Assembly (NCBI GenBank): GCA_026414545.1 | Contig: JAOAIU010000024.1 | Span: 3,695 to 67,694 of the forward strand | Length of the DNA: 64,000 nt | DNA from: Candidatus Saccharicenans sp. | GTDB lineage: Bacteria > Acidobacteriota > Aminicenantia > Aminicenantales > Saccharicenantaceae | Direction of reading: 5' to 3' | In this document: positions 1-64,000 of the stretch, in pieces | How positions within the stretch are numbered: position 1 is the stretch's first letter | How the letters are laid out: the number at the start of each line of letters is the position of its first letter | Program-made: the position numbers and the translations under genes | The notes under the pieces: generated by a model | Database searches by the model: none | What the model saw: only the letters and a program-made list of their open reading frames with translations | What the model was told of the DNA's origin: nothing

Positions 1-468
1 GAGCGAAGCATCGGTGAACCTTAGCTTAAGCTTCTCGGCTGAGGCCTTCAGTTTAACCGGCTGCTCAATAACAATCTCCTTCGGCTTTTCTTCGACCGAA
101 GGTTTCAATCCGGCTACCCTCCTGTACTCTTCCAGGACGAGCCGATTGTTGGGATCATAAGAAAGCGCCTTTTTATAAGCATTCAGAGCTTCTTCTTTTT
201 TGCCTTCAGCCAAAAGCTGCCTGGCTTTTTCCACCGAGCTAATAGCCGCGGCTGCTTTTGCCCTGAACAGGGCCAGCCGATAAACGGTTTCTTTCGGGTT
301 TTGAATCAGGGCCTGTTCGTAATACTTAATGGCTTCATCGTAATCCTTGTTTATTTCGGCCAGGTTGCCCTGCTTGTAAGCCGGACTGAAAGAAACGCAG
401 GCCAGAAAATTTACCAGCAACAGGGCTAGCCCCAGCCACCTGACCTTTGCCCTAATGATTTTTTTCAT
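1..468 (-). CDS. TPR-repeat lipoprotein, probably the N-terminal part of a PilQ/GspD-type secretin (partial; continues past the left window edge)
   Basis: Own translation of the reverse strand from ATG at 468 gives MKKIIRAKVRWLGLALLLVNFLAC (signal peptide plus lipobox). TPR-like helices follow (DYDEAIKYYEQALIQNP, EEALNAYKKALSYDPNN), then KLKLRFTDASL, which resembles the first strand of a secretin N-domain. It starts directly after the pilP-like stop. It is absent from the ORF track because it is open at the window edge. Confidence 0.5.
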   Translation of the reverse strand, partial: MKKIIRAKVRWLGLALLLVNFLACVSFSPAYKQGNLAEINKDYDEAIKYYEQALIQNPKETVYRLALFRAKAAAAISSVEKARQLLAEGKKEEALNAYKKALSYDPNNRLVLEEYRRVAGLKPSVEEKPKEIVIEQPVKLKASAEKLKLRFTDASL

Positions 469-469
469 C

Positions 470-994
470 CTATTTCTCCTTTACCCTGACCTTCCTGGAA
501 TTTCCCCTGTCATCCTGGAAAATGACCTCATCGGCCGAAATCCTGGTTAGCTTAACCCCGGGTATCAACTCCTCCCCTTCGGCCAGGGTGACAGCCTGCC
601 CATCTACCAAGATCAGGGCCATCTTCTTATTGCCGGAAGCGACCAGACCGGAACAGCTGAGGTTCAAGCTTTCCAGAATGGAGACCTGGCGCACCGGCCG
701 GGATTCGGCCTCGAGCGGAACCGTCCTTCTGGTCAACCCCCTGGCCGCCCCGGTCGGAACCGGCCGGAATGGGTCACGCTTGACCACGGCCATCTCGGGT
801 TTCAACTTTGTTAATAATTCTTTTTTTATGAATGAGGCCCCGGTTGCTGCTTCGGGTTGGGCTGTCGAATTCTGCTGGCAGGCTAAGGCCAGCCCGCCTT
901 CAGCAACCAGCATGAGGCAGAAAATCAACGGCAGGCTGAATGCAGCCAGAATGCGTCCGATTTTCGGCTCAGGCCTTTTACTGTGTCTTTTCAT
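470..994 (-). CDS. PilP/GspC-like pilus assembly lipoprotein
   Basis: 174 aa. Lipobox LALAC after an N-terminal hydrophobic segment, and a C-terminal beta-rich segment GLVASGNKKMALILVDGQAVTLAEGEELIPGVKLTRISADEVIF typical of PilP/GspC HR domains. It overlaps the pilO-like gene, so it lies in the same operon. Confidence 0.5.
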   Translation of the reverse strand: MKRHSKRPEPKIGRILAAFSLPLIFCLMLVAEGGLALACQQNSTAQPEAATGASFIKKELLTKLKPEMAVVKRDPFRPVPTGAARGLTRRTVPLEAESRPVRQVSILESLNLSCSGLVASGNKKMALILVDGQAVTLAEGEELIPGVKLTRISADEVIFQDDRGNSRKVRVKEK

Positions 995-1547
995 GGTAAT
1001 ACCCGGAAAGAGTGAGCCTCAGGTCGAGGACACCCGCAGCGCTATCCACCTTCTGGAAATTAAGCTGGTCGAGAAGCAGGAGGCGGGGCCAGGTTTCTAT
1101 CCGGTATAAAAACTTTTTGAGTACTGGATAGCTGACCCTGACGGCAAAGGAGGCCGCCATTCGGTTGAATTGTTTCTTGCCGTTTTCATCATACTGGTAG
1201 TTGATCGGAGGAACCGCCAGTCCGCTTTGCTGGAACAGGTTTTTAACGTCCTGTCGGAAGGCTTCCAGGCCCTCGGTTCCCTGGTAGAAAGCGGTGGTCT
1301 CCAGCTCTTCCAGGTCCTTCTTGGTCTGCTGCCAGCTCCGAAATTCCTGCTTGAACTGTTCGTTCTGGGCATTGATTCTGTCCAGCTCCATGGTCAGGCG
1401 GCTGGCTTCTGTCCTGACGGCATTAAGACGATAGGTCCAGAAAAATAAGGAAACGACCACCAGCAGCACCAGGCCGGTTGCAGTCAGGCCAAGCCCGGCC
1501 AGGCATTTTCTTTCTTTCGGGTCAAACAATTCAATAAATGCCGGCAT
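978..1547 (-). CDS. PilO-like bitopic inner-membrane pilus assembly protein
   Basis: 189 aa with a single N-terminal TM (LTATGLVLLVVVSLFFW) followed by a coiled-coil segment. Position is between the pilN-like and pilP-like genes with overlapping stop/start codons. Confidence 0.5.
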   Translation of the reverse strand: MPAFIELFDPKERKCLAGLGLTATGLVLLVVVSLFFWTYRLNAVRTEASRLTMELDRINAQNEQFKQEFRSWQQTKKDLEELETTAFYQGTEGLEAFRQDVKNLFQQSGLAVPPINYQYDENGKKQFNRMAASFAVRVSYPVLKKFLYRIETWPRLLLLDQLNFQKVDSAAGVLDLRLTLSGYYHEKTQ

Positions 1548-2109
1548 CTCTGAACGTCATCTCCACTTGAAATCGGTTGTCCTGGTAATTTTCGTTAAGG
1601 ACTTTGATATCCTCAAATCTCTGAAGCTGCAGATTCTTGGTGAGCTGGGCGAGTTCATCCCGGTGCCCCAGAGCCACCCTGGCCCGGAATTCCCGGCTGG
1701 TCAGGGAAGAGGGCGGATTCAGAGTCAGCAGAAAGCTCCCCGGGGGAAGGGCTTCTTCCAGGCGGCTAAAGAAAACTACCCAGGAGAAGCTTTTTCTTTC
1801 CAGAAGACCGTTGATCTCGTCCACTGGCTCCCGGTAGCGTCGCCGCAGGTTCTCCAGCTCCCGGAAGAGTTGCTGATTCTCGGAACTGAGGCTGTCTTTC
1901 TTTTCCACCAGGATGAGATTAGACTGCCTGAGCTGGCGGAATCGGGTCAGGCTCTCCAGGTTGAACAGCACCAGGACCACCGCCGCCGCCAGGATAACCA
2001 GGACCAAGCCAACCGTCATAAAACGGTAGGGACGGCGGTTACGACGCGGCTGGCTGGCCAGGTTGATCATCAGGTTCCAGCCGTTTTTATGATAACGGTT
2101 GGCCATCAT
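1531..2109 (-). CDS. PilN-like (fimbrial assembly) bitopic membrane protein
   Basis: 192 aa with a basic N-terminus (NLASQPRRNRRPYRF), one TM, then a coiled coil. It sits immediately downstream of the pilM-like gene with a 4-nt overlap. Confidence 0.5.
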   Translation of the reverse strand: MMANRYHKNGWNLMINLASQPRRNRRPYRFMTVGLVLVILAAAVVLVLFNLESLTRFRQLRQSNLILVEKKDSLSSENQQLFRELENLRRRYREPVDEINGLLERKSFSWVVFFSRLEEALPPGSFLLTLNPPSSLTSREFRARVALGHRDELAQLTKNLQLQRFEDIKVLNENYQDNRFQVEMTFRDAGIY

Positions 2110-2999
2110 TGACCCCCCATGAGCGGCGCCAGGAACTGCTGCTCGCTCAAAACTTCTTCCACCTTAATCCCGAGCAACTTTTCCATCTCGGTGGTCAACC
2201 AGACCGGGTTTCCCAGGTTGGACCGAACATAGACCAGGGCCGGTTTCCGGCGAATTTTATCTTCTATAAAATTAACGGTGTTTTCGACTTCTTTAAGAAT
2301 GCCAGCCCGGTTGGACTCGTTCTCGGGCCAGAGTTGTTTCTGCCGGTAAAGATAAGGGGCGCTATCCAGCACGACCACCAGGCTCAGATAATCGAGGTCA
2401 GCATCGACCAGAAGGAAATCGCCCGCTTCCGCTCCCGCCCTGACCACCAGGTTAAGCACCGAAAGCGAGGGAATGGTCAGCTTGCCGGGATGCAGCTTTT
2501 TTTCGGTAAATATCGCCTCGTACTCGGCCGCCACTTCTTCCCCGAGGCAGACCACTAGAACTCTTTTCTCTCTGCCGGAATTAAAGGTCTGATAGGAATA
2601 CCGTACCCGGTCAAGGGGATGGGAAAGATGATGCTCCAGCTTCCATTCTATGAACCTGACCTGTTCGGCCGGAGCCAGGCTGGCGCTTTCCAGCTGAAAG
2701 ATAAAAGCCCGGGCACTCATTTCAGGGAGGATTACCGTGACCGAATGGCCAGACGGTTTTAACTTTCTCCAGGTTTTTTTTATGAGTTCCTGCAACCAGC
2801 CAGGCTGCGCTATGTTCTTCTGCAGAAGCTGGGCTTCCACCAGGCCGGAAGAAATGGGATGGTAAACATAATCATCCGGAGTTATCCGGAATTCGGCCGA
2901 AGTTTTCAGGGCGGCAAAGTAGGAAGGAGCAATCTGGAAGACAGCCGAGGGCCTCGGCTGTTCCAGAAAATACCGTTTTATTCTTTCTCTCACACCCAT
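2106..2999 (-). CDS. PilM-like cytoplasmic pilus assembly protein
   Basis: About 297 aa, cytoplasmic, sited between pilB and the pilN-like gene. I prefer the ATG at 2999 (MGVRERIK..., 5 nt after the pilB stop) over the TTG at 3014 used in the ORF track. The assignment rests mostly on synteny and size. Confidence 0.5.
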   Translation of the reverse strand: MGVRERIKRYFLEQPRPSAVFQIAPSYFAALKTSAEFRITPDDYVYHPISSGLVEAQLLQKNIAQPGWLQELIKKTWRKLKPSGHSVTVILPEMSARAFIFQLESASLAPAEQVRFIEWKLEHHLSHPLDRVRYSYQTFNSGREKRVLVVCLGEEVAAEYEAIFTEKKLHPGKLTIPSLSVLNLVVRAGAEAGDFLLVDADLDYLSLVVVLDSAPYLYRQKQLWPENESNRAGILKEVENTVNFIEDKIRRKPALVYVRSNLGNPVWLTTEMEKLLGIKVEEVLSEQQFLAPLMGGQ

Positions 3000-3003
3000 C
3001 CGT

Positions 3004-4614
3004 TCACTCAACAAAGGTGACTTTATTCAGGTCTTTCAGGCTGGTCACGCCGGAGAGAACCTTTTCCAGGCCAGCCTGTCGCAGAGGAATCATTCCTTCT
3101 TCCTGAGCTACTTTCTTGACTTCTGACAGCGGTTTCCTGGCCAGGATCATCTCCCTGATATTATCTGAAAGCTCCAGCAACTCGGCAATCGCCGTCCTAC
3201 CCTTGTAGCCGGTCCCATGGCAATCGTTGCAACCACGGGGCTCGTAAAAGGTCAGGTTGCGGAACCTGTCAGGATCCAGTCCCGAAAGTTCCAGGGTGAC
3301 ATCATCATACCTGGTCGGAGCCTTGCACCTGGGGCAGAGTACCCGGACCAGCCGCTGGGCCAGGATGCAGTTCAGGGCTGAAATGAAGCTGTAGGGGTCA
3401 ACCTGCATGTGCAGGAAACGGCCGATGACGTCAAAGACGTTGTTGGCATGAACCGTGGTAAAAACCAGGTGCCCGGTCAGGGCCGACTGGATAGCAATCT
3501 GGGCGGTCTCCGGGTCGCGGATTTCGCCCACCATGATCTTATCCGGGTCATGACGCAGGATGGAGCGCAGGCCCCGGGCGAAGGTCAGCCCCTTTTTTTC
3601 GTTGACCTGAATCTGAGTGATGCCTTCAATCTGATACTCAACCGGGTCCTCGATGGTAATGATCTTGTCCTCGGGAGATTTGATTTCCGTCAGGGCAGCG
3701 TAGAGGGTAGTGGTCTTGCCGCTTCCGGTCGGGCCGGTCACCAGGACCATGCCATAGGGCTGATAGATATAACGTCTGAACTTCCGCAGGACATAATCAG
3801 AAAAGCCCAGCAGGTCAAGACGCAACTCGGCAAAGGCTTCGGTGATCATTTCTTTGTCCAGGATGCGGATGACCGCATCTTCCCCGTAGATGCAGGGCAT
3901 GATGGAAACGCGAAAATCAATCGTCTTATCCTTGATTTTCAGGCGGAAGCGTCCGTCCTGGGGTACCCGGCGCTCAGAAATGTCCAGGTCAGACATGATC
4001 TTTATGCGCGATATTATCAGCGATTGGAACTGGCGGGCGAGCGGCTCCATGGCCTCGGTCAGGACTCCATCGATGCGGTATTTAACCCGGACGAAATTCT
4101 CCTTAGATTCTATGTGAATGTCGCTGGCCCGCTTCTGAACGGCAGTAAATATTATGGTATTTACCAGCTTGATGATGGAACCGTCCTGCTCGGTTAGTTT
4201 CTCTATGGTAATGACATCTTCCTCTTCACCCGTTTCCTTTTCCACCACCTGGCGGACAAAGCCCTCGGTGGCTTCCTTCAATACCTGGGCGGCGGCCTCA
4301 CTGCGACGCAGGGCTTCCTGGACGCCCCTCTTGCTGGCCGCAAACACTTCAACTTTTTTCCCGGCAAACGTCTCTATGCTATCGATGGCTGCCAGGTCGG
4401 AGGGGTCGGCTATAGCAATCTGCAAAACCCGGCCGGTATCGTGCAGCGGAACAAAATTGTACCTGTACAGAAACTCCACCGGAAATGATTGCACCAGCTC
4501 TCGGTCTAACTCCTGACTGCTCAGGTCAAGATACGGCACCCGGTATTTTTCAGCCAGTTTCTTGGCTTCCAGCTCCTCAGCCAGCAGCAGCCCGTTGGCA
4601 TCACCTTTGGGCAA
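3004..4614 (-). CDS. pilB: Type IV pilus / type II secretion assembly ATPase (PilB/GspE family)
   Basis: 536 aa with Walker A GPTGSGKTTT, an Asp box and Walker B (IMVGEIRD), a tetracysteine motif CPRC...CNDCHGTG, and a T2SSE_N-like N-terminal domain. Confidence 0.9.
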   Translation of the reverse strand: MPKGDANGLLLAEELEAKKLAEKYRVPYLDLSSQELDRELVQSFPVEFLYRYNFVPLHDTGRVLQIAIADPSDLAAIDSIETFAGKKVEVFAASKRGVQEALRRSEAAAQVLKEATEGFVRQVVEKETGEEEDVITIEKLTEQDGSIIKLVNTIIFTAVQKRASDIHIESKENFVRVKYRIDGVLTEAMEPLARQFQSLIISRIKIMSDLDISERRVPQDGRFRLKIKDKTIDFRVSIMPCIYGEDAVIRILDKEMITEAFAELRLDLLGFSDYVLRKFRRYIYQPYGMVLVTGPTGSGKTTTLYAALTEIKSPEDKIITIEDPVEYQIEGITQIQVNEKKGLTFARGLRSILRHDPDKIMVGEIRDPETAQIAIQSALTGHLVFTTVHANNVFDVIGRFLHMQVDPYSFISALNCILAQRLVRVLCPRCKAPTRYDDVTLELSGLDPDRFRNLTFYEPRGCNDCHGTGYKGRTAIAELLELSDNIREMILARKPLSEVKKVAQEEGMIPLRQAGLEKVLSGVTSLKDLNKVTFVE

Positions 4615-4630
4615 ATTGTCCTCCTCTATC

Positions 4631-5833
4631 TCACCTGGTTATCCTGATGATGTTAAAAATCGGAAGATATATAGATAATATCATACCAGCAGCCACCAGA
4701 CCGATAAATATGATGATAACCGGCTCGATCAGAGAAACCAGGGTTTGAATCCGATCCCGCAGCCTCTCGTCGTAAAAATCGGCCACCTCGGCCAGCATGC
4801 CAGGCAGGTTAGCCGAGCTCTCGCCTATTCTGATCATATCCATGGCCAGCTGGGGTAGAATTTCAGTTTTATGGAGCGAGTCATAAAGGCTCAGGCCATT
4901 CTTCAGGCTCTCGGGCACAGACTGCAGCCTCGAGGAGATGAAACGATTGGGCACGGAAAAGGCAGCCACGCTGACCGAGGACAGCAAGGTTATGCCGGCT
5001 TCAAGGAGCAGCCCCAGGGTCCGGCTGTAAAGGGCCACGGCCGAGTCAGAAACTATAAACCGAGAAAATGGCAGGCGAAGCTTCAAACGGTCTTTGAAAA
5101 TTATGAATGAAGCCCTGCGCCTTATGATAAGATAAACTAACAACAATACGAGGAACAGAAGGCCAAACCAGAGAAGGTTAGTTCTGACAAAAATGGCTAG
5201 CCTGAGCAGGAACCTGGTGAGAGCCGGAAGCTGGGCCCCGAAGTCGGCATAAAAAGTGGCAAACCGGGGCAGAACCAGCCCTACCAGCAACCCTATCAAG
5301 ATGGCCGAAAAAATAACCAGCAGGGTCGGATAAAGCAGGGCTGAGCGCACCCGGCTCCTGGTCTGGTCGATAACCTTAGCATACTGGATGTACCTGGCCA
5401 GGGAACCCGGCAAGTTGCCGCTTCTCTCCCCGGCCATCAACGAAGCCGTATAAACCTTGGAGAAAAGATTCTCATAGGGGGCAAAGGCTTCGGACAGGGT
5501 CTTTCCGCCGCGGATTTCAGATTCTACCTTACTGATGATGTCCAGAAGAAAAGGATTTTCTACCCGCTTTTTTACCAGTTCCAGGCTCTTGAGCACGGGA
5601 TAACCGGCCTTGAGCAAGGCCACCAGCTCCTGGTTAAAAAGAATGAATTCAGCCGGCTTGATTCTTTTCCCAAAGAGACGGACCTGAGAAAGCTTGATCT
5701 CTTTTCGTATGGAAAGAACGCACAACCCTTCGGCTTCAAGGGTCTTGCGGCAATCTTCGGCCGAGGCCGCCTCAAGTGTTTCCTTCAAAATGCGGCCATC
5801 AGAAGTCACGATGCGGCAGATGAAAGCTGGCAT
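4631..5833 (-). CDS. pilC: Type IV pilus / T2SS platform protein (PilC/GspF family)
   Basis: 400 aa with the duplicated GspF-type architecture: two cytoplasmic helical domains, each followed by TM segments. It includes LSEAF...P and MIRIGESSANLPGML motifs. Confidence 0.85.
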   Translation of the reverse strand: MPAFICRIVTSDGRILKETLEAASAEDCRKTLEAEGLCVLSIRKEIKLSQVRLFGKRIKPAEFILFNQELVALLKAGYPVLKSLELVKKRVENPFLLDIISKVESEIRGGKTLSEAFAPYENLFSKVYTASLMAGERSGNLPGSLARYIQYAKVIDQTRSRVRSALLYPTLLVIFSAILIGLLVGLVLPRFATFYADFGAQLPALTRFLLRLAIFVRTNLLWFGLLFLVLLLVYLIIRRRASFIIFKDRLKLRLPFSRFIVSDSAVALYSRTLGLLLEAGITLLSSVSVAAFSVPNRFISSRLQSVPESLKNGLSLYDSLHKTEILPQLAMDMIRIGESSANLPGMLAEVADFYDERLRDRIQTLVSLIEPVIIIFIGLVAAGMILSIYLPIFNIIRITR

Positions 5834-6258
5834 TTGGTTATTAACTCTCGCTTTTGACTTATCTTAAGTTAGCTCCCAGATTATGTCAATCTGTCTTTCA
5901 CCAGTCAGGGGGAGCCTGGCCCTTCCATATTTAATATAAAGCAGACCCGCAAAATAAGTTGCGGGTTGGATGGGGATTATAACCAGAAGATCAGGCAGCG
6001 CCAGCCCATCGGGCGCCACCCGGCCGTCTTGGGGAGAGGAGGTCAGTTTTAAGGCCCAGAGTAAAATAGGCAAGGCCTGAGTAATTAGCAGGTTCCCTGG
6101 CCCGAAATTATGATAAAAACGGCTTGCCATAAGTCCTGTCCAGAATTATTTTTCTAAATATTTAGTCGCAATTGGGGCCACTAAATGTAATGAAATCAAT
6201 AAGTTTCTGCATTGTCGGCAGTATTTCCAAAAAAAATTACAAAAAAATATAAAAATAG

Positions 6259-6287
6259 TTGACAAATGTCATTTCTTGGCTTATAAT
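6259..6287 (+). promoter_or_regulatory. Consensus sigma70-type promoter (TTGACA-17 nt-TATAAT) with A-tract UP-like element and an inverted repeat over the -35 box
   Basis: TTGACA at 6259-6264, exactly 17 nt of spacer, then TATAAT at 6282-6287. It is preceded by the A-rich tract CCAAAAAAAATTACAAAAAAATATAAAAATAG (6226-6258). TGACA-AA-TGTCA (6260-6271) overlaps the -35 box. The RBS GAAGGAAG and the ATG at 6309 follow. Confidence 0.7.
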
Positions 6288-6308
6288 GTAAACCGAAAGA
6301 AGGAAGCA

Positions 6309-7565
6309 ATGGGTGGCACCAGCGACCGACCCGGGTTGGATCCAACCTTCCCCTTAAGGTTAAGAGCAGCCCGTTTGAAGGCCGGCCTCAGTCTCGAGGA
6401 CCTGGCCCAGAAGCTCGGGGGAATAATAACCAGGCAGGCCATCGCCAAGTACGAAAAAGGCCTGATCAGCCCATCTCCCGAGGTGCTGGAACACCTCCTC
6501 CAGGTCCTCGAGATCCCTCCTTCCCCGGACATTCCGGAAGAAGTGCCGGAGAAACCGGAAGAATTCACGGCGGAGATTCGAGCCTGCACGGTGGGGGGAG
6601 CTTCGGTCAGTAAGAAAGAATCAATGGAATCAAAGCAGGGCAAGCCCGGGATAATTACCTGTAGGTACATCAGTAACGTAATCCCGCCCACCCCCACCAG
6701 AAGAGCCCAGTACCTGCAGAGGGCCTGGGCCGAACTGATTCCGGAAGAAGAAATAGAAATGCGTCCGGAGCCGCGCCTGGCCAGGAAACAGGTCCTCGCC
6801 CTGAGAATAATCCTTTCTGAAAAGATGAAAAATTACCTCTGGCTGGAAAAGTTGTTAAGGCAGGAAAAACTCTTCCAGCCGCCCTTCAAGCTAAAAATAT
6901 TGAAAATGGATGAAGCGGAAAAAGCGGCTGAAGATTTGCGGCGGCATTGGGACCTGGGAACCGGAACCGTGACCAACCTGTTGACCTTCCTGGAAGAGCG
7001 GGGCATAAAGACTTTCAGGCTGGCTGGCCCGGAAAAATTTGAGAGCCATTCTGGTTTTTACCGTGGACAGCCCTTCATCGCCGTGGAGGATAACCTGCCG
7101 GTGGACAGGGTCAGGTTCAGGGCGGCCGCGGAGCTGGCCCAGGTTCTGTTCGGATTGGCCAACGACCCCGAGACCATCAGGCTTTATAACAGGTTTGCCG
7201 CCGCTTTCCTGTTGCCAGCCAGGATCCTGGAAGAATACTTCCTGCCAGCCGGAAGAAAAATCGCTTTTAGCGAGCTGGCAGAAATCAAGACAAGGTATGG
7301 CATATCACTCCAGGCCATCATGCGCCGGGCCCTGGACCTGGAGCTGGTCACTGAAAGGCGTTTTCGCTCCTTCAGAGAAATGATGAACGAAAAAGGCTGG
7401 CTGTGGAAGGAGCCGGTTGAATACCGGGGTGAGGAGAACCCATCCAGGTTCAGAAGGTTGCTGCACTATGCTGTTTCCTCGGAAATTCTGACCCCGGAGA
7501 GAGCCGCCGCCCTGGCCGAGACCACGCCAGAAGAGCTAAAAAAGGAAATGGGCGAAATATTTTAA
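6309..7565 (+). CDS. XRE-family HTH regulator fused to an ImmA/IrrE (peptidase M78)-like domain that lacks the HEXXH histidines
   Basis: The N-terminal LRAARLKAGLSLEDLAQKLGGIITRQAIAKYEKG is a classic XRE HTH. The C-terminal half has ImmA/IrrE hallmarks (RFRAAAELAQVLF aligned to the usual xxxAHELGHxxx, then NRFAAAFLLPA). The metal-binding His residues are replaced by A and Q. I moved the start to ATG 6309 because the track's TTG at 6276 lies inside the promoter spacer. Confidence 0.75.
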   Translation: MGGTSDRPGLDPTFPLRLRAARLKAGLSLEDLAQKLGGIITRQAIAKYEKGLISPSPEVLEHLLQVLEIPPSPDIPEEVPEKPEEFTAEIRACTVGGASVSKKESMESKQGKPGIITCRYISNVIPPTPTRRAQYLQRAWAELIPEEEIEMRPEPRLARKQVLALRIILSEKMKNYLWLEKLLRQEKLFQPPFKLKILKMDEAEKAAEDLRRHWDLGTGTVTNLLTFLEERGIKTFRLAGPEKFESHSGFYRGQPFIAVEDNLPVDRVRFRAAAELAQVLFGLANDPETIRLYNRFAAAFLLPARILEEYFLPAGRKIAFSELAEIKTRYGISLQAIMRRALDLELVTERRFRSFREMMNEKGWLWKEPVEYRGEENPSRFRRLLHYAVSSEILTPERAAALAETTPEELKKEMGEIF

Positions 7566-7728
7566 GCCGGGCTCGCTCCGGCTCAAACGATAAAGGTGCG
7601 CGGGAGCAAAATTTGATTGGGGGTTGATGATGGGCCTTGTTAACCAACTAATCAAGATTCCACCTTAGGTCCCGGGCCTCAGGTTATCTTGATTTCTTAA
7701 AACTGACACCTTTTAAGGAGAAAACAAG

Positions 7729-8775
7729 ATGGAAAGGATTGTTAATCTTTACCTGCGGGGAATGGAACTCGAAAATCCCCAGAAACATGAGGACATGGTT
7801 CTTTTCCCCATAACCGCCAGGCTCAACCAGGGTCCGGATTACCTTACCCTGGCCGAGGCCCTGGAGAAAGGGCTGTTTGAAGTGGGCGAGGTTGGGCCAG
7901 GTGGCTCCGTACCGGAACTGAAAGCCACCAACAATGGTGAAAAACCGGTCCTGCTGCTCGACGGCGAAGAATTGAGGGGCGCCAAGCAGAACCGGGTACT
8001 CAACACCACCATCATGATCGGTCCTAAAAGCTCGGTGGTTATCCCGGTCAGCTGCGTCGAAGCCCGCCGCTGGCACGGCCCTTCCCTTCGCATGGAAAAG
8101 TCCGAGCACATGATGGCTCACTATATCCGCCGAAAAAAGATGGCCCAGGTTCACCGCAACCTGGAAATTAATCGCAGTTTCAGGTCGGACCAGTCCGAAA
8201 TCTGGGCCGATATTGATCATCTGGCTCACAATTTACAGGTAGAATCACCAACCGGAGCCATGAGCGACATCTATGAAGCCAGGGAAAAAGACCTGAAAGC
8301 TTATCTCCAGGCCTTTTCTTGCATCCCGGAACAGAAAGGTCTGCTGGTCTTCATCGAAGGCCAGCCGGTAGGTCTGGAATTTGTCTCCAGAGATGCTGCC
8401 TTCAGCCGGCTGTTCCAGAAGCTTCTCAAGAGCTACGTCCTGGAAGCTATCAACCTTAAGCACGAAAAGAAAGCCGGGAAGAAGAGTAAAAAGAATTCGG
8501 AAGCAGCAAACCCAGTCAGCCTAGAGCAAGCCAGGGTTTTTATCGATGCTGCCGGGCGATGCGAAGAAAAGAGATTCCAGTCCATCGGCCTGGGTGTTTC
8601 CTGCCGCTACCGGAGTGATTCCATGGTCGGGGCAGCCCTGGAAGTTGACGGCTCGGTGCCGCATCTGGCTTTCTTTGCGATTAATAACGGAAATGAACAA
8701 AACAGGTCCTGGCGTCAAGAAGAAAATTTCCCGCAACTTCGCATCAGGAAACGCTACCTGTTTGACGAGGAATAA
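7729..8775 (+). CDS. Conserved hypothetical protein, DUF6569 / ARPP-1-like (family name recalled from memory, needs an HMM check)
   Basis: 348 aa. The N-terminal block LFPI...DYLTLAEALEKGLFEVGEVGPGGSVPELKATNNGEKPVLLLDGEELRGAKQNRVLNTTIMI...IPVSCVEARRW matches a widespread uncharacterised bacterial family as I remember it. RBS AAGGAGAA precedes the ATG. Confidence 0.45.
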   Translation: MERIVNLYLRGMELENPQKHEDMVLFPITARLNQGPDYLTLAEALEKGLFEVGEVGPGGSVPELKATNNGEKPVLLLDGEELRGAKQNRVLNTTIMIGPKSSVVIPVSCVEARRWHGPSLRMEKSEHMMAHYIRRKKMAQVHRNLEINRSFRSDQSEIWADIDHLAHNLQVESPTGAMSDIYEAREKDLKAYLQAFSCIPEQKGLLVFIEGQPVGLEFVSRDAAFSRLFQKLLKSYVLEAINLKHEKKAGKKSKKNSEAANPVSLEQARVFIDAAGRCEEKRFQSIGLGVSCRYRSDSMVGAALEVDGSVPHLAFFAINNGNEQNRSWRQEENFPQLRIRKRYLFDEE

Positions 8776-9016
8776 GGTCAGAAGGCATGGCTCGGAGTGG
8801 CAATAACAGAAAAGGAACGGAGCGACGGCCAGCCCGTCAGCCCTCAGGCCAGTCGGCCTGGGGGCTGCCCTGGCCCGATTACCTTCCCTGCCGGCAGCTG
8901 CCGGCAGAACTGGTTTCCTTCTTGCTCTGCCAGGAGCAGCAACCAACTTTCCAGAAGGCCATGCTTTCCAAAATCTTGAAGAGCTTAATTAATTAGCCCT
9001 GGATAAGGAGGAAGAT

Positions 9017-9808
9017 ATGTGTCGTCTGCTGGGACTTATAGCCAATCAGTCGGTGGACCTTGAATTTTCTCTGGACAAGTTTAAAAAATACTCCAGCCTC
9101 AATCAGGATGGCTGGGGAATCGGCTGGTACGAGAATGGCTCGGCCAGAATCTATAAGGAAGCCCTTAGCGCTTGGGTTGACCCCGGCTACAATCAGAAGT
9201 CAAGAGAGGTCCAATCAAAAATAATTATCGCCCACGTCAGAGCCGCCACCACCGGAAAAAGGGCCAGAGCAAACTCCCATCCTTTTATGAAGGATAACTG
9301 GATATTTGCGCATAACGGTTTGGTCCCCAGAGAACACCTAATTAAGCTGCTGACCGCAGCCCATAAAAAGGATCTTGAAGGTCAGACCGATTCGGAAGTC
9401 TATTTCCGCTGGATTCTTCAATGCCTGGATAAGAACGGAGAAGTTGTAAAGGGCATCAGCCAAGCAGTTGGCGAAATTATCGGAAAAACTCATTCAAATT
9501 GCTACCACGGTTTGAATTTCCTGCTGTCTGACGGCCAGAGACTTTATGCCCTCCGCTTTTCTAATCCCGGAAGCCTCGCTTATTATTCGCTTTATTATTT
9601 GTTGCGGGACCCGAAAGTGGACGGGCCGTCAGAATTCGCCTCCGAAGAAACCAAGATCATTTTAAGAAGTAAATCCCTGAAGGGGCAACGAGCTATCCTG
9701 GTCTGCTCTGAAAAGTTGACCGAAGAAAATTGGCAGGAGATAAAACCTGGTTACCTTCTGGAGGTCGGCCCGGACCTGCGGGTCCAGGAAAACCTGGTTA
9801 TAAAATGA
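9017..9808 (+). CDS. Class II (Ntn-type) glutamine amidotransferase, YafJ/GATase_4-like
   Basis: The N-terminal MC (Cys2 nucleophile after Met removal), DGWGIGWY, AHVRAATTG, NSHPF and WIFAHNG motifs are typical of stand-alone class II amidotransferases. A strong RBS AAGGAGGAAG is present. Confidence 0.8.
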   Translation: MCRLLGLIANQSVDLEFSLDKFKKYSSLNQDGWGIGWYENGSARIYKEALSAWVDPGYNQKSREVQSKIIIAHVRAATTGKRARANSHPFMKDNWIFAHNGLVPREHLIKLLTAAHKKDLEGQTDSEVYFRWILQCLDKNGEVVKGISQAVGEIIGKTHSNCYHGLNFLLSDGQRLYALRFSNPGSLAYYSLYYLLRDPKVDGPSEFASEETKIILRSKSLKGQRAILVCSEKLTEENWQEIKPGYLLEVGPDLRVQENLVIK

Positions 9809-9908
9809 TTCCGGATATCTGGTAAGAAACGGTAACCGGGATCCCTGTCAATAGAGCGCCGGCAGAAGATTGAGGTTGACAGGAGGCCTTCAAAGTCTTA
9901 TTAATCTA

Positions 9909-10217
9909 ATGAAATCGATGAAAAAAGTTGTTTTGACCACCGGATTGATGCTGATCTGGTTAGGTTATGTCTGCTTCACCGCGGGTCAGGTTACATCCCG
10001 GCCAGAAACCAGGCAGCAGGAAACCGTGGCCCAGACCCAGCCCGATCAAGTTCCCCCCCAGGAAGTTCAGAAACCAAAGCTCGATTACATGAGCACCTTC
10101 CTTTCCAGAACCACCAGCCCCCTGGGCTTAAAGGAGGACGAGGATTTGCGCCGCCTGCTTAAACAACCCAAGACTAAATGGGCCCTCAGAGCTGGCGTTC
10201 GCCATATTTTGAACTGA
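9909..10217 (+). CDS. Small membrane-anchored or exported hypothetical protein
   Basis: MKSMKKVVLTTGLMLIWLGYVCFTAG looks like a signal or anchor, followed by a Q/P/E-rich low-complexity region. I recognised no family. The start could be 9909 or 9918. Confidence 0.35.
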   Translation: MKSMKKVVLTTGLMLIWLGYVCFTAGQVTSRPETRQQETVAQTQPDQVPPQEVQKPKLDYMSTFLSRTTSPLGLKEDEDLRRLLKQPKTKWALRAGVRHILN

Positions 10218-10270
10218 TTTTTTTTGCCTGATTGATTCAATTTTTTGGATTTAGTATATATTATTGAAGA

Positions 10271-13120
10271 ATGGCCATGAGAAGAGGTTTCTTTTATCCC
10301 TTTCTGCTGCTGGTGCTCGTACTGATTGTTCTGGGTTTCATAAACATCTCCCGCAAGCTGGCCTGGAAAGAACCATACGATGGCGTTTCCTGGGTGGATG
10401 GTCCCACCGGATTGATTGCCGCCCGTGTGGATGAAGACAGCCCGGCCTATCTTTCCGGGATAAAGCCGGGAGACATCCTCTTCTCCATAAATGACACCCC
10501 GATAAAAAATAGAATAGAGTTCGCCAAAATGCTCTGGCTTATTGACCGCCTCGAGCAGAAAGCGTTATACCAGGTGGGTCGGAGCGGCACCATCCTTTCT
10601 CCGTCTTTCTATCTCACCAAGAAGGGAGTGAGTTCCACCTATATTTACCTGATGCTCCTGGGACTGGCCACCCTGGCCATCAGCCTTATGGTCTTCTTCA
10701 ACACCAAGAGATTATTCACCGGGCCTTATGCCTTTTTTTACCTGGTTTCCTTTTCGCTATATTCCTTTTATGTTTTTTCGGCCACGGGCCAGATGGATTT
10801 CCTGGATAGCCTTTTTTACTGGCTGGACAAGTTGGCCCTTCTGGCCTTTCCCCCGCTCCTGCTTAATTTCTTCTTCATCTTTCCCCAGAAGAAAAGAATA
10901 ATCCACAAGAAGAAACGGGTTGCCCTGTTCTACATTCCGGGCCTGGCCCTCCTGGTAACCAATATCCTGCTGGCCCTTGTCCTGGAATCCAGGTTGAGCG
11001 AAGCCCAGGTCCTGGCTTTTCAGAAAATTCTGGAAAAGCTGGAACTGGCCCATTTTGCCCTTTACAGCCTGCTGGCCCTCCTCCTGATCATCCGCGACCT
11101 CATCAGCAATATCAATCCGTACATAAAGAACCAGCTCAAATGGATTGCCGTTGGCCTGGGCCTTGGTTCTTTACCTTTTGCCGCCTTTTATGTTGTTCCC
11201 TTTCTCCAGGATCGCTTGCCCACCACTCCCGGCCAGTTGAGCGTGCTGCTTCAGAGCTTGATTCCGATAACCCTGGCTTATTCCATCTCCCGGTACCGGC
11301 TGATGGATTTTGAAGTGTTGTTTAAGAAGGGAACCACCTTGGTGATTTCCTTTGCCATGCTGGCCATGGTCTATTTTCTGGTCAGCTCCCAGACCGAACT
11401 CTTTTCCGAAAACCGGTTAAATGCCATCCTTCTGGGGCTGCTGGCCATAATTCTGGGGGCCACCCTGTTCACCCCGCTGTCTGAGCTGGTTCAAACGCTG
11501 GTTGACCGGGTAATCTACAAGCGCAGCTACGAGTACCGCCGGACTCTGCTAATGATTTCAAACGTCCTCAACCGGGAACGCGACCTCAGCCGCCTGAGCA
11601 ACTTCCTGGTAGATACCATTTCAAAGGCTTTGTCCCTCAAGCACTGTGACCTTTTTCTGGCCAGGGAAAATAACCCGACTGAATTTTACCTGCTCCGGTC
11701 TTCTGAACCCGACCTGCCGATCAATTCTCTCTCAATTTCTCTCCCCGAAATGGAACTGTTACAAAAGGCCGAATTTGTCTCGCTCGTCCAGCCGGGAGAA
11801 AATCCACCCGGTTCTGGCCTGTTTGTGCCCCTGCTGGAAAAGGGGCGGGTCCATATCCTGCCGCTGCGCCTGGAAAACAAGGTCATGGGCTTCCTGGCCA
11901 TGAGCCACAAGCTGGACGAGTCCTATCTCTCTGGCGAGGACCGGGAGCTGCTGCGCACCATCTCCACCTCGGTGGCCCTGGCCCTGGAAAACGCTTACCT
12001 GTATAACCAGGAAATAATCCGGTCGCAGGAACTGCAGCGTCTGAAGGATTACAGCGATAACATCATCGAAAGTTTGACGGTCGGGGTGGCGGTCATCGAC
12101 CAGACCGGTCGAGTAATCGGTTGGAACCGGGTGCTGGAAAGGCAATTTGGACTGGCCCGGGACCAGGCTCTTAACCGTCATTTATCTGAGGTCATCGGAA
12201 AATATAATTTCCAGGCCATCTTTCCGCCCGAGACCCAGACCGAGTACCAGCTCCTGAGCGAAATCGGATTGACCACGGCCCGGGGCGAAAAGAAAATCTT
12301 CGACGTGGCCCGTACTCCCCTGTTTGACAACCAGATGAAAGCCTACGGTACCATCATCGTTTTTGAAGACATCACCGAAAAAATCCACCTGCAGCAGCAG
12401 TTGCTGACTTCAGAAAAGCTGGCTTCCATCGGACTGCTGTCAGCCGGAGTGGCCCACGAAATCAACACCCCGCTGACCGGCATTTCCAGCTACGTCCAGA
12501 TGTTGCAGAAGAAGCTGACCGACACTCACTATCTTCAGATCTTGCAGAAGATCGAAGCCCAGACTGAGAGGGTTAACCGCATCATCAAGAACCTGCTGAA
12601 CTTTGCCCGCAACCCGGCCGACGAGTATTATCACCGAGTGGACCTCAAGGAAAGCCTGGAAGAAATCATCTCGCTCATAGATTACCGGCTGAAAAGCCTG
12701 AACATCCAGCTGGAGCTGAACCTGAACCCGGTGGTGATTTACGCCCAGCGGGAAAGGCTGCAGCAGGTCTTCATAAACATCATTCTCAACGCCATGGACG
12801 CCATGCCCGAAGGCGGCAAACTGACCATCGAATGCCAGCAGAAAGAAAAGCTGGCCATGGTCAAGATCACCGACACCGGAACCGGCATCAGGCCGGAACA
12901 CCTGCCGAGAATCTTTGATCCCTTTTTTACCACCAAGGGCCTGGGCAAAGGAACCGGGCTGGGTCTATCCATCAGCTTTGCCATAGTCAAGGAACACGAT
13001 GGGCAAATACTGGTGGACAGTGCCGTCGGCCGGGGCACCACTTTTACCATCATCCTGCCCACCGCCCTGTCAGAAAAGAACCGCCCGAAAATACAACCAC
13101 GGGGAAGTCACCATGAATGA
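10271..13120 (+). CDS. Sensor histidine kinase: TM - periplasmic PDZ - polytopic membrane domain - GAF - PAS - HisKA - HATPase_c
   Basis: 949 aa. PDZ-like SPAYLSGIKPGDILFSINDTPI follows TM1, then about 10 hydrophobic helices. The H-box is GVAHEINTPL and the N/G boxes are NAMDAM, DTGTGI and GTGLGLS. The stop overlaps the start of the downstream response regulator (ATGAATGA). Confidence 0.85.
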   Translation: MAMRRGFFYPFLLLVLVLIVLGFINISRKLAWKEPYDGVSWVDGPTGLIAARVDEDSPAYLSGIKPGDILFSINDTPIKNRIEFAKMLWLIDRLEQKALYQVGRSGTILSPSFYLTKKGVSSTYIYLMLLGLATLAISLMVFFNTKRLFTGPYAFFYLVSFSLYSFYVFSATGQMDFLDSLFYWLDKLALLAFPPLLLNFFFIFPQKKRIIHKKKRVALFYIPGLALLVTNILLALVLESRLSEAQVLAFQKILEKLELAHFALYSLLALLLIIRDLISNINPYIKNQLKWIAVGLGLGSLPFAAFYVVPFLQDRLPTTPGQLSVLLQSLIPITLAYSISRYRLMDFEVLFKKGTTLVISFAMLAMVYFLVSSQTELFSENRLNAILLGLLAIILGATLFTPLSELVQTLVDRVIYKRSYEYRRTLLMISNVLNRERDLSRLSNFLVDTISKALSLKHCDLFLARENNPTEFYLLRSSEPDLPINSLSISLPEMELLQKAEFVSLVQPGENPPGSGLFVPLLEKGRVHILPLRLENKVMGFLAMSHKLDESYLSGEDRELLRTISTSVALALENAYLYNQEIIRSQELQRLKDYSDNIIESLTVGVAVIDQTGRVIGWNRVLERQFGLARDQALNRHLSEVIGKYNFQAIFPPETQTEYQLLSEIGLTTARGEKKIFDVARTPLFDNQMKAYGTIIVFEDITEKIHLQQQLLTSEKLASIGLLSAGVAHEINTPLTGISSYVQMLQKKLTDTHYLQILQKIEAQTERVNRIIKNLLNFARNPADEYYHRVDLKESLEEIISLIDYRLKSLNIQLELNLNPVVIYAQRERLQQVFINIILNAMDAMPEGGKLTIECQQKEKLAMVKITDTGTGIRPEHLPRIFDPFFTTKGLGKGTGLGLSISFAIVKEHDGQILVDSAVGRGTTFTIILPTALSEKNRPKIQPRGSHHE

Positions 13121-14492
13121 TAATGTCTTGATCCACCTGATCGATGATGAACCCATCATCCATGATGTTCTGGGGCAACTCCTGGAATCAGAGGGCTTCC
13201 AGGTTGAGATTTCTGCCTCAGGGGAGGAAGCTCTAAAAAAATTCGAGGAGCAAAAATTCGACCTGATTCTGCTCGACCTGCTAATGCCCGGCCTGGACGG
13301 TCTGGAAGTCTTGAAACAGATCAGGAAAATTGACCCGGAAGCTCTGGTGATCATCATCACCGCTTACGCCTCGGTGGAATCGGCCCTGACCGCCATCAAG
13401 ATGGGAGCCTATGATTACATTCAGAAGCCCTTCAAGAACGACGAATTACTGATGACCATCAGGCGGGCCCTGGAACACCGCCGGCTGCAGGAGGAAAACA
13501 TCAGGCTGCGCCACGAACTGAAAAAGAAGTTCAGCTTCGAGAACATCATCGGCAAGAGCCAGGCTATGATGAATGTCTTCGAACTGATCAAAGCCGCCGC
13601 CCCCACTCGCTCCACCATCCTGATTCAGGGAGAAAGCGGCACCGGCAAGGAACTGGTGGCCCGGGCCATTCACCTGAACTCCGACCGGGCCCGCCATCCC
13701 TTCGTGGTGGTCAACAGCGGCTCGTTGCCCCCGGACCTGCTGGAAAGCCACCTCTTCGGCCATGTCAAAGGTGCTTTTACCGGCGCGGTCACCGACAAGA
13801 AAGGTCTGTTCGAGGCGGCCGACCGGGGCACCATCTTCTTCGACGAAATCTCTTCTATCAGCCTGGAAACCCAGGTCAAATTGCTCCGGGTCATGCAGGA
13901 CAAAGAATTCATGCGACTGGGCGGAACCAGAACCATCAAGGTCGACGTCCGCATCATCGCCGCCACCAATACCGACCTGGAGGAACTGATCGAGCAGAAG
14001 GCTTTCCGCAAGGACCTGTTCTACCGTCTGAACGTCATTAAAATCGAACTGCCACCGCTCCGGGCCAGGAAAGAAGACATCCCGCTGCTGGTCAAGCATT
14101 TCATCGATCTTTATAACGCCGAGAACCAGAAACAGGTGGAGGGGGTCAGCGAGGACGTCATGGAAATCCTGATGGATTACGACTGGCCCGGTAATGTCCG
14201 GGAACTGGAAAACGTACTGGAAAGGGCCGTGGTGCTCTGCAAGTCCAGGGTCATCACCCGCGATGCCCTGCCGCCCTTCCTGCTGAGCGGGAAAAAAATC
14301 ATGTTCGAAGAGCTGGACAATGCCAGCCTGGACCTTAAAGAAAAGACGGTTGAATTCCAGAAAAAATTGATCCTGACCGCCCTGGAAAAAGCCGGTGGCG
14401 TTCAGAAAAAGGCGGCCCAGCTTCTGGGATTGAAGCCAACGACGCTCAACGAAATGATCAAACGCCTGAAAATAAACACCAGGCTTATATAG
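13113..14492 (+). CDS. Sigma54-dependent response regulator (NtrC/AtoC family bacterial enhancer-binding protein)
   Basis: REC domain (DLILLDLLMPGLDG), AAA+ sigma54-interaction domain with Walker A GESGTGKE and the GAFTGA loop (VKGAFTGAV), and a C-terminal Fis-type HTH (AAQLLGLKPTTLNEMIKRL). I take the start at ATG 13113; the track's longer 12999 start overlaps the kinase. Confidence 0.9.
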   Translation: MNDNVLIHLIDDEPIIHDVLGQLLESEGFQVEISASGEEALKKFEEQKFDLILLDLLMPGLDGLEVLKQIRKIDPEALVIIITAYASVESALTAIKMGAYDYIQKPFKNDELLMTIRRALEHRRLQEENIRLRHELKKKFSFENIIGKSQAMMNVFELIKAAAPTRSTILIQGESGTGKELVARAIHLNSDRARHPFVVVNSGSLPPDLLESHLFGHVKGAFTGAVTDKKGLFEAADRGTIFFDEISSISLETQVKLLRVMQDKEFMRLGGTRTIKVDVRIIAATNTDLEELIEQKAFRKDLFYRLNVIKIELPPLRARKEDIPLLVKHFIDLYNAENQKQVEGVSEDVMEILMDYDWPGNVRELENVLERAVVLCKSRVITRDALPPFLLSGKKIMFEELDNASLDLKEKTVEFQKKLILTALEKAGGVQKKAAQLLGLKPTTLNEMIKRLKINTRLI

Positions 14493-14514
14493 ATGGCCGG
14501 CCCGCAGTCGAACC

Positions 14515-17142
14515 TCATTCAAACCGTCCGGGCACCAGGTTACCCGGGTTGACCCTGACCTTCTTCAGCCGGCCGGAAAATTCGAGGTCGAACGATTGGG
14601 AGGCCGACTCGAGCCTGAGAACGTGCTCGCTCTTTCCCCGGTCCGTTTCCAGAACCACCCTGAGGGGAAAGACCATCGGTCGGCTGAGCTGCCGGACGGT
14701 CAACTTCAAGCTGGAGGTGGACCCCAGGGTCTGTACTTTTTGCTCCACCCGGACCTCGGGCAGCCGCTCGGAATAAAACCAGTCTCCAAAAAACGGCCTG
14801 AGATCCTGCCCGGAAACCCGTTCCATCGTCAGACGAAAGTCGGAGGTCCTGGCTGCCTGAAACCGGAAGTGCGAAAAGAATTCCCGCAATCCCCGGAAGA
14901 ACACCTCCTCGCCCAGCCAGTCTTTGAGCAGGAAAAGCGCCAGGGCGGCTTTGTTGTACACGATGGCCTGGTAGCCCTCAAAGTCGATGTGGCTGAGGCG
15001 AATCCCCAGGATAAGCGGCCCCAGCCTTGATTTTTTCCGGACCGAGGAGGAAATTTTCTGCAGGATTTTTTCAAAATCTCTCTGCCCGTAACGCTCTTCC
15101 AGGTAAAGGATGGTAGAAAACTGAGCCAGCCCTTCTGTGAGCCAGTTATCCCGGTACGAGGTCCAGGTCACACCATGCCCCCACCACTGGTGGGCCAGCT
15201 CGTGCGCCAGGTAATACTCCGGCCAGTAGGAAAGGTCGACCGGGCTGGAGGGGTTGATGATGATCAATTCGGGGCTGCGGGAAAAGGGCAGCTGGTCCAG
15301 AATCACCAGGCCGGCCGGAGCATGGCCACCTTGGGTGTGCCAGTAGCGCTGAGCAATGGCCAGCCGTTCGAAGGGAAAAGGCCCGAAGTATTTCTTGTAA
15401 GCCTCGAGAATGCTGGAGGCATCGTTCAGGATCTGCTTGGCCTGATGACGCCAGTCCTGGGTAGTAAAGTGCTCGATGGTCAGGCCGTTGGTGATCTTCT
15501 TGACAGAAACAAGACGGGCGATGAAAAAACTGATGTACTTAACCGGCACCTGGCTCTCGTAGATGAAGATGGAATTGCCCAGGTTTTCCAGCTCGGTTAC
15601 GCTGGCCGCTTCCTTCACCGAATACATTTCCAGGAGTCGGCCACCGGCCAGGCAATAATAGCCATCCGGAACAATCATCCGCAGCCGAAAACTGACAAAT
15701 CTTTCCCGCACCGGAGATGGGTACCAGTCGGAGGACTGGGTAAACAGGAAGCTATTGCTTATGGAAAAAAGAATGGTGGGTTCTTCCGACCGAATCTGCG
15801 GTCCGGCATCGGTCAGTGGCGGCGGTGGTACTATCTTTCCCCGGTAAAAAATTCTCAGGCCAGTTTCCTGGCCACGGGGCAGCCTCTCCGCCAGGTATAT
15901 GTAAAGATACTTGCGGAAGCGGTCCCGGCTGTAGAACAGCTCCCGACCCTTATCATCCTCAATCTTCAAGATCTGCAGCTCCGGGTTCAATCGAAGCTGG
16001 CAGCTGTCCAGATTATCGACGGTCGAGGCCAGCCGGATGGCTGCCGAGGCGGCCAGCTGGCTGCTCTCCGGCCGGTAGCTGGCTTCGATGTCATAATTTT
16101 TGACCTCAAATTTTTCCCCGAACCGGAGGAACATCCTTTTCTGCCCTTCCTCCTGGGGCGAATAGCTGTTGAGCAACCTATTCCTGGTTCTATCCAGGAA
16201 AGAAATCTCTTCCTCGGCAAAGGGAGAGTAAACATAGGTAAATTCTCCGCCCTTGACCGTTTTCAGTTCAATCACCGTCTCCCCAGCTGGCGGTAGAAAA
16301 GTCAGAAGCTCACCGGTCAGCGAATTCTCCAGGGTAAAAGACCTGGAATAATTCCGCGAAAATATGGAATAGACCCTGTTATTCAGGACCTCCTCCGGAA
16401 TTGAACCTGGGAGCCCTTCCACCGGTTCATAGAGCAAATTATCCTGGAAATAGCTGTCGCTTCCCCTGACGTAAACATATTCCAGGTCCTCTTCAAAGGC
16501 CGGCTTTCGATAAACCCGGTTCAGCTGATTTCTTTCTATTTCATCGGAGGGCCGGAAACTGACCTGGCCCCGGCCGATGATGATGATGGCCGTTTCAATC
16601 CCGGGCAGGTTATCAAAGAAGATCTGTCCTTCAGTAAAAGTAATGACGATGTCTTTCTGAGCCAGGCGGATATGGCGAGCCCGGGTGCTTCTTTCCCCGG
16701 GAAAGCGCAGGCGATAAAGGTCCTTAAGGCTACTGCTCACAAGTCTCTGGTGAATTCGCAGGCCATCGGGGCCAAGGTTGTAAGTTATCTGCCAGACTTC
16801 GATCACCGCCGAGTATTCTTTCTGTAACAGCACCTGGAAAAAGGCCCGGTTCAACCCGTTTTGATCTCGGCTTTCACCCGAAAAGAAAATGGACAGGCTT
16901 TCCAGCCCCGGCTGATTAAGGTACGCTGCCAGGGCCTGGCTTTCTGCCTGGCGTATTTCCGGCAGGCAGAGCTCCAGATAAGCCTCGAGGCTCCTGGTTT
17001 CCAGGGCCTTGACCAGTGGCCTGAGGTGCTCTGGCGCCGACGGCTGGGCAGGATAGAGACGGAGGCATAAGAAAAGGCTGGCCAACACCACCCAGGAGCT
17101 TGTCGCCGATCGTTTTCTTACCCCAAAAATTCCTCCCGGCAA
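14515..17142 (-). CDS. Exported M1-family zinc metallopeptidase (aminopeptidase N-like)
   Basis: HELAHQWWG (HEXXH) followed by WLTEGLAQF (third zinc ligand Glu), plus an N-terminal signal-like segment. The start codon is uncertain (TTG at 17142). Confidence 0.8.
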   Translation of the reverse strand: MPGGIFGVRKRSATSSWVVLASLFLCLRLYPAQPSAPEHLRPLVKALETRSLEAYLELCLPEIRQAESQALAAYLNQPGLESLSIFFSGESRDQNGLNRAFFQVLLQKEYSAVIEVWQITYNLGPDGLRIHQRLVSSSLKDLYRLRFPGERSTRARHIRLAQKDIVITFTEGQIFFDNLPGIETAIIIIGRGQVSFRPSDEIERNQLNRVYRKPAFEEDLEYVYVRGSDSYFQDNLLYEPVEGLPGSIPEEVLNNRVYSIFSRNYSRSFTLENSLTGELLTFLPPAGETVIELKTVKGGEFTYVYSPFAEEEISFLDRTRNRLLNSYSPQEEGQKRMFLRFGEKFEVKNYDIEASYRPESSQLAASAAIRLASTVDNLDSCQLRLNPELQILKIEDDKGRELFYSRDRFRKYLYIYLAERLPRGQETGLRIFYRGKIVPPPPLTDAGPQIRSEEPTILFSISNSFLFTQSSDWYPSPVRERFVSFRLRMIVPDGYYCLAGGRLLEMYSVKEAASVTELENLGNSIFIYESQVPVKYISFFIARLVSVKKITNGLTIEHFTTQDWRHQAKQILNDASSILEAYKKYFGPFPFERLAIAQRYWHTQGGHAPAGLVILDQLPFSRSPELIIINPSSPVDLSYWPEYYLAHELAHQWWGHGVTWTSYRDNWLTEGLAQFSTILYLEERYGQRDFEKILQKISSSVRKKSRLGPLILGIRLSHIDFEGYQAIVYNKAALALFLLKDWLGEEVFFRGLREFFSHFRFQAARTSDFRLTMERVSGQDLRPFFGDWFYSERLPEVRVEQKVQTLGSTSSLKLTVRQLSRPMVFPLRVVLETDRGKSEHVLRLESASQSFDLEFSGRLKKVRVNPGNLVPGRFE

Positions 17143-17341
17143 CCGGGTGCCAATTCTATTATATACGAAGTCCCGGCGGGGCCGGCATTCTAATACTGGA
17201 TAATGCAGGTTTTATGCCAGCCATGGAAGTCACTTGTGGAATGCTATCCGGCAGCAGTCAGGCTATGATCGGGCAAACCCGGAGTGGCAAAAGGCTGAAG
17301 AGCCTTAAACTTTGATTACAACCTGGTAAAAATATTTACAA

Positions 17342-17797
17342 TCAGGGCTGGGGCTTGGGTTCTTCCTTTTCCTTTTTTTCCTTCTTGAGATATTCTTCCC
17401 AGGTGACGAAGCTATGGTAGAAAATAGCATCCCCTTCATCTATTCCCCGGGTGATTTCTGTGATATGGGAAGTGGTGGCTCCAAAAGCTTCCACGGCGTA
17501 GATGACTGCCTTTTCCGGGTCGATGGTGTTGCCACAAGTATAGATGTCCAGGGCCCCGTAATTCATTTCCGGCCAGGTATGGGTGGATATATGAGACTCA
17601 GAAATCACCACCACGCCACTGACGCCGTTCGGCGGGAAACGGCTGAAAGAGATTGACCAGACCTGGGCCCCAGCAATTTCTGCGGCCTTGACCAGAATCT
17701 GCTGGACCTTTTCCACACTGCCGATGACCTTGGGGTCGCAGCCTGAAGCCTCAACGATGTAATGGTGGCCGATGGTGGAATGATGCTCTTTGGTCAT
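17342..17797 (-). CDS. speH: S-adenosylmethionine decarboxylase proenzyme (pyruvoyl-dependent, SpeH type)
   Basis: The self-cleavage motif ISESHISTHTWPE is present and the size and core are typical of class 1 AdoMetDC. There is an unusual K/E-rich C-terminal tail (EEYLKKEKKEKEEPKPQP). Confidence 0.85.
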   Translation of the reverse strand: MTKEHHSTIGHHYIVEASGCDPKVIGSVEKVQQILVKAAEIAGAQVWSISFSRFPPNGVSGVVVISESHISTHTWPEMNYGALDIYTCGNTIDPEKAVIYAVEAFGATTSHITEITRGIDEGDAIFYHSFVTWEEYLKKEKKEKEEPKPQP

Positions 17798-17869
17798 TCA
17801 GTTCCTCCGTCGTTATTTTACAATTTGATTATGGCATAAATGGAACTCATGTCAATAAACTTCTGTGGT

Positions 17870-18313
17870 TCAAACTGGAACCCGAGGGTCGTTCTTGACC
17901 ACGTTGAGCACCAGCTGGGTTACGGTGCGGTCAATGTACTTGATTGACAGGACTTTCTTGATGAACTGGTTCAGATCCTGGCGGTCGAGGAAACAGCCTA
18001 TGACCACCGAATCCCAGTCTCCGGTGACATCGAACACGGCCATAACCCGGCGGTCTTCGGCAATTTTCTGCTGGGTTTCCAGCAGTTTGCCCTGGGTAAA
18101 CCGCATCAGGATCACCGCCATCAGGCCAAAGCCGAAATATTCGGGGTTAAGAACAGGGATGTAACCCTTGATGGCTCCAGCCTCTTCCAGCTTTCTTATG
18201 GTCTGGATCACAGCCGGGACAGAAATCCCCGTTTCCCGGGCAATCTCCCGGTAGCTTTTCCTGGCATCCTGATTAAGGCAGGCGACGATTTTTCTTTCGG
18301 TTTCTGCCGGCAT
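17870..18313 (-). CDS. Lrp/AsnC-family transcriptional regulator
   Basis: 147 aa with an N-terminal wHTH (DARKSYREIARETGISVPAVIQTIRKLEEAGAIKGY) and a C-terminal RAM/ACT-like domain. It is divergent from glnA. Confidence 0.85.
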   Translation of the reverse strand: MPAETERKIVACLNQDARKSYREIARETGISVPAVIQTIRKLEEAGAIKGYIPVLNPEYFGFGLMAVILMRFTQGKLLETQQKIAEDRRVMAVFDVTGDWDSVVIGCFLDRQDLNQFIKKVLSIKYIDRTVTQLVLNVVKNDPRVPV

Positions 18314-18353
18314 GAGGCCTCCATTACGAACATAAAAATTTTTCCTTCATATA

Positions 18354-18381
18354 TTGACAATTGTCATCATTTTTATAAAAT
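18354..18381 (+). promoter_or_regulatory. Candidate glnA promoter (TTGACA, then TATAAA/TAAAAT) with a perfect 12-bp palindrome TGACAATTGTCA over the -35 box
   Basis: TTGACA at 18354-18359 and the palindrome at 18355-18366. The -10 candidates are TATAAA at 18374-18379 (14-nt spacer) or TAAAAT at 18376-18381 (16-nt spacer). It lies in the divergent lrp-glnA intergenic region. Confidence 0.5.
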
Positions 18382-18463
18382 AACTTCATAAATGAAATTA
18401 AAACTGGAAAATTTCCTAACACGTCTCTGGCGCCCATGACTATTTTAATAAATGGAGGGAAAA

Positions 18464-19861
18464 ATGCAAGAAGGAATTAAAAACCTTTACGGACTGAGCA
18501 CAGAAGCTGAAGTACTGGAGGCAGTCCGTAAGGCAGAAAACCGCATAGAGTTCGTGCGGATTATGTTCACCGACATTCTGGGACGCCCGATGGATTTCTC
18601 GATTCCGGTTTCAGAGCTGGAGAAAGCCTTTTCCGAGGGCAAGGGCTTTGATGGCTCTTCGGTGGAAGGCTTTGTCCGGATAGAAGAAAGCGACCTGGTC
18701 ATCGTCCCCGACCCCAGGACCTTCAGGGTTTTCCCCTGGACCTACCAGGGCTTTGACCCGGCCATTTCCTGGAGAGAGGCCATCATGTTTGGCGACATCT
18801 ACCAGCCGGACGGGCGCCATTATCCGGGCGATAGCCGCTACGTCTTAAAAAGAGCCCTGGAAAGGATGAAGTCCGATTTCGGTTTTTCCGATTTCAAATG
18901 CGGCCCGGAGATGGAATTCTTCATTTTCCCCGACGACCAGAACCCGGTTCCTACCGACTCCGGCGGTTATTTCTTTGCCGGCAAGCACGGCGAGGTCCGG
19001 AAGGAAATCCAGCTCCTGCTGAAAAAGATGGGCATTGAACCTGAATACGACCATCATGAGGTGGCCCATGGCCAGCACGAAATCGACCTCAGGTATCAGA
19101 ACGCCCTGGAAATGGCTGACATTGTCATGGTCTTCAGGTACATGGCCAAAAAAGTAGCCAGGATGCACGGCCTTTACCTGACCTCCATGCCCAAGCCCAT
19201 CAACGGCCAGAACGGCAGCGGCATGCACGTCCATCAGTCCCTGTGGAAGAACGGGCACAATGCTTTTTTCGAGAAAGAAGCGCCCTACCATCTGTCGGCT
19301 GAGGCCCGGCACTACATCGCTGGCATCATCCATCACGCCCGGGAGATCTGTGCCATTTTCAGCCAGTGGGTAAATTCTTACAAGAGATTGATTGAAGGAT
19401 ATGAAGCTCCGGTCTACATAGCCTGGGGCCAGAAGAACCGCTCAGCCTACATCAGAGTGCCAGAGTACCAGCCGGGCAAAGAAAAAGCCACCCGCATAGA
19501 ATTGCGCTCCCCGGACCCGGGTTGCAACATATACCTGGCTCTGGCCACCATGCTGTCGGCTGGACTAGCCGGCCTCAAGATGGGCCTGGAACTCCCCGAC
19601 CCGGTCGAGGAAAACATATACCATATGAGCACCAGCAAGCAGAAGAAGGCCGGAATCCAGGTCTTGCCCAGGAATCTGGAAGAAGCTGTCCGGCTGGTAG
19701 AGAGGAGCCAGCTGGTCCGGGAAACACTGGGCGAGCAGCTGCACGAAAAATTCATAGCCAACAAGAAAAAAGAAATCGAAGACTACCTGCGGAATGTTCC
19801 GGACGAGTACGACAAGCAGGTCAGCCCCTACGAAATAAAACGTTACCTGCCGATGCTCTGA
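18464..19861 (+). CDS. glnA: Glutamine synthetase, type I
   Basis: Beta-grasp N-domain (IEFVRIMFTDILGRP), catalytic motifs (GFDGSSVEGF, GPEMEFF, HHEVAHGQHEIDL, NGSGMHVHQSLW) and the C-terminal RIELRSPD. I prefer ATG 18464 because GGAGGG lies 4 nt upstream; ATG 18452 is also possible. Confidence 0.9.
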   Translation: MQEGIKNLYGLSTEAEVLEAVRKAENRIEFVRIMFTDILGRPMDFSIPVSELEKAFSEGKGFDGSSVEGFVRIEESDLVIVPDPRTFRVFPWTYQGFDPAISWREAIMFGDIYQPDGRHYPGDSRYVLKRALERMKSDFGFSDFKCGPEMEFFIFPDDQNPVPTDSGGYFFAGKHGEVRKEIQLLLKKMGIEPEYDHHEVAHGQHEIDLRYQNALEMADIVMVFRYMAKKVARMHGLYLTSMPKPINGQNGSGMHVHQSLWKNGHNAFFEKEAPYHLSAEARHYIAGIIHHAREICAIFSQWVNSYKRLIEGYEAPVYIAWGQKNRSAYIRVPEYQPGKEKATRIELRSPDPGCNIYLALATMLSAGLAGLKMGLELPDPVEENIYHMSTSKQKKAGIQVLPRNLEEAVRLVERSQLVRETLGEQLHEKFIANKKKEIEDYLRNVPDEYDKQVSPYEIKRYLPML

Positions 19862-20111
19862 GAGACCGCTGCTTGGCCCTGGGCCGGGTGAGGTCATTAT
19901 TGCCGGCGGGGGCCAGAGCGCCAAGAATTGAAACTAAGAGAAGCAGAGCCCTGCCCTCCATGTCCTCCTGTTCTTCAAATTTAAGTTTCAAACGAATTCA
20001 ACCGGGTGCCCCCGACGCCAATCCAGTCCGGAAGCCAGGACCTTTTTCCTTCTCCAGAATCTTAAACAGCAGCTTGAAGCTGGCAGAATAAGATTATCGA
20101 AGGCCGCTTTC

Positions 20112-21218
20112 CTATTTTAGGTCTCGATAGCAGGTATTTCTGACCGTTCCGACCATGGCCCAGAAATTTTCCAGGGGGACATCGAGCTGTAAATGGTGGG
20201 TAGGCCCGATTATCAAGCCTCCCCGCCGGCCCACGGTCCTGAGCCTTTCCAGGACTTCGTCTCTGACTTCGTCGGGCGTTCCGAAAGGGAGGGTATACTG
20301 CAGGTCCATGGTTCCCCAGAAACACAGCCGGTCTCCGAACTCCTTCTTGAGCCGGGCCGGGTCCATCGAACGGGGTTGAACCGGGTTAAGCACGTCCAGC
20401 CCGATTTCTATCAGGTCCGGAATTATCGGATATATATTTCCGTCGGAATGGTAGGCAATTTTAAGAGCCGGGTTAATCCTTTTCAGAGTGGCTATCATCT
20501 CGGCCAGTCGTGGCTTCAGGAATCTTCTCCAGTGGCCAGGAGAAATCAACATCCGGTCCTGAGCTCCGACATCATCACCCAGCCAGATCATGTCCACTCC
20601 CAGCCCGGCCAGGTTTTTGGCCACCCGCAGATGATACTTAAAAGGAATGTCAAAAAGCCTGTCCACCAGCTCCGGGTTTCTTACCATGTCCAGCAGTGTC
20701 CGTTCCAGGCCCCTCAGGGCCCAGGCAGTTTCAAAAATGGTGGTCACCACCACCCCAACTATCCAGTATTCAGCTCCGAATCGTTCAACCGTCCATCTGG
20801 CCTCGGCATATAGCTCCGGGCGGTCGGGGTCAGGTGCCCGGTAGGAGTCAACGGCCCTATCCTCGGCCAGAGGATGACTGACGATTTCGGTATAGCGGCC
20901 GCGGCCAAACCTGGTTTCGTACTCCACATTTTTCCAGCCCACACCCCACTCATCCACATAGGTCAGTCCATCCTGGCTGTAAGACCGGGTGGCATAATAA
21001 GAATTGGCCCAGCCAACTGAGGTCAGAAGCAAATCGCAGCCAGTTAATCGCTCCAGAAGGTAACTATTGCCCCGGCCATGGGGGTTGTGAGCTTCCGGGC
21101 CCAACCCTAATGATGGCCGCAGCCTGTCGGCAAATTCTGGAGTAAAGCTCAAGTGCAACGGACATCGATCCGGCTCCTGGTGGTTCAGGGCCAACCAGAC
21201 CCTTTCCCGGGGTGTCAT
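20112..21218 (-). CDS. Uroporphyrinogen decarboxylase (URO-D) family protein (MtaA/CmuA-like methyltransferase family possible)
   Basis: 368 aa. The N-terminal RERVWLALNHQEPDRCP and the TIM-barrel-like layout, including the DMIWLGDDVG motif, are typical of URO-D family proteins. The substrate is unknown and no corrinoid protein is adjacent. Confidence 0.65.
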   Translation of the reverse strand: MTPRERVWLALNHQEPDRCPLHLSFTPEFADRLRPSLGLGPEAHNPHGRGNSYLLERLTGCDLLLTSVGWANSYYATRSYSQDGLTYVDEWGVGWKNVEYETRFGRGRYTEIVSHPLAEDRAVDSYRAPDPDRPELYAEARWTVERFGAEYWIVGVVVTTIFETAWALRGLERTLLDMVRNPELVDRLFDIPFKYHLRVAKNLAGLGVDMIWLGDDVGAQDRMLISPGHWRRFLKPRLAEMIATLKRINPALKIAYHSDGNIYPIIPDLIEIGLDVLNPVQPRSMDPARLKKEFGDRLCFWGTMDLQYTLPFGTPDEVRDEVLERLRTVGRRGGLIIGPTHHLQLDVPLENFWAMVGTVRNTCYRDLK

Positions 21219-21713
21219 GAATTTCCCTTCATATGAAAATTACATGGAAATTATATTTGGAATATCGGGCTTCCGCCAGCGGCCATGTTTCGCCCCCCAC
21301 AATATTAATCAGGCTGAATAATGAGGGGCTGCTCCTTACGGTGTTTCCGTTTCTGCTTCCAGCCCTGATTCCTTGCTTGAGTTGCTCACCAGCCGTCCCC
21401 ATCCCCCCCTTTATTCACTCCCTGCTTCAGACCATCTTTCATCTCAGAAAAATTTTTCTTGACAATCATTTTCCAGCTCATATATAAGAAAATATCATTA
21501 TCAGGGTATTATAGGTTAAGAAGGAGTTATACATTAAAACCAGTCTTGCTGGTTGGTGTATATCATTATCCGGGGGATTTTTTCCTATTATCCTGCCTCT
21601 TCTTTCGCCTGACCCCGCATTTCCGCCGAATTCCATTTCAAAACGAACGCCGCTTTTCCATCCTGGCTGGAAGGGCTTTAATCAATTAAATTCCATAAAA
21701 AGGGAGGCCTGTT

Positions 21714-22187
21714 TTGAGTGTTCATCAAACCATCAACCTGGATAGCCTCCAGGAAATCGTTGAAAGGCATGGCTACAACAAGAACAAACTGATTGCCATT
21801 CTCCAGGACATCCAGGCTGTTTATCATTACTTGCCGGCCGAGGCTTTGAAGACCCTCTCCAAGCTGCTGAAAATTCCGCTGGTGGACATCATTTCCGTGG
21901 CCACCTTTTACCGGGCCTTTAGCCTGACCCCCAAGGGCCGGCATGTGGCTACCGTGTGTATGGGTACAGCCTGTCATGTCCGCGGAGCTCCGAAAATCCT
22001 GGAAGAGTTTGAACGTCAGCTCAACATTCGCCGGGGAGAGACCACTGAAGACGGCGAGTGGTCGCTGGAAACCGTGGCCTGCCTGGGCTGCTGCGCCATC
22101 GGCCCGGTGGTGGTGGTCGACGGGGACTATCATGCCCATACCAGCATCAGGAAAGTCCCCACCATCCTCGACAGGTACCGAAAGTGA
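21714..22187 (+). CDS. NuoE/HndA-like thioredoxin-fold [2Fe-2S] subunit
   Basis: CMGTACHVRGA ... CLGCCAIGPVV four-Cys pattern. The start is a TTG, with RBS AGGGAGG 6 nt upstream. Confidence 0.85.
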   Translation: MSVHQTINLDSLQEIVERHGYNKNKLIAILQDIQAVYHYLPAEALKTLSKLLKIPLVDIISVATFYRAFSLTPKGRHVATVCMGTACHVRGAPKILEEFERQLNIRRGETTEDGEWSLETVACLGCCAIGPVVVVDGDYHAHTSIRKVPTILDRYRK

Positions 22188-22195
22188 GGCCGGCC

Positions 22196-24103
22196 ATGAA
22201 AAAGATAAAAAAGTTCAGGAACATCGAAGAGCTAAAAAAGGCCATTGAACAGCAGGAAGCCGGCCGTCAGCAGGAAAAAAAGAAAAAGGTCATCGTGGTA
22301 TCCTCCGGAACCTGCGGCCAGGCCCGGGGCTCGCTCAAAGTCATCGATGCCCTGAAAAAGGCTCTCCGGGAAGAGGGCCTGAAAGACCAGGTGGCCATCC
22401 GCATCACCGGCTGCCACGGGTTCTGTGAAGCCGAGCCGAACATCATCATCTACCCGGACAGGATTTTCTACCAGAAGCTGACCCCGGCTGATGTCCGGAC
22501 CGTAGTCAAGGAAACTCTGGTCGAAGGACGGGTGGTGGAGAAATTTCTCCACCGCGACCCCCTGACCAAAGAACGGGCCTGGTACGAGAATGAAATTCCC
22601 TTCTACCAGAAGCAGAAAAGAATCGTCCTGGGCGACAATGTTTTCGTCGACCCGACCAATTTGCTCGAGTACCTGGCCATCGGCGGCTTCCGGCCGTTCA
22701 TCAAGGCCCTAACCCGGATGAAGCCAGAAGATATCATCCAGACCGTCAAGGAATCAGGGCTGCGGGGCCGGGGTGGAGCCGGCTTCCCCACCGGAGTTAA
22801 ATGGGAAGCTACCCGCCGCTCGCCGGGCGACATCAAGTACATAATCTGCAACGGAGACGAAGGCGACCCCGGAGCTTACATGGACCGCAGCGTGCTGGAG
22901 GGCAACCCCTACCGGGTACTGGAAGGAATGATGATCGGAGCCCTGGCTATCGGCGCCCGGGAAGGCTACATCTATGTTCGCGATGAATACCCCCTGGCCG
23001 TTCGCCACGTGACCATGGCTCTGGAGCAACTTCACAAAGCCGGGTTGCTCGGAGAAAAGATCCTGGGGACCGATTTCAGCTTTGACCTTCACCTGGCCAA
23101 GGGAGCCGGGGCTTTTGTCTGCGGCGAGGAGACGGCGCTGATCGCTTCCATCGAAGGTCGGGTGGGCGAACCTCGCCAGAGACCACCCTTCCCGGCCCAG
23201 AAAGGTCTGTGGAGAAAACCCACCTGCATCAACAACGTCGAAACCTGGGCTAATATTCCCTTAATCATATTAAATGGAGCTGACTGGTTCTCCAGCATAG
23301 GAACCAGCGGCAGCAAGGGCACCAAGATTTTCTCCCTGGTAGGGAAAATCAATAACACCGGCCTGGTGGAAGTGCCCATGGGCATTACCCTGAGGGAAAT
23401 TATTTATGACATCGGTGGCGGCATCCCGGAAGGCAAAGCCTTCAAAGCCGTCCAGACCGGAGGGCCGTCGGGTGGCTGCCTGCCGGCCTCCATGCTGGAC
23501 CAGATCATCGATTATGAATCGCTGACTGCAGCCGGTTCCATCATGGGCTCGGGCGGCATGATCGTCATGGACGAGAAGACTTGCATGGTCGACGTGGCCA
23601 TGTACTTCCTCAACTTCCTCCGCGACGAAAGCTGCGGCAAATGCATCTCCTGCCGGGAAGGTACCCAGAGGATGTGGGAAATCGTCAGGGATATAACCGA
23701 AGGCAAAGGCCAACCGGGAGACCTGGAATTGCTGGAAGAACTGGCCCTGGCCACCAAGGAAGCTTCCATGTGCGGGCTGGGCCAGACCGCGGCCAACCCG
23801 GTTCTGTCCACCCTGAGATATTTCCGGGACGAATACGAAGCCCACATTTATGAGAAACGCTGCCCGGCTGGAGTCTGCAAGAGCTTGATTCGTTACGCGG
23901 TCATCCCCGAAAAATGTACCGGCTGCGAGGCCTGCAAGCGGGCCTGCCCTACTGGAGCCATCCAGGGTACCAGGAAGGATGTTCACCTGATTCTCTACGA
24001 CAAGTGCATCAAATGCGGAGCTTGCCTGGAAGCCTGTCGATTTGAGGCCATTGAAGCCCAGCGCGACGAGGCCATAACCATCGTCAGGGAGGTGAAGCCA
24101 TGA
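22196..24103 (+). CDS. NuoF/HndC/HydB-like NADH-binding flavoprotein with extra N-terminal [2Fe-2S] thioredoxin-like domain and C-terminal 2x[4Fe-4S] ferredoxin domain
   Basis: GLRGRGGAGFPTGVKW (FMN/NADH site), ESCGKCISCREG (N3 cluster), N-terminal SSGTCGQARG...GCHGFCE, and C-terminal CTGCEACKRACP / CIKCGACLEACR. I take the start at ATG 22196 (MKKIKKF); the track's 22058 start overlaps nuoE. Confidence 0.9.
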   Translation: MKKIKKFRNIEELKKAIEQQEAGRQQEKKKKVIVVSSGTCGQARGSLKVIDALKKALREEGLKDQVAIRITGCHGFCEAEPNIIIYPDRIFYQKLTPADVRTVVKETLVEGRVVEKFLHRDPLTKERAWYENEIPFYQKQKRIVLGDNVFVDPTNLLEYLAIGGFRPFIKALTRMKPEDIIQTVKESGLRGRGGAGFPTGVKWEATRRSPGDIKYIICNGDEGDPGAYMDRSVLEGNPYRVLEGMMIGALAIGAREGYIYVRDEYPLAVRHVTMALEQLHKAGLLGEKILGTDFSFDLHLAKGAGAFVCGEETALIASIEGRVGEPRQRPPFPAQKGLWRKPTCINNVETWANIPLIILNGADWFSSIGTSGSKGTKIFSLVGKINNTGLVEVPMGITLREIIYDIGGGIPEGKAFKAVQTGGPSGGCLPASMLDQIIDYESLTAAGSIMGSGGMIVMDEKTCMVDVAMYFLNFLRDESCGKCISCREGTQRMWEIVRDITEGKGQPGDLELLEELALATKEASMCGLGQTAANPVLSTLRYFRDEYEAHIYEKRCPAGVCKSLIRYAVIPEKCTGCEACKRACPTGAIQGTRKDVHLILYDKCIKCGACLEACRFEAIEAQRDEAITIVREVKP

Positions 24104-24780
24104 TCACCATGAAGATCAACGGGGTGGAAGTCAAGGCTGAAGAGGGCTGGACCATCCTGGAAACGGCCAAATTCTACGGCCTGGAAATTCCGACCCTCTG
24201 CTACCACGAAGGACTTAGTCCTTATGGCGGCTGCCGACTCTGCCTGGTGGAAATAGGCGAAGGGCCGAGAGCCAAGCTGGTTTCCTCCTGCACCTATCCG
24301 GCCGAGGAAGGTCTGGTGGTGCACACTGATACCAGGAGGGTGGTCCAGGCGCGACGGATGATGATCGAGCTGATGCTGTCGGTAGCTCCTTATTCCAAGG
24401 TTATCCAGGACCTAGCCTCCAAGTTCGGGGTCACCAGGATGCGCTTCAAGATCCGCAATGAAGAGTGCATCCTGTGCGGGCTGTGTGTCCGGATGTGCGA
24501 GGAGCAGATGGACGGTAAAGCCATAGGCTTTCAGAACCGGGGCTACCAGAGAAAAATCTCGACTCCCTTCGACATCCGCTCTGAAGAATGCCGGCTGTGC
24601 GGGGGCTGTATCTATATCTGCCCGGCCTGCCAGCTGCGCTGCCAGGGCCCGCAGGCTGAAACGGCCATCTGCAACGCCTGCTTAACCCTGGAACCCAGCT
24701 GCCTGGACTTCTACGACGAACTCCAGTGCTGGATGTACGATGCCGGCCGCTGCGGCACCTGCGTCCGGGAGAAAAAATAA
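24100..24780 (+). CDS. NuoG-N-terminal-like Fe-S protein ([2Fe-2S] Fer2_4 domain plus two 4Fe-4S-type Cys motifs), no catalytic domain
   Basis: 226 aa. INGVEV...TILETAKFYGLEIPTLCYHEGLSPYGGCRLCLVEI is the NuoG/HndD N-terminus, followed by CILCGLCVRMCEE and CRLCGGCIYICPAC. No H-cluster, molybdopterin or GltD domain follows. ATGA overlap with the upstream gene. Confidence 0.75.
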   Translation: MITMKINGVEVKAEEGWTILETAKFYGLEIPTLCYHEGLSPYGGCRLCLVEIGEGPRAKLVSSCTYPAEEGLVVHTDTRRVVQARRMMIELMLSVAPYSKVIQDLASKFGVTRMRFKIRNEECILCGLCVRMCEEQMDGKAIGFQNRGYQRKISTPFDIRSEECRLCGGCIYICPACQLRCQGPQAETAICNACLTLEPSCLDFYDELQCWMYDAGRCGTCVREKK

Positions 24781-24837
24781 TGACTTTAACCATAGATACA
24801 TCATTAAATTCAACAAAGGGAAAAAGGAGGTAAAACT

Positions 24838-26415
24838 ATGACCTACACAAAAATCAACAGGAGTGCAGCCACCTTAACCAAGAATAGAACCGAAGGTTCC
24901 ATCAGCCCCTTCAGCGGGATGTGTGTGACCTGCGTGGATGGCTGTATCGGGATGTGCGAAATCGGCAAATCGGCCTACCGGGGCACCGAAGTCCTCTATC
25001 CCCAGCCGTTTGGTTTGATAACCGCGGCCGCCGAGAAGGATTATCCGGTTGACCTGTCGCATTTTAACATCATGGGCACGGCAGCCGGGGCCTGGGGCGT
25101 GCCGGCCGACAGCGACCTGGCTACGTTCGAAAAAGTAAACATAGAAACCGCGGTCGGCCGCGACAAGGGGATCAAGTTGCGAGTACCTTTTGTCATCCCC
25201 GGCATGGGTTCGACCAACGTAGCCAAGCAAAACTGGGCCGGACTGGCCGTGGGCGCAGCCATCTCCGGAGCCATCCTGACCGTCGGCGAGAACGTCTGTG
25301 GAATGGATGAGGAAGCAGAGATAAAAAACGGCCGGGTGGTCCGCTCTCCTGACATGGAAATGAGAGTCCGCTCCTTCCAGAACTGGAGTGACGGTTATGG
25401 CACGGTCGTCGTCCAGGCCAACGTGGAAGACACCCGTCTGGGAGTCCAGGAATACGTTATTGAAAAACTCGGGGTTGAGGCTGTCGAGCTGAAATGGGGC
25501 CAGGGGGCCAAGGATATCGGCGGCGAGGTGAAAATAAAATCTCTGAAGAAAGCCCAGGAATTGAAAAGAAGGGGCTACATCGTCCTGCCCGACCCGGAAG
25601 ACCCGCTGGTCATCCAGGCCTTTGAAAAGGGCAGCTTCAAGGAATTCGAACGTCACAGCCGCCTGGGGATGGTGGAAGAAGAAAGCTTCATGAAACGGGT
25701 AGAAGAGCTCAGAAAGGCCGGAGCTAAATACGTCTTCCTGAAGACCGGTGCTTATCGCCCGGCTGACCTGGCCCGGGCCGTCAAATATGCCTCCAAGGCC
25801 AAGATTGACATGCTGACCATAGACGGAGCTGGCGGTGGAACCGGCATGAGCCCCTGGCGGATGATGAACGAATGGGGCATTCCGGGAGTGGAAATCTGGT
25901 CCCTGACCTATAAATACGCTGATTACCTGGCCAAGAAGGGAGAATACGTTCCTGATATCGTCTTTGCGGGCGGCATAACCTTTGAAGACCAGATCTTCAA
26001 GGCTATAGCCCTGGGCGCTCCCTATGTCAAAGCTGTGGGCATGGCTCGCTCTCCCCTGGCCGCAGCCATGGTTGGTAAGACCATCGGCAGTCGCATCAAG
26101 GACGGACAGATTCCGGTCTATGTCGAAAGGTTCGGAAACAGCGTTGAAGAAATTTTCATCACCGCTCCTGAACTTAAGAAGAGATTCGGAGAGAGGTTCA
26201 ACGAACTGCCGCCGGGAGCCATTGGTGTCTACACTTACTTCAAGCGGTTGAACCAGGGACTGCGGCAATTGATGGCCGGAGCCCGCAAATTCTCGCTGGG
26301 TTACATCACCCGGGACGATATTGGCGCCCTGACCATGGAAGCTGCCAGAATCAGCGGCATCAAGTACATCCAGGATATCGACCAAGAGGAAGTTAATCAA
26401 ATCCTCAATTCCTGA
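24838..26415 (+). CDS. Glutamate synthase-related FMN-binding protein (GltB domain-2 / Glu_synthase family) with N-terminal Cys cluster
   Basis: 525 aa. IDGAGGGTGMSPW corresponds to the GltB FMN-domain GGTGASP motif. The N-terminal CVTCVDGCIGMC is a CxxCxxxCxxxC motif. RBS AAAGGAGG is present. No amidotransferase or GXGXG domain is adjacent. Confidence 0.8.
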   Translation: MTYTKINRSAATLTKNRTEGSISPFSGMCVTCVDGCIGMCEIGKSAYRGTEVLYPQPFGLITAAAEKDYPVDLSHFNIMGTAAGAWGVPADSDLATFEKVNIETAVGRDKGIKLRVPFVIPGMGSTNVAKQNWAGLAVGAAISGAILTVGENVCGMDEEAEIKNGRVVRSPDMEMRVRSFQNWSDGYGTVVVQANVEDTRLGVQEYVIEKLGVEAVELKWGQGAKDIGGEVKIKSLKKAQELKRRGYIVLPDPEDPLVIQAFEKGSFKEFERHSRLGMVEEESFMKRVEELRKAGAKYVFLKTGAYRPADLARAVKYASKAKIDMLTIDGAGGGTGMSPWRMMNEWGIPGVEIWSLTYKYADYLAKKGEYVPDIVFAGGITFEDQIFKAIALGAPYVKAVGMARSPLAAAMVGKTIGSRIKDGQIPVYVERFGNSVEEIFITAPELKKRFGERFNELPPGAIGVYTYFKRLNQGLRQLMAGARKFSLGYITRDDIGALTMEAARISGIKYIQDIDQEEVNQILNS

Positions 26416-26443
26416 TTCCTCTTTTCCTATCAACCAGAAGGCA

Positions 26444-26479
26444 GAGCCTGACCCGTGAAGGGTCAGGCTCGCTTTTTTT
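26444..26479 (+). terminator. Rho-independent terminator after the gltB-like gene
   Basis: An 11-bp perfect stem GAGCCTGACCC / GGGTCAGGCTC with loop GTGAA, followed by GCTTTTTTT. Confidence 0.85.
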
Positions 26480-26747
26480 AGGGACCATTCCAACCAGATG
26501 TCTCTTCAGAATTCATGACTTCTATCCAGGAGGTGGCCACCGAAGGGAGACTCTCATCACCGGGAAAACAACCGGGACTAATCTGGATCCAGCCAGGACA
26601 GTAGTAACTGGCCGCGGCTATTTAACCATCTTCTTCAGCTTAGAATATGTAGATTCCGGTCCAATCTAACCTTTAGCCGTGTCAAAACGGCCCACGGCAT
26701 AGACTTATACCCCGTTCTTATGGTATAAGAAAAAGACCTGAAGAAAG

Positions 26748-27422
26748 ATGATTACAACTATCATAAGCCTGTTCATCCTGTTGTTCGCCATCACCATTCA
26801 CGAGGCTGCCCACGGCTGGGCGGCTTACCGGCTGGGTGACCCCACGGCTATGGCTGCCGGCCGGGTGACCCTGAATCCCCTGGCCCACATCGATATTTTC
26901 GGCACGGTGATTCTTCCCCTGCTCCTGGCGGTGTTCGGGGCCCCGGTCTTTGGCTGGGCCAAGCCGGTTCCGGTCAATCCCAACTTCCTGCGAAACCCGA
27001 GGAAAGACGGGTTCTGGATTTCCCTGGCCGGGCCGGCGGCTAACATCCTGGCTGCGGTTTCTGCCCTGCTGCTCATCGTCTTGCTAAGACTAGTCAGCCC
27101 GGTAACCACCACCGCGCTCTATAACTTCCTGACTTCCCGCGGCGGTTTGCCGCCAGGACTGCAACCGTTGCAAGGCCTGGTCATCATCCTGTTCTATCTG
27201 GTTCTGATCAACACTTATCTGGTAGCCTTCAACCTCATCCCCATGTATCCGCTCGACGGAAGCGGCGTGCTGGAAGGACTTTTGCCGGACCGCCTGGCCG
27301 ATAGCTACGCCCGTTTGAGGCCATACGGTTTCCTGATAGTAATTATCCTGATTTCCGTGGGAATCCTGGACCTGATTATCAGGCCTTTACAATATTTAAT
27401 ACTGGCCATAATCTTTTTTTGA
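26748..27422 (+). CDS. Site-2 protease family (peptidase M50) membrane metalloprotease, short form
   Basis: HEAAHGWAA (HEXXH inside TM1), polytopic, with a later NLIPMYPLDGS motif typical of M50. Confidence 0.75.
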   Translation: MITTIISLFILLFAITIHEAAHGWAAYRLGDPTAMAAGRVTLNPLAHIDIFGTVILPLLLAVFGAPVFGWAKPVPVNPNFLRNPRKDGFWISLAGPAANILAAVSALLLIVLLRLVSPVTTTALYNFLTSRGGLPPGLQPLQGLVIILFYLVLINTYLVAFNLIPMYPLDGSGVLEGLLPDRLADSYARLRPYGFLIVIILISVGILDLIIRPLQYLILAIIFF

Positions 27423-27433
27423 GCACAGCTGCC

Positions 27434-28462
27434 ATGAGTCAACATCGCCAAAAAACCGTTCTGAGCGGGATGAGACCCACCGGTCCCCTGCACCTTGGAA
27501 ACTACGTGGGTGCCCTCAGGGGGTGGGTCAAGCTGCAGGAGACCCATCGCTGTTTCTTCACCATTGTGCCCTGGCATGCCCTGAGTTCAGAGTATGAAAA
27601 CCCTAAGGTCATCAAGGAATATACCTTTGAAGTGGCCCTGGACTGGCTGTCAGCCGGACTGGACCCGGAAAAATCAGTCCTCTTCATCCAATCAGAGGTC
27701 AAGGAGCACGCCGAGCTTCATCTGCTGCTGTCGATGATTACTCCCCTGCCCTGGCTGGAGAGAGTCCCGACCTTCAAGGAGCAGCAGCAGGAAATCCAGG
27801 ACCGGGAGCTTAATACCTACGGTTTCCTCGGTTATCCCTTGCTGCAGACTGCCGACATCATCATTTACAAGGCTGAAGTGGTGCCGGTCGGAGAGGACCA
27901 GGCCTTCCACATCGAGCTGGCCCGGGAAATCGTCCGCCGCTTTAACCGTTTTTATGGAGAGGTCTTCCCCGAGCCCCAGATGTTGCTGACCGAAGTGCCC
28001 AAACTGGCCGGAACTGACGGCCGCAAGATGAGCAAGTCCTACGGCAACGCCATCTACTTGAAAGATTCCCCGGAAACCATAAGGAAGAAAATCTCGCCGA
28101 TGGTGACCGACACCCGAAGAAAACGTCGCTCCGACCCGGGCGAGCCGGATGATTGCCCGGTCTTCACCCTGCACAAGGCTTTCGTCCCCGAAGAAAAACG
28201 GGCCGAACTGGCCGCCGGCTGCCGCAGTGCTTCCATAGGCTGCCTGGAATGCAAGAAAGTCGTGATTGAAGCCTTAATTCAGGAATTCGCCACTTTCCGG
28301 GAAAAAAGAGCCTATTATGAAAAACACCCGAAACTGGTCTGGGAAATATTTGAAGAAGGAAACAAGAAGGCCAGGGAAGTGGCCGAAAAGACAATGGCTG
28401 AAGTCCGGGAAGTCATGGGCCTGGTTTTCCCGGGCGGGCAATCAACTCCAGGAAAAGTGTGA
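27434..28462 (+). CDS. trpS: Tryptophan--tRNA ligase
   Basis: SGMRPTGPLHLGNYVGAL (HIGH-type region) and KMSKS, with class Ic size. I prefer ATG 27434 to the TTG at 27419. Confidence 0.9.
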   Translation: MSQHRQKTVLSGMRPTGPLHLGNYVGALRGWVKLQETHRCFFTIVPWHALSSEYENPKVIKEYTFEVALDWLSAGLDPEKSVLFIQSEVKEHAELHLLLSMITPLPWLERVPTFKEQQQEIQDRELNTYGFLGYPLLQTADIIIYKAEVVPVGEDQAFHIELAREIVRRFNRFYGEVFPEPQMLLTEVPKLAGTDGRKMSKSYGNAIYLKDSPETIRKKISPMVTDTRRKRRSDPGEPDDCPVFTLHKAFVPEEKRAELAAGCRSASIGCLECKKVVIEALIQEFATFREKRAYYEKHPKLVWEIFEEGNKKAREVAEKTMAEVREVMGLVFPGGQSTPGKV

Positions 28463-29262
28463 TGGAACCGGAAATCCAGGACAGCCAGGAAAGCCAGCTG
28501 CCAGTTTCCTACTCACCTTCCTCGGGCGAGGGTTACCAGGTCAAGCTGGAAATGTTTGAAGGTCCGCTGGACCTGCTGTTGTTCCTGATTCGCAAGAAGA
28601 AGATAGATATTCACGATATTCCCATTGCGGTTATCACCCGCGATTACCTGGACTATCTGGAAAGAAAAGACCAGATCAATCTGGACCGGGAAGCGGAGTT
28701 CCTGCTGATAGCTGCCCTTTTAATTTACATTAAGTCCCAGATGCTGTTGCCCAGGGAGCAGGAGGCCATCCAGGCCGACGACCCGCGGCAGATTTTGGTC
28801 GACCGCCTGCTGGAGTATCAGAAGGTCAGGGTGGCCTGTACCATTCTACGGGAAAAGGAAGAGGACCAGCTCCTGCGCTGGAAGCGAACCTTCCTGCCGC
28901 CGGTGGCCAAACCGGAAGAGGCGGAGCTGCTGGAAGTGAGCCTGTTTGACCTGGCCGAGACTTTCTTCCTGCTGATGAAAAAAAGGGAAAGAGAGAACCT
29001 TCAGGTGATCAAAGGCAAGGATGTCTCGGTCGAGGAAAAGATGAAAGAAATGCTCGGTTACCTGGAAAATCACGGTTCCATGGATTTCCTGGAATACTTT
29101 TCCCGCCAGGAATCTCTGCAAGAAGCCCTGGTTTCTTTCTTCTGCCTGCTGGAGCTGGTGAAAAACCACCTGGTGATAGCTGTGCAGGAACAACTTTTTC
29201 AGACTATCCGGGTCTGGCTGCGCAAGTCCAGGCCCCACAGCCACGGACAGAGCCATGAATGA
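28459..29262 (+). CDS. scpA: Segregation and condensation protein A
   Basis: FEGPLDLLLFLIRKKKIDIHDIPIAVITRDYL is the canonical ScpA N-terminus. It overlaps trpS and scpB. Confidence 0.85.
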   Translation: MMEPEIQDSQESQLPVSYSPSSGEGYQVKLEMFEGPLDLLLFLIRKKKIDIHDIPIAVITRDYLDYLERKDQINLDREAEFLLIAALLIYIKSQMLLPREQEAIQADDPRQILVDRLLEYQKVRVACTILREKEEDQLLRWKRTFLPPVAKPEEAELLEVSLFDLAETFFLLMKKRERENLQVIKGKDVSVEEKMKEMLGYLENHGSMDFLEYFSRQESLQEALVSFFCLLELVKNHLVIAVQEQLFQTIRVWLRKSRPHSHGQSHE

Positions 29263-29803
29263 CCAATTGAAAGCCATACTGGAAGTCCTGATTTTTATTT
29301 CCCAGGAACCGCTGACCCTGGAAAAAATGAAGGAAGTTCTGGGTGAGGTGCCGGATGAAGAGCTGGGCGCCGCCCTGGATGCCCTGCTGACGGATTATGC
29401 GGCCAGCGGGCGGGGAATTCAGGTTATCAAATCGGCCGGCGGCTACCTCTTTACCACCAAGCCCGAGCACGACCAGTGGGTCCGGCGGTTGCTGCAGATT
29501 GAAAAGAAGACCAAGCTGTCCTCGGCCGCCCTGGAAACCCTGAGCATCATCGCCTATCATCAACCAATAACCCAGGCTGAGATTTCAGCCATCCGGGGGG
29601 TCGATTCCACCTACTGTCTGAAAAGCCTGCTCCAGAAGAAGCTGATCAAGATAGTTGGACGGAAAAAAGCACCCGGCAATCCTTTGGTCTACCGCACCAG
29701 CGAAAGATTCCTTCAGTATTTCGGGCTCAACAGCCTGGATGATTTGCCGAAGGAAGAAGAAATTGCTAAAATCCTGGAGGAAGAGAAGCAGGCCATCTCC
29801 TGA
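29255..29803 (+). CDS. scpB: Segregation and condensation protein B
   Basis: ILEVLIFISQEPLTLEKM ... LETLSIIAYHQPITQAEISAIRGV ... PGNPLVYRTSERFLQYFGL, which is the typical ScpB tandem winged-helix layout. Confidence 0.85.
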   Translation: MNDQLKAILEVLIFISQEPLTLEKMKEVLGEVPDEELGAALDALLTDYAASGRGIQVIKSAGGYLFTTKPEHDQWVRRLLQIEKKTKLSSAALETLSIIAYHQPITQAEISAIRGVDSTYCLKSLLQKKLIKIVGRKKAPGNPLVYRTSERFLQYFGLNSLDDLPKEEEIAKILEEEKQAIS

Positions 29804-30074
29804 TGCCCTGGCCAACCGCGGGTCTTAATCCGGTCAGGCTAACCGGGACTCGCCGGTCCGGGCTCCAGGGTCACGGATGGATATAATAATAAATAGCCGG
29901 CAGCCGGAAACCTGTTCCCCGAAAACCCGATTCTGGGAAAAGGCTGACAGCCGGAGCGAGCCGATAGTCGGTTTACCCGGAGTGGCTCTAAGTAAAGATT
30001 TTTCCTATACTTAGGGTTGACAAAGGGTTTCGACTTCTATAGTATAGGAAGCTATTCTTCAATCAAAATATTCT

Positions 30075-30950
30075 ATGGAAATCATCATAGCCAGAAACAG
30101 CGGATTTTGTTACGGAGTCAGACGCGCCCTGCAGCTGGCCCGGAAGACCGGGAAAAAGGCCGGGCAGCGCATCTTCAGCTGGGGCGAAATCATCCATAAT
30201 CCCGAGGTGATCTCCGGACTGCAACATGACGGAATCAGGGTGGCTACTTCCCTGAGCCAGCTCCAGCCCGGCGATACGGTGATCATCAGGAGCCACGGGG
30301 TTTCGCCAGCCATCTATCGTGCCCTTAAAAAAAAGAAGGTCAAACTGGTGGATGCTACCTGTCCCATCGTCAAGAAAATCCAGCAGACCGTGGACCGGCT
30401 CAGCCGGGGGAGCGGAGAAATCATCATCGTCGGCAATAAGAACCACCCCGAAATTCAGGGGCTCCTGGGCTACAGCCGCGGTAAAGCCCGGGTGGTGGAA
30501 AACGAAGAACAGGCCCGGGCCCTGCCTTTCAGAAAAAGGAGAGCCGTCCTGGCTCAGTCCACTCAGGATGGACAGCTGTTTAGCCAGGTGGTGGGGCTCC
30601 TGGCCGAAAAAACCGGAGAACTGCAGGTCTTTAACACCATCTGTCAGTCGACCCGCATCCGCCAGGTGGCCACGGCCGAACTGGCCCGCCAGGTCGAGGC
30701 CCTGCTGATTATCGGCGGCAAGAATAGTTCCAACACCAACAAGCTCTACCAGATTTCCAGGCGATTGCTGCCCAGGACCTATTTCATCGAATCACCGGAA
30801 GAAATAACCCCCGACATGCTTCGGGGTGTAAATAAAATCGGACTTTCGGGCGGAGCTTCCACCCCGCCCGAAGTAATTAAAAAAACTGTTGCGGCTATCA
30901 GCCATAGCTCCCAACAGAATTCACATCAGGAGAAGGTGACCCATGATTGA
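30075..30950 (+). CDS. ispH: 4-hydroxy-3-methylbut-2-enyl diphosphate reductase
   Basis: ARNSGFCYGVRRAL, IIHNP and DATCPIVKK motifs supply the three conserved Cys. A TTGACA-type promoter candidate lies at 30017-30045. Confidence 0.9.
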   Translation: MEIIIARNSGFCYGVRRALQLARKTGKKAGQRIFSWGEIIHNPEVISGLQHDGIRVATSLSQLQPGDTVIIRSHGVSPAIYRALKKKKVKLVDATCPIVKKIQQTVDRLSRGSGEIIIVGNKNHPEIQGLLGYSRGKARVVENEEQARALPFRKRRAVLAQSTQDGQLFSQVVGLLAEKTGELQVFNTICQSTRIRQVATAELARQVEALLIIGGKNSSNTNKLYQISRRLLPRTYFIESPEEITPDMLRGVNKIGLSGGASTPPEVIKKTVAAISHSSQQNSHQEKVTHD

Positions 30951-32685
30951 CACCAAGAAGAACCCCAAGAACGACGACCAACTGACGCCAGAAGACTACG
31001 AACGTCTTCTTGACCAGTACCATCTTTCCGACCAGGAACTGAGCGCCGGTACCATCGTCCGCGGCCGGGTGGTGAAAAAGACCCCCAGCCACCTGCTGCT
31101 GGACATTGGCCACAAGACCGAGGGGGCCATTCCCCTGGAAGATTTCAGAAATCACCAGGAATTCGATGAAATTAAAGTCGGGGCGGAAATAGAAGCCATC
31201 CTGGAAAAGTCCAGGCCTCAGGACGGGTATTTCCTCCTGTCCAAGAAAAAGGCCGATGCTCTGCGGGCCCTGGAACACCTGGAAAAGGCCTATCATTCCA
31301 ACAACTGGGTCACCGGAACGATCAAGGCCAGGACCAAGAACGGCTATACCGTGGACGTGGGACTGGACGCTTTCCTGCCCGAGTCTCATGCCGACCTCCG
31401 ACCGCTCAAGGACCCTGACTCCCTGCTGGGCCAGACCCTGAAATTCAAGGTCATGAAATTCAACCGCAAGGAAGAGGACGTGGTCCTGTCCCGCAAGCTT
31501 CTGCTCCAGGACGAACGCGAAAAGAGGAAGCGCCGGGTCTTCGGACGGCTGGTCAAGGGCGGCACGGTCAAGGGCACGGTTAAGTCGCTAACCAGTTTCG
31601 GGGCCTTCATCGACCTGGGCGGCGTTGAGGGTTTACTCCACATCTCCGACCTGAGCTGGGGTAAGGTCAGCCACCCTTCGGAAGTTCTCCAGGTCGGCCA
31701 GGAGATTGAGGTGGTGGTCCTGGATTTTAACGAGAACGAAGAAAAGATTTCCCTCGGTTATAAACAGCTAACTCCGGACCCGTGGTTGACCGTTGAACAG
31801 AAGTATCAGCCTGGAACCAGAGTCACCGGCAAGGTGGTCAGCCTGACCGACTTTGGGGCTTTTGTCGAACTGGAAAAGGGAGTGGAGGGGCTGGTTCACG
31901 TCTCCGACCTGACCTGGTCCAAGAAAATGGTCCATCCCAAGAAAGTTCTCCAGGTGGGCCAGGAAGTGACGGTTCAGGTACTGGAAGTCAATCCGGAGAG
32001 CAGGCGCATTTCCCTCGGACTCAAACAGGTCACGCCCCATCCTCTGGAACTCTTCGCCCAGAAACATAACCCCGGTTCCAGGCTCAAGGGCAAGATAACC
32101 AGCCTGACTGATTTCGGGGCCTTTGTCCAGGTGGATAAAGACATTGAAGGACTGGTGCATATCTCCGATATCAGCTGGGAGAAAGTTAAGCATCCCTCCG
32201 ACAAGCTCAAGGTGGGAGAGGAGATCGAGGTGGTGCTGCTGAACGTCGACCTGGAGAAGCAGAAGGTCTCCCTGGGCATCAAGCAGCTCGAAGGTGATAT
32301 CTGGGAGGACTTCTTCCAGCGCCAGAAGGTCGGAGATGTGCTCAAGGTTAAAATAGTCCGGATCGCCGAGTTCGGAGTCTTCGTGGAAATCATGCCCGGG
32401 ATAGAAGGCGTAGTCTTCAATTCTGAGCTGGATGACAACAGGATAGAAAACCCGGCCGAAGTTTTCAAAATCGGCGAAGAAAAGATGGCCAAGATCATCA
32501 AACTCAACCCGGCCGCCCGGAAGATCTCCCTGAGTTTCCGGCAGGCCCAGGTGGACCAGCAGAAAAAAGAATTTCAGAAATACCTGGAGGGTCAGAGCGA
32601 CCGCCTGACCCTGGGCGACCTTTTAAGGGAACAGCTTAAGAACCTGCCCGGCAGGGCCAACGGCAAAAAGGAGGGTGAATCATGA
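30943..32685 (+). CDS. rpsA: 30S ribosomal protein S1
   Basis: 580 aa with six S1 repeats (recurring G..V.G.V....FGAFV.L..G.EGL.H.S. units). There is an 8-nt overlap with ispH. Confidence 0.9.
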   Translation: MIDTKKNPKNDDQLTPEDYERLLDQYHLSDQELSAGTIVRGRVVKKTPSHLLLDIGHKTEGAIPLEDFRNHQEFDEIKVGAEIEAILEKSRPQDGYFLLSKKKADALRALEHLEKAYHSNNWVTGTIKARTKNGYTVDVGLDAFLPESHADLRPLKDPDSLLGQTLKFKVMKFNRKEEDVVLSRKLLLQDEREKRKRRVFGRLVKGGTVKGTVKSLTSFGAFIDLGGVEGLLHISDLSWGKVSHPSEVLQVGQEIEVVVLDFNENEEKISLGYKQLTPDPWLTVEQKYQPGTRVTGKVVSLTDFGAFVELEKGVEGLVHVSDLTWSKKMVHPKKVLQVGQEVTVQVLEVNPESRRISLGLKQVTPHPLELFAQKHNPGSRLKGKITSLTDFGAFVQVDKDIEGLVHISDISWEKVKHPSDKLKVGEEIEVVLLNVDLEKQKVSLGIKQLEGDIWEDFFQRQKVGDVLKVKIVRIAEFGVFVEIMPGIEGVVFNSELDDNRIENPAEVFKIGEEKMAKIIKLNPAARKISLSFRQAQVDQQKKEFQKYLEGQSDRLTLGDLLREQLKNLPGRANGKKEGES

Positions 32686-32963
32686 TCAAAGCCGACCTGA
32701 TAAACATTGTTTCCCGGGAACTTAACATCTCCAAGCAGGAAGCCGAAGTAGGGGTCAACCTGTTCTTTGAAGCCATCAAAGAAGCCATCCTCAAGGGCGA
32801 GGAAATCGAATTTCGCGGTTTCGGGAGCTTTCGCTTCCGCCAGCGGGCCCCGCGAGCCGGTCGCAACCCGCGGACCGGCGAACTGGTCAAGGTGCCGCCT
32901 AAAAAAGTGCTTTACTTCAAGCCTTCCAAACTGCTTAAGGAGATGCTCAATCAGAATAAATGA
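32682..32963 (+). CDS. HU/IHF-family DNA-bending protein (IHF-like)
   Basis: 93 aa with the arm GFGSFRFRQRAPRAGRNPRTGELVKVPPKKVLYFKPSK, which is diagnostic of HU/IHF. Confidence 0.8.
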   Translation: MIKADLINIVSRELNISKQEAEVGVNLFFEAIKEAILKGEEIEFRGFGSFRFRQRAPRAGRNPRTGELVKVPPKKVLYFKPSKLLKEMLNQNK

Positions 32964-33463
32964 GATACTGTACCGCACCCTGGCGATTGAACTACGTTAA
33001 AAAGGCCCTGAAGATGAAAAACTGCGTTTTTTGCCAGGCCCTAAAGAAGAAGGATGATCGGCAATCGCTCATTCTCTACCGGGGCAGGTTCAACTTTATC
33101 ATCATCAACCGCTTCCCCTATACTACCGGTCACCTGATGGTGGCCCCCTACCGCCATCTGGCCAGCTTTGAAACCGCCCCCCGGGAAATAGTGGCCGAAG
33201 CTGTTGAACTGGTCCAGCTTGCTCTGAGGATACTGAAGAAGAGTTACCGGCCTCACGGCTTCAACGTGGGCCTCAACCTGGGGCAGCCGGCCGGGGCTGG
33301 GGTGACCGGCCATTTTCATATTCACATCGTCCCCCGCTGGCCGGGCGATTCCAACTTCATGCCGATTATCGGTCAGACCAGGGTTTTCTGCGAGGATCTC
33401 ACCGCTACCTACAACCGGCTGAGACCGTACTTTGAGCGGGAAGAAAAGAAACAGGAGAAATAA
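32960..33463 (+). CDS. HIT-family nucleotide hydrolase/transferase
   Basis: Histidine triad GHFHIHIVPRW and the N-terminal APWRLNYV...CVFC motif, as found in GalT/Ap4A-phosphorylase-like HIT proteins. Confidence 0.8.
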   Translation: MRYCTAPWRLNYVKKALKMKNCVFCQALKKKDDRQSLILYRGRFNFIIINRFPYTTGHLMVAPYRHLASFETAPREIVAEAVELVQLALRILKKSYRPHGFNVGLNLGQPAGAGVTGHFHIHIVPRWPGDSNFMPIIGQTRVFCEDLTATYNRLRPYFEREEKKQEK

Positions 33464-33466
33464 GCC

Positions 33467-35389
33467 ATGTTAAAGACCATGCGGAAAAACGTCAAATCAC
33501 TGGCCCCAATCCTCTGGATTGTCATCGCCACCTTTATCATTGCCATCTTCGCCGTCTGGGGCGGGGCCGGCCGACTGGGAGAATCCAGGCGGGAAAATAC
33601 CATAGTTCAAATTGGCCGGGCCAGCATCTCAATCGAAGATTACTTCAATGCGCTGCGGCAGCGGGTGGAAGCCATGAAAAAGGAGTACCCTGACCTCAAC
33701 CCCAACCTCCTGCGGCAGCTAAACCTTCCCCAGCAAATCCTGGAACAGATGGTCCAGCAACAGCTCCTGCTCCATCTGGCCAAGAAAAAAGGCCTGAAGG
33801 CTACCGACAGCGAGCTCCAGGAAAAGATAATGAGCTTTCCCGTTTTCCAGAGAGATGGAAAGTTTGTTGGTTTTGAGGAATACAAGAGAATTCTGGACTG
33901 GAATCATATCCCCATCCAGAAATTTGAGGACAGTCTCCGGGATGACATCCTGATCAACAAGATCTACCAACTGCTGACAGCCGGAGTGACCGCAACCGAG
34001 GACGAAGTCTGGGAAAATTACCGGAACCAGAACGAAACCGTTAAGCTCGAATACCTGGTGGCCTCGACCGACAAGATAGAGATGGCCGCCGTTCCGACAG
34101 AAGAAGAGATCAAGAATTTCTTTGAGCGGCACCGAGAAAAATACCGCGTTCCAGAAAGGCGCGAGGGGCAGATGCTCTTTCTCAAGACCGATGACCTGAA
34201 AAAAGAAATCAGCGTTTCTGACTCTGAAATCGAAAAATATTATAAAGACAACATCAGCCAGTTCAAGGAACCGGCCAAGATTAAGGTCAGCCGAATTTAC
34301 CTGACCTATACCGAGGCCGATAAGCAACAGGTTATCGAGCTGAGCAAAAATATCAAGACCAGGTTAACCGCCGGGGAAGACTTCGCCAAGCTGGCCAGCC
34401 AGTATTCCAAGGATGACAAAGCCGGCTCTGGAGGCGATTGGGGCTATTATGACTGGCAGAGCTTTACTCCTGAAGAAATCAAGGCCATAAATCAGCTGGA
34501 AGCCGGCCAGGTGACCGAGCCTCTGGACCTGGGTCAGGCCGTTTCCATACTGAAAGCAACGGAGAAAATGCCGGAAATAACCAGGTCGCTGGCCGAGGTC
34601 AAGGCTATGATTCAGAACAGCCTGGTAGAGCAGAAAGCCCGGGAGCAGGCTTCGAATCGCATGGAGAAACTGGCCAGAGTGGCCAGAAAAACCAGGAACC
34701 TGGAGCAAGCTGCCCGCAGAGAAGGATTGACCACCCAGCCCACTGGCCTTCTGAAAAAGGGCGACCCGATTGCCCAGGTTGACTCCTCCGGCTTCTTGAG
34801 CCAGGCCCTATTTGAGCTAAAAGAGAAAGAAATATCTTCACCGGTCTTTACCTACGAGGGCGTGGCCCTGGTTCAACTCACCGCTATAAACCCGGAGCAC
34901 CAGGCTACCCTGGAAGAGGTAAAAGACCAGGTGAAGTCTGACCTTATCAGTGAGCTGAAAAAAGAAAAGCTCAGGGAAAAACTGGCTTCGCTGAAATACG
35001 CCCAGGCTGTCAACTGGGAAGATTTCGCCAAGAATAACGGCCTGGAATACAAGCGAGCCGAAACTCACAAACGCGGGCAGTACCTTAGCCTGATCGATGA
35101 TACGGCTGAGCTGGACAAGCTGGCCTTCAGCCTGCCTGTGAACCAACCGAGCGAGCCCTTTGAGACCGGCGCCGGCTATGTCGTGATCAGGGTACTGGAA
35201 AGGAAAGAAGTCACTCGCGAAGATTTTGCCAAGGTCAAAGACCAGGAAATGGCTACCCTGATCAACCAGAACCGGGAAATGTTCCTCTACAGTTACCTGC
35301 AGAAGGTCAGGCAGGACATGAAAATTAAGGTCAACTACAACCTGTTCAACAAAGTAACCGACGACGTGCTGGGAAGGTTGGGCGAATAA
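33467..35389 (+). CDS. Periplasmic chaperone / parvulin-type peptidyl-prolyl isomerase (PpiD/SurA-like)
   Basis: 640 aa with an N-terminal membrane anchor, long helical chaperone regions and a central parvulin-like segment (KIKVSRIYL...FAKLASQYSKDDKAGSGGDWGYY). Confidence 0.7.
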   Translation: MLKTMRKNVKSLAPILWIVIATFIIAIFAVWGGAGRLGESRRENTIVQIGRASISIEDYFNALRQRVEAMKKEYPDLNPNLLRQLNLPQQILEQMVQQQLLLHLAKKKGLKATDSELQEKIMSFPVFQRDGKFVGFEEYKRILDWNHIPIQKFEDSLRDDILINKIYQLLTAGVTATEDEVWENYRNQNETVKLEYLVASTDKIEMAAVPTEEEIKNFFERHREKYRVPERREGQMLFLKTDDLKKEISVSDSEIEKYYKDNISQFKEPAKIKVSRIYLTYTEADKQQVIELSKNIKTRLTAGEDFAKLASQYSKDDKAGSGGDWGYYDWQSFTPEEIKAINQLEAGQVTEPLDLGQAVSILKATEKMPEITRSLAEVKAMIQNSLVEQKAREQASNRMEKLARVARKTRNLEQAARREGLTTQPTGLLKKGDPIAQVDSSGFLSQALFELKEKEISSPVFTYEGVALVQLTAINPEHQATLEEVKDQVKSDLISELKKEKLREKLASLKYAQAVNWEDFAKNNGLEYKRAETHKRGQYLSLIDDTAELDKLAFSLPVNQPSEPFETGAGYVVIRVLERKEVTREDFAKVKDQEMATLINQNREMFLYSYLQKVRQDMKIKVNYNLFNKVTDDVLGRLGE

Positions 35390-35432
35390 CCCTCTTTTTA
35401 ATAAATAAAACTTAAATTATTAAGGAGGGCAA

Positions 35433-37433
35433 ATGGAGACTGCCAAGAAATCTCTGCCGCCCGAAGCCTACCGCGAGCTGGAACCTGGTGAAAAGTATAC
35501 GCCTCTGGTTCCGGCCGAAAAGCTCATTCCCGAAGTCACCGCCCGCTCGGTGTTCTGGGGCCTGTTCATGGCTCTGTTCTTCACCTTTTCCATGGCCTAC
35601 CTGGGGCTTAAAGTCGGTACTGTGCCCGAAGCGGCCATCCCCATCGCCATTCTGGCCGTAGGACTGGGCTACACCTATTCCCGGAAAAATACAATCCTGG
35701 AAAATGTCATCATCCAGTCCATCGGGGCTGCCTCAGGAGCCCTGGTGGCCGGGGCCATCTTCACCATTCCGGCATTGTTCATCATCGGCCTGCCCATCGA
35801 TATCTTCAAAATCTTCCTGTCGACCTTCCTGGGAGGCTGTCTGGGAATCCTGTTCCTGATTCCGCTGCGCCGATATTTCTGCGCCGAGCAGCATGGAAAA
35901 CTGCCCTTCCCGGAAGCCACGGCCACCACTGAAATCCTGGTTTCGGGTGAAGGCGGCGGCGACCAGGCCAGACCGCTGATACTGGGCGTGATCATTTCTG
36001 GAATCTACGAGTTCCTGGCCATCGGGGTCCGGCTGTGGGATGAAGTCATCACTTTCCGTTTCCTGCCGTTCATGGACCGACTGGCCGAAAAGAGCCGCAT
36101 GGTCCTGAAGATTGATGCCCTGTCAGCCTTTCTGGGCCTGGGCTATGTTATCGGTCTACGCTACAACGCCATCATCGTGGCCGGCGGCCTGCTTTCCCAC
36201 TTCGCCTTTATCCCGGTCATCTGGTTCCTGGGACAGCATTTCACCGAAGCCATCTATCCCGGGAAGATTCCCATAGCCCAGATGAGTGAAGTCCAGATCT
36301 TCACCACCTACGTTCGCTACATCGGCATCGGGGCTATTTTCATGGCCGGGGTCCTGGGAATAATCAAGTCCCTGCCCATCATGGCCCGGGCCTTCTCCCT
36401 TGGTTTCAAGGAAATACTCAAGGGCAAGCAGGCTTCGGCCGAAACCATCCGGACCGACCGCGACCTGAAGATGTCCACCATCATCGCCGGTATCCTGGCC
36501 ACGGCCGTGGCCATCTTTTTCTACTTTCTCTGGATTTCCAACCTGAAATTTGCCCTGATCGGGGTGGTCATCTGCCTGGTTCTGTCTTTCCTGTTCACCA
36601 CGGTGGCGGCCACGGCCATCGCCATCGTCGGCACCAACCCGGTCTCCGGCATGACCCTGATCACCCTGATTCTGTCCAGTGTCATTCTCATTGGCGCGGG
36701 ACTGTCCGGGCAGGAAGGCATGGGTGTCGCCCTGCTGATCGGAGCCGTGGTCTGCACCGCCCTGGCCGTTTCCGGAAGCTTCATCACCGACCTCAAGATC
36801 GGCTACTGGATTGGAGCCACACCGCGGAACCAGGAAAGGTTCAAGTTTACTGGAATCCTGGTTTCGGCCCTGGCTGTGGGTGTGGCCATCTTCATCCTGG
36901 ACAAGGCTTTCTCCTTCCAGAGCGGAGCCCTGGCTGCTCCCCAGGCCAACCTGATGGCCGCGGTCATCAGGTCGCTGATGTCCAAAGAGCCGGTGACCTG
37001 GCTGCTGTATGGCATCGGGGCTTCTATTGCCCTGGTGGCCGAGCTCTGCAAGATTCCGCCGCTGCCCCTGGCCCTCGGCATGTACCTGCCGCTGGAGCTG
37101 ACCACCCCGCTTCTCGTGGGCGGGTTCCTGTCCCACCTGGTCAAGAAGTCCAGCCAGGACAAGGAGCTGGCCGAGAAGAGGCACAATCGGGGCATGCTCA
37201 TTTCTTCCGGTTTCATCGCCGGCGGAGCCCTGATGGGAATTGTCCTGGCCGTCCTGAAGCTGGCCAAGCTAGACCACTATGTCAGCCTGGGTATACCCAT
37301 GGTCCTGGAAAATGGCAAATGGGTCGACGGAACCCCGGCCGGCTGGTTCAGCCAGTATGGTGAAATCATCAGCCTGGTGGCCTTCATCCTGCTGGTCGGT
37401 TTCGTCTACTGGCAATCTAAAAAAGAAAAATAA
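35433..37433 (+). CDS. OPT-family oligopeptide transporter
   Basis: 666 aa with about 16 TM helices. The N-terminal ELEPGEKYTP...VTARSVFWGLFMALFFTFSMAYLGLKVGTVPEAAIPIAIL is typical of bacterial OPT proteins. Confidence 0.8.
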   Translation: METAKKSLPPEAYRELEPGEKYTPLVPAEKLIPEVTARSVFWGLFMALFFTFSMAYLGLKVGTVPEAAIPIAILAVGLGYTYSRKNTILENVIIQSIGAASGALVAGAIFTIPALFIIGLPIDIFKIFLSTFLGGCLGILFLIPLRRYFCAEQHGKLPFPEATATTEILVSGEGGGDQARPLILGVIISGIYEFLAIGVRLWDEVITFRFLPFMDRLAEKSRMVLKIDALSAFLGLGYVIGLRYNAIIVAGGLLSHFAFIPVIWFLGQHFTEAIYPGKIPIAQMSEVQIFTTYVRYIGIGAIFMAGVLGIIKSLPIMARAFSLGFKEILKGKQASAETIRTDRDLKMSTIIAGILATAVAIFFYFLWISNLKFALIGVVICLVLSFLFTTVAATAIAIVGTNPVSGMTLITLILSSVILIGAGLSGQEGMGVALLIGAVVCTALAVSGSFITDLKIGYWIGATPRNQERFKFTGILVSALAVGVAIFILDKAFSFQSGALAAPQANLMAAVIRSLMSKEPVTWLLYGIGASIALVAELCKIPPLPLALGMYLPLELTTPLLVGGFLSHLVKKSSQDKELAEKRHNRGMLISSGFIAGGALMGIVLAVLKLAKLDHYVSLGIPMVLENGKWVDGTPAGWFSQYGEIISLVAFILLVGFVYWQSKKEK

Positions 37434-37455
37434 AAGAAAAGAAAGGAAAGAATAG

Positions 37456-38403
37456 ATGAAAGCCAACAAACTCTATCAGGCAGCAGAAAAAGCCATCTTC
37501 CAATCCCTGAAACTCAAACCCGGTGAGAGTTTTCTCCTGGTCACCGATAAACAGAAAATGGAAATAGCGGAAGCCCTGGCCTTTTATGCCAAGAAGGCCG
37601 GAGCGGAAACCACCACCTACCTGATGACTGAAACCCTGCGACCCATCACCGAACCCACCAAATTGTTCAAGCTGCTGACGGAAAAGGCAGATGTCATCAC
37701 CTACCTCCTGGATGCCCGGATTCAGGAAAAGCCATTCCGCGGCTTCATGGTCAGCCAGGGGATGAAGCTCAGCCGCATCTGCATGATGCCCGGGATAACC
37801 GTGGACATGATGGAAAGGCTGGTCAACATCGATTTCACCAGGATGAACGAGTTCACCAAGAAGGTCATCAGGGCGATGAAAGACGCCGACCGGGTGATCA
37901 TCGAAAATGAGGCTGGGACCAACATCAGCTTCAGTGTCAAGGGACGGGAGTGGCACAACGATAACGGCGACATCGGTAAAAAGGGCAAGCACGGCAACCT
38001 GCCGGCCGGGGAATGCTACACCTGCCCGGTGGAAGAAACCTTCACCGGAAAGCTGGTCATCAGCCTGATCGACGACAAGCTGGGCCACGGCGAGATGGAG
38101 TTCAAGGAAGGCCGGCTGGTGCGCTGGAAAGGCCAGGGCATCGAAGCCATTGTGAAGAATATCGGCTCCGACCAGACCGGGTTTATCATCGGTGAGTTTG
38201 GCATCGGCACCAACCCCGGCGCCCGCATCTGTCCCAACATGCTGGAAGCAGAAAAGGCCTTCGGTACGGTCCATTTCGCCATAGGGGATTCTTACGGCCT
38301 CGGGAAAAACAAGAGCAAGCACCATTATGATGCCCTGGTGGATAAGGTAACCATCATTGCCAAGGGAAAGTACATCGCCAAGAACGGAAAATTCCTGATC
38401 TAG
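37456..38403 (+). CDS. Aminopeptidase, M29 (AmpS/PepS)-like (tentative)
   Basis: 315 aa. The layout LKLKPGESFLLVTD... / GNLPAGECYTCPVE / GEFGIGTNP / VHFAIGDS resembles thermophilic-metalloprotease-family aminopeptidases. It lies downstream of the OPT transporter. Confidence 0.5.
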   Translation: MKANKLYQAAEKAIFQSLKLKPGESFLLVTDKQKMEIAEALAFYAKKAGAETTTYLMTETLRPITEPTKLFKLLTEKADVITYLLDARIQEKPFRGFMVSQGMKLSRICMMPGITVDMMERLVNIDFTRMNEFTKKVIRAMKDADRVIIENEAGTNISFSVKGREWHNDNGDIGKKGKHGNLPAGECYTCPVEETFTGKLVISLIDDKLGHGEMEFKEGRLVRWKGQGIEAIVKNIGSDQTGFIIGEFGIGTNPGARICPNMLEAEKAFGTVHFAIGDSYGLGKNKSKHHYDALVDKVTIIAKGKYIAKNGKFLI

Positions 38404-39082
38404 CGTACGGCCAGAAAGGAAAAAACTTAACTTATCCGTTGAGGTCAGAGGGTGGAGTTTCTTCCCGGCAGGCTCGGGTCAGGCGCGTTTCTGCAGGGCC
38501 GGATGTGAAAAAAAATTCGTTAAGCCGCTAAGACTGATAGCTTGGCCTTGCCTCTCTCATCAAGGGCGGTTTAACTTTTCTGGCTATAGCGTTCCGGGCT
38601 ATTCCGGATAAAATTGATTCAGCTTTTTCTGACCGCCTCTGTCGCCTTCCGGCAGCCTGCCCAAAAAAGCCTATCCCTGTTCAATTGTCACCAAAACCAC
38701 GAGCTCGCAGTCATTAAGAGAAGGTTTTGACCACTGGCATTAAATTCACGATTGTGTTCGGCAGGTAAAATCCTGTTGTCATTCCCGGCGACGGCAGTTA
38801 ACGACTTTTGACTTCACGGGCCACAAGACGTGAAAAACCGTGCTTCTTTCCAATCAGGAGTAAAGGTGACCGGCTGGCTTCATTATCTTCAGACCTCGAC
38901 AAAACAATCGGTCTCGAAACAATCCTCTCTTACCGATAGACATAATACAAGAATCCCGCCCAAAACCTAGAAGGGTTCAAGGCTCATAACCCGAAGCACA
39001 CTACTTTCTTCAGTGAGAAAATCCTATTATATTATGCGTCTTTGATAGAGACGCTAACAATGCCGGGTCAGGTCAAAATGGC

Positions 39083-39097
39083 TGGCACGCCACTTGC
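39083..39097 (+). promoter_or_regulatory. Sigma54 (RpoN) -24/-12 promoter TGGCAC-N5-TTGC
   Basis: TGGCAC at 39083-39088, GCCAC at 39089-39093, TTGC at 39094-39097, so the GG/GC spacing is exactly canonical. RBS AAAGGAGG (39112-39119) and the ATG at 39125 follow immediately. Confidence 0.75.
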
Positions 39098-39124
39098 TCT
39101 TTAAGCAGGCGAAAGGAGGTTAAA

Positions 39125-39349
39125 ATGAAAAAGGCATTAGCCGTTACCATGACCACAATTATTCTTTTCTCCACACTTTTGCTTATTCCCCTGGCCAGCC
39201 AGGAAGTGAACCCGGCCGATTCCTGCTGGAATAACTGGGAGAGATGCCGGGCCCGGGCCCTGCAGTCCGACTTCGGTACGATAAGAACCACCCTGGCCCT
39301 GACCCTGTGCGACATCGCCCTGGGCAAGTGTTTGCTGAACGCCGTCTGA
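39125..39349 (+). CDS. Secreted twin-CX6C mini-protein, paralog 1 (74 aa precursor)
   Basis: Strong RBS and signal peptide MKKALAVTMTTIILFSTLLLIPLAS. The mature part is about 48 aa with Cys34/41/62/69. It is colinear with the next ORF, with all four Cys at identical positions and shared ERCxARAL and LxLCD blocks. Confidence 0.6.
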   Translation: MKKALAVTMTTIILFSTLLLIPLASQEVNPADSCWNNWERCRARALQSDFGTIRTTLALTLCDIALGKCLLNAV

Positions 39350-39366
39350 TTAAACAAGGAGGACCC

Positions 39367-39600
39367 GTGAAAAGAAAACTGGCTCTGGCACTTGCCATTC
39401 TGATCGGCCTCTCTATCTTCCTCAGCTCACCTTCTAACTCCCGGGCAACCGAAAAACAAGATATCTGCCTTTTAATCTTTGAGAGATGCGTGGCCCGGGC
39501 TCTGCTGGCCGACACCAGTACTCTTTCCACCTGTAATGCTCTCCAGCTCTGCGACAACCAAAGGCTCGCCTGCTATATTCTGATGATGATAATGATCTGA
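39367..39600 (+). CDS. Secreted twin-CX6C mini-protein, paralog 2 (77 aa precursor, GTG start)
   Basis: RBS AAGGAGG lies 5 nt before the GTG at 39367. The signal peptide is (M)KRKLALALAILIGLSIFLSSPSNS. It has Cys34/41/62/69 plus an extra Cys56 and a hydrophobic tail YILMMIMI. The track shows it only inside the longer 39244..39600 frame. Confidence 0.55.
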   Translation: MKRKLALALAILIGLSIFLSSPSNSRATEKQDICLLIFERCVARALLADTSTLSTCNALQLCDNQRLACYILMMIMI

Positions 39601-39614
39601 ACAGGCGAAAAAAA

Positions 39615-39648
39615 GGGGCTCCGGCCAACAGGGTCAGAGCCCCTTTTT
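39615..39648 (+). terminator. Intra-operon rho-independent terminator/attenuator after the two peptide genes
   Basis: Stem GGGGCTC (39615-39621) / GAGCCCC (39637-39643) with a 15-nt loop, flanked by an A-run upstream and TTTTT (39644-39648) downstream. Confidence 0.6.
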
Positions 39649-39673
39649 GCAAACTTAGAGAAGGAGGATTAAG

Positions 39674-40681
39674 ATGACTAAGACAAAAGGACAAACCGGG
39701 CTCCTGGACAGATTAATTCGGTTGCTCCTTCTGACTTTTTTAATAATCACTCCACATTCTGCACAGGGGCAGCAGCTAAAGATCCGGACAGCCAAAGAGA
39801 TTCCGCTCGCCGGAGCCAAGGATCGGCCTTTCTTCTTCAAGCCGGTAACCATGCAATTCTCTCCAGCTGGACTCCTGATTTCAGAATCCGGAGAAAACTG
39901 CCTGAAGCTGGTCGGAACCGATGGCCGACTGAAATTGACTATCGGCAAGCAGGGGCCAGGACCTGAGGAATTCGATTCCCCGATGGGCCTGGACCTTTTC
40001 GAAAACAGGATCTATGTGGCCGATTCTTTCAATCGCCAGGTCAAAATCTTCAATCTGGAGGGCAAGCTCCTGGGCAGTTTCAGAACCGACATAATACCTG
40101 TTCACCTGGTGGTGCTGGCCGCGGACAGGATCATCGTTTCCAACCGCCCCAACCCGTTGACTGGCCAAGAATCCATTCTTTATTGTTATGATTCCCGGGG
40201 AACGAAGAAATGGCAAGCGGTTAACCCTGTTCCTTCACCCGATTCTGTTTATTTCAGCTTGATCAACGAAGTCTTCCTGAAAAAAGACCCAAACGGAAAC
40301 GTGTTCCTGATTCACAGATACAACGACCCTCAGATCCTGAAAATTGATGCCGAGGGAAAGATAACCGGGAAAATTAAGCTGGATGAGTCCTATCCCCTTA
40401 ACCGTGTCGAGATCCCTCTCAAAAACGGAAAGAAACAAATCATCATAATCTGCTGGAATGTGGCCCATCACGGGGATAAGTTTTACCTCCAGGTACCGGA
40501 TAAAGATAGACGGGGCGACTTTGTCCCGGGAAAAGAAGTCTTCGTTATCGATAGCAATGGCCAGGTCGTCGAAAAAATAAGGTTTCCCCAGTCCGTTCGT
40601 CTCCTGGCCACCGACGGCTCAACCTTCTACATTATTAACACGGAAGATGAACTCTATGCCTACGGGGTGGACCAGGAATGA
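39674..40681 (+). CDS. Exported NHL-repeat six-bladed beta-propeller protein
   Basis: Signal-like N-terminus (LLDRLIRLLLLTFLIITPHSAQG). NHL-type repeat units are present, e.g. GKQGPGPEEFDSPMGLDLFENRIYVADSFNRQVKIFNLEGKLLGSF. RBS AAGGAGG. Confidence 0.7.
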   Translation: MTKTKGQTGLLDRLIRLLLLTFLIITPHSAQGQQLKIRTAKEIPLAGAKDRPFFFKPVTMQFSPAGLLISESGENCLKLVGTDGRLKLTIGKQGPGPEEFDSPMGLDLFENRIYVADSFNRQVKIFNLEGKLLGSFRTDIIPVHLVVLAADRIIVSNRPNPLTGQESILYCYDSRGTKKWQAVNPVPSPDSVYFSLINEVFLKKDPNGNVFLIHRYNDPQILKIDAEGKITGKIKLDESYPLNRVEIPLKNGKKQIIIICWNVAHHGDKFYLQVPDKDRRGDFVPGKEVFVIDSNGQVVEKIRFPQSVRLLATDGSTFYIINTEDELYAYGVDQE

Positions 40682-41181
40682 AGAAAACGGCTCTTATTTT
40701 CCCGGCTCTTGTTCTTATGCTCATTACTTTTGGGCCTGAAGTCCTTCTGCCTGCAGTCGGCCTCCAGACCCAAGGGCCCGCTATCTGCTCCTCGCTCGAA
40801 GAAATCGCCGGCTACCGGGAACAGCCCCTGATCCTGGTGTTCATCTCCCTGGCCTGCCACGTCTGCTGGGAAGAGCTCTTTGAGATGAAAGATTTCGTAG
40901 AAAAGATGGCTCTGCCCATCAATCTCGTCGGAGTTTCGACCGAGAGCCGGGAGCAGCTGGAAAATTTCGTCCGCCGCTATTCCTTCAGCTATCCGATAAT
41001 CGAAGACAGGAACAAGACCTTATTCAGGCGATTCCGGGTCAGGCTCGAACCGTTTGTCGTTATCCTAGATTCAAAGGGCGAAGTCTTTCACCTGGATGAC
41101 CCCATCCTCGATTTCGAGGCAAGGCGAGACCTGAACAAGAAGAAAATCCTGGAGCTGGTCGAGAAAAAAGACTGGCCTTAA
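40678..41181 (+). CDS. Exported TlpA/ResA-like thioredoxin-fold thiol:disulfide oxidoreductase (CHVC active site)
   Basis: Signal peptide MKKTALIFPALVLMLITFG. PLILVFISLACHVCWEEL is a Trx-fold CxxC motif in the usual beta1-alpha1 position, and FSYPIIED...FRV...PFVVILD fits the redoxin family. ATGA overlap with the NHL gene implies translational coupling. Confidence 0.7.
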   Translation: MKKTALIFPALVLMLITFGPEVLLPAVGLQTQGPAICSSLEEIAGYREQPLILVFISLACHVCWEELFEMKDFVEKMALPINLVGVSTESREQLENFVRRYSFSYPIIEDRNKTLFRRFRVRLEPFVVILDSKGEVFHLDDPILDFEARRDLNKKKILELVEKKDWP

Positions 41182-41400
41182 AGATCATACTTTCCTACCA
41201 ACAAAGCTTGAATTGCTCCCGGCCGGCCTGGTCGTCCGGATGTTGCCGATAAGATATCCTGAATTCTGGCTTAATCTTACCTTCCAGAAAAGCCCAGCCT
41301 GAAAATCCTTATATTTTTAGTTGAAAAATCCTGGTTTTTTTATAAATTAGAAAATAATATGAAGAAATCCAGGAAAGAAGATTAAATAGGACTGGCAACC

Positions 41401-42390
41401 ATGGGCAAATTTGACCTGAAAGTCCTCCTTCCCTACTACCAGGAGGTGGCCGTCCTGAAATATGGCGGGACCCTGGACTTCGACCGTCTGGAAAGATCCA
41501 TGGAACCGGTCAGGCTGGGGCAGGAAGAATTTTCCTACCAGCACCTGGAGATGCTGAAGCGGGACAACCTTTTCCCGGCCTGGTGGAAATTGCCGGAGTT
41601 AACCAGGCCAGAACTCGAAGCCCTGAAAGATGTTTTCCGGAACCCTCAGCCCGGGGACCAGAACCTGGTTCAGAAGCTGTTCGATATCTTTAAGAATATA
41701 GAAATCCTGTCCTGTCTGCTGCGGGTCATCTGCCCTCAGCATTACGGGATTTACAGCGCCCCGGTGGAGAACCTGCTATCGATCAAGGCCGAGACTCCGG
41801 TCAAAAAATACCTGGTTTACCTGGAAAATCTGGCCGAACTCCAGGAAGAATATGGCCTGGAGCGGATAGCCGATGTGGACATGGCTCTGTTTGCCCTTTG
41901 CTGCCTTCTGGCCGAAGGTTATATCCGGCAGAACCCTGACTATCGCCAGATCTATCTTGACTACCTGGAACAACCCAACCTGATCAAGAGAATCTCAGCC
42001 CGCAACGCCCTCAGAAACATCCGGCAGGAAAATATTTACTACCTGGACCTGGCTGAGTCCTTCCTGGAAACTGACCCGGAAATCGCCGGCATTCTGGCTG
42101 GCAAGGAACTGGAATGCCTGGTCAACGACTTATGGGAAAATGAAAAAAAACGGGCAGGTTACAAACCCTATAAAACTTCGAACATGCCGGAGAAACTCGA
42201 GGAGCTGGCCTTCAGGAAGGTAATCGGCGACCAGGAAAAAGAAGACCTGCAAGAATGGTGGAATATCAGGAATGATTGTGTCCACCTCAACCTGTCAGAG
42301 GCCAGCGAGCCAGAGCTAAAGGTATTACGGGACCGGGTCAGCGAAATGATCCTTGGCCTGGCCGACCTTAAGGCAAGAATTAAGACCTGA
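41401..42390 (+). CDS. Hypothetical protein with C-terminal HEPN-like Rx4H motif
   Basis: 329 aa, no signal peptide. WWNIRNDCVHLN (R290-H295, nt 42268-42285) lies in a predicted helical C-terminal region about 35 aa from the end, as in many HEPN/Abi RNase domains. I did not recognise the N-terminal two-thirds. Confidence 0.4.
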   Translation: MGKFDLKVLLPYYQEVAVLKYGGTLDFDRLERSMEPVRLGQEEFSYQHLEMLKRDNLFPAWWKLPELTRPELEALKDVFRNPQPGDQNLVQKLFDIFKNIEILSCLLRVICPQHYGIYSAPVENLLSIKAETPVKKYLVYLENLAELQEEYGLERIADVDMALFALCCLLAEGYIRQNPDYRQIYLDYLEQPNLIKRISARNALRNIRQENIYYLDLAESFLETDPEIAGILAGKELECLVNDLWENEKKRAGYKPYKTSNMPEKLEELAFRKVIGDQEKEDLQEWWNIRNDCVHLNLSEASEPELKVLRDRVSEMILGLADLKARIKT

Positions 42391-42516
42391 GCCGCCCAGG
42401 AGCATTTTTCTCACCAAATATTTCTTTTTCCTGGCCTTAATGAGCAAGAAAGTCGAAATCGGTCTGGCCAGGGTCTTAATACCGGCGGGACGGCAACGTT
42501 TATGACCCCGCTTGAT

Positions 42517-42536
42517 ATATGAATAGTTATTCATAT
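42517..42536. repeat. 20-bp palindrome ATATGAATA-GT-TATTCATAT (operator candidate)
   Basis: Perfect 9-bp arms with a 2-bp centre, in the AT-rich intergenic region about 185 nt upstream of the Tat-signal gene. Confidence 0.5.
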
Positions 42537-42720
42537 GTTCCTGGCCTGAACTACCAGAGCCAACTACATGTTAATTACCTGGATGGGTTCGGTAATCTCC
42601 AGCTCGTGGCTGCTTCTTGGTAAGGCGCGGGCTTGATGGTTGAGTAATTCTCTCCGGTTATGTTAAGCTGGCTCTAATGATTGGCCATGAAACTTTGGAT
42701 TTTCTCTGGAGGCAGTAATC

Positions 42721-44190
42721 ATGAAGACTCTAAAGAGGCGTGATTTTCTGAAAATTTCGGCCGGCAGCGGCGCGGCCGCGGTCGTGGCCCCGGCCCTGGC
42801 CAAATCCAGTCCTAAACCGGGCCAGAGTCGGCAGTGGACTTCTCCCCTGGCCAAAGGCCTGGTCAGTCCGGGCGGCCGAACCAGGGTCAAGGTGGCTAAA
42901 ATTTATATGGGTCTGCCCGAACCCCACTGGCCAAAGCCCTCGCTCAATCTGCAGGAAGAAATCAAAGCCTATGAAAATCAGTTCAGCCTGATGAAGGATG
43001 AATTCTCTGATGTCGATTTTGTGGTCAACATCCTGGCCAGCAAACCCGAGGATGTGCTGCAGCAGGCCGATAGGCTAAAGGAAACTGACGGCATCCTGGC
43101 CATCCACCTGACCATCTGGATAACTCCCATCCTGGAAACCATCCTGAAATTTAAGAAGCCCACAGTTCTTTTTGCCGCCCCTTATTCCGGGCACGAATGG
43201 ACCTACTTCGGCGCTCTGATGAAACAGGAAAAGGGTGAATTGCTGGACTGCTTCCTCAGCAGCGACCGGCGGGAGCTGGCCAGGGCAGTTCGTCCCTTCC
43301 GGGCTATTCATCATCTCCGGGAAGCCAGGATCCTGAACCTGACCACTGCACCCTTTGAAGACTATGCCGGGAAGGTCAGAGAAAAATTCGGCACAGAAAT
43401 AAAGAGAATTTCCCTGGACCGGGTGGAAAAGATCTTCGCGGCCATTGGTGAGACTGAGGCCCGCCGCGAGGCTGACCTCTGGTACAGGGGTGCAGAAAGA
43501 GTGGTCGAACCATCGCCGGAAGAAGTCTATAAATCGGCCCGCCTGGCCCTGGCCTTTGAAAAGCTGGTGGAAGAAGAACAGGCCACCGCTCTGACCATCG
43601 ACTGTTACGGCACCATGTGGGATAAGACCATAAAACTGCCGGCCTATCCCTGCCTGGGTTTTAGCCGGCTCAACAACCGCGGCCTCGGGGGGATCTGCGA
43701 ATCCGACCTGCGCTCGGCCATAACCCATATCATCCTTCAAGGATTATCCGGAAAACCAGGCTTTATCAGCGACCCGACGGTTGACGAAGCCAGAGATTAT
43801 ATACTCCTGGCCCACTGCATGGGCACGGTCAACATGGACGGCCCGGGAAAGCCTGGCCACCCGTACAAGCTCAGAACCGTCATGGAGCGGCAGGAAGGCG
43901 TGGTTCCTCAGGTGGAAATGCGCCTCGGGGAAAAGGTGACCCAGGCCATCATCGTGGGCACCGAGCAAATTCTTTATTTCACCGGTGAAATCGTGGACAC
44001 ACCGGTCAGACTCGAGGATGACCGTGGCTGCCGCACCAAGATTGCGGTGAGGGTTGACGGCAGCCTGGAAAAACTCTGGCAGAACTGGTCTCATGGCCTG
44101 CACCGGGTAACCTGTTACGGAAATCTGGCCAGAGAACTGCGGATGCTGTCCCGGTTCAAGAAACTGGAACTTGTAAACGAGGCGATATAA
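42721..44190 (+). CDS. Tat-signal protein; body tentatively resembles the FucI/AraA sugar-isomerase-like superfamily
   Basis: MKTLKRRDFLKISAGSGAAAVVAPALA is a clear twin-arginine signal. The C-terminal ...SHGLHRVTCYGNLARELRMLSRFKKLELV resembles the HH..x..GD...L..LA..LGI end of fucose/arabinose-isomerase-like proteins. The function call is weak. Confidence 0.4.
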   Translation: MKTLKRRDFLKISAGSGAAAVVAPALAKSSPKPGQSRQWTSPLAKGLVSPGGRTRVKVAKIYMGLPEPHWPKPSLNLQEEIKAYENQFSLMKDEFSDVDFVVNILASKPEDVLQQADRLKETDGILAIHLTIWITPILETILKFKKPTVLFAAPYSGHEWTYFGALMKQEKGELLDCFLSSDRRELARAVRPFRAIHHLREARILNLTTAPFEDYAGKVREKFGTEIKRISLDRVEKIFAAIGETEARREADLWYRGAERVVEPSPEEVYKSARLALAFEKLVEEEQATALTIDCYGTMWDKTIKLPAYPCLGFSRLNNRGLGGICESDLRSAITHIILQGLSGKPGFISDPTVDEARDYILLAHCMGTVNMDGPGKPGHPYKLRTVMERQEGVVPQVEMRLGEKVTQAIIVGTEQILYFTGEIVDTPVRLEDDRGCRTKIAVRVDGSLEKLWQNWSHGLHRVTCYGNLARELRMLSRFKKLELVNEAI

Positions 44191-44423
44191 AGAGAAGAAA
44201 GAAATTCGGCGGGGCAGAAAGGTCATTGGTTTCAGTCTTTTGATTTTGCCCTCCGCGGGTTTTCTGACTGCCAGCCAAGACTCGTTCTTGAACCCGGGGC
44301 CACTTCCAAACAGACCTCTTAACCTGGAGATACCATGTCTTAACCTGTAAGAAATTTCCATTTGAATTGAAGCCCGGGAAAAATATATATTTTCTGTCTT
44401 AAGCTCAAACCAAGGAGCTGCCC

Positions 44424-47078
44424 ATGAGATTATCTCCACTCCATCGCGGGAAAGAATTTTCCCCAATAGCCATAGGACCACTTTCAATCCTTCTGGCTTT
44501 TGCTTTTTCTTTCATCATTCTGGCTATCTTTCCTGCCCCTCTGCGGGCCGACATTACTTCGCCAGAAAAATACCTGGGCTTCCAACCAGGCCAGGATTTC
44601 AAGCTGGCCAACTGGAACCAGATTACCGGATATTTCAAGCTGCTGGACGAATCTTCCGACCGGTTAAAGGTCCTGGAGCTCGGGAAGACCACCCTCGGAC
44701 GTCCGTTGATCATGGCCATCATCACCGCCGAGGAAAACATGGTTGACCTGGAAAAATACCGGAAAATCCAGGAGCGGTTGCATGACCCCCGAGGGCTAAG
44801 CCCGGAAGAAAAAGCCCGTCTGCTGAAAGAAGGCAAGGCCATCGTCTACATTAGCTGCTCCATTCATTCCACCGAAATCGCGGCCTCCCAGATGTCGATG
44901 GAACTGGCTTACCGTCTGGCCAGCGACAACTCCCCTGTAATCAAGAGCATACTCAGCCAGGTTATCCTGCTCCTGGTGCCATCGGCCAACCCGGATGGAA
45001 TTGACCTGGTCAGCGACTGGTACTACCGAACCCTGGGCACTCCCTTTGAGGCCAGCGCCATGCCCTGGCTCTACCATTATTACGCCGGACATGATAACAA
45101 CCGGGACTGGTTCATGCTGACCCAGAAGGAAACTCAATTGATGGCCCGGGTGCTTTACCAGGAATGGTTCCCCCTCCTGGTCTACGATGTCCACCAGATG
45201 GGCTCCACTGGACCGCGCCTCTTTCTGCCCCCCTACCAGGACCCCATCAACCCCAACCTGGACCCGCTGCTACTGCGTGAACTTTACCAGTTAACCGGGG
45301 AAGCAGTCATCAGCCTCAGTCGCGAAGGGAAGACGGGCGTGGCTACCAACACCATCTTTGACGGCTGGTACAACACGGCCAACCGGGCCGCCCCGCTGCG
45401 CCACAATGCCCTGGGAATTCTATCGGAAGCAGCCAGCGCCAACCTGGCTTCTCCCATTTTCCTGAGGCCCTCCGATATCCGGGTATCCGGCGGCGGCAAT
45501 GACATCCAGTCCACCTACCTGGAACCCTGGCCCGGCGGCTGGTGGCGCCTGAGAGATATTGTGGAGTACGAGCAGATTGTGGCCACGTCCTTCCTGCGCA
45601 CCGTCTCCAGTAATAAAGAAAAATTCCTGGAAAATTATTGCCTGTTTGCCGAACGGCAGATAAATAAGGGCCTGACCGAGCCACCCTATGCTTATCTCAT
45701 ACCTGAAGAGCAGAGAGACCTGCCCACCGCTCTTAAATTGCTGGAAGTTATCCAGAAAAACGGAGCCGAAGTGCACCAGGCCACCAGGCCCTTTAAGGCT
45801 GACGGCCTGGATTACCCGGCCGGCACCTACGTGATCCTGCTGGCCCAGCCCTACCGGGCCTTCGTCAAGGACCTGCTGGAAAGTAAAGCTTACCCCCTGC
45901 CCCCGGGGCGCGACCCGGCCCAGTATCTCCCCTACGATGAAGCCAGCTGGACCCTGCCCCTGCAGATGGGGGTGAGAGTCATCGAGGTAAACGAAAAGCT
46001 TGAAGCCAGTCTGAAACTCCTGCCAGCCATCAGCCTCCCAGAAAGCCGCCTCACCGGCAGCGGTAGGTACTTCATTGTCGACAGCAGTTCCAATAACAGC
46101 CTGACCCTGGCCAACCGACTTCTGAAGAACAAGCTGCCTGCAGGCTATATTGACAGGCCAGTTGGCGCCGGAAATAAAACTTTCCGGGCCGGAAGCCTGG
46201 TCATCGAAAAGAACCGGGTAGATGAATCCAGGCTCAGGTCTTTAAGCCGGGGTTTAGGTTTGACCATCGACACCCTGGATTCCATAGGGCAGGCCAGGAT
46301 TCAACCGCTTAAAGAATACCGGCTGGCCATCTACCAGCCCTGGACAGCCAGCATGGATGAAGGCTGGACCCGCTGGGTGCTGGAACAGTTTGAATTCAAC
46401 TTCAAGGTCCTGCACAACGCCGAAATCCGGGCCGGCCAGCTGGAAAAAAGCTATACCCACCTCATCCTGCCCTCGCTGGGCGCCAGGGCCATCCTGGAGG
46501 GAAGAAGAAAGGGAGAGGTCCCACCCGAATATGCCGGGGGCCTTGGAACGGAGGGTGTCTCCGCCCTGAATTCCTTCGTTCAGAACGGCGGCGTTTTAAT
46601 TGCCGTGGAAAACTCGGTTGATTTTGCCATTGAATATTTCGGCCTGCCCCTCAAGAACATCATCGAACCTCGCCGGCCGAGCCGGGCCGAAAACGAGCCG
46701 GCCGCTACCCAGAGCGACCGGACCAGGATTTATTCTCCGGGTTCGATACTCAAGGTGATGGTTGACGGTTCCCGGCCAGAAGCTTTCGGTTATGATGGGG
46801 AAGCGGCCATCTTTTCCTACTTCAGTCCGGTCTTCGAGGCAACCAAGCCCGAGGTCCAGGGCCCGGCGGTCAAAGTCCATAACCTGGCCTGGTACCCGGC
46901 TTACGACCCGCTGCTCAGCGGCATTCTGCTCAACGGCGAGAAACTCCAGCACAAGTTGGCCGCCGTGACCTGCGAGGTGGGGCGGGGCCAGGTAGTCCTG
47001 CTGGGATTTGATGCCGTCCACCGGGCCCAGTCCCACGGCAGCTTCAAGTTTCTTTTCAATCCCATCATATATCGCTGA
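44424..47078 (+). CDS. Exported M14-family metallocarboxypeptidase-like protein (large form)
   Basis: CSIHSTEIAA (HxxE zinc site), PSANPDGID and YAGHDNNRDW are typical M14 motifs. It has an N-terminal signal/TM and RBS AAGGAG. Confidence 0.75.
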   Translation: MRLSPLHRGKEFSPIAIGPLSILLAFAFSFIILAIFPAPLRADITSPEKYLGFQPGQDFKLANWNQITGYFKLLDESSDRLKVLELGKTTLGRPLIMAIITAEENMVDLEKYRKIQERLHDPRGLSPEEKARLLKEGKAIVYISCSIHSTEIAASQMSMELAYRLASDNSPVIKSILSQVILLLVPSANPDGIDLVSDWYYRTLGTPFEASAMPWLYHYYAGHDNNRDWFMLTQKETQLMARVLYQEWFPLLVYDVHQMGSTGPRLFLPPYQDPINPNLDPLLLRELYQLTGEAVISLSREGKTGVATNTIFDGWYNTANRAAPLRHNALGILSEAASANLASPIFLRPSDIRVSGGGNDIQSTYLEPWPGGWWRLRDIVEYEQIVATSFLRTVSSNKEKFLENYCLFAERQINKGLTEPPYAYLIPEEQRDLPTALKLLEVIQKNGAEVHQATRPFKADGLDYPAGTYVILLAQPYRAFVKDLLESKAYPLPPGRDPAQYLPYDEASWTLPLQMGVRVIEVNEKLEASLKLLPAISLPESRLTGSGRYFIVDSSSNNSLTLANRLLKNKLPAGYIDRPVGAGNKTFRAGSLVIEKNRVDESRLRSLSRGLGLTIDTLDSIGQARIQPLKEYRLAIYQPWTASMDEGWTRWVLEQFEFNFKVLHNAEIRAGQLEKSYTHLILPSLGARAILEGRRKGEVPPEYAGGLGTEGVSALNSFVQNGGVLIAVENSVDFAIEYFGLPLKNIIEPRRPSRAENEPAATQSDRTRIYSPGSILKVMVDGSRPEAFGYDGEAAIFSYFSPVFEATKPEVQGPAVKVHNLAWYPAYDPLLSGILLNGEKLQHKLAAVTCEVGRGQVVLLGFDAVHRAQSHGSFKFLFNPIIYR

Positions 47079-47585
47079 TCTTATAAGCTGAGGCCTGGAG
47101 CCAGGAAAAGCAGGCAGCCAGAAGCCGGGGCTAGTGCTGAGGATAAAACCAGAAGGGCCCACTTCTTTGTTTGGTCGCCCTGGCCACGGCCCCGGGAATG
47201 ACAGGTGAAAATGAAGCTTGTTCCAGGAGAAGACCACCTGCCAGGCAGGACAGTAGTCCGGATGATGAGAATTTAGCCTGAGCTTAATTGCCAACAGAAA
47301 ATAATTATCAATGACCTGAATATCAAAGCCTGAGGGTTTTCTCCCGCAGCCCGCCCGGAGCCGAATATTTCCAGGGACCCTTTTCTGTCAGCTGACCAGT
47401 TCCAGGGCAGGCTTTGTTCAACAAGGTCTGTTCTGCGTCACGAACCAAACGAACCGTTTGTTCTTATGACAGGACCAGAACCGGTAACCCACACTTTTTC
47501 TTCAATTAATCGCCGGAATAAATTAGAATGAATATAGTCAAAAAAACTAAAACCGGGTCCAGCCTGACCCACAAGGAGAAAAAAA

Positions 47586-48416
47586 TTGGATAAAGAAAGA
47601 ACCCTGATAATAGCCTTGGTTCAGCAGATGAATACTCGAGACCGCAAAAAAAACCTGGCCAGGGGACTGGACGCTCTCGACCGGGCAGCCTCGGCCGGGG
47701 CCGGTCTCATTGTGTTTCCCGAGCTGTCTTTTCTGCCTTTCCTGCCGCAACGCCCGGCCGGCTCTGGTTTCCAGGACTGGGCGGAAACCATTCCGGGCCC
47801 CACTACCGAACTGATTTCAAGAAAGGCAGCCGAACGTCGGGTGGTGGTAATTTTTAACCTGCTGGAAATTCATGGCGGAAAAACCTACGATTCGTCTCCT
47901 GTAATTGACATCGACGGCCGCCTGGTAGGGGTCAACAGAATGGTCCACGTCATGGAAGGGCCGGGCTTTCACGAAAAGGGTTATTATCAGCCAGGAGACC
48001 TGGGAGCCGGAGTTTTTGAAACTGCGGCCGGCCGGATCGGCGTAGCCATCTGCTACGACCGTCACTTCCCGGAGTACATGCGAGCCCTGGCCCTTAAAGG
48101 TGCTGAGCTGGTGGTTACTCCCCAGGCCGGGGCCAAGGGCGAGTGGCCAGCCGGCCTGTTTGAAGCCGAACTCCAGGTGGCTGCTTTTCAGAACGGCTAT
48201 TTCTGCGCCCTGGCCAACCGGGTGGGTAAAGAAGAGGTGGTAGAGTTTGACGGCGGCTCGTTCGTGGTTGACCCTTCCGGACAGGTCATAGCCAGGGCAG
48301 TGAAAGGCGAGGAAGATATACTGCTGGCCGAGATAGATTTCAGCCTGCTCAGGCACTGCCCGGCCCACAGGCACTTTCTTCCTGACCGCCGGCCCGAAGT
48401 CTACCAGAAACTTTAA
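47586..48416 (+). CDS. Carbon-nitrogen hydrolase (nitrilase superfamily)
   Basis: Catalytic Glu in VFPELSF, catalytic Cys in GVAICYDRHFPE, and the general size and architecture. TTG start with RBS AAGGAGA 6 nt upstream. Confidence 0.8.
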   Translation: MDKERTLIIALVQQMNTRDRKKNLARGLDALDRAASAGAGLIVFPELSFLPFLPQRPAGSGFQDWAETIPGPTTELISRKAAERRVVVIFNLLEIHGGKTYDSSPVIDIDGRLVGVNRMVHVMEGPGFHEKGYYQPGDLGAGVFETAAGRIGVAICYDRHFPEYMRALALKGAELVVTPQAGAKGEWPAGLFEAELQVAAFQNGYFCALANRVGKEEVVEFDGGSFVVDPSGQVIARAVKGEEDILLAEIDFSLLRHCPAHRHFLPDRRPEVYQKL

Positions 48417-48556
48417 CTGGCCAGCTTGGGCCAGTCTTATTCGTCGCCGACCAGTGTATAATATATAGGTTGATAGCCTGAACCCGGGTTGAGGCGGTTT
48501 GAGCCGCGGTCGGTCCTGTTTATGGCTATCAATCTTCTTGAGCAAAAGGAGGCAAG

Positions 48557-48928
48557 ATGAAAATAAAAGGTCTATTAGCACTAAGCCTGCTTCTGGCTGT
48601 CTTGAGCCTGCCCCTTCTGGCCAACAAGTCGGCCGCTTCGATCGAAGCCCCAGCCACAGTCAAGGCTGGGGAAGAAGCCACCGTCATCATCCACGTCACT
48701 CATCGCGGCAATAGTAGCCTGCATCATACCAAACGGCTGGTGGTCCTGGCCAACGGCAAGGAAATAGCTCGCTGGGATTTTTCTTCGAGCCATAGGCCCG
48801 AAGCAGAAAACTTCAGCCGCGAAGTAAAGCTTAAAATCGAGGCGGAAACTGAAATCGTGGCCGAAGCCACCTGCAATCTTCATGGCAGCGCCGGCCCGGC
48901 TTCGGTCAAGATTAAGTTAGCTGATTGA
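48557..48928 (+). CDS. Exported desulfoferrodoxin/neelaredoxin Fe-binding-domain-like (SOR-like) protein
   Basis: Signal peptide MKIKGLLALSLLLAVLSLPLLA. His-rich strands (IIHVTHRGNSSLHH) and the C-terminal CNLHG match the Cys-Asn-x-His-Gly iron-ligand motif of superoxide reductases. Confidence 0.5.
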   Translation: MKIKGLLALSLLLAVLSLPLLANKSAASIEAPATVKAGEEATVIIHVTHRGNSSLHHTKRLVVLANGKEIARWDFSSSHRPEAENFSREVKLKIEAETEIVAEATCNLHGSAGPASVKIKLAD

Positions 48929-48944
48929 AGGGGGGGGTATAAGA

Positions 48945-49127
48945 ATGGTGATTGCTGGAGTATCGCTGGTTTTAATCCTGGGAATCATCAACCTGGTCCT
49001 GATTCTATTTCAGGTCAGCAGCGGAAAGAAATGGCTCAAGGTAAATTTCGCCTGGCACCGCCGCCTGGGTCTGGTGCTGCTGTTTACAGCTATAGCCCAC
49101 GCCCTCCTGGCCATTCTTTCTCTATAA
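48945..49127 (+). CDS. Small two-TM membrane protein with conserved-looking His residues
   Basis: 60 aa with two hydrophobic helices (VSLVLILGIINLVLILF; LGLVLLFTAIAHALLAIL), His in AWHRR and AIAH. It starts 17 nt after the SOR-like gene. Confidence 0.4.
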   Translation: MVIAGVSLVLILGIINLVLILFQVSSGKKWLKVNFAWHRRLGLVLLFTAIAHALLAILSL

Positions 49128-49389
49128 TTTTCAAGCTGATTTCTCAAGAAAAACTTAGTTCCTGCTAATTTAGCAGGGTATTATGTTTTTATTATGACCA
49201 AAGTGGCCAACAAGTCTGGACCTGGCCAATTGATGGCGGCGATTCCAGTACTTGATGCAATTAGAAATCAAATGTCCCTGAATGATAACTACTACCCAGA
49301 ACCTGAATAGGAGGCAGGCTTATCCTCCTATAATTATCCTTACTTCCCCTTATTAAAAAATATTTTCAAAAACCGCCAGCCCGCTAATC

Positions 49390-51849
49390 TTACCTGGTTT
49401 CCGCCTTGACAATCTGGTAGAGGCTCATGGGAGCGGTCTCAAACTCAATTTTCTGTCCATCCTGTTTGAACTGCGTCGGGGCGCCTCCAGCAGCCATCTG
49501 GCCCGAAAAATATTCTCTGATCTGTCCCAGGCTCAAGACCTGGACTGCGGTCCAGTCGGCCGGAAGATGGACTACGGCCTTGAGCCTGGAATTGGTCGGG
49601 TTAACCAGCCTGATCCGGCCCTCCCCGTCCCAGATTTCCTGGAGGTCAAAATGTTCGACTCTGGCCCCCTTCTCAAAAATCTTCAGGTAGGGCATTTCGT
49701 ACAGGTTAGAGACGATAACCAGGCCGTCATCGTCCTCGTAGAATTTCTTGGCATAGGTGTTGTAATGGCCGCAGAACTCGAACTTCCCGCCGGTGGCTTC
49801 CTTCATTTTCTTGTTGGCTTCAAGCGAATGCCACAGCAGCTGATGAGCATAATCCAGGTACATCTTCTTGCCGGTGTGCTTGTAGCCTGAAACCAGAGCC
49901 TCCATAATCCAGGGGATGTAGGTGGGAGCCGTGGCCACCGAGGAGTCAGTTCCGGTGGTCGGCTCGCCGAACTGGCCGGTCCAGTCCCCGTCTTTCCGAG
50001 CCACGCCACCCTTGAGCCAGTAAAATTCGTCGGGGAATTTATCCATGTGGATAAAGGACATCAGCATGGTATCGAGTATCTTCTCGGCATCCTTGAGCCA
50101 CTTTTCCTGGCCGGTGTAATCGTACAACCGGTAAAGGGCCTTGGCCGCAAAGGCAAAGACGTTGGCCGAAGGTTCCCCGGCATGGTCTTCGAGCAGCAGG
50201 CCGTAATTTTCCAGCACCTGGAGCTGGTTTTCCATGGCTTCCACCGCCCGGTCCAGGTATTTCTTGTCCCCGGTAAAAGAATAGGCGCTGAGCATGACGT
50301 CTATTCCGAACTCGCAAGCATCAAAAGTATTGAGGTCATCCTTCCAGATGAGCTTCGGGGGTTTGGTCCCCGGGTCCACCACCGCCCGCCAGTACCACCG
50401 CCGTCCTTCGGGGTTCCACATCAGCCCGGAATGCACCTTATCAAAATTTATAAGCAGGGCTTCCCTGGCCGCCGGGTTGCCGGTCAGCGGGTACTCGGCC
50501 AGGAGCGATTCCACGTTGTAGGGCTGGGACCAGAGAAAGCACTGCCGCTGCTTGGTATCGACCGTCTGGTCCATGAAGTAACCGAAGAAAGGATGGTCGG
50601 TTGAATTCCAACGCATTTTCTCCAGGTAAAATTTGTTAGCATTTATGGTGTACTGAAGCCAGGTGCGGTCTCCGGTAACATAGAACATGGTCATGAAAGC
50701 CTTGCCGGTCATTTCGTTATGCCAGTCATTGGTCGGCCACTCGTAGGCATGGTAGACCCAGCCCTCCCTGGTAATGGTCCTGGGCACATTGCTGACCAGA
50801 TATTTCTCCACCTCCTCCAGATTCACTTTCTCAAAATTCAGGCCATTCTGCTTCAGGTAACGATCATAGCGCGAATAGATATCCTCGTCAGAAAAAGTAG
50901 CTACCAGGTTGAAACGCGCCTCCTCCTGCGGCTTTATCTTCACCGCCTTCCAGACAAAAAGGCCGTGCTGGTGCAGAATCCACCAGCCGCCGGTGAAGTA
51001 ATTGCTGGTTGTGTCGCGTTTTATTTTCCAGGGCAGCATGCCCGAAGCGGCCAGGCCGTCGCCGCTGACGGTAAAGGTGTAGCTATCGGAAAAACCCAAC
51101 GGCTCTATATTCCTGGAGCAGAGCAGCTCGGCCGGCCCAAAAGCGGTGTCGATTATCCTATTGGCCGGCAGGGTCAGCAGGTTGATATAGGGTACCTCTT
51201 CTGCCCGGTTGTTCCTGACGCGGTGGTCAAAGAGGAGTTGCCCGCCTTTCAGGCTGATTTCCAGCCGGTGGCTCAATCCCTGGCCTTTATCGGCGGTCAG
51301 AACCAGCACCTGGCCGCGGTTTCTGTCTTTGAGCACCTCATGTTTCTCAAAATAGACATACCACCTGTAAGATGGATTCTTTTCCGACTCCTTGGCATTC
51401 CACATGGAGAGGAAGGGGTTATCAGGATAACTTTCCGGCTGACCGACCAGCCCGACAACGTCGTTGGAGCTCAGGGTCGGGTATATCTCCCGGGCCCGGT
51501 CCCAGCCCAGATATCGGTAACAGAGTTCCCCGCGGTAACGAAGTTCCTGCAGGTAATAACCGTTCCAGCGCGGGTCCAGGTCTCTCGTCTCAGGCGGTGT
51601 CTGGTAGGGATTCAGGGCCTGATGTCCTTTCCAGACATCGACGAAGTCCAGCCTCAGATAAACCCGGCCATTATCCATTTCTATGAAATCGCCGGGAGAG
51701 TCACGGCCGTCCTTATCGTTGTCGTGCCAGACCAGGTTCACCGGTTGTCCCCGGCTGGCTGTGCCCAGAATCAGGTATAAAAGAAGCGATATTATGACCA
51801 GTCCCAGTATAAAGATGAAACTGAACCACAGGCCTCGTTCGGGCTTCAT
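49390..51849 (-). CDS. Large membrane-anchored/exported protein with C-terminal (alpha/alpha)6-toroid-like repeats; function unknown
   Basis: An N-terminal TM, then recurring helical-hairpin signatures FYVTGDRTWLQY, YPLTGNPAAREAL, YSFTGDKKYLDRA, YDYTGQEKWLKDA and YKHTGKKMYLDYA, as seen in GH/epimerase/LanC-like alpha-toroids. I prefer ATG 51849 (RBS GGAGG...GAGGTGG) to the TTG at 51891. Confidence 0.5.
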   Translation of the reverse strand: MKPERGLWFSFIFILGLVIISLLLYLILGTASRGQPVNLVWHDNDKDGRDSPGDFIEMDNGRVYLRLDFVDVWKGHQALNPYQTPPETRDLDPRWNGYYLQELRYRGELCYRYLGWDRAREIYPTLSSNDVVGLVGQPESYPDNPFLSMWNAKESEKNPSYRWYVYFEKHEVLKDRNRGQVLVLTADKGQGLSHRLEISLKGGQLLFDHRVRNNRAEEVPYINLLTLPANRIIDTAFGPAELLCSRNIEPLGFSDSYTFTVSGDGLAASGMLPWKIKRDTTSNYFTGGWWILHQHGLFVWKAVKIKPQEEARFNLVATFSDEDIYSRYDRYLKQNGLNFEKVNLEEVEKYLVSNVPRTITREGWVYHAYEWPTNDWHNEMTGKAFMTMFYVTGDRTWLQYTINANKFYLEKMRWNSTDHPFFGYFMDQTVDTKQRQCFLWSQPYNVESLLAEYPLTGNPAAREALLINFDKVHSGLMWNPEGRRWYWRAVVDPGTKPPKLIWKDDLNTFDACEFGIDVMLSAYSFTGDKKYLDRAVEAMENQLQVLENYGLLLEDHAGEPSANVFAFAAKALYRLYDYTGQEKWLKDAEKILDTMLMSFIHMDKFPDEFYWLKGGVARKDGDWTGQFGEPTTGTDSSVATAPTYIPWIMEALVSGYKHTGKKMYLDYAHQLLWHSLEANKKMKEATGGKFEFCGHYNTYAKKFYEDDDGLVIVSNLYEMPYLKIFEKGARVEHFDLQEIWDGEGRIRLVNPTNSRLKAVVHLPADWTAVQVLSLGQIREYFSGQMAAGGAPTQFKQDGQKIEFETAPMSLYQIVKAETR

Positions 51850-52136
51850 GGCCACCTCACCCCTCCTCTTAGATTTTTTTATTCCTAGCAAAAATCAGAA
51901 AATAATGAAAATCCTCCCGGTTAGAAAATTTTCTGGCCTGATACCTTGCGGGCAGGAAAATCAAAATCGAGAAAAAACCCTGGCGCCAGGATGGTCATCA
52001 GTTAGAGTTTAAAAAACGGTAATCTCAAAGTCAAGGAAAGTTCAGGCGGGGAAACGGGGGCAAACGACAACGGCCGGCTTAAATCCGAACATAAAGATAA
52101 TAGTTCAGAAAACGACGATGACCAGGCCAGTTCTCT

Positions 52137-53336
52137 TTACTTATTCAGCTTTTTCTTCAGGGCCCGGGTCAGGGCCGGGACAACGGTGAACAGGTCGCCC
52201 ACAATTCCATAATCAGCTATCTGGAAAATTGGAGCTTCTGGGTCCTTGTTTATAGCCACGATTATCTTGCTGGTGCGCATGCCAGCCTGGTGCTGGATGG
52301 CCCCGCTGATGCCGCAGGCGATATAAAGGTCCGGCCGGACCGTCCTTCCGGTCTGACCGACCTGGTGGGCATAGGAAATCCAGCCGGCATCGACCGCTGC
52401 CCGGGAAGCGCCCACCGCCCCACCAAGAACGTCAGCCAGTTCGTGAATGATGGTGAAGCCTTCGGGGCCCTTCAAGCCGCGGCCACCGGAAACGATTATC
52501 TTGGCATCGGCAATGTTAACCTCGTTCTTTTCCACAATCAGGTCCAGGACGCGGGTGGCAATCTGCTCTTCCAGCAGAACCGGTTTTTCTTTTATGATCT
52601 GTCCCTGGCGGCCGGGGTCAGGAACCGGCATCTCGAAAACATGGTGTCTGACGGTGGCCATTTGCGGCCGGTAGTTCTCGCACTTAATGGTGGCCATGAT
52701 ATTGCCGCCGAAAGCCGGCCTGATCTGGAGAAGCAGATTTGAACCTTCTTCAATTTCCAGCCCGGTGCAATCGGCGGTCAGGCCAGTATAAAGGTAAGTG
52801 GCCACGGCCCCGGCCAGGTCGCGGCCCCGGGTGCTGGCTCCCAGCAGGAAAATTTCTGGCTTGTATTTTTTAACCAGTTCCACCAGGCAGCGAGCATAAG
52901 GGTCGGTACGGTAGACTTTCAGGGTGGGGTCATCCACCAGGAAGACCCGGTCGGCCCCATAGGCAATGGCTTCCCTGGCTATGGGCTCGGCCTCGTGACC
53001 GAGGACACAGGCGGTGAGAATTGTCCCGCGCCTGGCGGCCAGGCGCCGGCCCTCTCCGATCATTTCCCAGGAAATGGGCGATGCCTTCCCGTTGTACTGC
53101 TCCACCCAGACCCAGACTCCCTGGTAGGCACCAAGGTCGGAGGATTCTTTCTTTTCAACTTCTGGCAGGCTCAGGGCTCCGGTCGGACACTCGGGAACGC
53201 AGGCTCCGCAACCGGTACAGGCTTCATTCACCGTAATGATATTTTCAGCATCAAGGGCCAGAGCACCAAAGGGACAGACCTGAAGGCACAGTCCACACCC
53301 GGTACAGGCATCTCTCTTTATTTCAAGCAAAGCCAT
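52137..53336 (-). CDS. etfA: Electron transfer flavoprotein alpha subunit with N-terminal 2x[4Fe-4S] ferredoxin domain
   Basis: [12 protein letters not shown] and [12 protein letters not shown] are followed by an EtfA core ([18 protein letters not shown]). Confidence 0.85.
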
Positions 53337-53345
53337 GGTCGCACC

Positions 53346-54146
53346 TCAAACTATGATCTTTTCGGCAATGAGTTTTTCAGCCAGAAGCTCAGCCTGCTGC
53401 TCGACAGACTCAGCCTGCATTATCTGGCATTTTCCCTGGCGGGCCGGCGGAGTTTCTATCTTAACCACCCGGGTTGGAGAACCGTTAAGACCGATCAACT
53501 TCGGGTCCACCTCCAGGTCCTTAGAAGTCCAGGTGGGAATCTGTATCTTCTGGGCCCGCCTGATACCCAGGATAGTAGGATAACGCGGCTGGTTGATGTC
53601 TTTAACCACGGTAATGAGGCAGGGCAAAGTGGACTGGACCACTTCCTTTCCTTCTTCCACCAGCCGTTCCACCTCTATCTTCTTCTGCTCAAGGTCGAGC
53701 TTGGCTATCTTGCAGACGTAGGTCAGCTGGTTTATCTGGAGCTGGGTGGCCACCCCCGGTCCCACCTGGCCGGTATCGCCGTCGATCGCCTGCCGGCCGC
53801 AAAAAATCAGGTCAAAGCTTCCGATTTTCCGTATAGCCGCGGCCAGGGTATAAGCCGTGGCCCAGGTATCAGCACCGGCAAAAGCCGGGTCGCTCAGCAG
53901 AATGGCCTCATCCGCTCCCATGGCCACCGCTTCTTTCAGAGCGCTCATGGCCTGGGGCGGGCCCATGCTGATGACGGTAACCTTGCCCCCCAACTTTTCT
54001 TTCCAGCGCAAGGCTTCTTCTATGGCATAGGTGTCAAAGGGATTGACTATGCTGGGCACTCCTTCCCTGATGAGGGTACCCCTTTCCGGGTCAATCTTGA
54101 CTTCTGTGGTATCCGGTACCTGCTTGATACAAACAATAGCCTGCAC
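53346..54146 (-). CDS. etfB: Electron transfer flavoprotein beta subunit
   Basis: The MQAIVCIKQVPDT... N-terminus and DLIFCGRQAIDGDTGQVG motif are present. It lies immediately upstream of etfA. Confidence 0.85.
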   Translation of the reverse strand: MQAIVCIKQVPDTTEVKIDPERGTLIREGVPSIVNPFDTYAIEEALRWKEKLGGKVTVISMGPPQAMSALKEAVAMGADEAILLSDPAFAGADTWATAYTLAAAIRKIGSFDLIFCGRQAIDGDTGQVGPGVATQLQINQLTYVCKIAKLDLEQKKIEVERLVEEGKEVVQSTLPCLITVVKDINQPRYPTILGIRRAQKIQIPTWTSKDLEVDPKLIGLNGSPTRVVKIETPPARQGKCQIMQAESVEQQAELLAEKLIAEKIIV

Positions 54147-54434
54147 CTTTCCCTCCTGGTCGTTAAATTGCCCGCAGAACCTGTTTTTATCTTATTAATA
54201 TTGCCCGGGATAACTACTCAGAACCGGTAGCCCGTCCACAGGGGACAGCCGGCCTGCCCGGCAACAGCAGCCTTCTCAAATTTCCGAGAAATATAATCCA
54301 CCTTTAAGAATATGTCAAGAAACGCGCTTTTTAAGGAGGGGTTGCCATTCCTGGCAGCCTCGACTAAAATTAGCATTTGTTTTCCAGCCTTAAAGGCGGA
54401 TCTATTACCGGAGAATCAAATAAGGAAAAAAACG

Positions 54435-55622
54435 ATGCCCGAGAAAAGGTATGACTTTGACTCTGTACTGGACAGGCGCAATACCTGTTCTCTGAAGTGG
54501 GAATTCTGCGAACAGGTGCTGGGCGTGGCGGAGGTAATCCCCATGTGGGTGGCCGACATGGATTTCCCGGCCCCGCCCGAAGTGGTGGAAGCGGTCACCA
54601 GGCGGGCTCAACACGGGGCCTACGGCTATCCCTTTATCCCACGCTCTTTCTGGTCGGCCATAATCAACTGGATGAAAGTCCGCCATAACTGGGAAATAAA
54701 GCGGGAATGGCTGTCCAGGTGTCATGGCGTAGTCCCCGCCCTTAACATCTGCGTCCAGACCTATACTGCGCCGGGAGACAAGATAATCGTCCAGAGCCCG
54801 GTTTATTACCCCTTTTTCTCCGCCGTGGAAAACAACGGTCGCCGGGTGGCAAGCAACCCGCTCCTTTTTGAAAACGGGACCTGGCGGATGAATTTTGAAG
54901 ACCTTAAGAAAAAAATAGATCGGCGGACCAGGTTGCTCATTCTTTGCTCGCCGCACAACCCCGTCGGCCGGGTCTGGAGGAAAGAAGAGCTGGAGACCCT
55001 GGCCGACATCTGCCTGAAGCACGACCTGTTGATCATCTCTGACGAAATCCACGCCGAACATGTCTACCGCGGTCACCGACACATTCCCCTCGCCTCCATT
55101 TCCCCTGAAATCGCCTCCAAGACCATCACCCTGACCGCACCCAGCAAAGCTTTCAACATCGCCGGGCTGACCACTTCGGTGGTCATCATACCCAATCAGC
55201 GGCTCCTCAATCTTTACAAGACTCAGCTGGACAATCTGGGCCTTACAGTTAACAACATCTTCGGGCTGGTGGCCCTGGAAACAGCCTACACCCAGGGCGC
55301 CGCCTGGCTGGACCAATTGATGGCCTATCTCGAAGACAACATGGATTTCGCCCAAAATTATTTCAAAGAAAGAATCCCCCAGATTAAGTTCCTGAAACCC
55401 GAAGGAACCTATCTGGCCCTCCTGGACTGCCGGCCTCTCGGCCTGCCCCAGAAAGAACTAAACGAATTCTTCCTGAAAAAGGCCAGGGTTTATTTCGATG
55501 AAGGTCCAGTATTCGGGCCGGAGCTGGAAGGCTTCGAGCGGATGAACCTGGCCTGCCCCCGGGCCACCCTGGTCGAGGCTCTCCAGCGGATAGAGAAAGC
55601 CGTCAGAGAACTTGGCCATTAA
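54435..55622 (+). CDS. PLP-dependent C-S lyase / aminotransferase class I-II (PatB/MalY-like cystathionine beta-lyase)
   Basis: YDFDSVLDRRNTCSLKWE is the typical MalY/PatB N-terminus, SPHNPVGRVW is present, and SKAFNIAGL carries the PLP lysine. I take the start at ATG 54435; the track's 54312 extension is unlikely. Confidence 0.8.
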   Translation: MPEKRYDFDSVLDRRNTCSLKWEFCEQVLGVAEVIPMWVADMDFPAPPEVVEAVTRRAQHGAYGYPFIPRSFWSAIINWMKVRHNWEIKREWLSRCHGVVPALNICVQTYTAPGDKIIVQSPVYYPFFSAVENNGRRVASNPLLFENGTWRMNFEDLKKKIDRRTRLLILCSPHNPVGRVWRKEELETLADICLKHDLLIISDEIHAEHVYRGHRHIPLASISPEIASKTITLTAPSKAFNIAGLTTSVVIIPNQRLLNLYKTQLDNLGLTVNNIFGLVALETAYTQGAAWLDQLMAYLEDNMDFAQNYFKERIPQIKFLKPEGTYLALLDCRPLGLPQKELNEFFLKKARVYFDEGPVFGPELEGFERMNLACPRATLVEALQRIEKAVRELGH

Positions 55623-55892
55623 GGGTAGCAATAGACTCACTTGCCAATTTCCCTGGGCTGATCTTACACAGAAATGAGTTCGCCTTTACGGCAACCAGAA
55701 AGGGCAGGAACTGAGTCTTATGCTGCGTCCCTCGGGAGATCTTTTTTTCTTTTAAGAGCAGGCCCCGGTTGACAGCCAGCTCAAATTAGAATAATAAGTA
55801 TGATGATTATAACTCGGGGAGCAGACGCAGACCTTGAAGAGCATCGAGATTCAATGGCCGCTGGGAAAAATCCTGTCTGAACGGTAACCCGG

Positions 55893-57797
55893 ATGTACAT
55901 CTCTCTGATACTTAATGTTTCTCTCATTCTGGCCCTGATAACACTCTACAGCCTGATTCTCCGGGTAACCATCCTGGAAAAAAAAGCGGGAAAAATCCTG
56001 ACCGGCCTGGTCTTCGGCCTGACGGCCGTGGCTGCTATGAGCATTGCTTACAGATATGGTAGTGGACTCATCTACGACGGCCGCTCGATAATGATCTCGC
56101 TCTCCGGGCTTTATGGAGGATTATGGCCGGCCACTCTGGCCTCGTTGATATCAATGGCTTACCGGGCTCATCTCGGAGGCAATGGTATCTGGGCCGGGCT
56201 GGCAACCATAATCTTGAGCGCGCTTACCGGCCTGGCCTTCAGGTCTGTTTTCAAGTCTAAGATCAACAACCTCAGGCATTATGAGCTCTATGGATTCGGT
56301 CTGGCTGTCCACCTGGTGATGCTGGCCTGTCAGCTCCTGATTTTACCCTGGCCGAGCGGAATGACGGTTATCAGCCGAATCTGGCTGCCCATACTGCTTA
56401 TCTTCCCGCCGGCCACCGTCCTCACCGGACTGATGCTTCAAGAAGAGAACAGACGAATAAGGGCTGAGAGTAAACTGAGAGAGAGTGAGGAAAAATACCG
56501 GGTCCTGTTTGATAATGCCGGTCAGCTCATTCTGGTAGCCCAGGACGGGGTGCTAAAACTGGCCAACAAAAAAGCGCTGGAATATGGCTATGAAAGTGAA
56601 GAAATAATCGGCAAGCCTTTCCTGGATTTTATCCATCCTGACGACCGGAGGATGGTCTGGGAAAGACACCAGAAAAGATTGCAGGAGGAAACTTTCCGAC
56701 CGACCTATGAATTCAGGTTCATAGCCAGGGACGGTTCCGTCAGGTGGGTTGAGATTACCGCGGTCAAAATAGATTGGGAAGGCCGTCCGGCCACCCTGAA
56801 TTATGTCAGCGATGTGACCGGAAGAGTGATGGCCGAGCAGGAAAAGGAAGAGCTGCTCCGGGTGATCGAAAACAGCCAGAACGAAATTTATATTTTCGAG
56901 CCCGACACCCTGAAACTTTCTTATGCCAACAGGGCCGCCCTAGACAACACCGGTTACACTCTGGAAGAATTAACCTCCCTGACCCCGCTTGACCTGAAAC
57001 CGGAGTTTGACCGGGCAAAATTTTCGGCTCTGCTCAGGCCCTTGCTCGACGGCAGCCGAAAAAAACTGCTCTTTGAAACAATACATCTACGGAAAGACGG
57101 CTCCACCTACCCGGTAGAAGTTCATCTCCAGTTGGTGCAGGTGGCCCATAAGAAAAGCTTTCTGGCCATCATTCTCGATGTAACCGAAAGGAAGGCTGCG
57201 GCCAGGAACCTGGAAAAGACGCTGCAGGGAATCATCCGGGCCACGGCCAGGACGGTGGAAGTGCGGGATCCCTACACTGCCGGTCATCAGGAGAGGGTGG
57301 CCGAGCTGGCCGAAGCTATTGCCAGAGAAATGGGCCTGGATGATTCCAGGGTTCAGGCTATAAATTTCGCTTCGGTCATCCATGACCTGGGGAAAATCGC
57401 CGTTCCGCCAGAAATTCTGAACAAGCCGGGGCGCTTGTCGGACATAGAAATGGAATTGATCAAGACCCACTCCCAGGTTGGATACGATATACTCAAGGGC
57501 ATTGAATTTCCCTGGCCGGTGGCTGAAATAATCTTGCAGCACCACGAAAAAATCGATGGCTCCGGCTACCCGCGCGGGCTCAAGGATGGACAGATTCTTC
57601 TCGAAGCCAAGATAATCTGCGTGGCCGACGTGATAGAAGCCATTTCTTCCCACCGTCCCTACCGGGCAGCCCTGGGAATGGAAGTAGCCCTGGAAGAAAT
57701 CAGAGCCAATGCCGGAAAGCTATATGACCGGCAGGTGGTTGAGCATTGTCTGAACCTTATAGAAAAGAAAGGTTTCACCTTCAGCAAAACCACCTGA
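55893..57797 (+). CDS. Membrane sensor: 5TMR-LYT-like domain - PAS - PAS - HD-GYP (c-di-GMP phosphodiesterase family)
   Basis: The N-terminal helices include the YDGRSIMISLSGLYGG motif. Two PAS-like segments follow, then HDLGKIAVP and HHEKIDGSGYP (HD-GYP signature). A TTGACA-17-TAATAA promoter candidate lies at 55768-55796. Confidence 0.8.
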   Translation: MYISLILNVSLILALITLYSLILRVTILEKKAGKILTGLVFGLTAVAAMSIAYRYGSGLIYDGRSIMISLSGLYGGLWPATLASLISMAYRAHLGGNGIWAGLATIILSALTGLAFRSVFKSKINNLRHYELYGFGLAVHLVMLACQLLILPWPSGMTVISRIWLPILLIFPPATVLTGLMLQEENRRIRAESKLRESEEKYRVLFDNAGQLILVAQDGVLKLANKKALEYGYESEEIIGKPFLDFIHPDDRRMVWERHQKRLQEETFRPTYEFRFIARDGSVRWVEITAVKIDWEGRPATLNYVSDVTGRVMAEQEKEELLRVIENSQNEIYIFEPDTLKLSYANRAALDNTGYTLEELTSLTPLDLKPEFDRAKFSALLRPLLDGSRKKLLFETIHLRKDGSTYPVEVHLQLVQVAHKKSFLAIILDVTERKAAARNLEKTLQGIIRATARTVEVRDPYTAGHQERVAELAEAIAREMGLDDSRVQAINFASVIHDLGKIAVPPEILNKPGRLSDIEMELIKTHSQVGYDILKGIEFPWPVAEIILQHHEKIDGSGYPRGLKDGQILLEAKIICVADVIEAISSHRPYRAALGMEVALEEIRANAGKLYDRQVVEHCLNLIEKKGFTFSKTT

Positions 57798-58038
57798 GTC
57801 CGGAAGCACATCTCAATTTTTCCCGGAAAACAAGCTTCGTTTGCCCTGGTTACACTCTTAAGACCTTGAAGCTGTTTCTTTTTAAGCGGAACTTTTTGCC
57901 ATTCTAACTCACATTAGAATGAGCCAGGGCTGTAATTTTTTGATAAGAAGAGAAAAAAATATCCCCGTTTACAGAAGATGTTTGCCAGCCGGGTCATCGT
58001 CAATTCCTCCCGTTGACCATTTGGGATATAATTTCCGC

Positions 58039-58773
58039 ATGAAGCTTCCTTATGTCTTGCCCGGTGACCGCCTCCACAGGAACAGGTTCACCGTCGTCCT
58101 AGTCAACCCGGAAAATCAGGAAAATATCGGCCTGGTGGCCCGGGCCATGAAAAACACCGGGTTTTCCGGGCTGAGAATAACCGGGTTGACAGAACTTCAA
58201 CCGGAAGCTTTCCGGACCGCAGTCCATTCGGCCGATATCCTGAAAAAAGCTGGTCTGTATGCTTCCCTGGATGAGGCCGTTGCCGACCTGAACCTGGTCC
58301 TGGCTTCAACTGTTAGACAGAGAAAAGCCTTCAGGATACTGACCATTGATGAAATCCTGGAAAAAATAAAAGACTTTCCCGCCGAAACGAAAATCGGGCT
58401 GGTCTTCGGCAACGAAAGGACGGGCCTGTCCGACCGGGAACTGCGCCGGGCCAACTTTGTCTATTTTATTCCCCAGGCAGGCCGACAGCCGTCCTATAAC
58501 CTGGCCGCGGCCGTTCTGCTCAGCCTTTATGCCATATTCAGGGAATCAGGCTCACAGCCCATTCCACAGATAGCCCCGCCTCTGCCCCGTAAGGAACAAG
58601 AAGACTGCATAAAGCTGATTTTGAAAAAACTGGAAAAACGTGGTTTTCTGCACGACACCAACCGCGAGCATGTCACCGACCTGCTTTATGATCTGTTCGG
58701 CCGGCTGGCCCTGTCCGAGCGCGACCGTCACTTCCTGACCGCGGTCTTCAACAAGGGACTGGACCGGGAGTAA
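58039..58773 (+). CDS. SpoU/TrmH-family RNA 2'-O-methyltransferase (TrmJ-like)
   Basis: VVLVNPENQENIGLVARAMKNTGF, LVFGNERTGL and SYNLAAAVLL motifs are present. I take the start at ATG 58039; the track's 57919 extension is unlikely. Confidence 0.75.
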   Translation: MKLPYVLPGDRLHRNRFTVVLVNPENQENIGLVARAMKNTGFSGLRITGLTELQPEAFRTAVHSADILKKAGLYASLDEAVADLNLVLASTVRQRKAFRILTIDEILEKIKDFPAETKIGLVFGNERTGLSDRELRRANFVYFIPQAGRQPSYNLAAAVLLSLYAIFRESGSQPIPQIAPPLPRKEQEDCIKLILKKLEKRGFLHDTNREHVTDLLYDLFGRLALSERDRHFLTAVFNKGLDRE

Positions 58774-58995
58774 AAGAAATATTCAACCTAAAACTCGTTT
58801 TTAGCATGCTCCTGGCAAGCCAGCCGCCAACCAGAAATCTGTCCGAATTAATCTCGCCCTGGCCAACCGTTCCCCGGAACACATCCTGCAAAATCCTCGT
58901 TTAACGTCGAGACAAAAATGAAGTGAGACGGCGCAGGATTACCAGGACCCATTAAATGTTATATCATTGAGGTGATGGTTTAATCCGAGGGTCAG

Positions 58996-59397
58996 ATGGA
59001 TAGAGAAAAAAGATTCATCCTGGGACTGGTGATAATCGGGGTCATCAATCTATTTGTGGCTCTGATGACCATAGCCTTCTGGACTGGCCACCTGCTGGCC
59101 AACCGCTTTCCCAAGACTCTGCCCGTGCCCGATAATCTCTATAACGCTTTTGCCATACCCGACCTGGTCATGTCGGTCTTCCTGATAATCAGTTCGTTCG
59201 GACTGTTGCGTTTCAGGAAAACTGGCTATATCTTCGCCCTCCTGGGTGTGGGCATGTGGCTGTTCGATGTCCTGCTGGTCGCCGCCCTGACCGGCCTGTT
59301 CCGGATGGGAATCGTCATTCCCAGCCTGATTTACTGTCTCTGGGCCAGCTACTATCTCTGGAGAAAAAGAGAAATCTTCCAGCTCTTTGGAGATTAA
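58996..59397 (+). CDS. Hypothetical four-TM membrane protein
   Basis: 133 aa with four hydrophobic helices. I recognised no family. Confidence 0.4.
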   Translation: MDREKRFILGLVIIGVINLFVALMTIAFWTGHLLANRFPKTLPVPDNLYNAFAIPDLVMSVFLIISSFGLLRFRKTGYIFALLGVGMWLFDVLLVAALTGLFRMGIVIPSLIYCLWASYYLWRKREIFQLFGD

Positions 59398-59721
59398 AGC
59401 CTTTAGGTTTGCCCTCTTATCTGTTCTAAGAGCAATTGCTTCAAACCCTACCGCCTTCCTGGCCTGGTCCCTCCATAAAGGCCAGGCCCCTGCCGGCAAC
59501 TCGCAGCCAGATAATCAGGTAGCCCTTCTCGACTGATGTCCCTGCCGCCGGGCCGGCTTCCGTTCTGCCACCATCCGTCTTCAGGCGGTCAAATAGGCCG
59601 AGCATCATAACTGCATCTTAAAGAATTATCGTTTGCCTTCTGTCGCGAAGTTAAAGATAATTCTTATTCAGCCGGGCAGTTCAGGACAGCCGGTCGAAAT
59701 AAGAACAAGGTAAGTAATTTC

Positions 59722-61095
59722 ATGATTAAGGCCAGACTCAACACCTTTGATGTCACCATGATCGTGGTCAGCCTGGTCATCGGTATCGGCATCTTCCGCA
59801 CCCCGGCCATGGTGGCTTCGGCCACCAGGACTCCATTCCTGTTTTTTGCTGCCTGGATAGCCGGTGGACTCATCACCCTGATCGGAGCGCTGACCTTTGC
59901 CGAGATCGGGGCCCGCTTCCCCCAGCCCGGAGCCTATTACCAGGTGGTAGCCGAAAGCTATAATTCGCTGCTGGCTTTCTTGCTGAACTGGGCCAATGTC
60001 TTCATAATTAACACGGCCAGCGGGGCCGGCGTGGCCCTGATCGGAGCGGAATACCTGGCACCAATCATCCTGCCGGAAAAAGCCCGGACATCCCAGAACA
60101 TCCTGTTACTGGCCTTTTCCATGGTGATTGTTCTCCTGGTCCTGAATTACATCGGGATAAAATCTGGGGCTAGGACCCAGAACCTGCTCAGCCTGTCAAA
60201 AATCATGCTGATTGTTGTTCTGGCTGCAGCCGGGATTTTGAGCCAGCACAGCGGAGCTGATGTTCGGCAGGCTACGCTGCCGCTCGAAAATCCCTGGTGG
60301 CTGGCCCTAGGGCTGGGATTCATCTCTGTTTTCTTCAGTTATGGCGGTTACCAGCAGACCATCAATCTGGGAGCCGACCTGAAGGATTCCAGCCAGAACC
60401 TGCCCCGGGCGGTCATATCCGGGATGCTGATCGTTATTGCCTGCTACCTGGTCGTCAACCTGGCCTACTGGCGGGTGCTGGGACTGCCCGGAATGAGCTC
60501 AGCTAAGCTGGTGGCAGCTGAAACGGCCCGGGTGGTTTTTGGGCAAGCTGGTCATAAATTTGTTTCCCTGGCGATTTTCCTCTCAGCCCTGGGTTTCTTA
60601 AACGCCATCCTGATGCAGCTTCCCCGAACTTATCTGGCCATGGCCGAGGACCGCACCCTGCCGGGAATTTTCAAGAAAGTAAACCCCAGGACCCAGGTCC
60701 AGGAATTCGGACTGCTTTTCCTCGGGGCTTTTATGCTGCTCAGCCTGGCCTTTCTTCGAACTTTCGAAAATATCGTAAACTACGTGATGTTCCTGGACAG
60801 CCTGGGCATCGCCGTGGTGGCCTCAACTGTCTTTGTGTTGCGGGCTCGGGCCGGGAAAAACTCAGAGAATTACCGGGGCTTCCGCGTCCCGTTTTACCCT
60901 GTGCTGCCGGCCCTGTTCATATTCTTCCTGCTGAGCATAACGATTAACGTCCTTATATCCCAGCCGCGGCAGGCCCTGCTGGGCTCAGCTTTCCTGGTCC
61001 TGGGACTTCCCCTCTACCTGGTCATGCGCTACCTGGCCCGCCCAGTCTCCGGGCCCGGCGCCGGCGGAATTAAAGGCAGTGGACAGATTAGCTAA
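59722..61095 (+). CDS. APC-superfamily amino acid permease
   Basis: 457 aa with about 12 TM helices. The N-terminal VSLVIGIGIFRTPAMVA and FAEIGARFPQPGAYY are typical of APC transporters. Confidence 0.85.
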   Translation: MIKARLNTFDVTMIVVSLVIGIGIFRTPAMVASATRTPFLFFAAWIAGGLITLIGALTFAEIGARFPQPGAYYQVVAESYNSLLAFLLNWANVFIINTASGAGVALIGAEYLAPIILPEKARTSQNILLLAFSMVIVLLVLNYIGIKSGARTQNLLSLSKIMLIVVLAAAGILSQHSGADVRQATLPLENPWWLALGLGFISVFFSYGGYQQTINLGADLKDSSQNLPRAVISGMLIVIACYLVVNLAYWRVLGLPGMSSAKLVAAETARVVFGQAGHKFVSLAIFLSALGFLNAILMQLPRTYLAMAEDRTLPGIFKKVNPRTQVQEFGLLFLGAFMLLSLAFLRTFENIVNYVMFLDSLGIAVVASTVFVLRARAGKNSENYRGFRVPFYPVLPALFIFFLLSITINVLISQPRQALLGSAFLVLGLPLYLVMRYLARPVSGPGAGGIKGSGQIS

Positions 61096-61341
61096 CCATT
61101 GCCGCTAAGCTGCTCCCAAAAAATGATGAATCTAGGCCTTTTTCATACCTGCTCAAGGTAACGTTATCGGAAGAAATCCTTAATAAATCATTAAACTGGA
61201 GCCCGGGATGAATTTATCAATAATCCCCGGGAATCATATTTCCAGGGTGTCGGGTTGCTGGCCAAAAAGATGAAATCGGTCCTGGAAACCGCTGTTCTAT
61301 AAAACAATCCGTGATTAGATTTGTCTCCTCCGGGTGGCGGC

Positions 61342-61974
61342 TCATTCTTTTCCCCGGGGATTGCTGAGGTCGTCAGGATTCAGGCCCCAGATAGCATCCA
61401 GGATCAGCGGGGGGCGATATTCTTCCATGAAACGCAGGATCTCTGCCGGAGACTCGCTCATGGTAAACATCTTAAGATGCTCCGGCAACAGGAAACCCTC
61501 GCTCACCGCCCTGGCCATGAAGTCCCGCAACGGATCAAAATAGCCGGCAATATTCAGAAAAGCGCATGGCTTGCCATGATAGCCAAGCTGGGCCCAGGTC
61601 AGTACTTCAAAAATTTCTTCCAGCGTTCCCCAGCCGCCGGGAAGGGCGATAAAACCGTCAGCCAGCCCGACCACGGTGGCCTTGCGCTCGTGCATATCAT
61701 TGACCACGATCAGTTCGGAAAGGCCGGGGAAACCGAGGTTCCTTTCCAGAAGATTTCTCGGAATAACCCCGATAACCTGGCCGCCGGCAGCCAGCATTTC
61801 CTCGGCCACTTCCCTCATCAGGCCAATGCCCCCGCCTCCGAAAACCAGAGTCAGGTCCCGGGCCGCTAGCTCCCTGGTCAGTTCCCTGGCCCTTCGGGCA
61901 TAAATTTCATCCCGTCCAGGCTGCGACCCGCAAAACAGGGCTAACTTTTTCAAACTCATCTTCCTCCCGACCAT
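61342..61974 (-). CDS. LOG-family (TIGR00730-type) nucleotide 5'-monophosphate nucleosidase
   Basis: GGGGIGLMREVA and PGGWGTLEE motifs. The start is ambiguous: ATG at 61974 or 61959, or the track's TTG at 61983. Confidence 0.85.
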   Translation of the reverse strand: MVGRKMSLKKLALFCGSQPGRDEIYARRARELTRELAARDLTLVFGGGGIGLMREVAEEMLAAGGQVIGVIPRNLLERNLGFPGLSELIVVNDMHERKATVVGLADGFIALPGGWGTLEEIFEVLTWAQLGYHGKPCAFLNIAGYFDPLRDFMARAVSEGFLLPEHLKMFTMSESPAEILRFMEEYRPPLILDAIWGLNPDDLSNPRGKE

Positions 61975-61987
61975 GATTGCCAATCTT

Positions 61988-63070
61988 TCACAGATTAAAC
62001 GAAAAGGTTAAGCCGAAATAGGGTTCCCGGTATTTCTGACCGACGAATTCCCTGGTTCTCATAACAAAATACAACAGAAGGCCGGCCTGCCGCGACTGGT
62101 AGGCCAGCCCGGTCGATAGCTGGCCGTACAGGCGGTGGATATCAACCCCGTGACTCTCCTGGAAAGTATTACCCTGGAGGAGCAGGTTTCTGGCCACGGC
62201 CCGTCCTTCCAGCCTGACGAAAGCATAGACCGAAGTCCGAGTAGCCCGGCCGGCAAAAAAGTGATTGAAGAGCGGGGCCGCGGTAAATGTATCCATCTGC
62301 GGTTCCAGGTTGAAGCCGAGCTTCAGGTCAGCCACAACCGAAGAAGCTATCAATAAATTGCCGACCTGGGCCCCGGCTCCGGCCTTGACTACCGGCTGCA
62401 GACCATGAAAAGAAATCCTGGGCGGCACCAGGGTCCAGAGCCGGTTGAACCACAGCTCCACAACGGGCTCGTTCTTAAGCTGATTTTCCCAGCCCTCGGG
62501 GTAGGTCCAGCCATAGGTCCGGTGCAGCCAACGTTGAATTGTCCCGGCCAGGGATAGCGGCCCGACCACACCAACGGCCAGCCCGACCGAGTCCTGACGA
62601 AGCTGACCGAGCTTGACCAGCCCCAGGCTGACATAGAGAAGACCGGCATACGGACGGTCATCAGGTATCAATTCTTTTTCCGAGAGGTTATCTGGGGTGA
62701 ACATTCCCTGGACCAGGGACAGGCTGGCCCTCCTTTGAGTCAGCCGGAGTTGGCCCTTATCACCCGGTCCATTTTGGGCCCCACCAAGCAAACGCCGATT
62801 TAATCCAGCCAACCATTTCAGAAAGGAAGACTCGGAATTCTGGCTGAGCTCCGGGGTAATCCACATAAACTGGACACCATTGGTATAACCTTCGTCCTGC
62901 TTCAGCAAGACATCATTTTCCAGTGAAAACACAAAGCTGCCCCGGTCCCGGGCCGGTGGCCTGAATTGAGCCTGAAGCTCAAAGCTCAGGCCAAAGCTTA
63001 ATAAGAGCAGACAAGCTCCCGCTACCCGGGCTACAGCACACTTACTGGTCTTCCCCAAAAAAGGACACAT
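61988..63070 (-). CDS. Outer-membrane beta-barrel protein, LpxR (lipid A 3-O-deacylase)/DUF2219-like
   Basis: A signal peptide, then FSLENDVLLKQDEGYTNG, which resembles the ENDxF...D..YTxG start of LpxR-family proteins. The C-terminus ends in the aromatic-rich FGLTFSFNL. Confidence 0.55.
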   Translation of the reverse strand: MCPFLGKTSKCAVARVAGACLLLLSFGLSFELQAQFRPPARDRGSFVFSLENDVLLKQDEGYTNGVQFMWITPELSQNSESSFLKWLAGLNRRLLGGAQNGPGDKGQLRLTQRRASLSLVQGMFTPDNLSEKELIPDDRPYAGLLYVSLGLVKLGQLRQDSVGLAVGVVGPLSLAGTIQRWLHRTYGWTYPEGWENQLKNEPVVELWFNRLWTLVPPRISFHGLQPVVKAGAGAQVGNLLIASSVVADLKLGFNLEPQMDTFTAAPLFNHFFAGRATRTSVYAFVRLEGRAVARNLLLQGNTFQESHGVDIHRLYGQLSTGLAYQSRQAGLLLYFVMRTREFVGQKYREPYFGLTFSFNL

Positions 63071-63151
63071 CTAATTCTTATAATTCTTACTCAATCTTAA
63101 TTTCCAACCATCATAAAAGTCTTACTATTGATCCGAAAGCGGGGCCCGCCA

Positions 63152-64000
63152 TCAACTGGAAGCTGCTTTTTCCAGCCGCTTCATGATGCTGAACATGAAG
63201 GCAGCCGACAGCAGACAGGCCACCACCAGAATCGACCACAGGGCCCAGAGCGGGACCTTCATCCACAGGTAGCCCACCAGTCCCACCAGGTAATTGCCGG
63301 TAGCCGTGGCCGCAAACCAGCCGCCCTGCATCAGGCCCTTGTACTTGGGCGGGGCTACCCTGGAAACGAAGGAAATGCCCATCGGGCTCAGGAAGAGCTC
63401 GGCAATCGTCAGCAGGAAGTAGGTGCTGATCAACCAGTAGACCGAGACCAGGTACTCGGGCGGAGCCACCCTGCCTCCCAGTTCAGCCGGACTGGGCAGT
63501 CGGAGCGAGGCGATGACCAGGATGGAAAAGGAAGCTGCGGTCAGAAGCATGCCTATTCCTATTTTCCGTGGAGCTGAGGGTTCCCTTCCTATTTTATTCA
63601 AGTAAGAAAAAATTCCGATGACCAGCGGCGACAGGGCCACGATGAAGAAGGGGTTAAAGTGCTGGAAGCGCTGGGGCTGGAAGGGGCTGACCTCAGGGTA
63701 GGTGCTATAACGCAGGTAAGTCAGTCCGGCAAAGATTACAAAAGTTAATCCACCAGCTATCCGGCCGCCCTTTGACACCCCCTTCTTCAACAGGAAGACC
63801 AAACCCAGTACGGACAGGAACAGGGGCAGAAGTCCGCCCAGGTCAAACCAGAGGTTGGTTAGCCGGCCCACCTGCTTGACGGTGTAATCACGGGCAAAGA
63901 AGGTCATGGTTACGGCCGACTGATGGAAAGCCATCCAGAAGAAGATGACCACCAGAAAGACCAGGCCCAGAGCCACCAGTCGTTGCTTGGTCTGTTCCGG
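63152..64000 (-). CDS. POT/PTR2-family proton-dependent oligopeptide transporter (partial; N-terminus beyond right edge)
   Basis: FLSPMGISFVSRVAPPKYKGLMQGGWFAATATGNYL is typical of the C-terminal half of DtpT-like transporters. The reading frame stays open to the window end. Confidence 0.75.
   Translation of the reverse strand, partial: PEQTKQRLVALGLVFLVVIFFWMAFHQSAVTMTFFARDYTVKQVGRLTNLWFDLGGLLPLFLSVLGLVFLLKKGVSKGGRIAGGLTFVIFAGLTYLRYSTYPEVSPFQPQRFQHFNPFFIVALSPLVIGIFSYLNKIGREPSAPRKIGIGMLLTAASFSILVIASLRLPSPAELGGRVAPPEYLVSVYWLISTYFLLTIAELFLSPMGISFVSRVAPPKYKGLMQGGWFAATATGNYLVGLVGYLWMKVPLWALWSILVVACLLSAAFMFSIMKRLEKAASS

What the first reader, a model, noticed from the sequence alone, without database searches (positions are those of the whole stretch)
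21714..26415. NuoE-NuoF-NuoG(N-terminal)-like diaphorase module followed by a stand-alone GltB-FMN-domain protein instead of a hydrogenase or formate dehydrogenase
The first three genes are the classic HndABC/HydBC-type NADH-flavin/Fe-S module. NuoF carries an extra N-terminal [2Fe-2S] domain and a C-terminal 2x[4Fe-4S] domain, as seen in electron-bifurcating [FeFe]-hydrogenases and related complexes.

The expected catalytic partner is missing. The NuoG-like protein stops after about 226 aa of Fe-S domains. The next gene, 57 nt downstream and ending in a strong terminator, encodes a 525-aa glutamate-synthase-family FMN protein with an N-terminal CxxCxxxCxxxC motif. It has no adjacent amidotransferase (GltB domain 1) or GXGXG (domain 3) gene.

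The operon lies 2 kb from glnA and lrp. This suggests an unusual NADH-linked (possibly ferredoxin-coupled or bifurcating) glutamate synthase-like oxidoreductase. The Sporomusa-type Nfn (StnABC) pairs a similar module with a GltD-like domain, not a GltB-like one, so this combination looks distinct as far as I know.
Basis: partly seen in the sequence, partly recalled or inferred. Interest (0 to 1): 0.65.

Follow-up and report, generated by a model that had tools for sequence, protein, structure and literature searches.

The report
Bfu redox module with glutamate-synthase-like subunit
Four co-oriented genes join the NADH/ferredoxin core of electron-bifurcating hydrogenases to a very conserved, divergent relative of the flavin domain of glutamate synthase; this unit recurs in hundreds of anaerobe genomes that mostly lack ordinary glutamate synthase, and I found no paper describing it.

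Summary
Genes 21714-26415 encode four proteins:
- a NuoE/BfuC-like protein;
- a BfuB-type NuoF with an N-terminal 2Fe-2S domain and a C-terminal 2x[4Fe-4S] domain;
- a 226-aa NuoG-N-terminal protein whose best solved relative is WorA of the type-2 Bfu enzyme WorABCSL;
- a 525-aa Glu_synthase-family FMN protein ("GltBL").

The genes are tightly spaced, and a strong terminator follows the last one.

GltBL keeps the glutamate-synthase synthase-site motifs. It lacks the canonical 3Fe-4S cysteines and has an invariant N-terminal CX2CX3CX3C motif instead. The genome (92.8% complete) holds no glutaminase or GXGXG domain.

The order NuoE-NuoF-BfuA-GltBL is conserved in nearly all of 77 evaluable loci from many bacterial and some archaeal phyla. 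At least 597 species carry GltBL at 67-97% identity. Neighbours are often GDH, GlnA, an NtrC-like regulator or NrpR. Only 3 of 50 carrier genomes have a canonical GltB. In one locus GltBL sits beside split glutaminase and GXGXG genes.

Best reading: a new type-2 Bfu enzyme that links NAD(H) and ferredoxin to ammonia-dependent interconversion of 2-oxoglutarate and glutamate. The substrate and the bifurcation are inferred, not shown. I rate it a new variant of a known kind.

The parts
21459..21498 (+). Promoter-like stretch about 220 nt upstream of the first gene (low confidence)
   Evidence: TTGACA at 21459-21464, a 16-nt spacer and TATATA, read. The scan lists an overlapping 9/12 match at 21470-21498, but it found no more sites than shuffled sequence gives. 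There is no sigma-54 -24/-12 match upstream of the operon. No Rfam element is present.
21714..22187 (+). bfuC / nuoE-like gene: thioredoxin-like [2Fe-2S] subunit, 157 aa
   Evidence: PF01257, E 5e-47, covering the full profile. NCBIfam matches to HoxE and NuoE fall below the equivalog cut-offs. It is conserved directly upstream of the NuoF homologue in 57 of 58 evaluable loci.
22196..24103 (+). bfuB / nuoF-like gene: NADH/FMN subunit with an N-terminal 2Fe-2S domain and a C-terminal 2x[4Fe-4S] ferredoxin domain, 635 aa
   Evidence: Pfam finds Complex1_51K, SLBB, NADH_4Fe-4S, 2Fe-2S_thioredx (residues 25-106) and Fer4 x2 (568-631). The best solved relatives are 7T2R_B at 812 bits, then HydB, NfnB, WorB and StnB, all aligned over the full length. 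The N-terminal domain has only three cysteines (C40, C73, C77); Ser36 stands where the solved homologue has a cysteine.
24100..24780 (+). bfuA / short nuoG-N-terminal-like gene: [2Fe-2S] plus two [4Fe-4S] motifs and a C-terminal tail with eight conserved cysteines, 226 aa
   Evidence: Pfam finds Fer2_4 and a 4Fe-4S dicluster. The best solved relative is WorA, 9MQX_A, E 1e-37, residues 4-205. Cysteines 34/45/48/64, 123/126/129/133 and 164/167/170/174 are invariant in 59 homologues. Cysteines 177, 181, 191, 194, 201, 210, 218 and 221 are kept in 51-59 of 59. No His-ligated cluster motif is present. The gene overlaps bfuB by 4 nt.
24838..26415 (+). gltBL: FMN TIM-barrel protein of the glutamate-synthase family with an N-terminal CX2CX3CX3C motif, 525 aa; the presumed third-substrate subunit
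   Evidence: PF01645 at 67 bits, partial coverage. The AF2 model has pLDDT 79 and pTM 0.84 and is a beta/alpha barrel. Synthase-site motifs are kept and the canonical 3Fe-4S cysteines are absent. Identity is 67-97% in at least 597 species. A strong Shine-Dalgarno sequence lies 57 nt after bfuA.
26444..26479 (+). Intrinsic terminator closing the operon
   Evidence: GAGCCTGACCC-GTGAA-GGGTCAGGCTC followed by GCTTTTTTT: an 11-bp stem with 8 G-C pairs.
18452..19861 (+). Context: glnA, type I glutamine synthetase
   Evidence: TIGR00653 at 482 bits, cut-off 429. Pfam finds Gln-synt_N and Gln-synt_C. GlnA lies within 7 kb of gltBL in 8 of 80 related loci.
17870..18313 (-). Context: Lrp/AsnC-family regulator, divergent from glnA
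   Evidence: Pfam finds HTH_24, HTH_AsnC-type and AsnC_trans_reg. It is conserved next to glnA in L014, L015 and L018.

Best explanation
The four genes form one operon for a soluble iron-sulfur flavoprotein complex of the Bfu (HydABC-type) family, in its type-2 layout.

Proposed parts:
- BfuB binds NAD(H) at its FMN. Together with BfuC it forms the core that also exchanges electrons with ferredoxin through the C-terminal 2x[4Fe-4S] domain.
- The short BfuA wires this core, through its 2Fe-2S and two 4Fe-4S clusters and probably its cysteine-rich tail, to the N-terminal four-cysteine cluster of GltBL.
- GltBL passes the electrons to its own FMN.

Proposed reaction: GltBL reduces the imine formed from 2-oxoglutarate and free ammonia to L-glutamate, or runs the reverse. 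It works without a glutaminase subunit. The complex would therefore be an ammonia-dependent, NAD(H)- and ferredoxin-linked 'glutamate synthase'. In most carriers it would stand in for the canonical GltBD enzyme.

Shown here: the domain content, the operon structure, the membership of the first three proteins in the Bfu family by homology, the conserved synteny and the conserved synthase-site motifs.

Inferred: that the four proteins form one complex, what the substrate is, which way the reaction runs, and whether ferredoxin is coupled by bifurcation or confurcation.
For: Operon:
- The genes are co-oriented with an 8-nt gap, a 4-nt overlap and a 57-nt gap. Each has a Shine-Dalgarno sequence, and one strong terminator follows the last gene.

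Bfu identity:
- BfuB matches the B subunits of solved bifurcating enzymes over its full length (812 bits to 7T2R_B; also HydB, NfnB, WorB and StnB). Complex-I NuoF gives about 380 bits, over the core only.
- The best solved relative of BfuA is the small WorA of the type-2 enzyme WorABCSL. BfuA lacks the His-ligated cluster motif and any catalytic domain.
- The genome has two other NuoEF-type modules with their own NuoG-like partners, so this module is a dedicated one.

Partnership with GltBL:
- BfuA lies directly upstream of GltBL in 73 of 77 evaluable loci, plus one more with a 536-nt gap. NuoF is upstream in 65 of 66 and NuoE in 57 of 58. These loci come from many bacterial phyla and from Thermoplasmata/Methanobacteriota MAGs.
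- Pairwise distances of GltBL and BfuA correlate (r = 0.79, Mantel p = 0.001).

Glutamate link:
- GltBL passes the Pfam Glu_synthase cut-off.
- It aligns with E. coli GltB and with archaeal-type FMN subunits at GE(G/N), R-x-G-V, K-x-x-Q-G-A-K...G-G, the following Arg, DGxxGGTGxSP and AGG...K..ALGA. From my memory of the Synechocystis and Azospirillum structures, the Q-G-A-K lysine and the downstream arginine bind the two carboxylates of 2-oxoglutarate.
- In L081, a GltBL 68% identical to this one is followed by split GATase_2 and GXGXG genes and an aminotransferase gene.
- Within 7 kb of GltBL, 11 of 80 loci have GDH, 8 have GlnA, 18 have an NtrC-like sigma-54 activator and 4 have NrpR.
- In L073, GltBL directly follows glnA and 2-oxoacid:ferredoxin oxidoreductase genes.
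- Canonical GltB (PF00310) is present in 3 of 50 carrier genomes. Within the phylum it is present in 1 of 20 carriers against 66 of 181 non-carriers (Fisher p = 0.0046).
- In 39 of 65 loci the NuoF homologue is fused to a GltD-like module, the natural electron donor of GltB.

Expression:
- Contigs 88-94% identical to the window, from digester RNA libraries, cover all four genes. One contig spans the bfuA/gltBL junction.
Against: - No biochemical data exist for any member.
- GltBL is only remotely like characterised glutamate synthases. A family profile reaches GltS structures at only E = 0.06. hhalign against E. coli GltB gives 59% probability over 81 columns. There is no NCBIfam glutamate-synthase hit.
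- The closest folds are generic FMN barrels: alpha-hydroxyacid oxidases, IDI-2 and IMPDH, at TM about 0.43.
- The canonical 3Fe-4S site, the glutaminase domain and the GXGXG domain are all absent.
- A GltB2 homologue with another function is known: N-methylglutamate synthase MgsC.
- Thermodynamics are awkward. The 2-oxoglutarate+NH4+/glutamate couple (about -130 mV, from my own knowledge) lies above NAD+/NADH. In the Bfu enzymes with a mid-potential third substrate (H2, formate, NADPH; the published Bfu scheme, PMC12318220), that substrate lies between NAD and ferredoxin.
- GDH is present in this genome and often lies next door, so the reaction would look redundant.
- The N-terminal 2Fe-2S domain of BfuB, part of the proposed bifurcation site, has only three cysteines here.
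- 57% of the sampled phylum genomes have neither GltBL nor canonical GltB. The anti-correlation is therefore modest and is confounded by phylogeny.
- GltBL also occurs without the Bfu genes in L031, L073 and L076.
Confidence: 0.5

Rival explanations
1. The enzyme is a plain, non-bifurcating NADH-dependent glutamate synthase. Here the NuoE/NuoF/BfuA chain simply replaces GltD as the entry point for pyridine-nucleotide electrons. Ferredoxin plays no energetic role.
For: Reductive amination of 2-oxoglutarate by NADH is already exergonic, so coupling to ferredoxin is not needed (established thermodynamics). The N-terminal 2Fe-2S domain of BfuB, part of the proposed bifurcation site, has only three cysteines in the window protein and in many homologues. 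In 39 of 65 loci the C-terminal ferredoxin domain of NuoF is replaced by a GltD-like module. That replacement shows the ferredoxin-binding domain can be dispensed with in this family.
Against: The window's BfuB keeps the complete C-terminal 2x[4Fe-4S] domain. It is much closer to proven bifurcating B subunits (up to 812 bits) than to non-bifurcating NuoF or FdsB (about 380 bits). A five-flavin/cluster-domain machine would be a costly way to do what the GDH already present in the genome does with one polypeptide.
Confidence: 0.2
2. GltBL acts on another substrate. Candidates are a different 2-oxo acid or imine, an N-alkyl amino acid as in N-methylglutamate synthase, or an alpha-hydroxy acid. 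The complex would then be a Bfu enzyme of some other pathway, not of glutamate formation.
For: Sequence similarity to characterised GltS is marginal. Foldseek ranks alpha-hydroxyacid oxidases, IDI-2 and IMPDH first. MgsC shows that GltB2 homologues can have non-GOGAT functions. No glutaminase or GXGXG partner is present. Some stand-alone copies sit beside IclR regulators and a molybdopterin oxidoreductase rather than nitrogen genes.
Against: Pfam assigns the protein to Glu_synthase, not FMN_dh. The Q-G-A-K...G-G and Arg motifs of the GltS synthase site are invariant or nearly so. The recurrent neighbours are GDH, GlnA, NrpR and NtrC-like genes. One locus pairs GltBL with split glutaminase and GXGXG genes. 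Many operons carry a GltD-like module. Carriers mostly lack canonical GltB. The window's glnA is a type I glutamine synthetase, not GmaS. MgsA and MgsB homologues are absent.
Confidence: 0.2
3. The genes are only co-regulated neighbours. BfuABC would be a stand-alone NADH:ferredoxin oxidoreductase. GltBL would be a separate ferredoxin-dependent enzyme that does not bind it.
For: GltBL occurs without the dedicated BfuA in at least four genomes (L031, L073, L076, L081), so it can work with another donor. Schut et al. raise the same caveat for other predicted type-2 Bfu gene clusters.
Against: BfuA has no catalytic domain and would be a dead end without a partner. The gene order and the close spacing (median 69 nt) are kept across phyla in 73 of 77 loci. 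GltBL and BfuA distances co-vary. Both carry extra conserved cysteine motifs at the termini that would face each other in a type-2 layout.
Confidence: 0.07

Closest known systems
WorABCSL, the tungsten aldehyde oxidoreductase-Bfu complex of Acetomicrobium mobile (type-2 Bfu; PDB 9MQX; PMC12318220)
   Same: It has the BfuC/BfuB core plus a small BfuA of about 230-250 aa with the A1, A2 and A4 clusters, no A3 or A5, and a cysteine-bearing C-terminal tail that docks a separate catalytic module. WorA is the best solved relative of the window's BfuA (E 1e-37). WorB scores 721 bits with the window's BfuB.
   Different: The catalytic module here is one FMN/Fe-S TIM-barrel protein of the glutamate-synthase family, not a tungstopterin WorL with a polyferredoxin WorS. 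The BfuA tail has eight conserved cysteines rather than one zinc finger plus a helix. The likely third substrate has a higher potential than NAD(H). The N-terminal 2Fe-2S domain of BfuB has three cysteines.
Electron-bifurcating hydrogenases HydABC and NiFe-HydABCSL (PDB 7P5H, 8A5E, 8A6T, 7T2R)
   Same: The BfuB and BfuC subunits have the same domain order. 7T2R_B is the closest solved homologue of the window's NuoF-like protein (812 bits, residues 33-619).
   Different: There is no H-cluster domain and no NiFe subunits. BfuA is cut down to its Fe-S N-terminal part.
NfnABC / StnABC transhydrogenases (Bfu family; PDB 9N5U, 9BOV, 8OH5)
   Same: They share the BfuBC core (691-744 bits) and use a glutamate-synthase-derived module as the third-substrate site.
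   Different: Nfn/Stn use a GltD-like FAD/NADPH module fused to BfuA and have no GltB-like subunit. The window operon has a GltB-like FMN subunit and no GltD module. In 39 of 65 related loci a GltD-like module is present as well, but fused to the C-terminus of NuoF.
Bacterial NADPH-glutamate synthase GltBD and ferredoxin-glutamate synthase
   Same: Both have an FMN TIM barrel of Pfam family Glu_synthase with conserved synthase-site motifs (QGAK...GG, Arg, GGTGxSP) and an adjacent Fe-S cluster that feeds the FMN.
   Different: GltBL has no Ntn-glutaminase domain, no central domain, no GXGXG domain and no canonical CX5CX4C 3Fe-4S site. It has an N-terminal CX2CX3CX3C motif instead, and its electron donor is a Bfu module rather than GltD or free ferredoxin. 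Sequence similarity is marginal.
Archaeal-type split glutamate synthase (separate GATase, FMN and GXGXG subunits, MJ1351-type FMN subunit)
   Same: It has a stand-alone FMN subunit of about 500 aa with an N-terminal Fe-S part. In L081, GltBL takes the place of that subunit next to split GATase_2 and GXGXG genes.
   Different: The archaeal-type FMN subunits found in four carrier genomes are only 24-33% identical to GltBL. They have an N-terminal 2x[4Fe-4S] ferredoxin domain, keep the canonical 3Fe-4S cysteines and score 297 bits against the GltB equivalog, where GltBL scores nothing.

Membership tests
Bfu (BfuABC / HydABC-type) electron-bifurcating enzyme family | BfuB: a NuoF-like FMN/NADH core with an extra N-terminal [2Fe-2S] domain and a C-terminal 2x[4Fe-4S] ferredoxin domain | tested here: met
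   The Pfam domains are in that order. Full-length matches to solved BfuB subunits score 664-812 bits, against about 380 bits for complex-I NuoF. Caveat: the N-terminal domain has three cysteines (C40, C73, C77) plus Ser36 instead of four cysteines.
Bfu (BfuABC / HydABC-type) electron-bifurcating enzyme family | BfuC: a NuoE-like thioredoxin-fold [2Fe-2S] subunit encoded next to BfuB | tested here: met
   PF01257, E 5e-47, full profile. The gene lies 8 nt upstream of bfuB.
Bfu (BfuABC / HydABC-type) electron-bifurcating enzyme family | BfuA: a NuoG-N-terminal-like subunit with the A1 [2Fe-2S] cluster and the A2/A4 [4Fe-4S] clusters; type 2 means no A3 or A5 cluster and a separate catalytic subunit | tested here: met
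   The cysteine motifs for one 2Fe-2S and two 4Fe-4S clusters are invariant. There is no His-ligated motif and no C-terminal catalytic domain. The best solved relative is the type-2 WorA. The type definition is taken from PMC9304861.
Bfu (BfuABC / HydABC-type) electron-bifurcating enzyme family | Coupled reduction or oxidation of NAD(H) and ferredoxin with a third substrate (bifurcation activity) | not testable with these tools
   This needs anaerobic enzyme assays.
Glutamate synthase (GltB large subunit / Fd-GOGAT) | An FMN-binding synthase domain (Pfam Glu_synthase) with the 2-oxoglutarate-binding motifs | tested here: met
   PF01645 at 67 bits, above the 20.4 cut-off, but only profile positions 185-308 plus a weak 60-156 stretch. 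K219/Q222-G-A-K225, G228-G229 and the FMN-phosphate motifs are invariant, and R245 is nearly invariant, in 30 homologues. In the MAFFT alignment with E. coli GltB the canonical arginine falls at R244, one position from R245. The roles of these residues are recalled from the GltS structures, not tested.
Glutamate synthase (GltB large subunit / Fd-GOGAT) | A [3Fe-4S] cluster bound by CX5CX4C inside the FMN domain | tested here: not met
   The aligned segment of GltBL has no cysteine. E. coli GltB and the archaeal-type subunits have the triad. GltBL has an N-terminal CX2CX3CX3C motif instead.
Glutamate synthase (GltB large subunit / Fd-GOGAT) | An Ntn (class II) glutamine amidotransferase domain | tested here: not met
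   PF00310 is absent from the whole genome. The ORF at 9017 is GATase_4/EgtC-like.
Glutamate synthase (GltB large subunit / Fd-GOGAT) | A C-terminal GXGXG beta-helix domain | tested here: not met
   PF01493 is absent from the whole genome.
Archaeal-type split glutamate synthase FMN subunit (MJ1351-type) | An N-terminal 2x[4Fe-4S] ferredoxin domain, the canonical 3Fe-4S triad, and companion GATase and GXGXG genes | tested here: not met
   GltBL is 24-33% identical to such subunits from L087-L090 and lacks both Fe-S features. No companion genes exist in this genome. Only in L081 does a GltBL sit next to such companions.
Stn/NfnABC transhydrogenase | A GltD-like FAD/NADP(H) module (Fer4_20 + Pyr_redox_2) as the third-substrate site | tested here: not met
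   No such domain occurs in any of the four window proteins. It is present, fused to NuoF, in the 'long' form of related loci.
N-methylglutamate synthase MgsABC | MgsA (GATase-like) and MgsB (GXGXG) subunits together with the FMN subunit, usually with gmaS | tested here: not met
   No PF00310 or PF01493 gene is in the genome. The neighbouring ligase is a type I glutamine synthetase (482 bits, cut-off 429), not a type III or GmaS enzyme. The family description comes from PMC6237917.
FMN-dependent alpha-hydroxyacid oxidases/dehydrogenases (Pfam FMN_dh) | A sequence match to FMN_dh | tested here: not met
   No FMN_dh hit at E <= 0.01. There is only fold-level similarity, TMq 0.40-0.45 at 12-16% identity. 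The family's catalytic His/Arg/Tyr set was not examined.

The most novel reading that the evidence does not exclude
The complex is a new class of glutamate synthase and a new branch of the Bfu family, and it ties central nitrogen metabolism directly to the ferredoxin pool. Two stoichiometries fit the architecture.

(a) True flavin-based bifurcation with NADH as the donor: 2 NADH + Fd(ox) + 2-oxoglutarate + NH4+ -> glutamate + 2 NAD+ + Fd(red). The energy of reductive amination would be saved as reduced ferredoxin. Run in reverse, the reaction would let amino-acid fermenters oxidise glutamate onto NAD+ with help from reduced ferredoxin.

(b) Confurcation of NADH plus reduced ferredoxin. This would give an ATP-independent, strongly driven ammonium assimilation that replaces GS-GOGAT.

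Either way, it would be the main glutamate-forming or glutamate-degrading enzyme in hundreds of mostly uncultured anaerobic lineages that lack GltBD.
Probability: 0.28. Interest if true: 0.85.

Novelty: new variant of a known kind. Interest (0 to 1): 0.72.

Why it matters
Glutamate formation is the entry point of nitrogen into biomass. Textbooks know three electron donors for it: NADPH or NADH through GltD, ferredoxin, and NAD(P)H through GDH.

A Bfu-coupled, glutaminase-free enzyme would add a fourth route. It would extend the Bfu family beyond H2, formate, NADPH, F420, CO and aldehydes to an amino-acid couple. It would also explain how many uncultured anaerobes without GltBD balance nitrogen assimilation or glutamate fermentation against their ferredoxin and NADH pools. 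These include Aminicenantes, Zixibacteria, Planctomycetota, Bacteroidota, Dehalococcoidia and Thermoplasmata.

GltBL is extremely conserved: 67-72% identity between bacterial phyla and archaea, with a mean pairwise distance of 0.28 against about 0.40 for its partners. That points to a central, strongly constrained function.

[quoted passage not shown] Those names hide the unit.

Tried and rejected
- Sequence and profile searches of GltBL against PDB chains found no informative relative. phmmer found nothing real, and the family profile reached GltS only at E = 0.06, behind de-novo TIM barrels.
- Foldseek on the AF2 model returned only generic FMN barrels and did not separate GltS from hydroxyacid oxidases.
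- The first attempt at a genome-wide locus search failed because the alignment was too divergent. It was repeated with closer sequences.
- I tested whether weak GATase_2 hits in five carrier genomes were partners of stand-alone GltBL copies. In four of them the hit belongs to a separate archaeal-type split GOGAT operon with its own FMN subunit, so I dropped the idea. Only L081 has a true GltBL-GATase-GXGXG cluster.
- The amidotransferase at 9017 is rejected as a GltB domain-1 candidate.
- The second PF01645 hit in the genome is IMP dehydrogenase.
- I found no sigma-54 promoter and no Rfam riboswitch upstream of the window operon.
- I found no RNA run of this organism itself. Only relatives' contigs, from libraries partly of uncertain type, were available, so co-transcription is suggested but not shown.
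- Literature searches for any description of a Bfu/NuoEF module paired with a GltB-like protein found none. A search for the GltS active-site residue numbers also found nothing readable, so those residue roles rest on memory.

Full report
**1. What is in the window**

Four co-oriented ORFs lie on the + strand.

| Gene | Coordinates | Size | Domains |
|---|---|---|---|
| NuoE-like | 21714-22187 | 157 aa | PF01257, full profile, E 5e-47 |
| NuoF-like | 22196-24103 | 635 aa | thioredoxin-like 2Fe-2S (25-106), Complex1_51K, SLBB, NADH_4Fe-4S, two Fer4 motifs (568-631) |
| NuoG-N-terminal-like | 24100-24780 | 226 aa | Fer2_4 plus a 4Fe-4S dicluster |
| GltB-like ('GltBL') | 24838-26415 | 525 aa | PF01645 at 67 bits (cut-off 20.4), profile positions 185-308 of 369 only |

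- The ORF lister extends the NuoF-like frame to a GTG at 22058. That start would overlap nuoE, so the ATG at 22196 with its own Shine-Dalgarno sequence is the plausible start.
- NCBIfam gives only below-cut-off NuoE/HoxE, NuoF and HoxU/[FeFe]-hydrogenase-N-terminus matches for the first three proteins. It gives nothing for the fourth except a faint IDI-2 hit.
- The junctions are an 8-nt gap, a 4-nt ATGA overlap, and a 57-nt gap with AAAGGAGG.
- A strong terminator follows at 26444-26470: an 11-bp stem with 8 G-C pairs, then a T-run.

**2. Organism and genome**

- The closest GltBL homologues (92-97% identity) come from Candidatus Saccharicenans (Aminicenantes) MAGs.
- The best DNA holder of the window is a hot-spring metagenome.
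- The genome held for the window is 2.52 Mb in 80 contigs and 92.8% complete.
- It contains one Glu_synthase-family gene, which is this one. The only other hit is IMP dehydrogenase.
- It contains no GATase_2 domain and no GXGXG domain.
- A GDH-family gene is present on another contig.
- The class II amidotransferase at 9017 is GATase_4/EgtC-like, not a GltB domain 1.
- glnA (18452-19861) is a bona fide type I glutamine synthetase. It has a divergent Lrp/AsnC gene beside it.
- A URO-D/MtaA-family gene on the opposite strand separates glnA from the operon.
- The genome has two further NuoEF-type modules. One on contig C3 has an 830-aa NuoG/formate-dehydrogenase-like partner. One on C29 has a HoxU-like partner. 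The module studied here is therefore a dedicated paralogue.

**3. The first three proteins are a type-2 Bfu module**

BfuB (the NuoF-like protein):
- It aligns over its full length, including both extra domains, with the B subunits of solved bifurcating enzymes.

| Solved chain | Bits |
|---|---|
| NiFe-HydABCSL, 7T2R_B | 812 |
| HydB, 7Q4V/8A5E | 772 |
| NfnB, 9N5U | 744 |
| HydB, 8A6T | 740 |
| 9BOV_B | 738 |
| WorB, 9MQX | 721 |
| StnB, 8OH5 | 691 |
| T. maritima HydB, 7P5H | 664 |
| Non-bifurcating FdsB and complex-I NuoF (core only) | about 320-390 |

BfuA (the 226-aa protein):
- Its best solved relative is WorA, the small BfuA of the type-2 enzyme WorABCSL (9MQX_A, E 1e-37, residues 4-205).
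- In 59 homologues the cysteines for one 2Fe-2S cluster (34/45/48/64) and two 4Fe-4S clusters (123/126/129/133 and 164/167/170/174) are invariant.
- There is no His-ligated cluster motif.
- Eight more C-terminal cysteines (177, 181, 191, 194, 201, 210, 218, 221) are kept in 51-59 of 59 sequences.
- By the published definition, type 2 means a BfuA without the A3 and A5 clusters that is fed by extra subunits through A4 (PMC9304861; PMC12318220). This module fits that definition.

One departure:
- The N-terminal 2Fe-2S domain of BfuB is named by the WorABCSL paper as part of the bifurcation site, together with FMN, a 4Fe-4S cluster and the BfuC cluster.
- In the window protein it has only three cysteines, with Ser36 where 7T2R_B has a cysteine.
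- Across GltBL-linked homologues this position varies among CxxxxC, SxxxC and Cxxxx.

**4. The fourth protein is a separate family within the glutamate-synthase superfamily**

How far it is from known enzymes:
- An exhaustive HMMER scan of 1.84 billion 50%-identity representatives found only 1115 hits at E <= 0.001, and about fifteen full-length ones. More than 8000 90%-identity clusters exist. The family is therefore large but extremely uniform, and canonical GltB is not among its near relatives.
- A family profile reaches GltS structures only at E = 0.06.
- hhalign against the E. coli GltB FMN domain gives 59% probability over 81 columns.
- The AF2 model (pLDDT 79, pTM 0.84) is a beta/alpha barrel. 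Its nearest solved folds are generic FMN barrels at TM about 0.43.

What it shares with glutamate synthase:
- I aligned GltBL with E. coli GltB and with three archaeal-type split FMN subunits. The following synthase-site motifs line up.

| GltBL | Canonical GltS |
|---|---|
| G150-E151 | GEGG |
| R200-x-G-V | SGRFGV |
| K219-x-x-Q222-G-A-K225 ... G228-G229 | IKxxQGAKPGxGG |
| an arginine at 244/245 | (aligned arginine) |
| DGAGGGTGMSP | (FMN-phosphate motif) |
| AGG...K..ALGA | (FMN-phosphate motif) |

- From my memory of the Synechocystis and Azospirillum structures, the QGAK lysine and the downstream arginine hold the two carboxylates of 2-oxoglutarate. I could not find an open paper to confirm the residue numbers.

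What differs:
- The canonical 3Fe-4S triad (GCxxxxxCxxxxC) is replaced by a cysteine-free segment.
- GltBL instead has an N-terminal C29-x2-C32-x3-C36-x3-C40 motif. All four cysteines are invariant in 30 homologues.
- The archaeal-type FMN subunits score 297 bits against the NCBIfam GltB equivalog. GltBL scores nothing.

**5. Conservation of the unit**

- A scan of one genome per GTDB species found at least 597 species with a GltBL.
- The best 80 loci are 67-97% identical to the window protein. They come from Aminicenantes, Zixibacteria, Bacteroidota/Ignavibacteria, Planctomycetota, Chloroflexota, Firmicutes, Actinomycetota, Elusimicrobiota, Desulfobacterota and Thermoplasmata/Methanobacteriota MAGs.
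- BfuA lies directly upstream of GltBL in 73 of 77 evaluable loci, with a median gap of 69 nt. One more locus has it at 536 nt.
- NuoF lies upstream of BfuA in 65 of 66 loci, and NuoE upstream of NuoF in 57 of 58.
- Two forms exist:
  - a short form like the window's, where NuoF ends in the 2x[4Fe-4S] domain (26 loci);
  - a long form, where that domain is replaced by a GltD-like Fer4_20 + Pyr_redox_2 module fused to NuoF (39 loci).
- GltBL is the most conserved component. Its mean pairwise distance is 0.28, against 0.41 for BfuA and 0.39 for NuoF.
- GltBL distances co-vary with those of BfuA (r = 0.79, Mantel p = 0.001). Shared descent contributes to that correlation.

**6. Evidence bearing on the substrate**

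(a) Neighbours within 7 kb of GltBL:
- 11 of 80 loci have GDH.
- 8 have GlnA.
- 18 have an NtrC-like sigma-54 activator, mostly orthologous and directly upstream. Six of 15 of these loci checked have a -24/-12 promoter match.
- 4 have NrpR.

(b) In L073 (Ca. Hakubella), GltBL directly follows glnA and 2-oxoacid:ferredoxin oxidoreductase genes.

(c) In L081 (a Methylomirabilota MAG), a GltBL 68% identical to the window's is followed by a split GATase_2 protein, a GXGXG protein and an aminotransferase. Here GltBL occupies the FMN-subunit slot of a split glutamate synthase.

(d) The long-form operons contain a GltD-like module, the natural partner of GltB.

(e) Canonical GltB is rare in carriers.
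- Only 3 of 50 carrier genomes have a full GATase_2-bearing GltB.
- In a sample of 201 genomes of the window's phylum, 1 of 20 carriers has it against 66 of 181 non-carriers (Fisher p = 0.0046).
- This anti-correlation is real but modest. It is confounded by phylogeny, because 57% of the sample has neither gene.

Against the glutamate reading:
- A GltB2 homologue with a different function is known: MgsC of N-methylglutamate synthase. Its MgsA and MgsB partners and a GmaS-type ligase are absent here.
- The weak GATase_2 hits in four other carrier genomes belong to ordinary archaeal-type split GOGAT operons with their own FMN subunit. They say nothing about GltBL.
- GltBL without a dedicated BfuA occurs in at least four genomes. 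One close relative is in the cultured Thermanaeromonas toyohensis ToBE.

**7. Expression**

- I found no RNA run of this organism.
- Contigs 88-94% identical to the window, from anaerobic-digester and sludge RNA libraries, cover all four genes. Some of these libraries are only labelled RNA-Seq on a metagenomic source.
- One 621-nt contig in run X18 and one 221-nt contig in run X19 span the bfuA/gltBL junction.
- This is compatible with co-transcription in close relatives. It is not proof.

**8. Mechanism proposed**

- NAD(H) reacts at the BfuB FMN.
- The BfuBC core also communicates with ferredoxin through the C-terminal 2x[4Fe-4S] domain.
- BfuA carries electrons through A1, A2 and A4, and probably through a cluster or zinc site in its cysteine-rich tail, to the four-cysteine cluster at the N-terminus of GltBL. 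In function, that cluster replaces the lost 3Fe-4S centre.
- From there the electrons reach the GltBL FMN. The FMN reduces 2-iminoglutarate formed from 2-oxoglutarate and free ammonia.
- Direction and coupling are open.
- The glutamate couple is more positive than NAD+/NADH. That sets it apart from the mid-potential third substrates (H2, formate, NADPH) on which the published Bfu scheme is built.
- Three options remain:
  - classical flavin-based bifurcation with NADH as donor, and ferredoxin plus iminoglutarate as acceptors (or the reverse in glutamate fermentation);
  - confurcation of NADH and reduced ferredoxin, giving a strongly driven, ATP-free ammonium assimilation;
  - no energetic coupling at all.
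- The three-cysteine N-terminal domain of BfuB and the existence of the GltD-fused long form keep the last option alive.

**9. Literature and novelty**

- The Bfu classification (PMC9304861) lists modules for H2, formate, NADPH, F420, aldehydes, CO, benzoyl-CoA and Mbh, and leaves 17 clades unassigned. Neither its text nor its held supplement mentions glutamate synthase or GltB.
- Searches combining Bfu/HydBC/NuoEF terms with glutamate synthase, and searches for the annotation names of GltBL, found no description of this unit.
- Earlier notes of this scan report the same operon in other genomes and reach a similar reading. I treated them as leads. I re-derived the synteny, the two forms, the neighbours and the closest solved relatives independently.
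- I add four things:
  - the motif-level comparison with canonical and archaeal-type subunits;
  - the GltBL-GATase-GXGXG locus;
  - the canonical-GltB absence statistics;
  - the cysteine variation in the BfuB N-terminal domain.
- I class the finding as a new variant of a known kind: a Bfu enzyme with an undescribed catalytic module.

**10. Confidence**

| Claim | Confidence |
|---|---|
| The four genes are one operon encoding a Bfu-type module plus GltBL | about 0.85-0.9 |
| The proteins form one complex | about 0.8 |
| The third substrate is the 2-oxoglutarate/ammonia/glutamate couple | about 0.55 |
| Ferredoxin is energetically coupled | about 0.45 |
| The best explanation as a whole | 0.5 |

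Noticed in passing
window 22196-22500 (BfuB residues 33-80); also L006-L085 homologues: The N-terminal 2Fe-2S domain of the NuoF-like protein has only three cysteines (C40, C73, C77). Ser36 stands where the solved homologue 7T2R_B has a cysteine. Among 62 GltBL-linked homologues this stretch is CxxxxC, SxxxC or Cxxxx. This cluster is considered part of the Bfu bifurcation site, so its ligation or even its presence may differ in this subgroup.
   Followed up: partly
window 24628-24780 (BfuA residues 177-226): Eight extra cysteines in the C-terminal tail of the short NuoG-like protein are conserved in 51-59 of 59 homologues. That is enough for one or two additional metal sites. WorA has a single zinc finger plus a helix at this place.
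   Followed up: partly
L008, L009, L012-L017, L021 and 30 other related loci: In 39 of 65 related loci the NuoF homologue is about 1050 aa long. It carries a GltD-like Fer4_20 + Pyr_redox_2 module in place of the C-terminal ferredoxin domain. NuoE is then about 280 aa, with an unannotated C-terminal extension. The window has the short form, although most Aminicenantes relatives have the long one.
   Followed up: partly
L081 2-5066 (Methylomirabilota MAG): Here GltBL is directly followed by a split class II glutaminase (372 aa), a GXGXG protein (250 aa) and a class I/II aminotransferase. GltBL begins at the contig edge, so the genes upstream are unknown. No dedicated BfuA was found elsewhere in that 1.7-Mb MAG.
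   Followed up: partly
window 20112-21218 (-): A URO-D family protein with weak similarity to MtaA/CmuA methyltransferases sits between glnA and the operon on the opposite strand. It is conserved in that place only in the two Saccharicenans relatives (L006, L018).
   Followed up: no
window 6276-8775: An HTH_3 + Peptidase_M78 (IrrE-like) gene is followed by an ARPP-1 domain gene (ARG and Rhodanese-Phosphatase-superfamily-associated protein). This may be a small regulatory or defence-type pair.
   Followed up: no
window 9017-9808: This is a stand-alone class II amidotransferase of the GATase_4 type. Its best NCBIfam match is EgtC, below the cut-off. It is unrelated to the GltB glutaminase domain.
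   Followed up: partly
window 24874-26493 (-): A 539-aa open frame runs antisense through the whole gltBL gene, and similar long antisense frames overlie nuoF. I take these to be by-products of codon composition and did not examine them.
   Followed up: no
genome contigs C3:24898-29760 and C29:88345-90830: The genome has two further NuoE/NuoF modules. One has an 830-aa NuoG/formate-dehydrogenase-like subunit. The other has a 228-aa HoxU-like subunit. The organism therefore has three distinct NADH-linked Fe-S flavoprotein modules.
   Followed up: partly
L038, L041, L045, L058, L070, L084 (about 400-540 nt upstream of nuoE): In loci with an NtrC-like activator upstream, 6 of 15 have a good sigma-54 -24/-12 match. 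A small ORF of about 111 aa with no Pfam match lies just before nuoE. Neither feature is present in the window.
   Followed up: partly

What the first reader, a model, noticed from the sequence alone, without database searches (positions are those of the whole stretch)
39083..41181. Sigma54-driven operon: two twin-CX6C secreted mini-proteins + NHL beta-propeller + TlpA-like thioredoxin (candidate undescribed extracytoplasmic peptide system)
A canonical RpoN promoter sits 28 nt before a tight operon of four exported products.
- Two paralogous precursors of about 75 aa, each with a signal peptide and four position-identical cysteines.
- A hairpin/T-run attenuator.
- An NHL six-bladed propeller.
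- A translationally coupled (ATGA overlap) periplasmic CxxC (CHVC) thioredoxin-fold protein.

This arrangement suggests disulfide-stapled peptides made in excess over a dedicated redox partner and a propeller partner that could bind or process them. No radical-SAM, LanM/LanC, ABC-exporter or protease gene is present, so it does not fit a known RiPP or bacteriocin class.

The nearest analogy I know is the Bacteroidales pairing of small signal-peptide NVEALA proteins with six-bladed beta-propeller lipoproteins, whose function is also unknown. That analogy is inference only. The whole block follows a 0.7-kb ORF-free gap and is flanked by unrelated housekeeping and peptidase genes, which is consistent with an accessory locus.
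Basis: partly seen in the sequence, partly recalled or inferred. Interest (0 to 1): 0.85.

Follow-up and report, generated by a model that had tools for sequence, protein, structure and literature searches.

The report
Sigma-54 cystine-hairpin peptide cassette, Aminicenantes
A real, tightly regulated operon in an uncultured sediment bacterium over-produces small exported helical-hairpin peptides with four invariant cysteines, next to a dedicated propeller and thioredoxin pair; the same undescribed cassette, usually with its own ABC transporter, recurs in over 100 related metagenome loci.

Summary
The window is from an Aminicenantes / Ca. Saccharicenans-like genome.

- **What is there:** a sigma-54 promoter, two paralogous 74- and 77-aa peptides with Sec signals and a twin CX6C motif, a GC-rich hairpin with a T-run, a six-bladed NHL propeller (Pfam DUF5128), and a translationally coupled TlpA-like CXXC protein.
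- **It is conserved:** the peptide family has no Pfam or NCBIfam model. It appears in 104 further metagenome loci, always in the order peptide, propeller, thioredoxin.
- **An ABC transporter belongs to the ancestral unit:** 31 of 34 sufficiently long loci continue with a 245-aa permease that has no Pfam match and an ABC-2-type ATPase. The window's clade lost this transporter and duplicated the peptide.
- **Regulatory signals are conserved too:** the -24/-12 promoter sits 41-42 nt before the start codon, and the post-peptide hairpin is present family-wide.
- **Predicted peptide structure:** AlphaFold gives a helical hairpin (pLDDT 94). The cysteine geometry fits two nested disulfides, as in glycocins, but there is no sequence homology, glycosyltransferase or C39 transporter.
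- **Propeller and thioredoxin:** together they resemble a split NHLRC2/SOQ1 module.

Best reading (confidence about 0.4): an inducible, exported, cystine-stapled, membrane-active hairpin peptide, folded by the propeller/thioredoxin pair and ancestrally coupled to an ABC-2 transporter for self-protection. The biological role is unproven. Undescribed in the searched literature; moderately high interest.

The parts
38404..39082 (+). ORF-free upstream region holding the presumed regulatory DNA, including an inverted repeat GCGTCT-N7-AGACGC at 39036-39054 and conserved TTGTCA / GTTAAC-N4-6-TTGAC blocks
   Evidence: No ORF called here and no Rfam family. Conserved blocks appear in the alignment of 10 orthologous upstream regions. 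Their function as enhancer or IHF sites is inferred, not tested.
39083..39098 (+). Sigma-54 (-24/-12) promoter TGGCACgccacTTGCT; transcription start expected near 39108-39110
   Evidence: Only match in the window. The -24/-12 elements are invariant in 10 of 10 orthologous loci at a fixed distance from the ribosome-binding site. The strict motif occurs in 65 of 96 family loci, 41-42 nt before the start codon.
39125..39349 (+). Peptide 1 precursor, 74 aa: Sec signal peptide plus a mature domain of about 48 aa with twin CX6C
   Evidence: 17 orthologue clusters and 37 representative hits to the profile. Invariant residues are C34, C41, L59, C62 and C69. pN/pS is 0.25. AlphaFold predicts a helical hairpin with pLDDT 93.8. 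Signal-peptide features are present in 94 of 94 family members.
39367..39600 (+). Peptide 2 precursor, 77 aa, GTG start: a paralogue with the same four cysteines, Tyr after the last Cys and a hydrophobic tail (YILMMIMI)
   Evidence: 36% identical to peptide 1. Present only in the Saccharicenans clade loci. Scores 72.9 bits against the family HMM. Its fifth Cys is not conserved.
39615..39648 (+). GC-rich stem-loop followed by TTTTT: a partial terminator or an mRNA 3'-end stabiliser between the peptide genes and the machinery genes
   Evidence: Folds at -31 kcal/mol, z = -3.9. A hairpin is present in all 12 orthologous loci with different stem sequences. Family-wide, the median stem is 13 bp and 79% GC, and 97% of loci fold at -20 kcal/mol or lower.
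39674..40681 (+). Exported six-bladed NHL beta-propeller (DUF5128), 335 aa; presumed peptide-binding partner of the thioredoxin
   Evidence: PF17170 27.7 bits. AlphaFold pLDDT 88.8. Foldseek matches Brat/TRIM NHL domains at TM 0.6-0.74. The profile hits NHLRC2 at 1.7e-14 and SOQ1. Present in 70 of 70 loci with enough downstream DNA.
40678..41181 (+). Exported TlpA/ResA-like thioredoxin-fold protein, 167 aa, CHVC active site; its ATG overlaps the propeller stop codon (ATGA)
   Evidence: AhpC-TSA 4.9e-14. Weak matches to ResA and StoA. Closest solved structures are YkuV and StoA. CXXC is invariant in 62 orthologues. Present in 56 of 56 loci.

Best explanation
This is the transporter-less, two-peptide derivative of a conserved Aminicenantes cassette: peptide, NHL propeller, TlpA-like thioredoxin, then an ABC-2 permease and ATPase.

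Proposed mechanism:
1. An enhancer-binding protein switches on a sigma-54 promoter, so expression is all-or-none.
2. A short-leader mRNA encodes the peptide(s). A strong hairpin directly after the last peptide gene terminates or stabilises most transcripts, so peptide is made in large excess over the propeller and thioredoxin, which are translationally coupled to each other.
3. The peptides are exported by Sec and their signal peptides are cleaved 4-9 residues before Cys1.
4. The mature 45-50-aa peptide folds as an antiparallel helix-loop-helix pinned by two nested disulfides (Cys1-Cys4 and Cys2-Cys3).
5. The propeller and the CXXC protein act as one split oxidoreductase, like the fused Trx-like/NHL module of NHLRC2 and SOQ1. 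The propeller cup binds the hairpin and the CXXC site performs thiol-disulfide exchange on it.
6. The folded peptide has one Trp/Arg-rich helix and one strongly hydrophobic helix. It is the end product and acts at a membrane or the envelope, as an antimicrobial or a signal.
7. Ancestrally, the ABC-2 transporter protects the producer or removes the peptide from its own membrane.

Shown: the gene architecture, its conservation, the export signals, the invariance of the cysteines and of CXXC, the promoter and hairpin, and the predicted folds. Inferred: the disulfide pattern, the propeller-thioredoxin-peptide contacts, the direction of the redox step, the membrane activity, and the role of the transporter.
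For: - **Cassette order** is invariant: propeller in 70/70 loci, thioredoxin in 56/56, permease in 41/45, ABC ATPase in 31/34. It also holds in different genomic contexts (L014, L087, L208).
- **Promoter** is conserved, and an NtrC-type enhancer-binding protein is present in the window.
- **Hairpin** after the peptide gene is conserved, with stem sequences that differ between loci.
- **Signal peptides** of Sec type are present in 94/94 peptides.
- **Cysteines** are invariant across all 38 diverse members.
- **Predicted fold:** AlphaFold gives helices 4-21 and 26-47 at pLDDT 93.8. Cys8+Cys43 and Cys15+Cys36 both sum to 51, the register expected for two nested inter-helix disulfides.
- **Structural neighbours** include cystine-stapled hairpins (Luffin P1, VBP-1, neurotoxin B-IV), although the E-values are not significant.
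- **Glycocin clusters** likewise pair a nested-disulfide hairpin peptide with dedicated thioredoxin-like genes and an ABC transporter (PMC6405829, PMC12457901).
- **CXXC and the cis-Pro position** are invariant in the thioredoxin. The propeller's conserved residues are structural NHL positions with no catalytic set.
- **Trx-like/NHL precedent:** in NHLRC2 a TlpA-family Trx-like domain is fused to an NHL propeller, and the two form a ligand-binding cleft (PMC6107167). The propeller profile hits NHLRC2 at 1.7e-14.
- **ATPase type:** it is closest to the DrrA, GldA and lantibiotic-protection ABC families.
Against: - No experiment bears on any step, and no complex model could be run.
- The locus is vertically inherited and syntenic within one phylum-level lineage. 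The mature peptide is as conserved as the ATPase (52.5% against 53.7% mean identity) and more conserved than the propeller (37.7%). That pattern is atypical for bacteriocin loci and fits a physiological role better.
- A Sec-exported peptide in a diderm cell ends up in the periplasm, and no outer-membrane exit route is encoded.
- TlpA-family proteins usually act as reductants, so the cysteines may be kept reduced rather than oxidised.
- The window's clade dispenses with the ABC transporter altogether, which is awkward if the transporter provides immunity.
- The cassette contains no electron donor or acceptor such as CcdA, DsbD, DsbB or VKOR.
Confidence: 0.4

Rival explanations
1. Periplasmic thiol, metal or cofactor handling. 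The twin-CX6C peptide is an abundant periplasmic carrier whose cysteine pairs must stay reduced to bind a metal or sulfur species. The TlpA-like protein, positioned by the propeller, is its reductant, as TlpA is for ScoI and CoxB. The ABC-2 transporter exports the ligand or a reductant, in the manner of NosFY, CcmAB or CydDC.
For: - The thioredoxin's closest relatives are reductants (ResA, StoA, YkuV).
- One permease cluster carries an automated JGI label as a NosY-like 'multi-copper enzyme maturation permease'.
- The locus is vertically inherited and syntenic next to housekeeping genes, and the peptide is well conserved. Both fit a physiological function.
- TlpA reduces ScoI and CoxB before metallation (reference 40 cited in PMC6107167).
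Against: - The two cysteine pairs lie about two helical turns apart and cannot form one four-Cys site.
- No conserved His or Met accompanies the cysteines.
- No metalloenzyme or chaperone gene is linked.
- The NosY label is an unverified automatic annotation. The permease matches no Pfam or NCBIfam model and no PDB sequence.
- The clade containing the window has lost the transporter.
Confidence: 0.22
2. Envelope-stress module. The peptide is a sigma-54-induced periplasmic helical protein that shields exposed hydrophobic surfaces or the membrane, analogous in logic to sigma-54-dependent ZraP or PspA. The propeller/thioredoxin pair and the ABC-2 transporter are accessory repair factors.
For: - Control by sigma-54.
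- A small helical-hairpin product with a large hydrophobic face (and the sequence itself).
- Over-expression of the peptide relative to its partners.
- A PDZ-containing sensor kinase and an NtrC-type enhancer-binding protein in the same window.
- That ZraP and Psp are sigma-54-dependent is from my own knowledge.
Against: - No sequence or profile similarity to Spy, CpxP, ZraP or PspA families.
- The invariant four-cysteine design and the dedicated oxidoreductase are not features of those systems.
- The kinase and enhancer-binding protein lie 25 kb away and are not linked to the cassette in other loci.
Confidence: 0.15
3. Small subunit of a propeller holo-protein. The peptide is a cysteine-rich small subunit, possibly bearing a cofactor, that assembles with the propeller. 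This would parallel methylamine dehydrogenase (small MauA, propeller MauB, TlpA-like MauD, membrane MauE) or quinohemoprotein amine dehydrogenase.
For: - The gene set is parallel: a small Cys-rich exported protein, a beta-propeller, a TlpA-like protein and a membrane protein. The Mau and Qhp composition is from my own knowledge.
- Peptide 1 carries Trp at C+1 and C+4.
- The peptide is highly conserved.
Against: - The hairpin implies peptide in large excess over propeller rather than 1:1.
- The propeller is a six-bladed NHL type with no conserved catalytic residues, not a seven-bladed dehydrogenase subunit.
- The Trp residues are not conserved across the family (Y, F, H or L also occur).
- No MauG, radical-SAM or flavoprotein maturase gene is present.
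Confidence: 0.1
4. True RiPP. The propeller is an enzyme that further modifies the peptide, for example through crosslinks or chemistry at the peptide termini, and the thioredoxin assists.
For: The precursor-then-hairpin-then-machinery layout is typical of RiPP operons. Some six-bladed propellers are enzymes; virginiamycin B lyase appears at rank 26.
Against: The peptide uses a Sec signal rather than a leader peptide, so any modification would have to occur in the periplasm without ATP. The propeller has no conserved His, Glu or Asp catalytic constellation. Its best structural matches are ligand-binding NHL domains.
Confidence: 0.08

Closest known systems
Glycocins (sublancin 168, glycocin F, pallidocin) and their gene clusters
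   Same: The peptide is a helix-loop-helix with C-x6-C on each helix, giving two nested disulfides. The clusters carry dedicated thioredoxin-like genes and an ABC transporter (PMC6405829, PMC12457901). The sublancin and glycocin F sequences and their CX6C spacing are from my own knowledge.
   Different: - No glycosyltransferase gene in or near any locus.
- A Sec signal instead of a double-glycine leader.
- An ABC-2 transporter with a separate permease and ATPase, instead of a C39-peptidase ABC exporter.
- An obligatory NHL propeller, which glycocin clusters lack.
- 20 residues between the inner cysteines, against 8-14 in glycocins.
- No detectable homology (hhalign probability below 1%).
- The host is a diderm of an uncultured phylum rather than a member of the Firmicutes.
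Trx-like/NHL module of NHLRC2 (human) and SOQ1 (plant thylakoid lumen)
   Same: A TlpA-family thioredoxin fold is combined with a six-bladed NHL propeller, and the propeller cup faces the Cys motif to form a ligand cleft (PMC6107167). SOQ1 acts in an extracytoplasmic compartment (10.1101/2021.03.16.435614). The window's propeller profile hits both proteins.
   Different: Here the two domains are separate, translationally coupled genes in the reverse order (propeller first). The motif is a classical CXXC (CHVC, or CPSC in other loci) rather than CC(I/V)NC. A candidate substrate is co-encoded, which is not the case for NHLRC2, where no conserved operon was found (PMC6107167).
Bacteroidales DUF5128 six-bladed propeller with NVEALA small proteins
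   Same: The propeller scores above the Pfam gathering threshold for PF17170. It is paired with a small protein that carries a signal peptide.
   Different: None of 38 peptides matches NVEALA or any other Pfam family. The propeller has a Sec-type signal and no lipobox. The thioredoxin and ABC-2 partners are not known for that pairing. No literature could be found on either family.
Lantibiotic LanFEG and PSM Pmt-type ABC-2 transporters
   Same: In the ancestral cassette, the ATPase's top NCBIfam hits include the DrrA, GldA and lantibiotic-protection families, with weaker similarity to PmtA. A roughly 245-aa permease with about six transmembrane segments is encoded beside the peptide gene.
   Different: All scores fall far below the family cut-offs. 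The permease matches no known family. The transporter is absent from the window.
Plant alpha-hairpinins and CHCH (twin CX9C / CX3C) proteins
   Same: A cystine-stapled antiparallel helical hairpin with two nested disulfides. Luffin P1 and VBP-1 are among the top structural neighbours.
   Different: The spacing is CX6C rather than CX3C or CX9C. The structural matches are not significant. Origin and biogenesis are unrelated.

Membership tests
Sigma-54-dependent promoter | GG at -24 and GC at -12 with the canonical TGGCAC-N5-TTGCW spacing | tested here: met
   Exact match at 39083-39098.
Sigma-54-dependent promoter | Conservation of the -24/-12 elements in orthologues while the flanking DNA diverges | tested here: met
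   10 of 10 aligned loci. 65 of 96 family loci match strictly at 41-42 nt from the start codon, and most others are near-matches.
Sigma-54-dependent promoter | The genome encodes an enhancer-binding protein | tested here: met
   A REC / Sigma54_activat / HTH_8 protein at 12999-14492, E = 1.7e-70. Its link to this promoter is untested.
Sigma-54-dependent promoter | Transcript start about 12 nt after the GC, dependent on RpoN | not testable with these tools
   Needs 5'-RACE or RNA-seq.
Glycocin | Helix-loop-helix with (C-x6-C)2 and two nested disulfides | tested here: inconclusive
   The motif and the helical hairpin are met. Disulfide connectivity is inferred from the register only.
Glycocin | S- or O-glycosyltransferase (SunS/GccA type) in the cluster | tested here: not met
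   No such gene in the window operon, and none among the recurrent flanking gene families of the family loci; only some of those flank families were checked against Pfam.
Glycocin | Double-glycine leader and a C39-peptidase ABC exporter | tested here: not met
   Sec signal peptides in 94/94 members. The ABC transporter is ABC-2 type with a separate 245-aa permease.
Glycocin | Sequence homology to known glycocins | tested here: not met
   hhalign probability 0.2-0.3%. No Pfam or NCBIfam hit.
DUF5128 / NVEALA pair (Bacteroidales) | Propeller belongs to PF17170 | tested here: met
   27.7 bits against a 22.9 cut-off. Relatives score 43-44 bits.
DUF5128 / NVEALA pair (Bacteroidales) | Small partner belongs to the NVEALA family | tested here: not met
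   0 of 38 peptides hit it at E <= 1.
TlpA/ResA-like extracytoplasmic thiol-disulfide oxidoreductase | Thioredoxin fold with a CXXC motif and a conserved cis-Pro, plus an export signal | tested here: met
   AhpC-TSA, Redoxin and Thioredoxin_8 hits. CXXC and Pro are invariant in 62 orthologues. A hydrophobic N-terminal signal is visible in the sequence.
TlpA/ResA-like extracytoplasmic thiol-disulfide oxidoreductase | Equivalence to a named member (ResA, StoA, CcmG) | tested here: not met
   Scores of 30-35 bits against cut-offs of 120-210. No cytochrome c maturation genes are linked.
NHLRC2/SOQ1 Trx-like-NHL module | TlpA-family Trx domain plus a six-bladed NHL propeller acting together | tested here: inconclusive
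   Both parts are present, adjacent and translationally coupled in every locus. The propeller profile hits NHLRC2 at 1.7e-14. Physical interaction was not tested.
NHLRC2/SOQ1 Trx-like-NHL module | A single polypeptide with a CC(I/V)NC motif | tested here: not met
   Separate genes. The motif is CHVC here, and CPSC, CHVC or CPVC elsewhere.
Quinoprotein amine dehydrogenase (MADH/QHNDH) type | Seven-bladed propeller subunit, conserved Trp/Cys cofactor residues, and a MauG or radical-SAM maturase | tested here: not met
   The propeller is a six-bladed NHL type. Trp is not conserved. No maturase genes are present.

The most novel reading that the evidence does not exclude
The cassette is the first case in which a Trx-like/NHL-propeller module is encoded together with its natural client. 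The propeller cup captures a twin-CX6C helical hairpin and the CXXC partner writes or erases its two disulfides. The peptide would be a new class of Sec-dependent, cystine-stapled effector of diderm bacteria, a 'glycocin without sugar', possibly sensed through its hydrophobic C-terminus. If so, it offers a tractable bacterial model for the unknown function of NHLRC2 and SOQ1-type proteins, and it defines a new peptide family, a new ABC-2 permease family and a new operon type.
Probability: 0.3. Interest if true: 0.8.

Novelty: new variant of a known kind. Interest (0 to 1): 0.62.

Why it matters
- **A hidden, widespread gene set.** It is strictly ordered and seems confined to Aminicenantes, an abundant but uncultured sediment and bioreactor lineage. 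Its peptide and its permease have no model in Pfam or NCBIfam and no paper in the searched library.
- **A convergent design.** The (CX6C)2 nested-disulfide hairpin is known from Gram-positive glycocins. Here it has arisen, or survived, in a Sec-dependent and sugar-free form in a diderm organism.
- **A candidate substrate for an orphan module.** The cassette pairs a TlpA-like protein and an NHL propeller with an obvious candidate substrate. This makes the long-unresolved function of Trx-like/NHL proteins directly testable; these include NHLRC2, which is mutated in FINCA disease, and plant SOQ1.
- **Possible applications.** If the peptide is membrane-active, it is a new stable scaffold for antimicrobial or peptide engineering.

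Tried and rejected
- **Rfam** scan of the whole window found nothing, so the 0.7-kb gap holds no known riboswitch or sRNA.
- **The consensus terminator scan** missed the hairpin because its loop limit is 8 nt. Folding found it.
I replaced it with a hand-built degenerate DNA pattern. The first version was miscounted and failed on the window. The corrected version worked.
- **Literature searches** for NVEALA, DUF5128 and Aminicenantes plus bacteriocin found nothing relevant. One search was wasted on a loose term setting.
- **PADLOC** gave no defence-system match beyond generic ATPase similarity.
- **The permease profile against PDB sequences** gave no hit even at E <= 10. The permease profile search returned only cassette-type 245-aa proteins, so it gave no bridge to a known family.
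- **Cluster-member look-up** for taxonomy gave only one organism label, Aminicenantales.
- **My first T-run count** was flawed because it used the wrong 3' end of the stem. I redid it.
- **Cytochrome c maturation, Nos, MADH/QHNDH and glycocin membership** were each considered and rejected on features that were tested and not met.
- **The antisense 124-aa ORF** at 39183-39557 was rejected as spurious, because the sense-strand peptides are under purifying selection.

Full report
**1.

The region reads exactly as described, with small corrections.

- **Promoter.** TGGCACgccacTTGCT lies at 39083-39098. It is the only sigma-54 consensus match in the window even with one mismatch allowed. A single match is not itself significant, because shuffles give a mean of 2.05.
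- **Peptide 1.** A ribosome-binding site (AAAGGAGG, 39112-39119) precedes the gene at 39125-39349 (74 aa).
- **Peptide 2.** It starts at GTG 39367 behind its own ribosome-binding site and ends at 39600 (77 aa). The longer mechanical ORF from 39244 is not the real gene.
- **Hairpin.** The stem at 39615-39643 is followed by TTTTT. It folds at -31 kcal/mol, z = -3.9.
- **Propeller.** The 335-aa gene at 39674-40681 scores above the Pfam threshold for PF17170/DUF5128.
- **Thioredoxin-fold protein.** The 167-aa gene at 40678-41181 (AhpC-TSA 4.9e-14, CHVC motif) overlaps the propeller stop codon by ATGA.
- **Nothing else known.** Rfam finds nothing in the window.

**2. The genes are real and the unit is conserved**

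- The propeller has 18 full-length orthologue clusters at 42-87% identity. Those that carry a source name are labelled Aminicenantes, Saccharicenans or Acidobacteria, apart from one 'Clostridiales' MAG.
- Fifteen orthologous loci all carry peptide 1 upstream. Its mature part is far better conserved than its signal peptide.
- Across peptide 1, peptide 2 and distant members, the invariant residues are C34, C41, L59, C62 and C69.
- pN/pS is 0.25 for mature peptide 1.
- A profile of the mature domain, searched against 1.84 billion representative proteins, found 37 hits. About 35 are proteins of 68-129 aa with a signal peptide and the domain at the C-terminus.
- Local HMM searches on these and three earlier loci found a true peptide in 104 of 123.
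- Wherever enough downstream DNA exists, the order is the same:

| Component | Loci with it / loci with enough downstream DNA |
|---|---|
| Propeller | 70 / 70 |
| Thioredoxin | 56 / 56 |
| 245-aa membrane protein | 41 / 45 |
| ABC ATPase | 31 / 34 |

- The same five genes occur in a 4.07-Mb contig and in loci with different flanks (L014, L087).
- The membrane protein has about six hydrophobic segments. It matches no Pfam, NCBIfam or PDB sequence.
- The ATPase is closest to the DrrA, GldA and lantibiotic-protection ABC-2 families.
- The window contains neither transporter gene. Its clade has lost them and gained peptide 2. In one basal locus, L012, the ATPase ORF is split in two.
- Peptide duplication arose independently at least twice.

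**3. Regulatory anatomy**

- In ten aligned upstream regions the -24/-12 elements and the ribosome-binding site are invariant, while the spacer and flanks vary.
- Family-wide, the strict motif lies 41-42 nt before the start codon in 65 of 96 unique loci. Most of the others are one-base variants.
- An NtrC-type enhancer-binding protein sits next to a PDZ-GAF-PAS histidine kinase 25 kb upstream in the window. This shows the organism uses sigma-54, but nothing links that pair to this promoter.
- A long GC-rich hairpin (median 13 bp, 79% GC) begins about 7 nt after the last peptide stop codon in nearly every locus. Stem sequences differ between loci.
- A canonical U-run follows the hairpin in only about 21-37% of loci, including the window. 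The hairpin is therefore either a leaky terminator or a stabiliser of the mRNA 3' end. Either reading predicts much more peptide than machinery.
- The propeller and thioredoxin genes overlap in the window and in nearly all the other loci examined, as do the thioredoxin, permease and ATPase genes where those are present. This suggests fixed stoichiometry.

**4. The proteins**

- **Signal peptides.** All 94 unique peptides have two Lys/Arg at the N-terminus, an uncharged stretch of about 18 residues, and a small-residue (-3, -1) site 4-9 residues before Cys1. These are Sec type I signal peptides.
- **Peptide fold.** AlphaFold predicts mature peptide 1 as helix 4-21, a short loop, then helix 26-47, at pLDDT 93.8. 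Cys8+Cys43 and Cys15+Cys36 both sum to 51, the register of two nested inter-helix disulfides. This pairing is inferred; I could not inspect the coordinates.
- **Peptide surface.** Helix 1 is rich in Trp and Arg. Helix 2 is strongly hydrophobic on its outer face. Peptide 2 adds a hydrophobic tail.
- **Peptide neighbours.** Foldseek neighbours include the cystine-stapled hairpins Luffin P1, VBP-1 and neurotoxin B-IV, at non-significant E-values.
- **Propeller.** The model (pLDDT 88.8) matches six-bladed NHL domains such as Brat and TRIM71 at TM 0.6-0.74. Its family-wide conserved residues are structural NHL positions, with no catalytic His/Asp/Glu set. This suggests a binding scaffold rather than an enzyme.
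- **Thioredoxin.** CXXC and a Pro that fits the thioredoxin cis-Pro are invariant in 62 orthologues, while the two inner residues of CXXC vary. Its nearest solved relatives are YkuV and StoA.

**5. Mechanism**

The best-supported chain of events is:

1. Induction gated by sigma-54.
2. Over-production of the peptide relative to the downstream proteins.
3. Sec export and signal-peptide cleavage.
4. Folding into a hairpin pinned by two disulfides.
5. Thiol-disulfide exchange catalysed by the CXXC protein, with the propeller acting as its substrate-binding partner.

The pairing in step 5 rests on two things: strict adjacency and translational coupling, and a fusion precedent. In NHLRC2 and SOQ1 a TlpA-family Trx-like domain is fused to an NHL propeller, and the propeller cup faces the Cys motif to form a ligand cleft (PMC6107167; 10.1101/2021.03.16.435614). 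The window's propeller profile hits both proteins.

The end product's role is the weakest step. Its amphipathic, hydrophobic design, the all-or-none promoter and the ancestral ABC-2 transporter suggest a membrane- or envelope-active peptide with transporter-mediated self-protection.

Three points count against a classical bacteriocin:
- The locus is syntenic and vertically inherited: after hutU in 44 loci, and after an M29 peptidase in Saccharicenans.
- The peptide is as conserved as the ATPase and more conserved than the propeller.
- No outer-membrane export route is encoded.

Two rivals therefore stay alive: a carrier whose thiols are kept reduced for metal or cofactor handling, and an envelope-stress protein. 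The small-subunit model (MADH/QHNDH-like) and the true-RiPP model are less likely (see the rival explanations).

**6. Comparison with known systems**

- **Glycocins** share the (CX6C)2 nested-disulfide hairpin and the dedicated thioredoxin genes (PMC6405829, PMC12457901). However, there is no glycosyltransferase, no double-glycine leader, no C39 exporter and no sequence homology. This is not a glycocin.
- **The NVEALA analogy** holds only for the propeller's Pfam family. None of 38 peptides hits NVEALA.
- **Pathway membership.** No cytochrome c maturation, Nos or Mau genes were found in the cassette or among the flanking genes examined.
- **Defence systems.** PADLOC shows none.
- **Literature.** No paper in the searchable library mentions these families.

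**7. Verdict**

This is a real, conserved and apparently undescribed cassette. Its parts are of known kinds but their combination is new. It contains a new small-protein family and a new permease family.

I rate it a new variant of a known kind, namely loci for cystine-stapled peptides with a dedicated oxidoreductase. Interest is 0.62. Confidence in the anatomy is high. Confidence in the proposed mechanism is moderate (0.4). Confidence in the biological role is low.

Noticed in passing
window 10271-14492 (+): A 949-aa sensor histidine kinase with an N-terminal PDZ domain (PDZ-GAF-PAS-HisKA-HATPase) is followed by an overlapping NtrC-type sigma-54 enhancer-binding protein (REC, Sigma54_activat, HTH_8). 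It is the only enhancer-binding protein in the window (the only GAFTGA motif found), and the cassette promoter is the only sigma-54 consensus site. PDZ domains bind hydrophobic C-termini, which the peptides have. The link is speculative: the pair is 25 kb away and is not syntenic in other loci.
   Followed up: partly
window 38404-39082: A 680-nt ORF-free region upstream of the promoter has blocks conserved among Saccharicenans loci: TTGTCA, direct repeats GTTAAC-N4-6-TTGAC, and an inverted repeat GCGTCT-N7-AGACGC at 39036-39054, about 30-50 nt before the -24 element. These are possible enhancer or IHF sites. No Rfam family matches.
   Followed up: partly
window 41401-42390 (+): A 329-aa cytoplasmic protein with only a weak DUF4145 hit is conserved directly downstream of the thioredoxin gene in the Saccharicenans clade. 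In L001 it is split into two ORFs. In L005 and L010 large insertions follow it that look, from their N-terminal sequences only, like restriction-modification genes. It is probably a separate unit.
   Followed up: no
window 42721-44190 (+): A 489-aa protein has a twin-arginine (TAT) signal and weak similarity to sulfoquinovose and L-arabinose isomerases (NCBIfam 2.7e-11, far below the cut-off). An exported sugar-isomerase-like protein is unusual.
   Followed up: no
window 39367-39600, and pep2 genes of L005 (7692-7925), L007 (216-449) and L010 (7695-7928): The mature part of peptide 2 shows pN/pS 0.69 against 0.25 for peptide 1, while its signal peptide is very conserved (0.13). This could mean relaxed or diversifying selection on the paralogue. 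It rests on only four close sequences.
   Followed up: partly
L098 548-2488 (-): In one of the three loci that lack the ABC transporter, a TonB-dependent receptor gene follows the thioredoxin gene on the same strand, 300 nt downstream. It is the only hint of an outer-membrane component next to the cassette.
   Followed up: no
L012 10138-10877: The cassette's ABC ATPase is split into two ORFs of 116 and 106 aa. This is either a frameshift or an assembly error. It may mark decay of the transporter on the way to the transporter-less form seen in the window.
   Followed up: no
L007, L008: MAGs labelled 'Clostridiales bacterium' and 'Eubacteriales bacterium' carry propellers 80% and 65% identical to the window's Aminicenantes-type gene; L007 also carries the peptide genes, while the 1.6-kb L008 contig holds only the propeller. 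These contigs are probably mis-binned or mislabelled.
   Followed up: no
window 39183-39557 (-): A 124-aa antisense ORF overlaps both peptide genes. It is almost certainly spurious, given the codon-level conservation of the sense strand.
   Followed up: partly
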